Source: a candidate division WOR-3 bacterium
GTDB taxonomy: Bacteria; Hydrothermota; Hydrothermia; LBFQ01; DSFT01
NCBI GenBank assembly: GCA_965649115.1
Contig: CBFGJN010000012.1
Span: 1-38,674, forward strand
Length of the DNA stretch: 38,674 nt
Direction of reading: 5' to 3'
Shown here piece after piece: positions 1 through 38,674 of this stretch. Below the pieces are notes generated by a model. That model did not search any database, had not been told where the DNA came from, and saw only the letters and a list, made by a program, of their open reading frames with translations. The position numbers and the translations under genes were made by a program. How positions within the stretch are numbered: position 1 is the stretch's first letter; the number at the start of each line of letters is the position of its first letter.

Positions 1-1630
1 ATGTTATTTCATTTAAACCAACAATTGAATTGTTAATTGGCAATGCGATAGCAGATGGATAGAGATAACCAGTCCATATAGTATTTAAAGCAACTAATTT
101 ATTAGGGTCATTTCTCTTAAATGGACCACCATTATTTGGATTGGGTTCATAAGAAGGATATTTTGAAGATGTTATATAAATCCTAATTCTATGGTTTTTA
201 TTAAAAACATAAGCTGTGCTTCTTAACTTTATAGTAAATAGATAAATTTCGTTAGGATTTAATAGATCTTCTCTATCAACACCATTTCTATGTCTTGCTT
301 TTAAAACACCTTCACTAATTAATATACTTCTTCCATCAGGATAGACATCTGCTAATAAGACAATAAAATCAGTATCAAATCTATTTGAACTTGCATATAA
401 GTATAAAAATGGTTTTCCAATAACTGCTAATGGCTCACTTAAAATATCTGATGTAAATATCAAAACATCACTTCTATTATTTATTGGATTTAAATTTCTT
501 GGTCCAAATAATATGCTATCAGGGTTATATAGTCCAAAGAAATCAAATCCCCCAATTGTTGGAAGAGGATTATTCGGGTCATATAAATAAATTAAACTAT
601 CTTTTTGATAATTAGGATATTGGACTTTAATTGAATCTCTAAATAAAAACCAATTTTGATAGTAAGTTCCATTTGGAGGAAAATCATCTGATTCTATCCA
701 TTTATTCCACCTTGTAGTATCATTAGTTGAAAGATCTCCCATTAGGTAAAATTTTACTCTCTTTATAGGATTCCAATCACCTATTCCTTTAAGCCAATAC
801 GAAAACCAATAAAAATGATAAACCTTCAAATCTATTTTTGAATTACTTGGGAATATAAGATCTCCAACTGTATCTTTGTTTATAAAATGTATCCAAGGTC
901 CTATTATAATATATTGATAATCTCTTGCTCTTGGGCCTCCATAATTTCTTATATGATTAAATGCAGAAATTGCCCCCTCTGTAAAGGCATCAAACCAACC
1001 AGTAATATGTAGCATAGGAGCATTGAATTGATATGTTCTTAAATAACCATTTATCCAAGACCATGGGCTATTATTAGAATAAACTGCATATTTTTCTATT
1101 GTATCAAGCCACATAGTTGCATTTACTGCACTAAGCCAATTCTCAGTTATAAACTTTCTAAATTCTCCTCCATAAAATACTTCATAGTACATTGAAAAGC
1201 CAGACACTGATGGAACTGCACATGTTAAATCAAAATCTGTTCCTTCCAAGAAGTATTGAGCAAAACCGAGCGCTGAACCACCAAATGTACAAACTGAATC
1301 ATTTGACCAATGTTGATTTGTAATCCATAAAGCAATCTCTTTACCATCCTGATTTGGACCCCATCCATCATTAAGAAAAGGGCTCCTTATACCACCACTC
1401 CCCCAATATCCTCTAAGTGGATTTACCACATAAGCTAAATTATTACTAATTATTGTATTTATTGTTGAACTATCAACAAGCCCAAGTGTATCATAAGGAG
1501 TCCTCACTAAAAGCGTTGGAAACTTTTTATTAATTGTATCATCTGGGAGCCATACATAAACCTTTAAAGGTGTTCCATCTGACATTATAACATCAGTCTT
1601 AAAATGTATCCAAGTTATAAAAAATATCAT
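1..1630 (-). CDS. CocE/NonD family (peptidase S15-like) alpha/beta hydrolase, 3'-truncated by window edge
   Basis: Not in the ORF track. Manual translation from ATG at 1630: MIFFITWIHFKTDVIMSDGTPLKVYVWLP...PTLLVRTPY...GGSALG (nucleophile elbow)...HITGWFD...IGPWIH...SSKYPSYEPNPN, typical CocE/NonD motifs. Confidence 0.85.
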   Translation of the reverse strand, partial: MIFFITWIHFKTDVIMSDGTPLKVYVWLPDDTINKKFPTLLVRTPYDTLGLVDSSTINTIISNNLAYVVNPLRGYWGSGGIRSPFLNDGWGPNQDGKEIALWITNQHWSNDSVCTFGGSALGFAQYFLEGTDFDLTCAVPSVSGFSMYYEVFYGGEFRKFITENWLSAVNATMWLDTIEKYAVYSNNSPWSWINGYLRTYQFNAPMLHITGWFDAFTEGAISAFNHIRNYGGPRARDYQYIIIGPWIHFINKDTVGDLIFPSNSKIDLKVYHFYWFSYWLKGIGDWNPIKRVKFYLMGDLSTNDTTRWNKWIESDDFPPNGTYYQNWFLFRDSIKVQYPNYQKDSLIYLYDPNNPLPTIGGFDFFGLYNPDSILFGPRNLNPINNRSDVLIFTSDILSEPLAVIGKPFLYLYASSNRFDTDFIVLLADVYPDGRSILISEGVLKARHRNGVDREDLLNPNEIYLFTIKLRSTAYVFNKNHRIRIYITSSKYPSYEPNPNNGGPFKRNDPNKLVALNTIWTGYLYPSAIALPINNSIVGLNEIT

Positions 1631-1638
1631 AATTGAAA

Positions 1639-1644
1639 ATTTTA
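1639..1644 (-). promoter_or_regulatory. -10 box (CTT-TAAAAT-TT), 8 nt upstream of ATG 1630
   Basis: Minus strand gctt TAAAAT tttcaatt ATG; same motif precedes most operon-initial genes in the window. Confidence 0.6.
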
Positions 1645-1665
1645 AAGCTATTTCTTATTTCAATC

Positions 1666-1829
1666 TGCTGTGTCTAGTAATTCTAAAAATATAATTATTT
1701 CTATATTTTCCCCACCCACCCTATATTTAAGCCTTCGGCTTATAAATACCCGTTTAAATCTATAATTTCCTCAAAGCTTTTATAAGTTATTGATAATCAA
1801 GGATTTAACAATAATTATTGGACAAAGCA
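1666..1829 (-). mobile_element. Intergenic repeat family copy (MITE-like, both TIRs, double IHF-like site + hairpin/G-tract module)
   Basis: Ends TGCTGTGTCTAGTAATT / AATTATTGGACAAAGCA (14/17 inverted match); 1756-1829 is the exact 74-bp reverse complement of 17197-17270; TAAGCCTTCGGCTTA at 1728-1742; CCCCACCCACCCT at 1710-1722; extra lone TIR at 1839-1851. Confidence 0.75.
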
Positions 1830-1886
1830 CTCGTTATATGCTGTGTCTAGTGATAAAGAACCCCTTTTTCTCTATATTCTTCTTTT

Positions 1887-3353
1887 TTATCCTACGCTTC
1901 CTTCCATTTCAAGTTCAATTAATCTATTTAACTCAATGGCGTATTCCATCGGTAATTCTTTTGATAGTGGCTCTATAAATCCCATTACTATCATAGTTGT
2001 TGCTTCTTTCTCTGATAAGCCTCTACTCATTAGGTAAAATATTTGCTCTTCGCCTATCTTACCGACTTTTGCTTCATGTGCTATATTTACTCTATCAGCT
2101 TCAATTTCAATATATGGATAAGTATTGCTTGTTGAATAATCATCCATAATTAAAGCATCGCAGGAAACTGAAATTTTAGCATTTTCTCCGTTTTTATGAA
2201 CTTGGACAAGCCCTCTATAAGTAGAAATTCCACCACCTTTTGATATACTTTTTGAGGTTATTGTTGCTTTACAATTTGGAGCCATTATAATAACTTTTCC
2301 ACCTGTATCATGCCACATTCCAGTATTAGCAAAACTCATAGATAAAATATCTGCTCTTGCATTTTCTCCAACTAATATAGCACTTGGATACTTCATATTT
2401 CTTCCACTTCCAAGCTCTCCTGAGATCCATTCCATAAAACCATTTTTATAAACTTTTGCTCTTTTTGTTACGAGATTTAAAACATTTCTTGACCAATTTT
2501 GGATAGTTGTATATCTAACATGTGCTCCTTCTTTAACAATCACTTCAACAACTGCTGCGTGAAGTGTGTGAGTGTCGTAAATTGGGGCTGTACATCCTTC
2601 AATGTAATGAACATAAGAACCTTCTTCCGCAATAATTAAGGTTCTTTCAAATTGTCCAAATCTTTCATAATTTATTCTAAAATATGCTTGAAGTGGTATA
2701 TCTACTTTAACACCTTTTGGAACATATACAAAAGAACCACCTGACCAAACTGCTGTATTTAGAGCAGCAAATTTATTATCACTTGCAGGCACAACAGTTC
2801 CAAAGTATTCTTTTACTATTTCTGGATATTTCTTTAATGCTTCGTCCATTGATAAAAATATGACACCTTTTTCTTCTAAATCTTTTCTTATATTTGAATA
2901 AACTACTTCTGAATCGTATTGAGCCTCAACACCTCCAAGGTATTTTCTTTCTGCTTCTGGTATTCCAAGTTTTTCATAAGTTCTTCTTATATATTCTGGT
3001 ACTTCATCCCAACTTTTAGCAATTTTACTTGTTGGTCTTACATAATAAACAATTTCATCAAAATTTATATCATCAAGTTTAACACCCCAATTGGGAATAG
3101 GCTTTTTAAGAAATATCTCATAAGCTTTAAGCCTTATTTCTGTCATCCATTCGGGTTCATTTTTAAGTTTTGAGATAAGAATGATTTTTTCAGGACTTAA
3201 TCCAGGTTCGCTTACAAATTCATATACAGCATCTTCATCTTTAAATCCATATTTACTATAATCAATATCTAATTGGAATTCATCTTCTTTTATAACTTTC
3301 CTTTCTGCTGGTGCAATTTCTAAAACTTCCTCTTCTATTCTTATTTTCTCCAT
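1887..3353 (-). CDS. sufB: Fe-S cluster assembly protein SufB
   Basis: 488 aa with [54 protein letters not shown] motifs. Confidence 0.96.
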
Positions 3354-3357
3354 AGCT

Positions 3358-3777
3358 TCAACCTCCTATGTTTTTTAGGATTTTTTTTAGCTCATCTCTA
3401 TGTTTTGATTCATCAACAATTATGTTTTCTAATTGAACTTTAATATCAATTTGATTGTGTTTTTGAGCTAATTCTATGTGTTTTTTATATCTTTCAATTG
3501 TTTCTTCTTCTGCTTTTAGTAATTCTTCAATCATTTCCTTTGGATTTTCTACTAATTTGAAAGGTTTTGGAGTAATTATAGGTTTTCCACCAAGTGCTGT
3601 TATTTTATCTGCTAAAAATTTAGCATGTTCTAATTCATCATTAACTTCATTTATAAAGAATTCTTTAAGTTCAATTCTACTTAAACCACTAATAAGAGCA
3701 GAATAAGTTATATATTGAATGATGGCACTATACTCAAATGCAAGGTCTTCATTTAATGCGTTTATTAATTCTTCCAT
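3358..3777 (-). CDS. Ferritin-like / bacterioferritin-family diiron protein
   Basis: 139 aa four-helix pattern with [20 protein letters not shown] diiron ligands. Confidence 0.85.
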
Positions 3778-4547
3778 GTTGTAACCTCCTCTTTTTCTTC
3801 TATTCCATATTTTGAATAGCCTTCTTTTTCAAGCTCCTCTGCAAGTTTATAATCTCCTTTATCAACAATTTTACCATCAATTAAAACATAAACATAATCA
3901 GGTCTGATGTAATTTAAAATTCTTTGATAATGTGTTATTATTAAAACGCCCATGTTATTTTCCTTAACTAATCTATTTACATTTTCTGAAACAATTCTAA
4001 CTGCATCTATGTCAAGTCCTGAATCAATTTCATCTAAAATTGCTATTTCTGGTTTTAAAACTGCCATTTGAACAATTTCGGTTCTTTTCTTTTCACCCCC
4101 TGAAAAGCCAACATTTAGAAATCTATCTATCATATCTTCTTTCATTCCTGCATTTATAAGAGCATTTTTTAATTCTTTTCTAAATTCAATTATGTTTGGT
4201 TTTTTATCCGAATTTTCAAATTTTTTAACATAACTTTGCCATAAAAATGTTGAAAGTCTTACACCATCTATTTCAAGTGGATGTTGAAATGCTAAAAATA
4301 AACCCAATTTTGCCCTTTCATCAGGAGAAAGTTCTAATATATTTTTATCTTTATATATTACCTCTCCTTCTATAATTTCATATTTCGGATGACCCATTAA
4401 AGCATAAGCAAGCGTAGACTTTCCACTTCCATTTGGACCCATAATTGCATGAATTTCACCCCTTTTAATTTCAAGTGAAATTCCTTTTAAAATCTCTTTT
4501 CCTTCTATTCCAACTCTAAGGTTCTTTATTATAAGTTTTTCTGTCAT
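3765..4547 (-). CDS. sufC: Fe-S cluster assembly ATPase SufC
   Basis: Walker A GPNGSGKST, LFLAFQHP, NVGFSGGEKKR, ILDEIDSGLDIDA, ITHYQRIL. Confidence 0.96.
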   Translation of the reverse strand: MTEKLIIKNLRVGIEGKEILKGISLEIKRGEIHAIMGPNGSGKSTLAYALMGHPKYEIIEGEVIYKDKNILELSPDERAKLGLFLAFQHPLEIDGVRLSTFLWQSYVKKFENSDKKPNIIEFRKELKNALINAGMKEDMIDRFLNVGFSGGEKKRTEIVQMAVLKPEIAILDEIDSGLDIDAVRIVSENVNRLVKENNMGVLIITHYQRILNYIRPDYVYVLIDGKIVDKGDYKLAEELEKEGYSKYGIEEKEEVTTWKN

Positions 4548-4554
4548 ATTGAAA

Positions 4555-4560
4555 ATTTTA
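4555..4560 (-). promoter_or_regulatory. -10 box 7 nt upstream of sufC ATG
   Basis: Minus strand gctt TAAAAT tttcaat ATG, no Shine-Dalgarno. Confidence 0.6.
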
Positions 4561-4566
4561 AAGCAT

Positions 4567-4593
4567 AATTTCTGACTTAAAAAGTAAGAAATT
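4567..4593. promoter_or_regulatory. 12-3-12 inverted repeat, candidate operator of the suf operon
   Basis: AATTTCTGACTT-aaa-AAGTAAGAAATT (11/12 match) covering the expected -35 region of the sufC promoter. Confidence 0.45.
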
Positions 4594-4603
4594 TCTGATT
4601 AGG

Positions 4604-4710
4604 ATATTTTTTCCCACCCACCCTATGAAATAAGCCTTCGGCTTAAAAATGCCCGTATTTCGGCAGGGGGCTGACACCCCCATATTAAACCCCCAATAAA
4701 ATCAATAATT
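4604..4710 (-). repeat. Intergenic repeat family copy (internal modules only, TIRs not recognisable)
   Basis: CCCACCCACCCT 4613-4624, TAAGCCTTCGGCTTA 4631-4645, CCC 4652-4654, GGGGG-ctgaca-CCCCC hairpin, CCCCCAATAAAATCAATAATT; boundaries approximate. Confidence 0.75.
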
Positions 4711-4774
4711 AGACTTTTCCCCTTTAAGCTGTACCCCCCCATTTCTCTTAATAATGAACTTTAAACTTTTAAAA

Positions 4775-5521
4775 ATGAGAAAAATTCTTTTATTTTTATT
4801 TCTATTTGCTTGTTCCGATAGTGGCCTTCCATCTAATCCTAAAATTTCAAAACTTCAATCATATTCCAACGGTGATAGTTTAATAATTTATTGGAATCCA
4901 ATAGAAGGAGCTGATTATTATAGGGTTTATAATGACAATAATTTATTATATGAGGGAAAAGATACAAATGCTGTTCTTGGTTATACCAAGACTTTCAAAA
5001 TTGAGGCAGTTGGTTTAAATGATAAGGTTAGTACATCTTATAATTTAGATAATGCATTTTATCAGGACTCAATATATTTAATTCCTCAAACTGAAGCATT
5101 AATTTTTGAGTTTCCAAAATTACTTGTTAGCTCAATAAATGATACCACAAAATTTCAAAAATTTGCTATATTTTTAGCACAAGACACTTCAAAAATAAAC
5201 AAACCAAAGTTTAACAAGGATTCTTTGAAAATTTATTCTGCAAGCTTATTTTTTAATAAACTTTCAAGACATAAAATATCATTTTACAATAATGAAAATA
5301 TTATTCCATTTCCAAGTAGTGATAGCTTAAAGTTGGAATTTAAGAAAAATTATATTCTTTACTTTAATCCCGATACGATTGGTTGGGATAATCAAAATGA
5401 TTATTTTATAAAATTTAGCATTGATACAATTGTTTTTTCAGTTGATAGTTTAAATGATACAACATATAGAGTAAAGGTGAATTACAAAGTTAGGACAATA
5501 AGTGGTTTAAGGTGGTTTTGA
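4775..5521 (+). CDS. Hypothetical lipoprotein (fibronectin-III-like N-terminal stretch)
   Basis: Start moved from 4754 to ATG 4775: MRKILLFLFLFAC is a lipoprotein signal, preceded by ctt TAAACT + 7 nt; WNPIEGADYYRVY resembles FN3. Confidence 0.75.
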   Translation: MRKILLFLFLFACSDSGLPSNPKISKLQSYSNGDSLIIYWNPIEGADYYRVYNDNNLLYEGKDTNAVLGYTKTFKIEAVGLNDKVSTSYNLDNAFYQDSIYLIPQTEALIFEFPKLLVSSINDTTKFQKFAIFLAQDTSKINKPKFNKDSLKIYSASLFFNKLSRHKISFYNNENIIPFPSSDSLKLEFKKNYILYFNPDTIGWDNQNDYFIKFSIDTIVFSVDSLNDTTYRVKVNYKVRTISGLRWF

Positions 5522-5793
5522 AAAATCTAAAATTTTTTATTTTCATCTTAATTATTGGTCTTCTTGGAATTTTAAATGTTTGGATAAATAATATCGTTTA
5601 TATAAAAGCAAGGAAAATTGATGAACTTAAAGACGAACGAGACATATGGTATATAAAATATATGAATTCAATAAGTGATTATTACAAAAGGAGATGGAAT
5701 TATGAAGTTAAGGATAGTTTTAATACTTCTATTTTTGATAGCTTGGTATCTGATAGCAATAATAAAGTTGTTCCAAATTCAAATTCTAGATAA
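5512..5793 (+). CDS. Small bitopic membrane protein, FtsL-like
   Basis: One N-terminal TM helix followed by coiled-coil-like segment, directly upstream of and overlapping a class B PBP. Confidence 0.5.
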   Translation: MVLKNLKFFIFILIIGLLGILNVWINNIVYIKARKIDELKDERDIWYIKYMNSISDYYKRRWNYEVKDSFNTSIFDSLVSDSNNKVVPNSNSR

Positions 5794-7261
5794 CAAATAC
5801 AAACAGATAGCTAATCAGCAATTTATTTTAAGAATTCAAAGATTTCCAAAGAGAGGAACAATTTACGATAGGAATTTAAGACCCATTGCTTATAGCATTC
5901 CAAGACTTCAGGTTTATCAATATCTAAAAGATGCAGTTGATTATTATGGAATTTTAAATGCTTTTAAACATGAAAGTTTAGAAAACAATAATAATTATCC
6001 AAAATTAATTTCAAAAGATGTTCCTATTGAATATAAAAAATTCATTTTATCACCAAAACAAAAAGGATTTTTTGCAATTAAGTATTATAAAAGGATTTAT
6101 CCATTTTATGAAATTTCACAAAATGTTTTAGGATTTGTAATAGATACAATTGGAATGGAAGGTTTAGAAAAGGCAGTTGATAATTACTTAAAAGGTTATA
6201 GTGGTTATGAAGAAATTTTCCAAAGTGCTGATGGTAAAAGGTTTTTTCTTCCGAGAGGAAGTAAGAATGAGCCTAAGAATGGTTTAGATATTATTACAAC
6301 CTTAGATATGAGAATTCAAGAAATTGCTTATAGGAATTTAAGAAAAGGTGTTATTTCTGAAAATGCCAATTGGGGTTTTGTTATTGTTTTAAATCCTAAA
6401 ACTGGTGAGATATTAGCAATGGTTAATTATCCTAATAGTTATAAAAATTATGCTATTCAACTAATGTTTGAGCCTGGTTCAACATTTAAAATTTTTACAT
6501 TCGCAAAAGCTATTGAATTAAATTTAATAAGTGATAGTGATAGTGTTTTCGTTAATAAGGAAGGAATAATAATTGATAATCATAGGATTAAGAATGTTGA
6601 AAAAACGCAAGGTTATATAACATACAAAAAAGCTTTAAGTTATTCAATAAATTCTGTATTTGCTGAAATTGGAGTTAAGCTTGGAGGCATTCAATTATTT
6701 GAAATAGCAAGAAGATTGGGGTTTGGTATAAAGACTGATGTGTTATTGAATGGGGAAACGAATGGGATATTAAAAAGAAGATTTAGAAATATAGATATTG
6801 CAAATTTTGCTATTGGACAAGGATTTTCAATAAATGGACTTCAAATGGCTATGGCTTATAGTTGTATAGCAAATGGAGGTTATCTACTTGCCCCAAAAAT
6901 CGTTCTGAAAATAGGAGATAGTCTTTATAATAAGCCATATGTTATTAGAAAGTGCTTTTCAAAAAAAATTACAGAAAAATTAAAAGAATTTTTAATTGAT
7001 GTTGTAGAAAATGGTTCTGGAAAACTTGCTAAAATTGAAGGTTTAAAAATTGCTGGAAAAACAGGAACATCTCAAAAATTTATAAATGGTAGTTATAGTG
7101 ATGATAAAGTTATAACATCATTTATTGGCTTTTTCCCAGCAGATGACCCAGATTATTTAATTTATGTAGTTCTTGATGAACCAAAGAAAAACAAATTTGG
7201 GGGCACATCAGCAGCCCCCATATTTAGGAACATTGTTCTTGAAATTATTCAGAAGATTTAA
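5702..7261 (+). CDS. ftsI: Class B penicillin-binding protein (FtsI/PBP3-like transpeptidase)
   Basis: RGTIYDRN, RIYP, GMEGLE, EPGSTFK (SxxK), YSINS (SxN), AGKTGT; start placed at ATG 5702 (MKLRIVL) after AAGGAG. Confidence 0.85.
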   Translation: MKLRIVLILLFLIAWYLIAIIKLFQIQILDNKYKQIANQQFILRIQRFPKRGTIYDRNLRPIAYSIPRLQVYQYLKDAVDYYGILNAFKHESLENNNNYPKLISKDVPIEYKKFILSPKQKGFFAIKYYKRIYPFYEISQNVLGFVIDTIGMEGLEKAVDNYLKGYSGYEEIFQSADGKRFFLPRGSKNEPKNGLDIITTLDMRIQEIAYRNLRKGVISENANWGFVIVLNPKTGEILAMVNYPNSYKNYAIQLMFEPGSTFKIFTFAKAIELNLISDSDSVFVNKEGIIIDNHRIKNVEKTQGYITYKKALSYSINSVFAEIGVKLGGIQLFEIARRLGFGIKTDVLLNGETNGILKRRFRNIDIANFAIGQGFSINGLQMAMAYSCIANGGYLLAPKIVLKIGDSLYNKPYVIRKCFSKKITEKLKEFLIDVVENGSGKLAKIEGLKIAGKTGTSQKFINGSYSDDKVITSFIGFFPADDPDYLIYVVLDEPKKNKFGGTSAAPIFRNIVLEIIQKI

Positions 7262-7460
7262 TATGAACTTCTTCTGCTTGAAAGTTTATTTTTGAATGAG
7301 TACCATCACAAAAGGGTTTATTGTTTGAACCTCCACACCTACAAAGATAGATTACATTTTTATTTATTTTTTCTTCCTTGCCATCTCTTTCAATAATGAA
7401 ATTTCCGTTTTCAATCTCAACTTTATATGGACCGTTTTTAAGTGGTGTTATCTTGAACAT
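7245..7460 (-). CDS. CDGSH iron-sulfur domain protein
   Basis: LCRCGGSNNKPFCDGTH motif and N-terminal NGPY. Confidence 0.93.
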   Translation of the reverse strand: MFKITPLKNGPYKVEIENGNFIIERDGKEEKINKNVIYLCRCGGSNNKPFCDGTHSKINFQAEEVHIKSSE

Positions 7461-7557
7461 ATTGAAATTTTAAAGTAAAAAATTAAACCTTATGGAATTT
7501 GCTTTGTCCAATAAGTAATTTAAATAATTGATTTTATTTTAGGGGGCTTAGCCCCCT
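7461..7557. repeat. Direct repeat, left copy (97 bp) flanking the RM cassette; contains -10 box (7467-7472, minus), a repeat-family TIR and the AGGGGGC-TTA-GCCCCCT hairpin
   Basis: 96/97 identical to 9679-9775 (single difference g7501/a9719). Confidence 0.93.
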
Positions 7558-7705
7558 ACCGAAAAAAGCATATAGAATTTAGTTATTAAGCACTTTTTCA
7601 GCTACAAGGAATTTAAAATTTGCATATGAATTGCTATGTAGAGCGATTAAATTGAAATTTTATTACAAAAAACAAAAAATGTTCTGTTTGTCTAATGTTT
7701 TTTCA

Positions 7706-8584
7706 TCATTTTGTTTTAAAACTATAATACTCACTTAATCTATCAGTTAATAAATTTGCTAATTGATTGTAAGGTTTAGTATGTTGGTTTTTGAAATATT
7801 CTAATAAAAGTTGTAGTGTAGTTCCTTCTCTAAATATTGCTTTCATTATTCCTTCTTTCCAAAGTATTTCATTTTCAAGAATCTTTCGCCAGGTTCTTAA
7901 TTCTAAATTTTTGATCTCTTCAAAACTCTCTTTGGGAGAGCTATCAAAATTTATTTCTGGCAAATCAGGTAAATTGTCTTTCCATCTTTTTAACCAAATA
8001 AGCATATTCTCCCAAATCTCGGGCCTTTTTAGATAATCAAATAATTCTTTGCCATAGAAAAGATAGAGTTTCACTCCATAAAATTCTTCAAGTCTCTTTA
8101 GTTCTTGAAAATAATAATTCTTATTTTTTGAAAGATCGGGGTCAATGAAATACATAATACCAACCAAGCTTGAGCCGTGTTTCTTATGCAAAATTTCAAG
8201 CTTTGTTTCAAAATTAGATACCTGCCCTCGCTTTTTTGTAGAGTCGTGATCGTCTCTTACTTTTTGCTCAATGAAATAATATATTTGCCCATCTGTGAAA
8301 TACTGATCCAATAATAACTTTTTGCCACTTTCATCTATTATGCTTTTAGCCAAAATTTTAAAACCGAGAGACCTTATTATTTCTTCTACGATTTCTTCAA
8401 GAGCATCACCCATACGAATTTCATGAGATTGAAGTAAATGTTGTAATATCTTTGCGTTAGGTTTTGTCGGTCTAAATAAACCTATAAAGCGCTCGGGTTT
8501 ATCAGCTATTCTTCTTAGTAGCTCTTTCTTTTCACCTTCAAATATATGCTTGTTTAAAATAGTGCAGAATTTTTCATAGTTCAT
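7706..8584 (-). CDS. Type II restriction endonuclease, HpyAIV-like family
   Basis: PERFIGLFRPTKP, QSHEIRMGDALE, DQYF...FIEQKVRDDHDSTKKRGQ (PD-(D/E)xK-type core); 4-nt overlap with MTase. Confidence 0.8.
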   Translation of the reverse strand: MNYEKFCTILNKHIFEGEKKELLRRIADKPERFIGLFRPTKPNAKILQHLLQSHEIRMGDALEEIVEEIIRSLGFKILAKSIIDESGKKLLLDQYFTDGQIYYFIEQKVRDDHDSTKKRGQVSNFETKLEILHKKHGSSLVGIMYFIDPDLSKNKNYYFQELKRLEEFYGVKLYLFYGKELFDYLKRPEIWENMLIWLKRWKDNLPDLPEINFDSSPKESFEEIKNLELRTWRKILENEILWKEGIMKAIFREGTTLQLLLEYFKNQHTKPYNQLANLLTDRLSEYYSFKTK

Positions 8585-9504
8585 TTTAACTCCTCCAAGT
8601 TCAAGTGTTTTTCTATATTTTTCTTATTTAATAGTAGATGGTCTGTTATTTTCAGTGGATGTTTAAATCTTTCTTCTATTGCTTTTACATACTTAGGATT
8701 AATTTCAATCATCACAAAATCTCTTTTTAATGCTTGAGCAACATATCCGGTAGTTCCACTCCCTGCCATAGGATCTAAAATTAAATCTCCTTCTTTCGTA
8801 GATGTCAATATAACTCTTTTAAGAAGTTCAATTGGTTTTTGAGTAGAGTGAATTTTTTTACCTTCTTCATCTTTTAATCTTTCCTTCCCTTGACAAATAG
8901 GAAGAACCCAAACATTTGATCCTACTTTTCCGATACCAAAAGATTTTGCATACTCTTTATTGAATGTATATTTTTTACACTTTTTGTCTTTTACAGCCCA
9001 TATAAGGGTCTCCGTAGCATTTGTAAAGCGAACACCTAACCAATTTGGCATAGGATTTGTTTTCACCCAAATTACATCATTGAGAATCCAAAATCCTAAA
9101 TCCTGCATTATTTTTCCTATCCTAAAAATACTATGATATGTGGAAATAACCCATATTGTAGCAGTAGGTTTCATTACCCTTTTCACTTCAGTAAGAAGCA
9201 GTTTGATAAAATCATCGTATTCCTGAAACGAAGAAAATTTATCCCAGTCATCAGTTACTCCCTCCACCACTGTTTTCACTTTCCATCGTTTTAACTCTTT
9301 TTTTGGCAATTGCAGGAAATAAGGTGGGTCAATAAAAACCATATCAAAAACTTCACTATCTATCTTTTTAAGCACTTTAAAGGCATCTCCTAAAATAACT
9401 TTGTTCTTAATCTCATCTAAAAGATATTTCTGCTTCTCTTCTTTGTCATATACGACAAGGTTCATACTATCATTTAAATTATTTTTAAATAAACTCATTT
9501 GCAT
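8581..9504 (-). CDS. Beta-class N6-adenine DNA methyltransferase, M.HinfI/CcrM/M.HpyAIV-like
   Basis: DPPY before motif I (LDPMAGSGTT); DDWDKF, YHSIFRIG, FWILNDVIWVKTNPMPN, RFTNATETLIWA, HSTQKP. Confidence 0.93.
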   Translation of the reverse strand: MQMSLFKNNLNDSMNLVVYDKEEKQKYLLDEIKNKVILGDAFKVLKKIDSEVFDMVFIDPPYFLQLPKKELKRWKVKTVVEGVTDDWDKFSSFQEYDDFIKLLLTEVKRVMKPTATIWVISTYHSIFRIGKIMQDLGFWILNDVIWVKTNPMPNWLGVRFTNATETLIWAVKDKKCKKYTFNKEYAKSFGIGKVGSNVWVLPICQGKERLKDEEGKKIHSTQKPIELLKRVILTSTKEGDLILDPMAGSGTTGYVAQALKRDFVMIEINPKYVKAIEERFKHPLKITDHLLLNKKNIEKHLNLEELK

Positions 9505-9677
9505 ATTTTTGTGTAATACTGAACACTATTTACCCAGTAGAGTTTTAACTCTTCACCATTGTAAGGTATAGCATATCTATGCCCCCTTATAGAATAGCGA
9601 TACTGCGGAATAAAATCACCTTCTTCGTAGTACCCCTCAAAATATGGATCTTTTTTGAGAGTTATTATCCTAAACAT
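9495..9677 (-). pseudogene. Chimeric 60-codon ORF: duplicated CDGSH 5' end fused to a fragment resembling a large type III Mod-like methyltransferase
   Basis: MFRIITLKKDPY vs CDGSH MFKITPLKNGPY (28/36 nt identical); YYEEGDFIPQYRY...YAIPYNGEELKLYWVNSVQYYTK recalls the YAIPYNGEEV.L.WAN.DQYY.K segment of such methylases (from memory, not searched). Confidence 0.6.
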
Positions 9678-9678
9678 A

Positions 9679-9775
9679 ATTGAAATTTTAAAGTAAAAAA
9701 TTAAACCTTATGGAATTTACTTTGTCCAATAAGTAATTTAAATAATTGATTTTATTTTAGGGGGCTTAGCCCCCT
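9679..9775. repeat. Direct repeat, right copy (97 bp) flanking the RM cassette; contains -10 box at 9685-9690 (minus)
   Basis: 96/97 identical to 7461-7557. Confidence 0.93.
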
Positions 9776-9850
9776 GACAAAAAATGGAGATTTTAAAGCC
9801 GAAGGCTTAAATACAGGGTGGGTGGGAAGAATAGGAATTAAATTTTTTTT
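9718..9850 (+). repeat. Intergenic repeat family copy (left TIR, single IHF-like site, C-hairpin, hairpin/G-tract module)
   Basis: TACTTTGTCCAATAA 9718, AGGGGGCTTAGCCCCCT 9759-9775, AAGCCGAAGGCTT 9796-9808, AGGGTGGGTGGG 9815-9826; right end approximate; isolated variant hairpin TAAGGCAAAGCCTTA at 9949-9963. Confidence 0.78.
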
Positions 9851-9980
9851 GAAAAAACAATAGAGGTCAGATTATTAAAATTAAATTGATAAATTGAATA
9901 AAGCAAACTCAAAAGCAGAAAAGAGATGAATAGTTTTAAGCCTTTTATTAAGGCAAAGCCTTATTTTTAAAATTTTCCTT

Positions 9981-9986
9981 TAAAAT
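9981..9986 (+). promoter_or_regulatory. -10 box 9 nt upstream of rimP ATG
   Basis: cctt TAAAAT tttcaaact ATG, no Shine-Dalgarno. Confidence 0.6.
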
Positions 9987-9995
9987 TTTCAAACT

Positions 9996-10427
9996 ATGTC
10001 AAGTATTGAACAAAAAATAGAAGAAATTGTAATGCCCATTATTGAAGATGAAGGTTATGTTCTCGTTGATATTGAATATAGAAAAAGTGGAAAATTTAGC
10101 ATTTTGAGAATTTTTATAGATAGAAAGGAAGGTGGTATTACAATAAAGGAACTTGAAGAAATTAGTAAGAAAATATCATTAGCTCTTGATGTTGAAGATC
10201 CAATAGAAAACTCATATACTCTTGAAGTTTCTTCTCCTGGACTTGATAGAGAATTAGTTAAGGATAGGGAATTGAAATGGGCTATTTCTAAGAAAGTTAA
10301 AATTTTTTTTAAAAATGGCAGCACTTACGAAGGTTTTCTAAATAGTTTTAATGATGAAGAGATTGTTGTATCTGGAAAGGTATATAAAAGGGTTGATATT
10401 TTAAAGATAAAACTAAACGAGGTTTAA
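9996..10427 (+). CDS. rimP: Ribosome maturation factor RimP
   Basis: LRIFID, YTLEVSSPGLDREL; first gene of rimP-nusA-infB. Confidence 0.95.
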   Translation: MSSIEQKIEEIVMPIIEDEGYVLVDIEYRKSGKFSILRIFIDRKEGGITIKELEEISKKISLALDVEDPIENSYTLEVSSPGLDRELVKDRELKWAISKKVKIFFKNGSTYEGFLNSFNDEEIVVSGKVYKRVDILKIKLNEV

Positions 10428-10430
10428 GCT

Positions 10431-11642
10431 ATGCTTGACTTTGAAAGGGTGGTGGAGAATCTTGTGAGAACAAGGAATCTTGAAAGAGAGGATATATTAA
10501 ATGTTTTTAAGTCCGTTGTTGAAGATGCTGTAAGAAAGTACTACAATACAAATGTTGAATTCCAAATAGGAAAAGAAATGAAAGTTATTGTATATAAAAA
10601 AGTTGTTAAAAAAGTTAATGACCCTGCAAATGAAATATCTATTCAAGAAGCCAAAAAGTACGATCCACAAGCAATAGAAGGTTCAGAAGTGAAGGTTCCT
10701 ATTTTATTAGAAAACTTACCAAGGACTGTTGTATATAGGATAAGAGATAAATTTTTAGAGAAACTAAAAGATAAAGAAAAACAAATTATTTTAATGGATT
10801 TTTCAAAGAAAATTGGTCAAATTGTCCGGGGGAAAGTTCAAAGAATAAATAAGAAAGATAACTCAGTTATTTTAGCTATTGAAAGAAGCGAAGCTGAAGG
10901 TAAACTTTCCGTAGAAGAAATGCTACCTTCTGACGTTGAAAAAATAAAGCAAGGAGACACTAAAAAAGCTGTAATTATAGGTATAGATGAAAAGGAAAAG
11001 TACGTTCTGTTATCAAGGACACATCCAGATTTTTTAAAGAAATTATTGGAGGAAGAAATAGCTGAAATTTTGGATGGAACAGTTGAAATAAAACAAGTTG
11101 CAAGGATACCTGGTAAGAGGTCAAAAGTTGCTGTCTTTTCAAGAGAAACAAGGATAGATCCTGTTGCAGTTGTTGTAGGAATTAAAGGAACAAGATTAAA
11201 TCCTATACAAAAGGAATTAGAAGGAGAAAAAATAGATATTGTTAAATGGGATCCTGATATAATAAAATTTTCAGTAAATGCTCTTCAAAGTCCTCATATT
11301 ATAACGGCTTATAAATTAGAAGATAAAATTTATGTTGTCGTAGATGACGAGCACATTGGTGAAGTTAAAGGTTCAGAAGGTTTGAATGTTATTTTAGCTT
11401 CAAAGTTAATAGGAAAAGATATTATTATTCTTGGTTTATCAGAGTACTCAAAACCAAAGAATGTAGTTACGATAATAGAGATTCAAAAACAATTTCCTGT
11501 TAGTGTTATAGAATTATTAAGAAATAATGGTCTTTATTCATTTAATGAAGAACCAACCTTAGCGAGTCTATATAATATAGGTTTAGATGAAAAAACTGCT
11601 TTAAAACTTATAGAATTCATAGAGGAGAAGTTAAATGAATAG
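10431..11642 (+). CDS. nusA: Transcription termination factor NusA
   Basis: S1 and KH domains: LSRTHP, ARIPGKRSKVAV, ELEGEKIDIV; synteny. Confidence 0.95.
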   Translation: MLDFERVVENLVRTRNLEREDILNVFKSVVEDAVRKYYNTNVEFQIGKEMKVIVYKKVVKKVNDPANEISIQEAKKYDPQAIEGSEVKVPILLENLPRTVVYRIRDKFLEKLKDKEKQIILMDFSKKIGQIVRGKVQRINKKDNSVILAIERSEAEGKLSVEEMLPSDVEKIKQGDTKKAVIIGIDEKEKYVLLSRTHPDFLKKLLEEEIAEILDGTVEIKQVARIPGKRSKVAVFSRETRIDPVAVVVGIKGTRLNPIQKELEGEKIDIVKWDPDIIKFSVNALQSPHIITAYKLEDKIYVVVDDEHIGEVKGSEGLNVILASKLIGKDIIILGLSEYSKPKNVVTIIEIQKQFPVSVIELLRNNGLYSFNEEPTLASLYNIGLDEKTALKLIEFIEEKLNE

Positions 11643-13749
11643 AAAAGGTCCTATTCAAATTAGAGAATTAGCCAAGGAGCTGGGCATAACTGTAAAAACT
11701 GCTATTGAATTATTAAAGGAAGGTGGTTATGATGTTAAGTCAGGATTTAATAAAGTAAATAAAGAAATGGAGGATTATTTAAGAAGAAGATTGGAGGAAG
11801 AAAGAGAAGAAGTCCAAAAAGATATAGAGAAGAAAAGGCAAATATATCAGAAGGTTGAACCACCAAATAAAAAAGTTCCAAGAAGATTTCAACAAAAGCA
11901 AGTAAATGAAGAAATTAAAAAGGAGGAAGAAAAACCTATAAAGCAAATAGCTAAACCAAAGCCAAAGGTTAAAAAGGAAACAAAAGAAAATGTGGAAGAA
12001 ATTCAAGAGGAAAAAATTATAGAGATTCCAGGACCATTAACAGTTGCTGAATTATCAAAAATTATGGGAAAATCTCCATCTGAAATAATAAAAGTTTTAT
12101 TTGATCTTGATTATATTGCTACAATAAATCAAACATTATCTCTTGATATAATTGAAATTGTTGCAGAACATTTCGGTTTTAAAGTAAAGAAACAGGAAGT
12201 TAAAGAAGAGGTTATTGAGGAAAAAATAGAATATGATTATATTAGACCCCCTATTGTTACTATAATGGGGCATGTTGATCATGGGAAAACTACACTTCTT
12301 GACAAAATTAGAAATACTAATGTTGCTGAGAAAGAAGAGGGAAGAATCACGCAGAGAATTGGAGCCTATCAGGTTGAATATATGGGTAAGAAAATTACAT
12401 TTATAGATACACCTGGTCATGAAGCATTTACAGCAATGAGGGCTAGGGGTGCCCAGATTACTGATATTGTAATACTTGTCGTTGATGGTAGAGAGGGAGT
12501 TAAGGAACAGACAATTGAAGCCTTGAATCACGCCAAGGCAGCAGGTGTTAAGATCATTGTTGCTATTACAAAGATGGATTTGCCTGATGCCAATCCTGAT
12601 ATGGTAAAAAGACAACTTTCTGAACATGGTTTAATTCCTGAGGAGTGGGGTGGAAGTACATTATTTATTCCAGTTTCTGCGTATAAAGGGATTGGAATAA
12701 ATGATTTACTTGAAGCTATATTAATTGTAAGTGAAGAGTTGGATTTAAAAACAACAACTAAGGGATATGCTAAAGGAGTTGTTCTTGAATCTAAAATGGA
12801 TAAGGGAAGAGGTCCTGTTGCTACACTTATTGTTCAAAGAGGTATATTACAACCTGGCGATATTGTTGTTGCAGGCTATACTTATGCAAGAATTAGAGCT
12901 ATGTATAATGATTTTGGGGCAAAGGTTGATAAAGCTTATCCTTCAGATCCTGTTCTCGTTCAAGGATTTGAAGAACTTCCAAGAGCAGGGGATAAGTTTG
13001 AAGTCGTAGAAGATATAAACAAAGCTCGTGAAATTGTTGAAGAAAGAAGAAAAACACTTAAAATTCAAATATCTCGCGGTGAAATGCAATCTCTAACTAA
13101 AAAAATTCAAGAAAAGATATTGACAGGTGAAAAGAAAGAATTAGCAATTGTTATTAAAGCAGATAATTATGGAACACTTGAAGCAATAAAGGACAGCATA
13201 AGTAAGATGGAATTTGAGAAAGTAAAACCAGTTATTATCCATAGTGGAATTGGCGATATTACTGAGAGTGATGTGATGCTGGCGGAAGCAAGTGAAGGAA
13301 TTGTTATTGGATTTGCAGTTAAAATTGATAATAGAGCAAGGAGTTATGCTGAATCTAAAAAGATACCTGTTAAAATTCATAGAATTATTTATCATTTACT
13401 TGATGATCTAATTAAGTTTATGCAAGGTATTTTAGAGCCAGAATATAAGGAAGAATTAGTAGGTAAAGCAGAGGTGAAGGCAGTTTTTAAAACGAAAGTC
13501 GGTAAAGTTGCTGGATGCTATGTTGTTGAAGGTAAAATTTTGAAAAGTGCCGAAAAGGCAAAGCTTATAAGAGAAAACAATATTATATATGAAGGTAAAA
13601 TTGAAAGTTTAAGACATTTTCAAAGTGATGTTGAAGAAGTTAATGCTGGTATGGAGTGCGGAATTAGGCTCACTAATTGGAATGATTATAAGGAAGGTGA
13701 TATTATTGAAGTTTATAGAGTTTTGAAAATCACGCCCAAATTGGTATGA
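11635..13749 (+). CDS. infB: Translation initiation factor IF-2
   Basis: [44 protein letters not shown]. Confidence 0.98.
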
Positions 13750-14027
13750 TTATTGGTGTTCTTGAAATTGAAATTTTCATACCTTATAGTAATTCAATAA
13801 AAGAAAAACGCTATATTATCAAAAGTATTAAGGATAAAGTTAAGTCCAAATATAATGTTTCAATAGCTGAACTTGATTATTATGATGCATGGCAAAGAAG
13901 TAAGATAGGATTTGCTTGTTTAAGCAATAGTGTAAGTTATATAAATAACTATCTTATGGATTTATTAAGATTTTTAGAAGAAGATAGAAGATTTGAAATT
14001 ACAATGTCCAAGATAAATTGGTTTTAA
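13746..14027 (+). CDS. DUF503 (YlxP-like) protein
   Basis: [32 protein letters not shown]; usual position after infB. Confidence 0.88.
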   Translation: MIIGVLEIEIFIPYSNSIKEKRYIIKSIKDKVKSKYNVSIAELDYYDAWQRSKIGFACLSNSVSYINNYLMDLLRFLEEDRRFEITMSKINWF

Positions 14028-14093
14028 AAATGCTTTATCCAAAGTAAATAAGTTTTTGCCTCGGCAAAAGATGGAGTATTTATAGAGCTCTCT

Positions 14094-14395
14094 ATGATAG
14101 AAAAATTAAATAAAGTTTTAGAGAAACTACCACCAGAGGATAGAGAAATAATGATGGAAGCATTTACAATTCTTATTGAAGAAGTAATAAATGCTATTAT
14201 TAAAGGAAATGAGAGAATTTGGCAAGCAATTGACAGATTAGACAAAAAAATAGATAGAAAAATAACATCACTTGGGGCAAGGTAGGGATTAATGGCAGAA
14301 GAAACATTCAGAGAAGGAATAAAAACTATAAAGATAGTAAGAGAATAGCAATTGAAATAAAATCATCAATTAGTAAAGGTGATGTTTCTCCATTT
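14094..14395 (+). pseudogene. Degraded DUF3782/DUF1626-like coiled-coil + PD-(D/E)xK nuclease-domain gene
   Basis: Reads ITSLGAR*GLMAEETFREGIKTI through TAG 14283-14285 (family motif LGARWG, TGG>TAG), then after a frameshift/deletion KDSKRIAIEIKSSISKGDVSPF. Confidence 0.7.
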
Positions 14396-14427
14396 GATTT
14401 GCTAATGATAAAGCAATCGTTATTGCT

Positions 14428-14480
14428 AGCGGTTGGGAAAATATAGAAAAATAAATACTTTTAGAATCATTAGATACACG
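14428..14480 (+). repeat. Degenerate right half of the intergenic repeat family
   Basis: AGCGGTTGGGAAAATATAGAAAAATAAATACTTTTAGAATCATTAGATAC matches the G-tract to right-TIR part of other copies. Confidence 0.6.
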
Positions 14481-14495
14481 AATTTCTTTTCACTT

Positions 14496-14501
14496 TAAAA
14501 T
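14496..14501 (+). promoter_or_regulatory. -10 box 7 nt upstream of ATG 14509
   Basis: actt TAAAAT ttcagtt ATG. Confidence 0.6.
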
Positions 14502-14508
14502 TTCAGTT

Positions 14509-16014
14509 ATGAACAACTTAACTCCATTAGAAGCATATGAAGAACTTTACAAAATTTCAAGAAAATTAGCCTATATATCTTCTGCTCTTTCTCTTTCAGG
14601 TTGGGATGAGAGAACTTATATTCCACCTCTTGGCTATAAACATAGAGCCGAACTTCATGCAATACTAAATGAATATATTTATGAAGAATGGACAAAAGAT
14701 TATATAGGTGATTTAATTAACAGAGCAAAGGAAGGAGATTTAGATGAAGTTCAAAAAGCTAATTTATATTGGTGGGAAAGAAGTTATATAAGAAATAAAA
14801 AAATTCCAAAAGAGCTTTTAATTAGACATGTAAGAGTTTCAACAGTCGCTTATCAAGTCTGGAAAGAAGCAAGAGAAAAAAGTGATTTTGAAATGTTCAA
14901 ACCCTACTTGAAAGAAATTATAGATATATTGAGAGAGGAGGCAAGAATTCTTGGTTATAAGAATGAGCCTTATGATGCTTTAATAGATAAATATGAACCA
15001 GAAATGACAGCAGAGGAAATTTCAAAAATTTTTGAAAAGCTAAAAACTGAAACATTAAGACTCCTAAATAGAGTTAAAAATTCTAAAAAGGATTTTAAAA
15101 CCCATCTAATTAAAGGATACTTTGAAAAAGAAAAACAAAAGGAATTTTGTAAATTCTTACTTGAGAAAATAGGTTTTGACTTTAAGAAGGGTAGGCTTGA
15201 TGAAACAACACATCCTTTTGCAACGAGAATTTTACCTATGGATATAAGAATAACTACAAGATTTTATGAGGATAATATCATTTCAAGCATTTTTGGAACA
15301 CTTCACGAGATGGGACATGCATTTTATGAAATGGGATTAAGAGAGGAGTTTTTTGGCACTCCTGCTGGGGAATCAGTTTCGCTTGGTATTCATGAATCAC
15401 AATCAAGATTTTGGGAGAATTTTATAGGAAGAAGCTTCGCATTTTGGGAATTATTCTATGATGATTTGAAGAGATTCTTCCCACAATTTGAAAATGTTAA
15501 AATGGAGCATTTTTATTTAGCAATAAATGAAATTAAACCATCTTTTATTAGAGTTGAAGCAGATGAATTAACTTACAATTTACATATTATTTTAAGATTT
15601 GAGCTTGAAAGGGATGTAATAAATGGTAAATTAGAAGTTGATGATTTAAGAGATGCTTGGAATGAAAAATTTGAAAAATTATTTGGATTTAGACCTAAGG
15701 ATGATAAGGATGGAATTCTTCAAGATGTTCATTGGTCTTCTGAAATGGGATATTTCCCTACATATACACTTGGAAATTTAAATGCTGCTCAAATTTTCCA
15801 TAAAATTAATAAAGAGCTTGGTAATATATATGAATTTGTAAAAAAAGGTGATTTTAAAGTTATTTATGATTGGTTATCTGAAAAGATATATCAAAAAGGT
15901 TCTTTATATAAACCACAAGAGCTTATTGAGAAAACAACAGGTGAAAAAACAAACCCAAAATTCCTAATAAATTATCTTGAAAACAAAATAGAGCACTTAC
16001 TGAGTATAGATTGA
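14509..16014 (+). CDS. Carboxypeptidase M32 (Taq-like)
   Basis: HPF, DIRITT, HEMGH (HExxH), HESQ, IRVEADE, QDVHW, GYFPTYTLG. Confidence 0.96.
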   Translation: MNNLTPLEAYEELYKISRKLAYISSALSLSGWDERTYIPPLGYKHRAELHAILNEYIYEEWTKDYIGDLINRAKEGDLDEVQKANLYWWERSYIRNKKIPKELLIRHVRVSTVAYQVWKEAREKSDFEMFKPYLKEIIDILREEARILGYKNEPYDALIDKYEPEMTAEEISKIFEKLKTETLRLLNRVKNSKKDFKTHLIKGYFEKEKQKEFCKFLLEKIGFDFKKGRLDETTHPFATRILPMDIRITTRFYEDNIISSIFGTLHEMGHAFYEMGLREEFFGTPAGESVSLGIHESQSRFWENFIGRSFAFWELFYDDLKRFFPQFENVKMEHFYLAINEIKPSFIRVEADELTYNLHIILRFELERDVINGKLEVDDLRDAWNEKFEKLFGFRPKDDKDGILQDVHWSSEMGYFPTYTLGNLNAAQIFHKINKELGNIYEFVKKGDFKVIYDWLSEKIYQKGSLYKPQELIEKTTGEKTNPKFLINYLENKIEHLLSID

Positions 16015-16015
16015 A

Positions 16016-17080
16016 TTGGTAATAAATAAAGGGTTTATTTTAGCATATAGAATTTACGACATAGCAAGTGAAATTGATTTAAATAAATTATCAAATTCAA
16101 TAGATTCTAAGAGAATAGAGATGTCAAAGAAATTTGGTAAAAGACTTGTTTATTTGAGAAATCCTCCCATAATTATATTTCTTGAAGAAGTAAGTTATAA
16201 AAATTTGAAAACGCAAGTTTTCGCTAAATTTTATGAATTTGGAGCAGTTAGTATAATCCTAAAAATAATAATTGATGGGTTTGACATAAGGCAATTATTT
16301 AGGTTTTTTAGAGAAGTTCTTGAAGATGAAAAAATAGACGAAATATCAAAAGATTACTTAAACAAAATTTTTAATCAATATCATTCCTACTTAAAAAAGC
16401 CATCAATATATGAAGACTATGAAGATTATACGATAATATATATTCAATCTTTTAATAGAAATTTCAAAAGTTTTGAAATTCTTCAAGAAATTGATTTGGC
16501 TAAACTATTACTTGGTGAGAAATATCATTTAAGTGATCAAATTGAAACTAATTTATTGAGAAATAAGTTTTCTTATTCTGATGAAGATCTAATAGTTTTA
16601 AATTGGGATAGTTGTTTCATATATGAGCCTGATGGTATTATGGATGTTCCTGATCTTATTGAATTTGCTAATGCTCAAATCCTTGAATTAAGATACTACG
16701 ATAGTTATCTTGATAAGGTTCTTGAAGAAACTTATAATACTATTGAGAGTTTCAAAGGTTCAATTTTTGAGTATTATAAATATCAAAAAATTTTGAAGCG
16801 ATTACTTTTGCTTTATAACGAGATTACAGAAGCAAAGGAGATGATTTTAAATAGTCTTAAAATTATTGAAGATTCTTACCTTGCAAGAATATATTCAAAA
16901 ATGCTCGAAATTCTTGGAGCATATAATTGGCAAAGAAGTATAGATAGTAAGGAAAGGACACTCTTTGAAATATACAATTTCTTAAATACCCAAGTTTCTA
17001 ATAGGAGATTGGAATTCCTTGAAATTATAATTATTTTTGTAATTTTAGCTGAAATGATTATTTTTTTAGTAATAAGATAA
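16016..17080 (+). CDS. RMD1/DUF155-like protein with C-terminal TM helix
   Basis: YEFGAVS, EFANAQILELRYYD, DSYLARIY, RRLEFLEIIIIFVI; TTG start 1 nt after upstream stop. Confidence 0.7.
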   Translation: MVINKGFILAYRIYDIASEIDLNKLSNSIDSKRIEMSKKFGKRLVYLRNPPIIIFLEEVSYKNLKTQVFAKFYEFGAVSIILKIIIDGFDIRQLFRFFREVLEDEKIDEISKDYLNKIFNQYHSYLKKPSIYEDYEDYTIIYIQSFNRNFKSFEILQEIDLAKLLLGEKYHLSDQIETNLLRNKFSYSDEDLIVLNWDSCFIYEPDGIMDVPDLIEFANAQILELRYYDSYLDKVLEETYNTIESFKGSIFEYYKYQKILKRLLLLYNEITEAKEMILNSLKIIEDSYLARIYSKMLEILGAYNWQRSIDSKERTLFEIYNFLNTQVSNRRLEFLEIIIIFVILAEMIIFLVIR

Positions 17081-17132
17081 ATAAATAGAAAAAAATAAGT
17101 CAATCCAATAGTAATAATTTCAGATTAAACAT

Positions 17133-17188
17133 GGGGTGGGTGGGAAAAAATAGAAAAATAAATAATTTTATAATTACTAGACAAGGCA
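17133..17188 (+). repeat. Right half of intergenic repeat family (G-tract to right TIR)
   Basis: GGGGTGGGTGGG 17133-17144 ... AATTACTAGACAAGGCA ending 17188. Confidence 0.72.
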
Positions 17189-17196
17189 CAATACAA

Positions 17197-17402
17197 TGCT
17201 TTGTCCAATAATTATTGTTAAATCCTTGATTATCAATAACTTATAAAAGCTTTGAGGAAATTATAGATTTTATGGGGGGATTATTAGGAGGGCTTTGCCC
17301 CCCATAGCCTAAATATGGGAATTTGTAAGCCGAAGGCTTAGTTACAGGGTGGGCGGGCAAAGAATAGAAATAATTTACATTTCAGAATTCCTAGACAAAA
17401 CA
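17197..17402 (+). mobile_element. Full-length (206 bp) copy of the intergenic repeat family, MITE-like, with 8-bp flanking duplication
   Basis: TGCTTTGTCCAATAATT ... AATTCCTAGACAAAACA; CAATACAA at 17189-17196 and 17403-17410; all internal modules present. Confidence 0.8.
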
Positions 17403-17423
17403 CAATACAATAAATTCAAGCTT

Positions 17424-17429
17424 TAAAAT
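17424..17429 (+). promoter_or_regulatory. -10 box 10 nt upstream of rplY ATG
   Basis: gctt TAAAAT tttcggactt ATG. Confidence 0.55.
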
Positions 17430-17439
17430 TTTCGGACTT

Positions 17440-18057
17440 ATGAAAACTTATAAGCTTAGAGTAAAATTAAGAGAAAATATAGGAACTTCATATGCAAAAA
17501 AACAAAGAGAAGAAGGATATATTCCTGCTGTTGCTTATGGTAAAAATGAAAATAATCTTCATATTCTTGTACCTAAAAAAGATTTTTACAAACTAATTAG
17601 ACAAATAGGTGAAGAAACCGCTATTGTTGAGCTTGAATATGATAGTTCTAATAAAAAAGCTCTTATTCAAGAGATTCAAAGAGACATTGTCACTGGTGAA
17701 GTTATTCATGTAGATTTTCACATTATTCATGCAAAAGAAAAGGTTAGTGTAAGTGTTCCTGTAGTTGTTAAAGGTCAGGAAAATTCACCAGGTTTGAAGA
17801 AGGGTGGAATTCTTGAAATTCATTTACATACAATAGATATAAAAGCACTTCCTGAACATATACCCGGGCATATAGAAGTAGATATATCAAATCTTGATAT
17901 AGGAAAAACTATTCATATAAAAGATTTAAGAATTGAAAATGTGGAGTTTGAAGAGGATCCCGAAGAAGTTATTTTATCTATAATAGCTCCAAAAATAGAG
18001 GAAAAAACTGAAACTCAACAACAGACAGAAACACAGCAACAAACACCTCAAAAGTAA
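17440..18057 (+). CDS. rplY: 50S ribosomal protein L25/Ctc
   Basis: GYIPAVAYG, IQRDIV..VIHVDF, GLKKGGIL, IPGHIEVDIS; upstream of pth. Confidence 0.96.
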   Translation: MKTYKLRVKLRENIGTSYAKKQREEGYIPAVAYGKNENNLHILVPKKDFYKLIRQIGEETAIVELEYDSSNKKALIQEIQRDIVTGEVIHVDFHIIHAKEKVSVSVPVVVKGQENSPGLKKGGILEIHLHTIDIKALPEHIPGHIEVDISNLDIGKTIHIKDLRIENVEFEEDPEEVILSIIAPKIEEKTETQQQTETQQQTPQK

Positions 18058-18617
18058 TGCTTTATATTGTTGGTCTTGGTAATTATGGTGAATCTTATAG
18101 GAAAAATAGGCATAATGTTGGATGGATTTTTTTAGATTATTTAGCGAATAAATTGAATTGTTCTTTTAGGTCAGGGAAGGGTGATTATGCTATTGCGGAA
18201 TGTGGTAAATTTAAGCTTTTTAAACCATTAACATTTATGAATTTATCTGGATTAGCTGTTAAGCAAATTTCAGATTATTATAAATTAAATTTTACTAATC
18301 TTATTATTATTTATGATGATGCAGATTTACCATTAGGGACAATCAAGTTCAAATTGAAAGGTTCTGCTGGAACTCATAATGGCATGAAATCTGTTTTGTA
18401 TTATTTGGGAACTGATGAAGTTCCAAGAATAAGAATTGGTATTGGGAAACCTCAAAATTTATCGCTTAAAGATTGGGTTTTATCTGACTTTACAGATGAA
18501 GAGTTAAGAGTTTTAAATGAAAAGTTTGAGAAAATTTATCAGGGTCTTTTGATGTACGAAAGGGGTGAAATCCAAAAAGCTCTTCAATTTATAAATACAA
18601 AGGAGGTAAAGGTATGA
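18057..18617 (+). CDS. pth: Peptidyl-tRNA hydrolase
   Basis: VGLGN, RHNVG, KPLTFMNLSG, GSAGTHNG, RIRIGIG. Confidence 0.96.
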   Translation: MLYIVGLGNYGESYRKNRHNVGWIFLDYLANKLNCSFRSGKGDYAIAECGKFKLFKPLTFMNLSGLAVKQISDYYKLNFTNLIIIYDDADLPLGTIKFKLKGSAGTHNGMKSVLYYLGTDEVPRIRIGIGKPQNLSLKDWVLSDFTDEELRVLNEKFEKIYQGLLMYERGEIQKALQFINTKEVKV

Positions 18618-20710
18618 ATCTTGTTATTTTCTCACTTATATCCGCTGTTGTATCTTTTATTGCTGCTCTTATTTATTCATATATGGTAAGAAAAAAAGAA
18701 GCCGGAACTGATGATATGGTTTCCATTTCTTCATATATTCGTGAGGGTGCAAGAGCCTTCTTAAAAAGAGAATATAAAACTATTGCTATTCTTTCACTTA
18801 TTGTAATTTTAATAATTGCTTTTGGTTTATCATACGAAGGATTAAGCTATGTTATATACACAATTATTGCTTTTGTTTTTGGAGCATTCTTTTCACTGCT
18901 TGCTGGTTGGATAGGAATGGATACCGCTACAATATCTAATGTTAGAACAACTAACGCTGCTAAAAATAAAGGATTAATTGAAGCATTTAAAATTGCTTAT
19001 CTTGGTGGTTCAGTTATGGGTTTAAGTGTTGCAAGTTTATCAATTCTTGGAATGTCTGGACTATTTATTTTATTCTATTTAATTAGTAATGATATTCAAC
19101 TTTCTGCAAGTGTAGTTGCTGGTTTTTCAATGGGTGCTGCATTTGTAGCTCTATTTGCAAGAGTTGGTGGTGGAATATACACTAAGGCAGCTGATGTTGG
19201 AGCTGATTTAGTTGGGAAAGTTGAAGCGGGTATTCCAGAAGATGATCCAAGAAATCCAGCAGTTATAGCAGATAATGTTGGGGATAATGTAGGTGATACT
19301 GCTGGAATGGGAGCAGATTTGTACGACTCACTTGTAGCGGGAACAGTTTCTGCTATTGTAATAGCTGCTTTTGCTAAAAATGCTGATCCTATGTTAGGTA
19401 TAGGTTATGCATTAGCACTTGGTGCTATTGGAACATTAGTTTCTATATTTGGTTATTTCTTTATTGGATTTTTAAAGAATTTAAAGCCTGAAAGGATTTT
19501 GCTTTCAACTGTATTCATTGTTGGTTTATTGTTTGCCATTTTCTCTTTATTTTTAACAAAGGCTTTATTTGGTAATTTAACTCTATTTTGGCCATTAGTT
19601 TTTGGACTTGTTTCAGGGATTTTAATTGGGTACATTGCAGAATTTTTCTCAACAGGCAAAAGGATTGTTGAACTTGCAGAAGCTGCAAATTCAGGTGTTG
19701 CTGTTAATATAATTGAGGGTATTGCATTAGGTATGAGAAGTGCTGTTATTCCTGGTATTGCTGTTGCTATATCATTTGTAATTGCATTTAAAATGGGAGA
19801 GGCAAGTGGGTACGGTGGGTTTTATGGGGTCGCTATTGCTTGTATAGGTATGCTTGCTATAACTGGTATTACTGTCACTGTTGATGCATTTGGTCCTATT
19901 GCTGATAATGCCGGTGGCATTGCTGAAATGTCAGGACTTGGAAAGGAAGTTAGAAGTATAACAGACATTTTAGATGCTGCTGGGAATACTACTGCTGCTA
20001 TTGGAAAAGGTTTTGCTATTGGTTCTGCTATATTTACAGTAATGGCGGTATTTTCTGCATTTTCAGATATGATTACTCAAAGATTTGGTTTAGAATTTAA
20101 TCCTTCTTTAATGAAACCAGAAGTTGTAGCAGCAGCATTAATTGGTGCTATTATTCCATTCTTTTTCTCATCAGGTGCTATGAGAGCTGTTGGAAGAACT
20201 GCTAAAATTGTTGTTGAGGAGGTTAGAAGGCAGTGGAGGGAAATTCCAGGATTACTTGAAGGAAAAGTTGGCGTTAAGGCGGATTATGCTAAGATAGTTG
20301 ATATAACAACGGAAGGTGCTATCAAAAATATGACTGTTCCTGGAATGATTGCATTCCTTTCACCAATTATTGTAGGCATATTATTTGGTCTTGAAGCCCT
20401 TGGTGGATTTTTAGTTGGAGCAATGGTTTCAGGAATTCCTTTGGCTTTAACTATGAATAATGCTGGTGCCGCATGGGATAATGCTAAGAAATTCATTGAG
20501 CAGAGCGGTGCTTTCGGAGGTAAAGGCTCTCAGGCTCATAAAGCAAGTGTTGAAGGTGATACAGTTGGAGATCCATTTAAGGATACTGCTGGTCCCTCTT
20601 TAAATATTTTATTAAAGATGATGTCTATTGTTTCATTAGTATTCTTGCCTTTTATTTATCAATTTCATAATGTTTTAATTAATGCTTTAAAATTTATATT
20701 TGGTAGTTAA
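18614..20710 (+). CDS. hppA: Membrane-integral ion-translocating pyrophosphatase, K+-dependent type
   Basis: GGGIYTKAADVGADLVGKVE, EDDPRN, DNVGDNVGD, GNTTAAIGKG (Ala signature), GDTVGDPFKD. Confidence 0.96.
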   Translation: MNLVIFSLISAVVSFIAALIYSYMVRKKEAGTDDMVSISSYIREGARAFLKREYKTIAILSLIVILIIAFGLSYEGLSYVIYTIIAFVFGAFFSLLAGWIGMDTATISNVRTTNAAKNKGLIEAFKIAYLGGSVMGLSVASLSILGMSGLFILFYLISNDIQLSASVVAGFSMGAAFVALFARVGGGIYTKAADVGADLVGKVEAGIPEDDPRNPAVIADNVGDNVGDTAGMGADLYDSLVAGTVSAIVIAAFAKNADPMLGIGYALALGAIGTLVSIFGYFFIGFLKNLKPERILLSTVFIVGLLFAIFSLFLTKALFGNLTLFWPLVFGLVSGILIGYIAEFFSTGKRIVELAEAANSGVAVNIIEGIALGMRSAVIPGIAVAISFVIAFKMGEASGYGGFYGVAIACIGMLAITGITVTVDAFGPIADNAGGIAEMSGLGKEVRSITDILDAAGNTTAAIGKGFAIGSAIFTVMAVFSAFSDMITQRFGLEFNPSLMKPEVVAAALIGAIIPFFFSSGAMRAVGRTAKIVVEEVRRQWREIPGLLEGKVGVKADYAKIVDITTEGAIKNMTVPGMIAFLSPIIVGILFGLEALGGFLVGAMVSGIPLALTMNNAGAAWDNAKKFIEQSGAFGGKGSQAHKASVEGDTVGDPFKDTAGPSLNILLKMMSIVSLVFLPFIYQFHNVLINALKFIFGS

Positions 20711-20725
20711 AAGGAGGTTAAAATT

Positions 20726-21112
20726 ATGACAGAAGAGAAACTTTTAGACATGTGGCAAAGTATAACAGGATATGTAGAAGATTGGGAAACGAAGTTTTCA
20801 GAAATTTTAGATGAGCTTGAAAGTCTGAATATGGTCATTGAAGAAGAGGAAGAAAAATATGAAGAAGACTTTGAAGATGATGAACTTTCAGTAGAAGCAC
20901 TTATAGAGGATGTTAAAATGACAAGAGCTAATTTAAGAGAGGTCATAAAGCAAGCTATAAATGGGGAAATAAGCTCAATTGATGTTGAAGAAACGTTTAG
21001 GAGTGTTGGTGAATTTTTAAGAAATGTGGAAGAGAAGATTGTTAAACTAAGAGAGATGGAGGACTATCAAGACTTTGACGAAGAAGATTATTACGATGAA
21101 GAGGATACCTGA
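20726..21112 (+). CDS. Hypothetical, highly acidic protein
   Basis: AAGGAGGT Shine-Dalgarno; 45 of 128 residues are D/E; overlaps dnaG start. Confidence 0.8.
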   Translation: MTEEKLLDMWQSITGYVEDWETKFSEILDELESLNMVIEEEEEKYEEDFEDDELSVEALIEDVKMTRANLREVIKQAINGEISSIDVEETFRSVGEFLRNVEEKIVKLREMEDYQDFDEEDYYDEEDT

Positions 21113-22652
21113 GGATTTCTTTGAAAAGATAGATATTATTGAAATTGTTTCTGAAAAGGTTCAACTTAAAAAGGTAGGTAATCAATACAGGGGGCTTTGC
21201 CCCTTCCATAATGAAAAAAATCCTTCATTTTACGTTAGTCCTATTGGTGTTTATCATTGTTTTGGATGCGGAGAAAGTGGTAATGCAATTAAATTTGTTA
21301 TGAAAATATATGGTTATGATTATGAAGAGGCAATTGATTATATTGCAAAAAAATTTAATATCCCATTAGAAGAAGTTGAAGATGCTAATTATGAATTTTA
21401 TAAAATTCTGGACTATGCTTGTGATTATTACTTTGAAAATTTAAGAAAAAATAATGATGTTTTAAATTATCTTTATTCAAGAGGTGTTGATGATAAACAA
21501 ATTTTAAAATTTAGAATTGGATTTGCTGATGATAAAAATGAAATTTTAAAAGAACTTATAGATAAAGGTTTTGGAGTTGATAAATTATTTAAAATTGGAG
21601 TTGCTTATAGGGACTATAATGGCAATATAAAACCGTTCTTTACAAATAGAATTATGTTTCCTATTTTTACAACGAATGGTAAGAATATTGTTGGTTTTTC
21701 TGGAAGAAGCATTGATGGAAGTGAGCCAAAATATAAAAATTCAATAGATAGTCCCGTTTTTAAAAAAAGTCAAGTAATATATGGCTTTAATTTTGCTAAA
21801 AATTCAATTGTAAAAAATAAGTTTGTCATTATCGTTGAAGGTTTTTTTGATGTAATTATTTTAAATCAATTTGGTTATGAAAATACAATCTCTCTTATGG
21901 GTACAAATATAAGTGATTATCAAGCAAAACTCATAAAGAAATACACTGATAGAGTATATTTGTTTTTTGATAAGGATAAATCAGGACAGAAAGCAATTAT
22001 TAGAAATTTACCTGTTCTTTTAAATAATGGTTTAATTCCTTATATTTTATATCCTGATGAAGATAAGGATCCTGATGAAATTGCCCTTATGGGGGGTCTT
22101 GACAAAATCATAGAAAATCCCTATAATATAAGTGATTACTTTAAGATGATATATGAAAAGTCCCAAAGTATAGAGGATAAAATGGAAATCATAAAGGAAT
22201 TTAGAAATCATTTAATTAATGTTAATTTTGAAAGTATGGGATATATTTTTCTTGAAGAATTAAAACCTGTTCTTGATGAATTGGAGAAGAAAATAAAATT
22301 AAAATTCTATTTAAAAGACATTAGCAATATCCATTTCAATGATGAGGTTTATGCTATTTGGAATGTTTATAAGGATGAGAATTTAAGAAAAATTTTATTT
22401 GAAATTGACGAAGATGTTATTTATAGCCAAAAGGCAAAGGAATTATTTAGAGCAATTAGAGATAATAAATTGAACGATGAAAATTATTTACAATTAATTT
22501 CAAAAATTGAGTTTCAAAATAAAGAGCTTTCTTATGAAACAATAAATAAATTTATAAATAAATGGAAGGAAAGGATGATGATTAAAAATTTAAAGAATAA
22601 TAAAAGCCTAAAAGAGCTTGAAAATATAATAAAGATAAAAAGGAGGTTATAA
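21096..22652 (+). CDS. dnaG: DNA primase
   Basis: CHC2 Zn finger [48 protein letters not shown]; start placed at ATG 21096. Confidence 0.96.
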
Positions 22653-22654
22653 AC

Positions 22655-24280
22655 ATGCCAAGACAGAAAGGACTTGTTAAAAACAGGATACAAAGACTAA
22701 ATAAACTAATATCAAGACTTATAAAGGAAGCAAAAGAAAGTGGTAATAAAGTTAGATATGAGGAACTTATAAAGAAAATTCCACCTGAATACGGAGAAGG
22801 AACAGAAGCATTTGATGTTATAATTACAGCTTTGCTTGATAATGGAATTGAAATTGAATATCATGATAGAAAAACACTATCTGAAATTTATGAATTTGAA
22901 GATGATGAAGAATCAAAAATTGGTGATGACCCTGCTAAAATTTATCTTAAACAAATAGCAAATTTGGGGCTTTTAACAAAAGAACAGGAAGTCCAATATG
23001 CAAAAGAAATTGACGATGCAAGAAATGGTATTACAAAATTACTATTTTCAACGAAGTACGGAATAAAGAAATTTTTAAAGTGGATTGAACAAATTGAATA
23101 TGGAGTTTTGCCTCTTGAAGAAATTGTTAGTGTAGATCCAAATTATTGGACAAGCAAAAAGAAAAATAGAGAAGAAAAAGAAAGAATTAAAAGTGCATTT
23201 GATAAAATAAGACAACTTTATGAGAAAAAGAAATTTTCAGAAATTACAGAAATTATATTAGAACTAAAACCCAATTTCAGAAAAGTTATGGAAGTTGTTG
23301 AGAAGATGAAAGAGATTTTTAGAAAATTTGAAGAAATCTATTTAAGAAAAAAGGATATTGAAATTGCTGTAAGCGAATTAGAAAATAGTTCATTATTAAG
23401 TGAAGATGAATCTGAGGATATAGGGTCATTAAAAGAAGAATTAAAAAAGCTTGAAAAGGAGGTTAAAAATTATGAAAATTATTTTGGTTATTCTTATGAA
23501 GAGATGAAGAAATTAATTGAAGAAATTAATAAATTATTTAGTCAATATGAAGAAGCAAAAAGTAAGATGGTAAAAGGTAATTTGAGACTTGTAATTGGAG
23601 TTGCTAAAAAGTTTTTAAATAGGGGACTTGAATTTATGGATTTGGTCCAAGAAGGAAATGCGGGATTAATGAAAGCGGTTGAAAAATTTGATTATAGAAA
23701 AGGATACAAATTCTCTACTTATGCTACTTGGTGGATAAAGCAGTCTATAATGAGAGCAATAGCAGACCATGCAAGAACTATAAGAATACCAATTCATATG
23801 ATAGAAACAATTATGAGAATTACAAAAGCTAATAGAATTTTAACACAAGAATTTGGTAGAGAACCAACTTATGAAGAAATTTCGGAGTACCTAAACATGC
23901 CTATTGAAAAAGTTAGACAAGCTATTGAAGCCGCAAAAGAGCCTATAAGCATGGATAAACCTATTGGCAAAGATGAAGATGCATATATTGGAGATTTTAT
24001 TGCTGATAACATCTATGGAACACCTTTTGAAGATGCTAAAAGAACACTTATGAGGGAAAAAATAATGGAAGTTTTAGAAACCTTAACTTCAAGAGAAAGA
24101 AAAATTTTAATTATGAGATATGGTTTAGATGGTAGGCCTCCGAGATCACTTGATGATGTTGCTATGGAACTTGGTATTTCAAGAGAAAGGGTTAGACAGA
24201 TTGAAGCGAGAGCTATGGCTAAGATAAAGAATAATGAACTTAGAAGACAAAAACTCATTCAGCTAATAAATCCAGAATGA
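22655..24280 (+). CDS. rpoD: Primary RNA polymerase sigma factor
   Basis: Region 1.2 [48 protein letters not shown]; follows dnaG. Confidence 0.96.
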
Positions 24281-24651
24281 TAATTAGGATTTTTGGAATT
24301 ATTGGATTAATAGTAAGTTCATATTTGATTTATGCCTATGATTTTTCAAAAAATATCGTTTGTGTTGGTAGTGGATGTGAAATTGTAGCAAATAGTTCAT
24401 ATTCAAAATTTTTAAATATATCTTTACCTTATTGGGGATTTTTATTTTATTTAAGTGTTATCGTTTTATCATTTATAAAGAAATTAGAAAATTTCTTATT
24501 ATTTATTTTAATTGTAGGAGCAATTTTTTCAATTTACCTAACAATTGTTGAATTATTCATCATAAAAGCAGTTTGTATTTGGTGTTTAATATCTGCTTTT
24601 TGTTCTTGGATAATGTCTATAAGTGCTGTTTTAGGTAATGTTAAAAAATGA
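24277..24651 (+). CDS. Vitamin K epoxide reductase (VKOR) family disulfide-forming membrane protein
   Basis: CVGSGC..V.NSSYS loop cysteines and AVCIWC redox motif, 4 TM. Confidence 0.9.
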
Positions 24652-25273
24652 TGAAATTCTTGTAATTGGTAAAATAGGACCAAAAGTTTCAGTTGCACTT
24701 TCAAAGAATAATGGTAAAATTAAGTTCTTAGGTTCTCAAAGTTTATTAACATTATCTGTTTATAGAGTAAATTTTTACTTTAATGATACAAATGACCTTG
24801 TGAAAATTAAGGAAAGTAAATTTCTATATTCATTTTATCCTCTTGTAAAAAACTATCAAAAATATAAAGCTGTTTCAAATGTTTTTAGAATAATAAATGA
24901 AATTTTTCCAAGTTTCTTTGAAAGTGAGAAAATTTACGAAATTACATTAAATTACCTTAAAGCACTTTTAGAGGAGAATGAAGATATTGAAAAATTATAT
25001 GCTTTTTGGATTTATAACATCCTTTGGATATTAGATGAAATTAACCATATTTTGTTCTGTAAAAGCTGTGGTAGTAATTTGATAAAAACATATAAAATTG
25101 GTGAAGGGAGTTTTTGTTTATCTTGTAGAAGAAAAGGGGATTTTGAGTTTGAAACATTTGAGTTGGAATTAATAGAAAATATGTTTAAACTTAATTTTGA
25201 AAATATAAAAAAAATAGATTTTGATGTAAAAAAATTTATAACAATTTTTGAAGATGTTATTTTTGGAATTTGA
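24638..25273 (+). CDS. recO: Divergent DNA repair protein RecO
   Basis: N-terminal LSKNNGKI OB-fold-like part, helical middle, CKSCG...CLSC zinc site. Confidence 0.6.
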   Translation: MLKNDEILVIGKIGPKVSVALSKNNGKIKFLGSQSLLTLSVYRVNFYFNDTNDLVKIKESKFLYSFYPLVKNYQKYKAVSNVFRIINEIFPSFFESEKIYEITLNYLKALLEENEDIEKLYAFWIYNILWILDEINHILFCKSCGSNLIKTYKIGEGSFCLSCRRKGDFEFETFELELIENMFKLNFENIKKIDFDVKKFITIFEDVIFGI

Positions 25274-25308
25274 AGATAATTTCTTAACAAATCAAATGCT
25301 TTAAGCTT

Positions 25309-25314
25309 TATAAT
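25309..25314 (+). promoter_or_regulatory. -10 box 7 nt upstream of ATG 25322
   Basis: gctt TATAAT tttcatt ATG. Confidence 0.65.
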
Positions 25315-25321
25315 TTTCATT

Positions 25322-26443
25322 ATGACAGAAAAAACTTTATATTATATAAAGCCATTTACTGATGAGCCAATAAGATTCATAGGAAGCGAAGGAGAACCTC
25401 TATTTGATTTTAAACCCGAAGATATAGGACTTAGTGAAGAGGATTTAAAAACAATATATTACTATATGAAACTAACAAGAGCTTTTGATAGAAAAGGTAT
25501 GTTCTTAACTCGTTCAGGAAAGGCTTTATTTTATGTAGAAGTTGCTGGTCAAGAAGCAGCAACAGTTGCAAGTGGTTATGCCATTCCAGAAAATGATTGG
25601 ATATTTCCTGCACATAGAGAGCATGGTGTTTTGATAGTAAGAGGTTATCCTCTTGTTGAATTATTTGCTCAAATAATGGGTAGAATGGAAGTTAATAAAG
25701 CAAGACAAATGCCTGTTCACTGGGGTATGAGAAAACTAAGAATTTTAACAATTTCAAGCCCTGTTGGAAATCAATTACCACAGGCGGTAGGTATTGGTAT
25801 GGCTATAAACTACTTAAAGAAAGATGAAGCTATAATTGCTTATGTTGGTGATGGTGGTTCTTCAACTGGTGATTTTCATACCGCTTTAACATTTGCAAGT
25901 GTCTTTAAAACTCCAACAATAATTTTTGTTCAGAATAATCAATGGGCTATATCTGTTCCTACTAAAAGACAATATGGTTCAAAAAATATAGCAATTAAGG
26001 CAGTAGCTTATGGAATAGATGGTTATTATATTGATGGTAATGATTTTCTTGCTGTTTATGCTACCACAAAATTAGCATTTGAAAAAGCTCATAATAAGGA
26101 ACCTGTTTTAATTGAAGCATTGACTTATAGATATGGCTCTCATTCAACAGCTGACCAAGCGGATAGATATAGAGATATTAAAGAACTTGAATATTGGCAA
26201 AAAACTTGGGATCCTATTAAAAGGGCAAGATTATATTTACAAAGAATAGGAATATGGAATGAGGATTGGGAAAAGGAGTTAGATGAACAAATTGAAAATG
26301 AATTAAATAAAGCCATTGATGAAGCTGAAAAGAGACCAGAGCCAGGACCTGAGACAACATTTGAAGATGTTTATGCACAAATGCCTTGGCATATAAAGGA
26401 AGAAATGGAAGAACTTTTAAAAGAACTAAATGAGGGTGCGTAG
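25322..26443 (+). CDS. pdhA: 2-oxoacid (pyruvate/branched-chain) dehydrogenase E1 alpha subunit
   Basis: GQEA, RQMPVHW, TPP motif GDGGSSTGDF...NNQWAIS, TYRYGSHSTAD; substrate specificity uncertain. Confidence 0.85.
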   Translation: MTEKTLYYIKPFTDEPIRFIGSEGEPLFDFKPEDIGLSEEDLKTIYYYMKLTRAFDRKGMFLTRSGKALFYVEVAGQEAATVASGYAIPENDWIFPAHREHGVLIVRGYPLVELFAQIMGRMEVNKARQMPVHWGMRKLRILTISSPVGNQLPQAVGIGMAINYLKKDEAIIAYVGDGGSSTGDFHTALTFASVFKTPTIIFVQNNQWAISVPTKRQYGSKNIAIKAVAYGIDGYYIDGNDFLAVYATTKLAFEKAHNKEPVLIEALTYRYGSHSTADQADRYRDIKELEYWQKTWDPIKRARLYLQRIGIWNEDWEKELDEQIENELNKAIDEAEKRPEPGPETTFEDVYAQMPWHIKEEMEELLKELNEGA

Positions 26444-26507
26444 CTCAGTTGGTTAGAGCGCCATCCTCACACGATGGAGGTCCCCCGTTCAAATCGGGGC
26501 GCACCCA
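26434..26507 (+). tRNA. tRNA-Val (anticodon CAC), CCA not encoded
   Basis: Acceptor GGGTGCG/CGCACCC+A, D arm TAGCTCAGTTGGTTAGAGC, anticodon arm CCATC-ctCACac-GATGG, T arm CCCCG-TTCAAAT-CGGGG. Confidence 0.97.
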
Positions 26508-26509
26508 TT

Positions 26510-27421
26510 ATGATTGATTCAGAAAGTGCCTATGAAAGAATAAGGAACTACATAAGAAAAACTCCTGTTATTAAATATAAAGATCACTATTTTAAGCTTG
26601 AAAATTTACAAAAATCGGGTTCTTTTAAGCCTCGTGGAGCATACAATAAAATTTTGAAAAATTTAAATAAAATAAATGGCGTTGTTTGTGCTTCAAGTGG
26701 AAATCATGCCCAGGCAGTTGCTAAGGTTTGCTCGGATTTGGGAATAAAGAATGTAAAAATTATAATTCCTAAAAAAACTCCTCAAATAAAAGTCAATAAA
26801 ATAAGAAATTATGGTTACGAGCCAGTTTTCTATGGAAGTCATTTAAATGAAAGTTTAAGTTATGCAAAGGAAATATCTGAAAAAGAAAATTTATTATTTG
26901 TTCATCCTTATGATGATATAGATATTATTGAAGGTCAAAGTACAATTGGAATAGAAATTGAAAATTATAATTTTGATTATTTATTTATTCCTGTTGGTGG
27001 AGGAGGATTAGCTAGTGGTATTTCACTTTATATTAAAAAAAACAAACCAAATGTGAAAATTTATGGAGTTGTTTCAAGGAATGCTCCGAGCTTTTATTAT
27101 TCATTCAAAGAAAATAGAATTTTGGAAATTGAACCAAAAGAAACAATTGCAGATGGTATAAAATTGAAATATCCAAGCAATTTAACATTTAAAATTCTAA
27201 AAGAACTTCTTGAAGATGTTATAATGGTAGAAGAAGAAGAAATTAAATATGCTATTAAATGGGCATATTATAATTTAGGTTTAATTCTTGAAGGAGCAGG
27301 TGCTATTTGTTTATCAATTTTAATTTTTAATAAATTGAAAATTCAAGGAAGTGCTATGTTTATTTTGAGCGGTTCAAATATAGACGAATCTGTTTTAGAT
27401 GATATTATTAAGGATTATTGA
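26510..27421 (+). CDS. PLP-dependent threonine/serine dehydratase (catalytic domain only)
   Basis: KLENLQKSGSFKPRGA, SSGNHAQ, HPYD, PVGGGGL, SGSNI; track start 26474 lies inside the tRNA so ATG 26510 is preferred. Confidence 0.9.
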   Translation: MIDSESAYERIRNYIRKTPVIKYKDHYFKLENLQKSGSFKPRGAYNKILKNLNKINGVVCASSGNHAQAVAKVCSDLGIKNVKIIIPKKTPQIKVNKIRNYGYEPVFYGSHLNESLSYAKEISEKENLLFVHPYDDIDIIEGQSTIGIEIENYNFDYLFIPVGGGGLASGISLYIKKNKPNVKIYGVVSRNAPSFYYSFKENRILEIEPKETIADGIKLKYPSNLTFKILKELLEDVIMVEEEEIKYAIKWAYYNLGLILEGAGAICLSILIFNKLKIQGSAMFILSGSNIDESVLDDIIKDY

Positions 27422-27430
27422 TAAAAAGTA

Positions 27431-28900
27431 TTATTTTACAATAATTTTAACTTTATCCTTTCCTATCTGAACAATATAAACACCAGGATTAATTTTTATT
27501 CTGCCTTCTTTTATATTAACTTCCTTAACTTTATAACCTGATATGGAAAAGATTTTTAAATTTAGCTCGTTTTCTGACTTAACTGCTATAAATCCTTTTG
27601 AACCATAAATAATATAATTACAACTTTTATATTCATTATCACTAATAGGAACTACTGAGCAAGAAGTGGTTTGAGAGATCGAAAAATTATATGGTGTTAA
27701 AGTTAGGTTATTAATACCAGTATAATCTGATAATGATATTGAAGGGGACCAGTTTGAAAGTGCAAAATCATTTACATTGACAGAAAATGAAGTCATACAA
27801 TCAGTTGAATCAAGAATAACAATAAAACCATTATGGTTATCAACTGATGTTCCCAAATAACCCGAAACTAAAATTTTGCCAGGTTTTATTGGAATTATAC
27901 CTTTTGCTTGATTATGAGCCTGATTAGCAGGAGCTCCCGGCCATCTTCTTGCCCAAATAATAGAGCCATCATTTTTATTTATTTTAGCAGCAATAGGATA
28001 ATCAGTAGAACCTATTTTTGTAACACCACTAACTAAATAGTTCCCATCTAAATCCAAAGTTATATTATAAAATCTAAAACCACTATTAGCAGTATATCGT
28101 TTTGAATAAATTACACTACCAGAAGGGCTTATTTTTGATAAGTAAGCACCTCCATCTGGCTCATAAAAACCTATTAAGACATAATTACCATCACCATCTT
28201 TTATAAGATTATAAGCTCTATAGTTGTTTGATATACCTTTAATAAGTGTTGTAGTTGAACCATCAAGACTTATTGTATAAATTACAGGTTGCCAATTTAC
28301 ACACCACCATCCAATACCCATTACTACATAACCATTAGCTTCTGGAATAATTGTATAGTTATCATTCCAATAGCATCCAAATGATGTTTGTTTAGCCCAT
28401 ATGACATTTCCATTTAGGTCAGTTTTTATTATAGCTCCTTCTGAATTAGCGTCATAACCTTGTACAGCAAGAACCAAATTATTTCCATCATAGACAATGC
28501 TATTTACTATTCCTTTACTTGAAAGATACTTAGCCCATACGAAATTCTGGGTTTTTAAGTTAAATAAACCAAAGAATGAGCAACTTTGATTTTTTCCACA
28601 TCCTCCGTGTCCTCCACCTACTGCTATTAAGGTATCATTAATTTTAGCAAGTGTTGAAACATCAAGGTTTAGATTATTGGGATTTGATGTCCAAGCCTTG
28701 TACCATTCAACAGTTATTCCTGTCTTAACTTTAATACCCATAAGCATAATTCTTAATCTGTTATTATAGTGTAAAGAGCCAAGAATATATGTGCTATCGT
28801 TCATTTTTAGAATTGGTGTTTTGTGGCATGTCAAACAGCCAGTAGAACTATATTGAAACCAAATGATTTTATTTATTTGTGATATTATAAGAAAAATCAT
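27431..28900 (-). CDS. Hypothetical secreted beta-propeller-like protein with T9SS type A-like C-terminal domain
   Basis: Repeated 'IKTDLNGNVIWAK' / 'KISPSGSVIYSK' / 'KINKNDGSIIWAR' blades; C-term IFSISG..PGVYIVQI..KIIVK; AAGGAGGT SD. Confidence 0.7.
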   Translation of the reverse strand: MIFLIISQINKIIWFQYSSTGCLTCHKTPILKMNDSTYILGSLHYNNRLRIMLMGIKVKTGITVEWYKAWTSNPNNLNLDVSTLAKINDTLIAVGGGHGGCGKNQSCSFFGLFNLKTQNFVWAKYLSSKGIVNSIVYDGNNLVLAVQGYDANSEGAIIKTDLNGNVIWAKQTSFGCYWNDNYTIIPEANGYVVMGIGWWCVNWQPVIYTISLDGSTTTLIKGISNNYRAYNLIKDGDGNYVLIGFYEPDGGAYLSKISPSGSVIYSKRYTANSGFRFYNITLDLDGNYLVSGVTKIGSTDYPIAAKINKNDGSIIWARRWPGAPANQAHNQAKGIIPIKPGKILVSGYLGTSVDNHNGFIVILDSTDCMTSFSVNVNDFALSNWSPSISLSDYTGINNLTLTPYNFSISQTTSCSVVPISDNEYKSCNYIIYGSKGFIAVKSENELNLKIFSISGYKVKEVNIKEGRIKINPGVYIVQIGKDKVKIIVK

Positions 28901-28906
28901 ATTTTT

Positions 28907-29170
28907 TTACCTCCTTCTTATATCAAAACTTGGACAATAATTGTTTAATATACTTTCAATCTCTTCATAATGAACTGGACCCTTCCTTTTAGCAAGAACA
29001 TCAATAATCATTACAAATTTAGAAGAACCTATATATGCAAAGTCATCAACATTTGTCTTTTGAATAATATCTCTTATGATTTGCCTTGCAGTTTCTGATT
29101 CAATAGCGCAGTTTAGCTCAACATCATATATTCCAAATTCTAAAATTTTTGTTATTAAGAACCACATCAT
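28907..29170 (-). CDS. Hypothetical protein (87 aa)
   Basis: ORF packed between two co-oriented genes, 4-nt overlap upstream, GGGGG SD-like site; two Cys. Confidence 0.7.
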   Translation of the reverse strand: MMWFLITKILEFGIYDVELNCAIESETARQIIRDIIQKTNVDDFAYIGSSKFVMIIDVLAKRKGPVHYEEIESILNNYCPSFDIRRR

Positions 29171-30063
29171 CTTACTACCCCCTTATAAGTCCAAACTTTA
29201 TTGTTGTTTTTAATTTTAACTATATATGTCCCTTTTTTGTGAAGCTGAACCTTATAGTGCCCATCACTATTAAATATCATTCTATCAACTAAATTTCCAT
29301 TTGCTAAATATAGTTCAACTTCACTATTTGCAGGTATGTAGTTTATATAGATGTACTCCTTTGAAAAATTAACTATCGGTTTTTCAGGAACATTAATAGG
29401 TGTTAGGCAATTAACCCTAACATTATCTATAAGAACACCATTTGGAACAACAGCATCTCCTTGGTCCCAATTTTCAAATTTAATTGTATATGTTCCAGGA
29501 ACACCATAATTTACACTTATTGTTTTCCAACCTACTATCGCTTTGCCATAAGTATAGTACTGAGTAGGGACAGAAGAACCATAAACTGTTGTATAATTGT
29601 TATCTACTTGATAATAATCTGGCCATGGTGAGGTAATTACTCTTGGATTTGAATACTTAACAAGTTCAGCATTATTAACTGAAAACCTAAATAAATCGTC
29701 ATAAGGCGAATTAGCAGATGACCATTCAGCAGTTAAATAATGAAAATCCCAAGTTATTGTTATTCCTTGATTGCAATTATTGGCATTAAATGTTTGTTGA
29801 ACAACAGCATAATCGTACTCCGAATAAGCATTCCCATCAACATTAGAAGTAGTACAAGAACCATCAATATCTTGACTTAGTGTAGATATATGTAAAAAGT
29901 AATTTCCATTGGTTGGACTTATAGAAGGTGATACATCTGATGCTTGTCTTGGTTCTGCAAATGTATAGGATATTGGACATCCTGGGTAGGTGGTTAGTGT
30001 CCAGCCTGTCATACCATTCTCAAATGAACCATTTACAAGCTGATTAAAAATTAACCAACCCAT
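29167..30063 (-). CDS. Hypothetical secreted beta-sandwich (CBM-like) protein with T9SS type A-like C-terminal domain
   Basis: LVNGSFENGMTGW start and LIDNV end of a jelly-roll-like domain; C-term LYLANG..KGTYIVKI..KGVVR; AGGAGGT SD. Confidence 0.72.
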   Translation of the reverse strand: MGWLIFNQLVNGSFENGMTGWTLTTYPGCPISYTFAEPRQASDVSPSISPTNGNYFLHISTLSQDIDGSCTTSNVDGNAYSEYDYAVVQQTFNANNCNQGITITWDFHYLTAEWSSANSPYDDLFRFSVNNAELVKYSNPRVITSPWPDYYQVDNNYTTVYGSSVPTQYYTYGKAIVGWKTISVNYGVPGTYTIKFENWDQGDAVVPNGVLIDNVRVNCLTPINVPEKPIVNFSKEYIYINYIPANSEVELYLANGNLVDRMIFNSDGHYKVQLHKKGTYIVKIKNNNKVWTYKGVVR

Positions 30064-30115
30064 TTTCCACCTCCTGTTATCCGAAAATTATAAAGCATAG
30101 TTTTATAGTTTTAAA

Positions 30116-30545
30116 TGATTTGTCTAGTAATTCTGAAATATAGATTATTTCTTATTTTGCCCACCCACCCTGAAAATAAGGCTTCGCCTTAGCTTCGCCC
30201 CCCTATAATCCCCCATAAAGTCAATAATTTCTTTAAAAATTTTATAAGTTATTGACTATCAATCACTTAACACTATTAAGTAGTTTAAATAATTGATTTT
30301 ATTGGTTGTTTCTTAGTAGGGGGCGTTAGCCTCCTGACAAAAAGTAGGGTTTTTTAAAGCCGAAAGCTTATTTTTAGGGTGGTTGGGTAAAATAAGAAAG
30401 ATAATGCTTTAACTTATGAAAATTTTTTAAAACTCATTTATTTTATAGGGGGTTCTTAAATGGGGATTTAAAGTTGAAGGCTTATTTCGTAGGCTGGATG
30501 GGGAAAAAGAAAAAATAAATAGTTTTAGAATTATTGGACAAGGTA
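30116..30545. repeat. Composite of three intergenic repeat family copies (one minus, two plus) filling the divergent intergenic gap
   Basis: TIR TGATTTGTCTAGTAATT 30116; C-tract 30160-30171; TAAGGCTTCGCCTTA 30177-30191; double IHF-like 30245-30269; AGGGGGCGTTAGCCTCCT; AAGCCGAAAGCTT 30357-30369; AAGTTGAAGGCTT 30471-30483; TIR TTATTGGACAAGGTA ending 30545. Confidence 0.8.
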
Positions 30546-31796
30546 TTTACTTTAAAATTTCAAATTAAACTAAAATCCATATTTTCGTTTTCTCTTGGAA
30601 CAATTATAAGTAGGATAAGTGGATTATTAAGGGAAGTTATTATTGCTTATCTGCTCGGTGCAAGTAGTAAATCAGATGCTTTCTTTGTCGCATTTAGAAT
30701 TCCAAATTTATTTAGAGATTTACTTGGTGATCAAGCTATGAATAATGCATTTATTCCAGCATATGCTCAATCAAATTATTCAAAAAAATTTTTATGGGCT
30801 ATTTTTTTTCAGTTTTTATCAATTGTTTTAATAATTAACTTAATTTTAATATTATTTACAAAACAAATTATTTTAATTACTGCTCCTGGCTTCTTAGATG
30901 AAAAAGAAACATTCAACTTAACAATTATTCTAACTTATATAACACTTCCTTCACTATTTTTCTTTTCATTATCAGCTTTGCTTTCAGCTGTATTAAATAC
31001 AAGAAGGAAATTTTTTTTAACCTCAATTAGTCCATCAATAATAAATTTTTCTGTTATTTTATTTGGAATGTTTTTAGATATTGATAAAACGATAGCACTT
31101 TCAATAGGATTTACCATGGGTACAATTTTTCAATCCTTATTATTACTATTATTTTTAAGAGAAAAGTTTGAAAAACCTGACTTTAAAGATCCTTCAATAA
31201 AAACATTTTATAAATTGCTTTTTCCTGTTCTTCTTGCTTATGGATTTAACGAAATAAATTTATTTTTTAGCACATTTATTGCTTCTTTCTTTAAGGAAGG
31301 TTCAATAAGTTATTTAAATTATGCTTTTAGGATTTTTCATTTTCCACTTGCAATTACAGGCATTGCAATATCAAATGTTGCAATTGTTGATTTTACAAGT
31401 TCAAATAATCCAAAAGAACATCTTAAAAGAGCATTAAAAATAAACTTTTTAATTACAATTCCCATAACAATTATCTTCATAATTTTTTCAAAATTTATTG
31501 TTCAAGTTCTATATCAAAGAGGAAATTTTAATGAAAATGATACTTATATTACAACAATCCTTTTGATTATATATCTTTTGAGTTTGCCATTTTCAAGTTC
31601 TTCAAAAATTTTAACAAGTTATGCATTTGCAATAAAAGATATTAAAAATGCTAATTTGTCGTTTATTATTGGAACAATTGTTGATATTTTAACTATGATT
31701 ATATTTTCATTTTTTATTGGATTTTATGCAATTGCTCTTGGTAATTTTACAAGTTCTCTTTTAAGACATATTTATTTATCAAGATGCTATCGCTAA
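30534..31796 (+). CDS. murJ: Lipid II flippase MurJ (MviN), compact; start codon uncertain
   Basis: GTIISRISGLLRE, DAFFVAFRIPNLFR, AFIP, ISYLNYAFRIFHFP, LYQRGNF. Confidence 0.9.
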   Translation: MDKVFTLKFQIKLKSIFSFSLGTIISRISGLLREVIIAYLLGASSKSDAFFVAFRIPNLFRDLLGDQAMNNAFIPAYAQSNYSKKFLWAIFFQFLSIVLIINLILILFTKQIILITAPGFLDEKETFNLTIILTYITLPSLFFFSLSALLSAVLNTRRKFFLTSISPSIINFSVILFGMFLDIDKTIALSIGFTMGTIFQSLLLLLFLREKFEKPDFKDPSIKTFYKLLFPVLLAYGFNEINLFFSTFIASFFKEGSISYLNYAFRIFHFPLAITGIAISNVAIVDFTSSNNPKEHLKRALKINFLITIPITIIFIIFSKFIVQVLYQRGNFNENDTYITTILLIIYLLSLPFSSSSKILTSYAFAIKDIKNANLSFIIGTIVDILTMIIFSFFIGFYAIALGNFTSSLLRHIYLSRCYR

Positions 31797-32523
31797 TAGC
31801 TTTTATGAAATCAGTATAATTTTCAAATTCATTTCCAAGAGGGTTTAATTTTATAATTTTAAAATTCTTTTTTTTAAAAACTTCTAGGAGTTCCTCATTG
31901 TAATAACTTTCAACAATAATAATTTTATCCTTTGAATTTATTGCTTTTTCTAAATCGCTCGGTAGAATATCATAATAACCTTCTTTTATGAGAATTGTTT
32001 CAATTTTTAAATTATATGCTTTTAGGAAGGGTTCAAATGATGTATGGAATAAAATAAATTGAGTTTTTAATTTTTTTGAATTCTCTTCATTTATACTATC
32101 TATTTTTTTCAATTTCTCTATGAAATTTTCTAAATTTTCTTTTTTGTAATCAATTGAACAGCGTTTCAATAAATTTTCAATTTTTGGAATAACTTTTAAT
32201 ATGAACTTTGGATTTGTCCAAATGTGAGGATTTTCACTCTCTTCTAATAATTTTAATTTATATTTGGCTTTTATATTTTTTGACCAAGTTTCAAAATTAT
32301 CAGATATGTAAATAAATCCGCAAGAATTTTGAGCATGAATTAACATTTTTATATTTGGTTCAAAACTATGAATATCAACAACTTTATCAATTAAGACCTC
32401 ACTACTTATGCCAATTTCATTTAAAATTAATTTTATTGGATATATTGAAACAACAATTTTATGTTCTTTCCTTTCGTTTGAGCAAGCAACTAAAATAAAA
32501 ATTAAAATTTTCTTAAAATTCAT
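31747..32523 (-). CDS. Metal ABC transporter substrate-binding lipoprotein (ZnuA/TroA family)
   Basis: Start moved to ATG 32523 (MNFKKILIFILVAC lipoprotein signal); DIHSFEP, NPHIW, FHTSF, LNPLG. Confidence 0.85.
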   Translation of the reverse strand: MNFKKILIFILVACSNERKEHKIVVSIYPIKLILNEIGISSEVLIDKVVDIHSFEPNIKMLIHAQNSCGFIYISDNFETWSKNIKAKYKLKLLEESENPHIWTNPKFILKVIPKIENLLKRCSIDYKKENLENFIEKLKKIDSINEENSKKLKTQFILFHTSFEPFLKAYNLKIETILIKEGYYDILPSDLEKAINSKDKIIIVESYYNEELLEVFKKKNFKIIKLNPLGNEFENYTDFIKAISDSILINKYVLKENL

Positions 32524-33181
32524 CTGAAAATAAAGCTCTTCCAATTCTAATCATATCTGAACCTTCCATAATAGCATAAATATAATCTTCACTCATACCC
32601 ATAGAAAGTTTCAAATCTAAGTTAAAATTTTCTTTAATTTTCTCTTTTATAATTCTTAGCTTTTCAAATGCTTTTCTGCTTTTTGCTTCATTAACAGGAT
32701 AAGGACCTATTGTCATAAGACCAATTAAATTTAGATATTCTGATTTTAAGACTCTTTCAACAACTTCTCTAAAATTTTCAGGATTAAATCCATGTTTTTG
32801 TGGTTCATCAGAACAATTAAATTCAATAAAAACATCAATTCTTACTTTATTTTTTTCAATTTCATCAATAACTTCAAATCTATCTATACTTTGAATCACT
32901 TTAAAAATTTTCAATGCTTTTCTAACCTTATTGGTTTGTAAATGTCCTACTAAATGCCAATTTATATCTGATGGTAAATAATTAACCTTTTCAATTGCTT
33001 CTTTAACTCTATTTTCTCCAAATTCTCTAAAACCCAATTCATATACGAATTTTATCTTATGAATATCAATACCTTTTGTAATCGGTAAAATTTTTATTTC
33101 TGATGGATTTCTATTTGTTTTTTCACAGACAAAAATTACATTCTCCTTCAATCTCCTTAAGTTTTCAAGAATGTAATTCAT
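32513..33181 (-). CDS. yggS: PLP homeostasis protein YggS/PlpBP
   Basis: ITK, FGENRVKE, WHLVGHLQTNK, GLMTI, LSMGMSEDY, IRIGRALF. Confidence 0.95.
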   Translation of the reverse strand: MNYILENLRRLKENVIFVCEKTNRNPSEIKILPITKGIDIHKIKFVYELGFREFGENRVKEAIEKVNYLPSDINWHLVGHLQTNKVRKALKIFKVIQSIDRFEVIDEIEKNKVRIDVFIEFNCSDEPQKHGFNPENFREVVERVLKSEYLNLIGLMTIGPYPVNEAKSRKAFEKLRIIKEKIKENFNLDLKLSMGMSEDYIYAIMEGSDMIRIGRALFSDEF

Positions 33182-33189
33182 TAAATTTT

Positions 33190-33849
33190 TTAATAATTAA
33201 ATGTTTCTCCTGGTTCTAAAATAACAACTTGTGATAAATTTCCAACAAGTTTTTTAAATTCTTCTGGATCAGCTTTAATCAAATCAAAAGTATTATAATG
33301 TATTGGTATTACATATTTTGGTCTTATAAATTCAACTGCTTTTGCTGCTTGGTAAATATCCATTGTAAATCTTCCACCTATTGGGAGTAGAGCAATATCT
33401 GGCTTATATAGTTCTCCAATTAATTTCATATCCGAAAATAAACCTGTATCTCCTGCATGATATAAGGTTTTGCCAAGGGCTTGAATAATAACACCTGTTG
33501 GACCTCCTGTTTGAGATGTATGCCAGGCAGGTGTTAGGGCAATTTTTATTCCTTCAACACTTATAGGACCACCTATATTCATTGGTTCAACTTTTTGGAT
33601 ACCATTTTCATTTGCCAAAACTGTAATCTCATATTGTGAAACAATCCAAGCATTTGTTCTTTTAGCAATTGAGAAAGCATCTCCTAAGTGATCTCCATGG
33701 TCGTGTGTGATAATTATAATATCTGCACTTGTTATTTGGTCAGCGGTTATAGGAGCTTTTGGATTTCCAGATAGAAAGGGGTCTATATATATTATTTTAT
33801 TTGAAACTTCAACTTTAACTGCTGAATGACCAAGATAAGTTATTTTCAT
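33190..33849 (-). CDS. UPF0173 metallo-beta-lactamase-fold hydrolase
   Basis: YLGHS, IDPF, THDHGDH, YHAGDT, LPIGGRFTM, IPIHYNTF; -10 box at 33859-33864, 9 nt upstream. Confidence 0.92.
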   Translation of the reverse strand: MKITYLGHSAVKVEVSNKIIYIDPFLSGNPKAPITADQITSADIIIITHDHGDHLGDAFSIAKRTNAWIVSQYEITVLANENGIQKVEPMNIGGPISVEGIKIALTPAWHTSQTGGPTGVIIQALGKTLYHAGDTGLFSDMKLIGELYKPDIALLPIGGRFTMDIYQAAKAVEFIRPKYVIPIHYNTFDLIKADPEEFKKLVGNLSQVVILEPGETFNY

Positions 33850-33879
33850 AGGTTATAAATTTTAAAGGATAAATTTTTT

Positions 33880-34314
33880 TTAGAAAATTCCCCACCTCTT
33901 TACATTTCTTTTATATTCAAGATATTCATCTTTGAATGTTTCTTCTAAAATTCTTTCTTCTGTTGGGATGACAATTTTGTCAAGTATTAAAAAAAATAAT
34001 ATGGAAATGAAAATTCCAGTTAATGTTTGAAGGAATAATGAAAAACCTATTACAAGTAATAAATCTCCTAAATATATTGGATTTCTAATAAATTTAAAAA
34101 TACCTTCCTTTACAAGTTTTTTTGGCTTATTACCAGGGATAATCGTGGTCCTATTTACTATTAATGTCAAAATACCCAAAACAATAAGAAATAATGAAAT
34201 TCCAATAATTAATAAACCTACAATTTTGGGAAATTTGATAGTTAGTAAATTTTTACTTAAATAAACCAAAATTATTGAAATAAATAAAAAACTGATGGGT
34301 ATAAATTTAATCAT
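33880..34314 (-). CDS. Isoprenylcysteine carboxylmethyltransferase (ICMT/PEMT)-family membrane protein
   Basis: LVKEGIFKFIRNPIYLG, EERIL..F.DEY.EY...V.RW. Confidence 0.9.
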   Translation of the reverse strand: MIKFIPISFLFISIILVYLSKNLLTIKFPKIVGLLIIGISLFLIVLGILTLIVNRTTIIPGNKPKKLVKEGIFKFIRNPIYLGDLLLVIGFSLFLQTLTGIFISILFFLILDKIVIPTEERILEETFKDEYLEYKRNVKRWGIF

Positions 34315-35047
34315 TTATAACAGGAAACTCCTTTCTATAATTATCAACCTCATTTAAATCAATATCAACAATAGCGAATTTTTCACCCATGCCCATATCA
34401 ATTATAATTTCTCCTCTTGGTGAAACTACTAAACTATTACCACCAAATTCATTTCCATATCTATTTATACCTACTACAAATAATTGATTTTCAATTGCTC
34501 TTGCTTTAATTAAGGTTTTGAAGTGCTCAATTCTAACTAATGGCCATTCAGATGGAACAAAAATTATTCTTGCACCTTCAAATGTAATTTTTCTCGCTAT
34601 TTCAGGAAATCTTAAGTCATAGCATATCATAACGCCAATTTTACCAAATTCAGTTTCAAATACTCCAATTTTTTCACCAGGTTTGAATATTATATGTTCA
34701 TTTAAAGGTTTGAAAAGTTTCATTTTTGAATAATAGCCAACTATTTCACCTTTTCTATTAAATAAGAATGAACGATTGTAATAATTACCATTTTCTTTAT
34801 AAAATAATGAGCCTGCTAAAATATAGACTTTCTTTTCTCTTGATAATTTTGAAATTTCTAATATAATTTCTGAATTTTCATATTCACTTTGAACATCATA
34901 AGGTTCTAAATGATATCCTGTTGTCCATAACTCAGGAAGAACAACAAAATCTATTTCAAAATTTATATTTTTCAATATATTTTTAAATTTTTCAAAATTC
35001 TCAAATTTGTTTTTGTTTGGATTATTTTGAATTATTAAAATTTTCAT
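34307..35047 (-). CDS. Carbon-nitrogen hydrolase (nitrilase/omega-amidase family)
   Basis: E-K-C triad: LPELWTTGY, YSKMKLF, ICYDLRFPE; ARAIENQ. Confidence 0.93.
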   Translation of the reverse strand: MKILIIQNNPNKNKFENFEKFKNILKNINFEIDFVVLPELWTTGYHLEPYDVQSEYENSEIILEISKLSREKKVYILAGSLFYKENGNYYNRSFLFNRKGEIVGYYSKMKLFKPLNEHIIFKPGEKIGVFETEFGKIGVMICYDLRFPEIARKITFEGARIIFVPSEWPLVRIEHFKTLIKARAIENQLFVVGINRYGNEFGGNSLVVSPRGEIIIDMGMGEKFAIVDIDLNEVDNYRKEFPVIND

Positions 35048-35654
35048 CTTCTAAAAACATAAATTTTTTATTTTCATAAAATCTTTTCTTTTCCTTCTTT
35101 TCTCTTGCATAAACTTCTTCTTCCTTTTGATGAATTTGTTTTGGTAATGATACGGGATTACCATCAAGCTGACTTATATTTCTGTAAAATCCCATCCAGG
35201 CTTGCTTTGGTTTTACTCCAATTGGAACAAATAATTTGTTTTTATCCCATATCATGTTTTCTCTACTTGGGCTTGCCATCTCATAAACATCACTCATAAT
35301 TATTACTTCATCAGGACATGCTTCAACGCAAAAACCACAATATAAACATCTTCCTGCATCCCACATCCAAACTGCTGCATATCTTTGACCTTTTCCTATG
35401 GGATTATCTATTGGATTTTCATCTCCCTCAATATAAATAGCTTCTGATGGACAAATGGCAGCACATAATTGACAAACAATACATCTTTCCGTTCCATCTT
35501 CATGCCTTTGAAGTCTTAAAGCCCATCTAGCCCTCTCAGGGAGTCTCCTTTTAACATCTGGATATTGAATTGTAAATTGATTCTTAAATATATTTTTTAG
35601 GTTATGCTTTAATGTTATATAAAGACCTTTAAAAATTGCAAGAATTTCACGCAT
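35022..35654 (-). CDS. nuoI: NADH-quinone oxidoreductase subunit I
   Basis: TIQYP, ERCIVCQLCAAICP, RCLYCGFCVEACP; own -10 box at 35661-35666, 6 nt upstream. Confidence 0.9.
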   Translation of the reverse strand: MREILAIFKGLYITLKHNLKNIFKNQFTIQYPDVKRRLPERARWALRLQRHEDGTERCIVCQLCAAICPSEAIYIEGDENPIDNPIGKGQRYAAVWMWDAGRCLYCGFCVEACPDEVIIMSDVYEMASPSRENMIWDKNKLFVPIGVKPKQAWMGFYRNISQLDGNPVSLPKQIHQKEEEVYAREKKEKKRFYENKKFMFLEDENFNNSK

Positions 35655-35779
35655 AAAGAAATTTTAAAGTTCAATTGAAAAATATGATTAGGTAATTGAT
35701 AATAGATAAATTGCAAAAAATTTTATTGGAATAAATAGACAAATTTCTGAAACTTTAAAATTTTAAATAGTATCAAAAA

Positions 35780-38332
35780 TTGAAAATAACCATATCAAAA
35801 CTTTTGCCGAACAGCTATAAGTTTTATATTTTAAAAAAGTTTTCAAAGAAATTTGATGCTATATTTTATCTTGGAGATGAAATTGAGGAACTGAGGTTGA
35901 TAAGGAATTTAAAATTTATAAAGGATATTAAAGATATTGAAAATTTTGGTTTTATTGAATTTGAGAAGAATAAAATTATTGATGTTGAAGGCTTATTAAA
36001 ATTACTTGTTGATAATGAATATAAAAGAGTTGATTTTGTTGAAAATCCAAAAGAATTTTCAAGGAGGGGTAGTATTTTGGATATTTATTTTGAAAATTTT
36101 TCATTTCCTATAAGGTTAGAATTTAATGATAATGAATTACAAGACATTAGAATTTTTGATATTGTTAATCAAAGAAGTTTTAAAAGTATTGATAAATTTA
36201 AAGTTATTTTAAGAGGTCTAAATAACCTTAAAAATTATTTAGTTGTTGAAGAAAATTTGAAACCAATTAATAAAATAAAAATTATTGAATTTGCTAATGA
36301 ATTTGAGAAAATCAACATAAATGAATTTTTAAAAAGTGGCTATAAAGTTATCTTTGCTACCTTAGATAAAGAAAGAGCAAAAGCATTTAAAAAAATTTAT
36401 AAAAATGTTAAAATGATAAAGGGTGAATTTAAAGAAGGGTTTATTGATGAAAGAAGAAAAATTGTTTTTATTTCTTTGGGATTTTTTGGAAATTTAAGGA
36501 GTTATAAAGTTTATAGAAGCTTACAAGTTGGAGATTTAGTAGTTCATAAAGAATATGGTATCGGTAAGTTTATTGGAATGGAAATTAGAGGTATTTTAGA
36601 ATTCTTTAAAATTCAATATAAGGATGGAATTTTGTACCTTCCAATTTATAATGGACATTTAATTAAAAAGTACCTTGGAAAGGGAAATGTTGAAATAAAT
36701 AGTCTTTCAGATAATAAGTGGAAGAAAACGTACAAAAGAGCTTATGAATATGCTCAAAAGCAAGCTTATATTATAATTTCAAAACTTTCTTTAAGAAAAA
36801 GTCAAAGAGGATTTAAATTTAAGAGATTTGATGAAGAAGAATTATTAAAATTAACATTCCCATATGAAGAAACATTAGACCAAAAAAAAGCAATTTATGA
36901 AACATTAAAAGATATGGAAAGTGATAAGGTTATGGATAGATTAATTGTTGGAGATGTAGGATTTGGAAAAACTGAAATTATATTAAGGGCAAGTTTTAAA
37001 GCGGTTTTAAATAATAAGCAAGTTGCTATTTTAGTTCCAACTACAATTTTAGCATATCAACATTATAATAATTTTAAAAAAAGATTGGAGCAATTTGGTG
37101 TAAATGTAAAGATGTTAAGCAGATTAACACCTCCTAATGAAGTGAAAGAAATTAAAGAAGGTTTAAGAAAAGGATATGTTGATATTGTAATAGGAACACA
37201 CAAACTATTAAGTAAAGATATTATTTTTAAAGATTTAGGATTGCTTGTTATTGATGAAGAACACAAATTTGGTGTTTTACATAAAGAAAAGTTAAGAAAT
37301 TTAAATGTTTTAGTTGATACTTTATATTTATCAGCTACACCTATTCCAAGAACGCTTGCAAGTGCTTTAAAAGGACTAATTGACATAAGTATTATTAGAA
37401 CACCTCCAAAAGGTAGAAAAGAAATAAAGACAATCGTTAGTTATTATTCTGATGAAATTGTTAAAAAAGCTATCTTGAATGAAATTATGAGGAATGGACA
37501 AGTTTTTTATGTTTATAATCGCATAGATAAAATTTATGAAATTAAAGACAAAATTCAAAATATGTTTAAAAATTTAAGGATTGAAGTTATTCATGGTAGA
37601 ATGGATAAGCAGAAAATTGAAGATGTTTTTTTGGATTTTTATGAAAAGAAAATTGATGTTCTTATATCTACAAATATAATAGATGCTGGTCTTGATTTTC
37701 CAAATGCTAATACAATAATTGTTCAAAGAGCTGAAATTTTAGGACTTTCAGAATTACACCAATTAAGAGGTAGAGTTGGCAGAAGCTCAAAACAGGCTTA
37801 TGCATACTTTTTAATAGAAGATAAAAATTTAAATGAAAATGCTATTAAAAGACTTAGAGCTATTGAAAATTATAGTTATCTTGGGAGTGGATATGATATA
37901 TCACTTGCTGATTTAGAGATTAGGGGAGCAGGAAATTTATTTGGTTTTGAACAATCAGGACATGCTTATAATGTAGGATTCTATTTATATTTAGATATGC
38001 TTGAAAAAGCAATTTATAAATTAAGAGGAATATCTTATAGTGAGACAGAAATTGAAATAAACATTCCCGCATATTTACCAAAAGAATATATTCAAAACGA
38101 TGATATTAGAATTTACTTTTATGAGAAAATTACAAATTCAAAGACAATAAATGAAATTGAAATTATTGAAAATGAAATGATTGATAGATTTGGAAATTTA
38201 CCAAAGGAGGCAGAAAATTTAATCAATGCTTATAAATTAAAATTAAAATATAGTGATTGCGAAAAAATTATTATAAATGAAAAAGAAATTATTTTAATTA
38301 AGAATGGAAGGAGTTTTGCTCTGTCCAAATGA
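35780..38332 (+). CDS. mfd: Transcription-repair coupling factor Mfd, compact (850 aa)
   Basis: UvrB-like RGSILDI, CarD-like GDLVVHKEYGIGKF, GDVGFGKTE, DEEHKFG, SATPIPRT, QLRGRVGRS, DLEIRGAGNL, partial TRCF domain. Confidence 0.93.
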   Translation: MKITISKLLPNSYKFYILKKFSKKFDAIFYLGDEIEELRLIRNLKFIKDIKDIENFGFIEFEKNKIIDVEGLLKLLVDNEYKRVDFVENPKEFSRRGSILDIYFENFSFPIRLEFNDNELQDIRIFDIVNQRSFKSIDKFKVILRGLNNLKNYLVVEENLKPINKIKIIEFANEFEKININEFLKSGYKVIFATLDKERAKAFKKIYKNVKMIKGEFKEGFIDERRKIVFISLGFFGNLRSYKVYRSLQVGDLVVHKEYGIGKFIGMEIRGILEFFKIQYKDGILYLPIYNGHLIKKYLGKGNVEINSLSDNKWKKTYKRAYEYAQKQAYIIISKLSLRKSQRGFKFKRFDEEELLKLTFPYEETLDQKKAIYETLKDMESDKVMDRLIVGDVGFGKTEIILRASFKAVLNNKQVAILVPTTILAYQHYNNFKKRLEQFGVNVKMLSRLTPPNEVKEIKEGLRKGYVDIVIGTHKLLSKDIIFKDLGLLVIDEEHKFGVLHKEKLRNLNVLVDTLYLSATPIPRTLASALKGLIDISIIRTPPKGRKEIKTIVSYYSDEIVKKAILNEIMRNGQVFYVYNRIDKIYEIKDKIQNMFKNLRIEVIHGRMDKQKIEDVFLDFYEKKIDVLISTNIIDAGLDFPNANTIIVQRAEILGLSELHQLRGRVGRSSKQAYAYFLIEDKNLNENAIKRLRAIENYSYLGSGYDISLADLEIRGAGNLFGFEQSGHAYNVGFYLYLDMLEKAIYKLRGISYSETEIEINIPAYLPKEYIQNDDIRIYFYEKITNSKTINEIEIIENEMIDRFGNLPKEAENLINAYKLKLKYSDCEKIIINEKEIILIKNGRSFALSK

Positions 38333-38674
38333 TGAAAATAAAAATTTTGATGAGGGCAAAAAAATGGGATTTTTTAAGCCAAAGGCTTAATTCGTAGGGT
38401 GGAAGGGAAAAATTGGACACAGCACTTTTATTTTGATTTGTTCAATAAATAGTGTTAAGTCCTTGAATATCAATAACTTATTAAAGTTTTGATGAAACTA
38501 TTGATTTAAAGCCCCCAAAGGCAAAATTGGACAAAACAATTTATTTTTGCTTTGTCTAGTAAATGGTGTTAAATAATTGATAATCAATAACTTATGAAAT
38601 TTTAAGAAAATCATTAATATGGGTAAGTAGAGCCGAAGGCTCAATTATAGGGCGGGCGGGAAAAATATAGAAAT
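38317..38674 (+). repeat. Tandem array of three intergenic repeat family copies (38317-38424, 38434-38538, 38548 to window end)
   Basis: Each unit starts with TGMTYTGTYYA and the first two end TTGGACAMARCA; 9-nt spacers; hairpins at 38375-38389 and 38630-38642; double IHF-like sites at 38456-38480 and 38570-38594. Confidence 0.82.

Follow-up and report, generated by a model that had tools for sequence, protein, structure and literature searches.

The G-rich module at 17317-17357 (+) raises the question of why four G-runs and a hairpin should recur in a genome that is otherwise very poor in G and C, and whether they do so for the benefit of the genes beside them. We examined this in a window of 38,674 nt, i.e. 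the whole stretch of DNA that was analysed (contig C12), which also encodes NusA, IF2, RpoD and a PBP. The host assembly has 1.85 Mb in 99 contigs, is 94.5% complete and has a GC content of 27.6%; the GC content of its tRNAs is 63%. The initial annotation had proposed that the module folds as a hairpin-capped G-quadruplex (G4) in single-stranded DNA or RNA and serves as a protein-binding, regulatory or recombination signal.

Read from 5′ to 3′, the module consists of a GGG (17317-17319), which is the putative first G4 tract and is intact in 312 of the 409 copies spanning it, followed by AATTTGT, the hairpin H2 (AAGCC-GAA-GGCTT, 17327-17339, with a 5-bp stem and a GNA-type triloop), AGTTACA, and GGGTGGGCGGG at 17347-17357, in which three G-runs separated by 1-nt pyrimidine linkers are read directly from the sequence. 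Upstream of these, on the same strand, lie the first G-run of the core (GGGGGG, 17274-17279, model columns 78-83) and another hairpin, H1 (GGAGGGC-TTT-GCCCCCC, 17287-17303), for which the family consensus is GGGGGGC-NNN-GCCCCCC.

Exact GGGYGGGYGGG was found seven times in the window, in addition to one match with a single mismatch, compared with a mean of 0.06 in dinucleotide shuffles of the window, none of which (0 of 100) reached eight. The four-run module is present in five of the seven exact cores, and all five places at which four intact runs had been claimed were confirmed, namely 1711-1751 (-), 4613-4654 (-), 17317-17357 (+), 30160-30203 (-) and 38621-38660 (+), with a gap of 26-28 nt between run 1 and run 2. 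It had also been claimed that nine copies carry three G-triplets 3′ of the hairpin. A recognisable hairpin is indeed present in nine window copies, but the three runs are intact in only six of them (1711, 4613, 9816, 17347, 30160 and 38650), the hairpin-bearing copies at 30377, about 30490 and about 38395 being degenerate. A further copy, at 17134, has the G-runs and no hairpin, since it is truncated at its 5′ side. The T/C variation of the single-base linkers could be reproduced genome-wide; among 409 copies, column 154 has T in 319, C in 52, A in 4, G in 2 and a gap in 32, and column 158 has T in 308, C in 53, A in 3, G in 1 and a gap in 44.

In the whole genome, 315 exact three-run cores were identified. 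A GGG is present within 45 nt upstream in 287 of the 310 cores having that much upstream sequence, and the spacing between this first GGG and the three-run core is exactly 27 nt in 196 of these 287 four-run copies. The count of cores is far above chance, yet the copies are non-independent, because 311 of the 315 cores sit in a single repeat family, inside MITE hits and on the same strand, while the remaining four resemble MITE fragments. In other words, about 300 "conserved" quadruplex motifs in a 27.6% GC genome amount to one transposon family, and their copy number is not independent evidence of function. A scan of public genomes for the hairpin with the G-runs was dominated by chance matches in GC-rich genomes, and the true relatives were seven loci in one 'Ca. 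Hydrothermia' hot-spring MAG.

The module is the interior of a MITE family of about 205 bp, and not a free-standing signal. When 270 copies were aligned on their G-runs, conservation reached about 72 nt to the 5′ side and about 55 nt to the 3′ side, and comparison of the flanks revealed terminal inverted repeats (TIRs) of about 17 bp, TGCTTTGTCCAATAA... and ...TTACTAGACAMAGCA. Identity in most of their columns (1-17 and 190-206) is 93-100%, a few two-state columns being at 48-83%. A nhmmer profile made from 94 full copies matched 737 copies or fragments in the genome, about 231 of them near full length, covering 95.7 kb or 5.2% of the genome; the main size class of the element is 202-207 bp. 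Perfect 9-bp duplications flank 85 of the 204 full-length nhmmer hits, and in a scan for TIR pairs, which counts most elements in both orientations, they were found in 164 of 401 pairs and in none of the shifted control. No conserved ORF was detected in the element, its ATG columns being 43-56% identical. Two element ends were also found to bound a 1.4-kb stretch with two genes, again with a perfect 9-bp duplication. The depth over the element in hot-spring DNA runs was in 60- to 100-fold excess, as expected for a high-copy repeat.

The copy that holds the module is full length (17197-17402 (+), nhmmer model positions 1-206, E 1.3e-55), with the ends TGCTTTGTCCAATAA... and ...CCTAGACAAAACA. 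It has the direct repeat CAATACAAT on both sides, at about 17189-17197 and 17403-17411, a duplication of 9 or 10 bp, its terminal base being ambiguous. This copy forms a two-copy stack with an older 5′-truncated copy on its upstream side (17125-17188 (+), model 142-206), which has GGGGTGGGTGGG but lacks the hairpin. Upstream of the peptidase gene 2-1630 (-) there is a copy with an internal deletion (1666-1829 (-), model 1-81 and 118-206), and upstream of the ABC ATPase gene 3765-4547 (-) there is one that covers model 62-174 (4599-4711 (-)), both with four G-runs. The copy upstream of rimP at 9996 (+) (9757-9850 (+), model 89-188) has its three G-runs intact and its 5′ GGG broken (GGAG). Four G-runs are likewise present in the copy at 30117-30282 (-), facing the gene 29167-30063 (-), and in the last member (38616-38673) of a stack of MITE fragments at the window end (38355-38673 (+)). 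Two degenerate copies facing murJ at 30534 (+) lie within 30244-30543 (+), and their G-runs are broken (GGGTGGTTGGG and GGCTGGATGGGG).

With respect to an autonomous partner, the Pfam profiles PF01609, PF13737, PF13586, PF13340 and PF01797 each gave 0 matches in this assembly, which is 94.5% complete and whose 99 contigs are broken by repeats, and PF01609 had no match in the four other genomes of the genus either. TIR pairs lying 600-3000 bp apart in the assembly enclose ordinary genes and no transposase, and tblastn with the frames adjoining the transposase hits of relatives returned only housekeeping genes. As no transposase was found in the assembly, the family to which the element is assigned rests on its ends and on the length of the duplication. 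REPs, which are associated with a Y1 (RAYT) transposase, lack both TIRs and target duplications; a REP/RAYT repeat was rejected here, given the TIRs, the duplications and the absence of the Y1 transposase PF01797 from the genome. An sRNA gene or riboswitch was also rejected, with 0 Rfam matches in the window and a best score near the element of 24.6 bits against a cut-off of 59. A literature search, most subscription journals being outside its scope, returned no account of the element, nor of any bacterial MITE that bears a G4.

The L25 gene downstream of the full-length copy allows the history of this site to be followed. Its promoter and start, GCTTTAAAATTTTCGGACTT-ATG, are identical in G001, G002, G003 and G004, which belong to the same genus. 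In G001, G003 and G004 the element is absent from the site, and the upstream gene reaches nearly to the box, while G002 has a 3′ remnant only. Judged from these alignments, the element at L25 is an insertion, and a recent one at the level of the genus. In a pattern search of 31 genomes, the core was found in G000 (158), G002 (75), G003 (1) and G017 (1), and in none of G001, G004 or the other 24 genomes of the class; in a DNA search, G002 had at least 60 matches, G003 two, G004 one weak partial match and G001 none.

The -10-like promoter box CTTTAAAAT lies at 17421-17429 (+), 18 bp past the MITE end and 10 nt before the L25 ATG (17440), and is kept in the relatives without the MITE. Exact CTTTAAAAT ends at most 20 nt before the start codon, with a peak at 6-10 nt, in 365 of 1667 ORFs. 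The box-bearing genes look leaderless, since no Shine-Dalgarno site is present between the box and the start. With one mismatch allowed, the box begins 18-20 bp past the 3′ end of the element in 184 of the 467 hits that reach this end, and at 10-13 bp in 60 more; past the 5′ end, it was found in 4 and 6 of 321 hits at the same respective distances. Among co-directional spacers, 109 cores are directed toward the downstream gene versus 10 away from it, cores most often lie 80-84 nt from the start codon, and the three 3′ runs stand about 83-93 nt before the ATG. The orientation toward the box being fixed, the G-rich strand is therefore the coding strand. The copies lie upstream of unrelated housekeeping genes. 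CTTATAAAAAT, in the left part of the element, nearly matches the promoter box and is directed at the core. In the metatranscriptome run X6 (contigs, low depth), contigs were found on the coding parts of L25, pth and pyrophosphatase, with 17127-17448 lacking cover, which is too thin to count either way.

As the module lies inside a MITE and is common by descent, its recurrence cannot be used as an argument from conservation. For the 409 hits spanning the core, the identity of the G-runs was 0.63 at flank identities of both 0.53 and 0.66, 0.88 at 0.76 and 0.95 at 0.84. Rare variants (below 5% at a column) had rates of 0.038 in the G-runs, 0.047 in the 5′ GGG and 0.028 at other positions, a comparison that rests on small rates. 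Thus, the G-runs of inserted copies decay at the ordinary rate. Their conservation had been put forward as a sign of function, and this did not hold up: across single copies, runs and neighbours decay alike, a result that the initial annotation had itself named as refuting.

The lineages that amplified give a different picture. All the amplified G-run variants are intact (GGGTGGGTGGG in 183 copies, GGGCGGGTGGG in 35 and GGGTGGGCGGG in 34), each broken variant being present in five copies or fewer, whereas the 11-nt windows flanking the G-runs each have at least ten variants at about 10-36 copies. A second allele at 5% or more was found in 4 of 12 G columns versus 84 of 122 others (Fisher p 0.02, a rough value, columns and copies being non-independent). 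In the sister species G002, 27 of the 42 copies that span the core are intact, no broken form occurs more than twice, and the same subfamily variants recur. The changes in G columns are to A in 112 cases, to T in 51 and to C in 9. Regarding the hairpins, the H1 stem (GGGGGGC/GCCCCCC) is constant and its loop free, while the H2 pair 134:140 covaries (CG in 290 and GC in 117), being paired in 93% compared with 56% in shuffles. Some H2 variants bear H1-type loops. The variants of the H1 loop and those after the G-runs occur in nearly all combinations, which indicates that copies exchange segments.

Constraint thus seems to act on the spreading element and not on the host loci, since invariance in the multiplying lineages together with neutral decay after landing points to a feature that serves the element. 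We consider it probable, with moderate confidence, that the module is the GC core of a promoter-seeking MITE, kept by element-level constraint on the spreading lineages. The MITE identity, the position and orientation of the copies and the two-level pattern of conservation are directly documented by the counts above. On this reading, a non-autonomous transposon with TIRs of about 17 bp and 9-bp duplications lands with its 3′ end 18-20 bp upstream of CTTTAAAAT, nearly always in one orientation, and the four G-runs are common mainly through descent from few source copies. Only those lineages with intact G-runs and hairpin stems kept multiplying, and landed copies erode at the ordinary rate. The core would most likely be required in cis by the element, either for its spread or for its retention at the insertion, and is probably a fold-back-prone single-strand structure, rather than a regulator needed by each host gene. 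Perhaps the host may also benefit at the time of insertion, e.g. by the blocking of read-through. The loop triplets of H1 bear on the fold-back; in 212 hairpins the eight common ones make four reverse-complement pairs (GAA 48/TTC 31, TCT 40/AGA 7, AAA 29/TTT 18 and TCC 13/GGA 11), and such inversions are what template switching on a DNA fold-back would give, which concerns the hairpins and not quadruplexes.

The same invariance may have arisen with no function at all, which we regard as unlikely. The runs and stems would then be ancestral passengers, made uniform through recent bursts of very few sources and through GC-biased gene conversion among hundreds of copies. Descent from a few recent source copies could produce the invariance of the lineages with no function needed, GC-biased gene conversion among copies could give the same, and the AT-rich linkers might be unusually mutable. 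The decay of the runs in diverged copies, which is like that of the flanks, is in line with such an origin, as are the nearly free combination of H1-loop and post-run variants, which points to exchange, the H1-type loops in H2 variants and the variants common to both sister species. However, there are many subfamilies that differ at the linkers beside the runs, and none with a broken run was amplified in either species. In addition, G would be expected to be the first base lost by mutation at a GC content of 27.6%, as the excess of changes to A and T in the G columns illustrates.

Less likely still, in our estimate, the core is a transcription barrier, in which H1 and H2, perhaps with the G-runs, would stop transcripts from the upstream gene or from the internal box, so that the leaderless promoter starts cleanly at the ATG and the host tolerates or favours carriers. 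The fixed orientation does place the hairpin and AATTTTA upstream of the promoter, and at leaderless genes a read-through RNA, with an internal ATG and no Shine-Dalgarno, would be useless, a situation that could concern the 365 of 1667 ORFs with a box close to their start. The promoter-like box CTTATAAAAAT, pointing at the core from the left part of the element, the invariant H1 stem with its free loop and the covarying H2 stem are also consistent with a barrier. On the other hand, a terminator scan of window positions 1-20000 flagged no H1 or H2 hairpin and gave 6 sites in all versus 9.1 in shuffles, although the sigma-70/terminator consensus scan is uninformative in DNA as AT-rich as this. 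The T-run after H2 is interrupted (AATTTTA or a variant), and the sequence after H1 is A-rich. Purifying selection in place, which a function for the host would predict, is not seen, and a barrier leaves unexplained why the G-runs were retained over any GC stem.

Whether the module could fold as a G4 was assessed from the structures predicted for 211 distinct copies at 37 and 70 C with both RNA and DNA parameters. H1 and H2 were kept in these folds, the 5′ GGG was unpaired in 119-202 of the 211, by temperature and parameters, and the 3′ runs were largely unpaired; hence ordinary pairing would not compete strongly with a quadruplex. The long loop between the first and second runs measures 24-30 nt in 259 copies, 27 nt in 196 and 20 nt or less in 17. 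At least 50% of the loop is paired in 123 of the 259, with a mean of 48% and a mean dG of -4.0 kcal/mol (DNA, 37 C). The linkers of H2, 7 nt on each side, are non-complementary, with 126-128 opposite 146-148 mostly T against T, and an extension of the hairpin to the G-runs was rejected on this ground. A stem between the 5′ GGG and an upstream C-run, seen in the alignment fold (103-105 with 121-123), was rejected as well, the folds of single copies mostly leaving the GGG unpaired. In the window copy, the DNA fold of minimum energy pairs the C-run with the G-runs over a long range, but it is only weakly better than shuffles (z -1.6, with 9 of 200 as good), and the H1-loop and post-run variants do not covary. 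Folded as RNA, the core was no better than shuffles (z -0.4).

Previous work gives a measure for these features. In a 2015 survey, stem-loop quadruplex sequences were required to have loops of at most 20 nt that are at least 50% paired (PMC4477648); measured against this rule, the module fails on loop length and is borderline on pairing. A human sequence with a hairpin in its first loop and other loops of 2 and 1 nt was solved as a quadruplex-duplex hybrid (PMC4477648). Model oligos of the form TG3TG3TG3-X-G3T, where X has 23 or 33 nt, folded as parallel G4s in 100 mM KCl with a Tm of 63-70 C: unstructured loops gave 63-65 C, perfect hairpins 69-70 C. Placing the long loop first shifted the Tm by about 2 C, and as many as three unpaired T per side had little effect (PMC8501965). 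The oligo 17317-17357 would thus probably fold in K+ in vitro. The hairpin-capped fold proposed at the outset is physically plausible as regards the quadruplex, in view of the model oligos, the solved hybrid and the unpaired runs, but the cap does not stand, the hairpin stopping short of the G-runs with no cap stacked on the quadruplex. The growth temperature, roughly estimated at about 75 C from the proteome composition (IVYWREL rule), equals or exceeds the Tm of the model oligos, and G4 folding at such a temperature in duplex DNA would be marginal.

It is improbable, in our view, that the module acts in the cell as a folded G4, with the hairpin in its long first loop, in single-stranded DNA or RNA, where it would be a regulatory, protein-binding or recombination signal, for instance on the non-template strand upstream of promoters. 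Its design would suit this role, with four G3 runs, two 1-nt loops and a 27-nt loop in 196 of the 287 four-run copies, and with runs that are mostly unpaired in ordinary folds; oligos of mirror-image order with loops of 23 or 33 nt do fold (PMC8501965), and the solved hybrid has the same part order (PMC4477648). The invariance of the runs in amplified lineages, the pyrimidine linkers and the covariation of the H2 stem are also in its favour. Further, in a deletion subfamily from which the 5′ GGG and one half of both hairpins are missing, the three runs are still preceded by a G-run, a 3-bp mini-hairpin and a 16-18-nt loop, although recombination between the GGC-GAA-GCC words common to H1 and H2 also explains this subfamily. 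Against a working G4 are the lack of purifying selection on the runs of inserted copies and the confinement of the motif to the MITE. The short stem, the non-complementary linkers and the number of loops (123 of 259) that are at least half paired speak in the same direction, as do the estimated growth temperature and the position of the runs in duplex DNA upstream of the start site.

Returning to the GC core of a promoter-seeking MITE, a more specific version is that the two hairpins and the four G-runs together make a hairpin-bearing, quadruplex-capable structure in single-stranded DNA that serves in cis for multiplication or for the one-way docking at promoters; this we hold to be improbable. 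If true, a bacterial cut-and-paste transposon would for the first time be seen to require a structural element of the G4 type, at about 70 C. More generally, if the core is needed for transposition or promoter homing, non-B DNA would be linked to the target choice of a bacterial transposase. What is new here is that the G-runs of inserted copies decay like other positions and that only intact-run variants multiplied while the adjoining linkers vary. This contrast between invariant lineages and decaying copies directs the search for a function to the spread of the element and not to the control of host genes. The family also offers a natural experiment: in a thermophile, roughly 190 leaderless promoters have a G4-capable sequence at a constant distance upstream (about 83-93 nt), on the coding strand, and the corresponding genes of sister species are free of it.

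Among known systems, human stem-loop quadruplex sequences and hairpin-G4s share with the module four G3 runs, two very short loops and a long hairpin loop (PMC4477648, PMC8501965). Its part order is that of the solved MYT1L hybrid (PMC4477648) and mirrors that of the model oligos (PMC8501965). Unlike these, the module has a loop of 27 nt, which exceeds the 20-nt limit of the 2015 survey and is within the 23-33 nt of the model oligos, a stem of 5 bp and unpaired linkers of 7 nt. Its host is a bacterial thermophile, and the motif is bound to a transposon.

The G4 of Neisseria gonorrhoeae pilE is similar in that a G3 motif with loops of 1-2 nt precedes a bacterial promoter, presumably acting as single-stranded DNA. 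The pilE G4 is a single locus with four adjacent runs that needs a cis sRNA and an R-loop and drives gene conversion of one gene (PMC3547852; PMC13463697). The module, in contrast, combines three adjacent runs with a fourth at a distance and recurs in about 290 copies, without a diversified target gene or any sign of an sRNA. With only three adjacent runs, and with copies at unrelated housekeeping genes, a recombination G4 of the pilE type was rejected.

REP/BIME, Correia, BOX and ERIC sequences are abundant GC-rich hairpin repeats in spacers of differing base composition. As to placement, TnGBS ICEs and ISLre2-type elements, which have Mutator-like transposases, insert upstream of promoters at a fixed short distance, keep one orientation and avoid genes (PMC3942029), and this is also the behaviour of the element. 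It differs from them in that the MITE is non-coding, in that its anchor is the -10-like box of leaderless genes and not a -35 box, and in that another transposase family would be expected from its ends and 9-bp duplication.

Bacterial MITEs of the IS5 family, of the IS903 type, resemble the element in size (about 200 bp), in the lack of an ORF, in their TIRs and 9-bp duplications and in their hundreds of copies. The terminal repeats of the element may resemble IS903 ends. IS903B belongs to the IS5 family and has 9-bp direct target repeats (PMC9769513). The present family differs from IS903-type MITEs in its one-way homing to promoters and its G4-capable GC core, and in that no partner transposase was found in the assembly. 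Like them, it is present in some close relatives and absent in others, and DNA lying between two of its ends has been mobilised.

The first hairpin of the MITE core, H1, is a perfect palindrome with arms GGGGGGC and GCCCCCC, and its loop was compared between the copy at 17287-17303 of the window and the other 211 found across the genome. The triplets that form this loop come in reverse-complement pairs, namely GAA/TTC, TCT/AGA, AAA/TTT and TCC/GGA, which suggests that the H1 spacer has been inverted repeatedly through fold-back template switching. A shorter subfamily of the element is also present genome-wide (for example, the copies on contigs C2, C3 and C27), at which the 5′ arm of H1 is joined to the 3′ arm of the second hairpin, H2, giving GGGGGGC-AAA-GCCTT. 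This fusion likely arose by recombination between the GGC-GAA-GCC words common to both hairpins. Variants of H2 bearing H1-type loops were detected as well.

Within the window, two 113-nt stretches (7461-7573 and 9679-9791), 94% identical to each other, each carry a 5′ end of the element and H1 without the G-runs, and one of them lies between convergent genes. An N6/N4 DNA methylase gene (8581-9504, minus strand) overlaps by 4 nt a gene encoding a 292-aa protein, for which no Pfam match was found; together they form a gene pair (7706-9504, minus strand) that may represent a restriction-modification pair. Elsewhere, at 26434-26512, the end of tRNA-Val(CAC) (26507) is separated by only 2 nt from the in-frame ATG (26510) of a gene for a PLP-dependent enzyme.

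Across the whole genome, the box CTTTAAAAT lies upstream of 365 of 1667 ORFs; its end is 6-10 nt from the start codon and no Shine-Dalgarno sequence lies in between, so that the genes look leaderless. One example is the box and start codon of the L25 gene (17421-17442), the sequence of which is the same in all four genomes of the genus that were compared. The left part of the element (columns 30-55; window 17197-17260) contains the palindrome TTGATWATCAA, and also CTTATAAAAAT, which nearly matches the promoter box of the host and is directed into the core. This second sequence may be what is left of the transposase's promoter, or else a promoter internal to the element.

On contig C11, a 1.4-kb stretch (31359-32784, corresponding to 360-1785 of locus L111) is bounded by the 5′ end of the element on one side and a truncated 3′ end on the other, with a perfect 9-bp duplication. 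It encodes one protein of 242 aa that belongs to no known family and one of 65 aa that is weakly RelB-like. The stretch looks like a composite mobilised by the same transposase as the element. Coiled-coil cargo of a similar kind was identified between element ends on contigs C58 and C26.

Follow-up and report, generated by a model that had tools for sequence, protein, structure and literature searches.

A MITE positioned at a fixed distance upstream of promoter boxes, and its likely IS903-like parent, in a candidate division WOR-3 bacterium

The copy upstream of rplY and its relatives in the window

The window analysed here (the whole stretch of 38,674 nucleotides, contig C12) belongs to a 1.85-Mb assembly of 27.6% G+C in 99 contigs, termed G000; its congeners are termed G001-G004, and the assemblies are fragmented throughout. 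A full-length copy of a miniature element (MITE) lies directly upstream of rplY, behind a right-end remnant of another copy, and further copies are spread over the window:

17125..17188, + strand: remnant (right end) of a second copy, placed head-to-tail before the full one
17189..17196, + strand: left 8-bp target duplication, doubling as spacer to the upstream remnant
17197..17402, + strand: full-length MITE copy, 206 bp, right end facing the rplY promoter
17197..17211, + strand: left terminal inverted repeat; consensus equals the parent IS left end at 15/15 and 24/26 bases
17219..17243, strandless: palindrome with two putative IHF-like sites, read from sequence
17287..17303, + strand: G/C hairpin 1, loop seen in both orientations across copies
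17326..17338, + strand: hairpin 2, AAGCC-GAA-GGCTT, read from sequence
17346..17357, + strand: G-rich block, conservation 0.93
17388..17402, + strand: right terminal inverted repeat, imperfect in this copy; consensus equals the IS right end at 15/18 bases
17403..17410, + strand: right 8-bp target duplication, read from sequence
17424..17429, + strand: TAAAAT hexamer, host -10-like box; the element ends 21 bp before it and rplY starts 10 bp after it
17440..18057, + strand: rplY (ribosomal protein L25/Ctc), the downstream gene
1666..1829, - strand: 164-bp internally deleted copy, both ends present, a promoter box 21 bp away from the right one
4591..4711, - strand: partial copy (profile match)
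7500..7557, + strand: left-end fragment, read from sequence
9718..9849, + strand: partial copy with decayed left end (profile match)
14425..14478, + strand: decayed right-end remnant (profile match)
30116..30545, both strands: three partial copies between divergent genes (one -, two +)
38355..38674, + strand: three partial head-to-tail copies reaching the contig end (profile matches)

The copy at 17197-17402 reads GGGTGGGCGGG and carries the 8-bp duplication CAATACAA on both flanks. Its first 74 bp are the exact reverse complement of 1756-1829; the initial annotation, which placed these elements and described their motifs correctly, had reported both the duplication and this identity, to which can be added that the copy has this 74-bp run in common with five loci, and a different 72-bp run with a sixth. 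The copy thus looks mosaic, with the nearest full-length copy only about 89% similar. The estimate of about 13 copies in the window also stands (12 profile matches plus the fragment at 7500), whilst the statement that the repeat fills almost every intergenic gap goes too far, as, among gaps of at least 100 bp, 7 of 11 are occupied within the window and 317 of 539 across the genome, gaps being delimited by a crude ORF caller. Loss of whole modules, described as clean, is likewise only part of the pattern: the 133 deletions of at least 10 bp, in 106 of 231 copies, form about 45 clusters, many of them cutting within modules.

The sites within the palindrome at 17219-17243 are ones we take to be IHF-like from the IHF consensus, their binding being predicted only; the genome has three HU/IHF-family matches. 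Column conservation across copies is 0.86 for this palindrome, and the G-rich block is the best conserved interior part. The loop of hairpin 1 occurs in both orientations genome-wide (CGAAG 31, CTTCG 19; CAAAG 17, CTTTG 13), as if by templated inversion, and hairpin 2 exists in a double-changed form in 37 copies.

Four hot-spring metagenome runs from two studies hold at least half of the words of a window stretch, one of them possibly being the source, and contigs of run X2 span both junctions of 17197-17402 with zero differences. No joint removing the copy was found in reads and contigs of 4 of 21 runs over positions 13800-19000 (15 of 22 joints), and neither these joints nor the congener rplY loci yielded an empty-site allele for it. 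The rplY box is present in all four congeners: the orthologues in G001, G003 and G004 have the box, no element and a different upstream gene, and at the G002 locus a right-end remnant lies about 23 bp upstream.

Elsewhere in the window, a 113-bp, 94% direct repeat (7461-7573 and 9679-9791), made up of a leftward promoter box and an element left end, lies on either side of a gene pair (7706-9504) for an HpyAIV-like restriction enzyme and a methyltransferase, which is possibly an element-linked insertion. A short coiled-coil-like reading frame at 14050-14350 has variant copies in other contigs of the compared metagenome runs.

Abundance, mobility and a candidate parent

The repeat is about 205 bp long, non-coding, and makes up about 5% of the 1.85-Mb genome. 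Its terminal-repeat ends, counted with an end matrix, number 844 against 4 in the shuffled genome used as control, and AAGCCGAAGGCTT occurs 196 times against 0. A profile built from 148 full-length copies, mostly of 202-208 bp, returns 761 matches amounting to about 100 kb on 93 of the 99 contigs, such that the family is not confined to the window. These full-length copies are short, have conserved terminal inverted repeats and hold no transposase ORF; the repeat is a MITE. Many assembly breaks at contig ends are due to young MITE copies that hardly differ from one another (22 ends in one cluster), and the insertion sequence (IS) described below also causes breaks (16 and 8 contig ends in two clusters), so that the youngest copies are under-counted. 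Two types of repeat make up the CRISPR-like arrays at the ends of contigs C4, C32, C35 and C43.

Of the 64 class genomes searched for an exact end pattern, G000 has 543 occurrences, G002 179, G013 6 and three further genomes one each, with zero in 58; the element is absent from the 400 kb of G004 searched (of about 1.6 Mb). The initial annotation did not recognise the architecture from described repeat families; an Rfam search of the window gave 0 matches at the gathering score. Searches of the repeat against phage and plasmid sequences returned no match, and a generic sigma-70 scan of it stayed at chance level.

Exact target duplications flank 102 of the 221 two-ended copies lying away from contig ends (shuffled pairings: mean 0.9), with a length of 9 bp in 92 and 8 bp in 10, and 22 more copies have near matches; the family norm being 9 bp, the copy at 17197-17402 is a minority case. 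As for copies without duplications, mis-assembly as the main cause is disfavoured, since the exact runs that these copies have in common with other loci are shorter (median 58 versus 95 bp; none of at least 150), which argues for age and recombination instead. Recombination between copies and adjacent deletions are given as frequent causes of missing duplications, the latter being common in IS903, in the excerpted text of PMC11708052. One empty-site allele was found in a relative, at a locus other than 17197-17402: the copy at C4:35714-35925, an off-target insertion inside an open reading frame, is matched in G002 (L072) by a single target copy in a continuous open frame.

At ten contig ends of G000 the left end of the MITE recurs, leading into a promoter box and a reading frame, and sixteen carry the matching right end of an IS. 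The left-end piece encodes an N-terminal protein 93-96% identical to P0002, a transposase of 300 aa, and the right-end piece encodes the last 14 residues of P0002 exactly; the parent IS would be about 1.05 kb long, judging from these sequences. P0002 scores 245 bits against the NCBIfam IS5-family model NF033579 (cut-off 140), lies above the cut-offs of PF13737 and PF01609, has a triad (D115, D194, E256) that is invariant in 19 homologues, and has a predicted fold resembling DDE enzymes with weak scores. Its nearest named relative is ISHysp1, at 43% identity, and it is about 30% identical to the named plasmid IS5 transposases of ISVa1 and ISAba10, which, with related elements, we take to belong to the IS903 group. 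The parent is thus likely to be of the IS5 family (IS903-like), and the initial annotation's reading of the terminal repeats as IS903-like proved a good lead, the transposase passing the NF033579 and PF13737 cut-offs.

The link between MITE and IS is made by their ends and their duplications. The two agree at 24 of 26 left-end and 15 of 18 right-end bases, and for 7 of the 10 IS left ends the flank recurs beside a right end on another contig (9 bp in six cases, 8 bp in one), so the IS makes the same duplication as the MITE. No alignment was found between the MITE interior and the assembled IS end pieces; a derivation of the interior from the IS ends has no convincing alignment behind it (best 4/300 shuffles, AT-rich, in one of four tests). 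The search for a transposase with the same ends thus recovered the ends of the IS, the middle of its gene being missing from the assembly. Searches of G000 with IS256 (PF00872), IS4/5 (PF01609) and PF13737 models gave no match, missing the parent because only IS ends are assembled, and PF06782 (ISLre2) gave none either, with its positive control also unmatched; a degraded IS256-like fragment in G003 (L011:218-613) is unrelated to the MITE/IS family. P0002 had no match in the four congeners, including the element-rich G002, and a metagenome locus scan with a 56-aa piece found three distant loci only. With the middle of the gene unassembled and P0002 unmatched in the congeners, it is only by inference that we speak of transposase activity in this strain.

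Most likely, the MITE is moved by the IS903-like insertion sequence of the same genome, whose DDE transposase would act on it in trans via the shared ends. Mobilisation in trans was the initial annotation's own proposal, and the genome-wide copies, the exact duplications, an IS with the same ends and one empty allele all point the same way.

The initial annotation also likened the family to REPINs and suggested possible domestication. REP/REPIN-RAYT systems share with the present repeat their short GC hairpins and their intergenic abundance, and the two hairpins and the IHF-like palindrome could be read as signs either of a REPIN/BIME-like repeat moved by an HuH (RAYT) transposase or of a host-domesticated regulatory element; both readings we regard as very improbable. 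REP/REPIN-RAYT systems use a Y1 transposase, yet the RAYT model PF01797 was unmatched in five of five genomes (87-95% complete; controls matched in 6 of 14), and what is found instead are terminal repeats, 9-bp duplications and a parent of DDE type, the hallmarks of DDE transposition. The whole element folds as RNA no better than shuffles (z -1.1), and a terminator-like site was looked for and not found. Against domestication, promoter occupancy differs between congeners (of 71 orthologous promoters, 19 are occupied in G000 alone, 7 in G002 alone, 6 in both and 39 in neither), as does the presence of the element itself, given its absence from the G004 sequence searched.

Landing sites relative to the promoter box

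The initial annotation overlooked the fixed position of the copies upstream of promoter boxes, which is the repeat's most unusual property. We scored the box in two ways, with the strict motif CTTTAAAATTT and with a matrix derived from the element-free congener G004, and compared 217 left ends with 358 'free' right ends, that is, those not adjoining another copy. By the strict motif, 126 free right ends lie 22 bp upstream of TAAAAT, 41 lie 21 bp and 32 lie 14 bp upstream, so that 167 of 358 fall at 21-22 bp versus 4 of 217 left ends. The matrix places 181 of 358 at 21-22 bp (versus 3 of 217 left ends), 63 at 13-16 bp and 10 at 23-60 bp, and 99 of 358 have no box within 60 bp. The same distance holds for 11 of 16 IS right ends and, in the 391 kb of G002 searched, for 19 of 33 right ends against 0 of 18 left ends. 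The copy at 17197-17402 obeys the rule, with 21 bp to the rplY box and an 8-bp duplication.

The box is the host's own, being found in the element-free G004. ATGs mostly follow it by 6-11 bp and it stands 7-16 bp before 29 of 45 tRNA genes; from its position alone, it would act as the -10 element of nearly leaderless genes, in which case 21-22 bp corresponds to about -34. The G004 loci L084-L103 show a single strong promoter box for the genus, with very short leaders and a -35 region that is not conserved. The RpoD of the genus (window 22655-24280) departs in region 4.2, at several positions, from that of the other members of the class.

Viewed from the side of the target, 142 of 442 promoter-like motifs have an element end at 13-15 or 21-22 bp, versus none of 3029 motifs within ORFs. 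No consensus emerges from the duplicated 9-mers, and two IS copies are inserted within an older element's end at 21-22 bp, which indicates that distance, not target sequence, decides. For related IS in other hosts (G013, Aquificaceae, Aminicenantes and others, whose promoters may differ from the pattern used), 0 of 39 ends have a -10-like hexamer at 21-22 bp, a count that omits 5 further listed matches and 4 rows (congener MITE or single chance-like hits); the promoter rule therefore looks lineage-specific. For three of these 39 ends, all in Aquificaceae (L107, L114, L043), a TATAAT-like box is 6-9 bp away and a gene begins at 22-23 bp, a small sample.

A pattern of this kind could also arise from loose AT-biased insertion and survivorship, with copies in genes or near the box purged, or the right end kept as a -35-like hexamer. 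Long ORFs do hold only 15 of 845 element ends, the right end does contain TAGACA/TGGACA, and one ORF insertion exists (C4:35714-35925). Selection would, however, give an edge and not a spike (181 ends at 21-22 bp against 10 at 23-60 bp), and the distance between box and -35-like hexamer in the main class would be 26-27 bp instead of about 17; the element-free G004 promoters have no -35 conservation to begin with, and young IS copies obey the rule as well. We consider survivorship quite unlikely.

We suggest that it is the promoter that would position the transpososome, such that the right end is set 21-22 bp upstream of TAAAAT, with a second landing register near 14 bp from the box. The chances are about even, in our judgement, that this positioning runs via the host RNA polymerase/sigma complex or the DNA shape that it makes. 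A predicted complex of the transposase with RpoD regions 2-4, its controls not having been folded, scored 0.00 and weighs neither for nor against this.

The transposase may alternatively read DNA directly, since the box often starts TGCTTT, like the transposon end, and could serve as an end mimic or shape signal without any polymerase; this we rate as a serious possibility, somewhat short of even. Presumably, a target at -34 to -26 would fall within the normal holoenzyme footprint, which we count in favour of direct reading, as we do the small size of the transposase (300 aa), matched by DDE-type families alone. The 14-bp class is enriched for boxes starting TGCTTT (14 of 33 versus 30 of 179 in the main class, p=0.002), which favours some direct reading; such a box puts the right end 9 bp before TGCTTT, as at stack junctions, and one IS right end (C42), which does not follow the promoter rule, is 9 bp away from a MITE right end. 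The main 21-22 bp class, however, carries TGCTTT at those 30 sites only, and full boxes are hit preferentially before gene starts (151 of 391, versus 43 of 179 elsewhere between genes and 9 of 67 in ORFs), though selection could also cause this bias.

Stacks, gene order and known systems

The target persists on the promoter side after each insertion, so that repeated hits build head-to-tail stacks with 9-bp spacers. Head-to-tail junctions with exactly 9 bp number 97, versus 5 in other orientations, and for 38 of 75 spacers at internal junctions an identical copy exists locally. Of the other 37, counted without sites within 450 bp of contig ends, 11 match the flank of a distant locus (shuffle mean 1.7, maximum 5), some being of low complexity; without that filter the figure is 28 of 58, inflated by contig breaks. 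In several stacks of two copies the outer flanks are equal and the spacer between the copies is foreign, which suggests dimer hopping or recombination. A tendency for the newest copy to lie nearest the gene is weak (20 versus 9, p=0.06).

Element-bearing gaps mark gene-order breakpoints. With synteny scored on about a quarter of each congener, adjacency is broken relative to G002, which carries the element too, in 48 of 67 element gaps versus 7 of 29 element-free promoter gaps (p=3e-5), and relative to G004 in 88 of 89 versus 36 of 43 (p=0.002). As the copies are co-oriented before intact -10 boxes, recombination between them would exchange what precedes a transcription unit; from the lost duplications, travelling spacers, mosaics and synteny breaks, we infer such upstream swapping, in which recombination or adjacent rearrangement between copies would leave gene and box uncut.

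Synthesising these findings, we think it highly probable that a MITE of about 205 bp is moved in trans by a co-resident IS5-family DDE transposase (IS of about 1.05 kb), with oriented, promoter-anchored landing, stacking and shuffling. More tentatively, and rating the whole as less likely than not, we speculate that a lineage-specific IS5 transposase independently gained tethering to RNA polymerase/sigma on -35-less promoters, that the MITE made at least a third of promoters same-orientation recombination joints, at which units were shuffled as intact cassettes, and that the 9-bp stack spacers record earlier landing sites.

For the comparison with described systems, we assume the IS903-type group labels of the elements concerned. 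The present pair resembles IS5/IS903-like systems in its IS of about 1.05 kb, its DDE transposase of about 300 aa (NF033579, PF13737), its 9-bp duplication and its short non-coding derivative, here probably moved in trans. As far as the source excerpts go, IS903-type elements with 9-bp duplications are described for IS903/IS602 (PMC9282650), MITEs from such elements for MITEAba12 with ISAba12 (PMC6382973), and a MITE with its partner IS for Sulfolobus SM3A with ISC1058 (PMC3718332). The terminal repeats here resemble ends tabulated in the part of PMC6382973 at hand; there, MITEAba12 has an AT-rich site preference with no sequence trend, and no fixed promoter distance or stacking is reported, unlike the present repeat with its hundreds of copies, oriented 21-22 bp rule and stacks.

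A likeness in landing, in the excerpted text of PMC3942029, is with TnGBS ICEs and IS of the ISLre2 family and ISKra4 group, whose insertion is oriented, right end promoter-side, at a fixed distance: p-MULT 3 and 4 lie 15-17 bp upstream of the -35 box, and RNA polymerase tethering is proposed there, not demonstrated. Those elements use Mutator-type transposases, whereas the parent here is of IS5 type and PF00872 is unmatched in G000; they insert upstream of the -35 box, whereas here the landing site is about where a -35 would be, at promoters without a conserved one; and that text describes no MITE stacks, which are present here. Correia, ERIC, RUP/BOX/SPRITE and other bacterial MITEs are, in the portion of PMC10969869 used, likewise intergenic, in hundreds of copies and in size variants, with an IHF site in Correia and clustering in RUP/BOX, and section 3.3 of that review names no fixed-distance promoter rule for them. 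Within literature coverage that stopped short of the original IS903 target studies and was partly by excerpt, we found no report of oriented promoter targeting by IS5 elements or by this repeat. Oriented promoter insertion is thus known for Mutator-type IS, and the new part, as far as these sources reach, is a promoter-anchored IS5 MITE and its link with gene order.

How transposases find promoters could be studied in a compact setting with this IS5 enzyme of 300 aa and its hundreds of natural landing sites, and relatives at 40-50% identity that apparently lack the rule make swap experiments possible; a tool for insertion upstream of promoters might also start from it. For the organism itself, the rule provides a route by which a MITE may fill 5% of a small genome, its genes unbroken and its gene order loosened.
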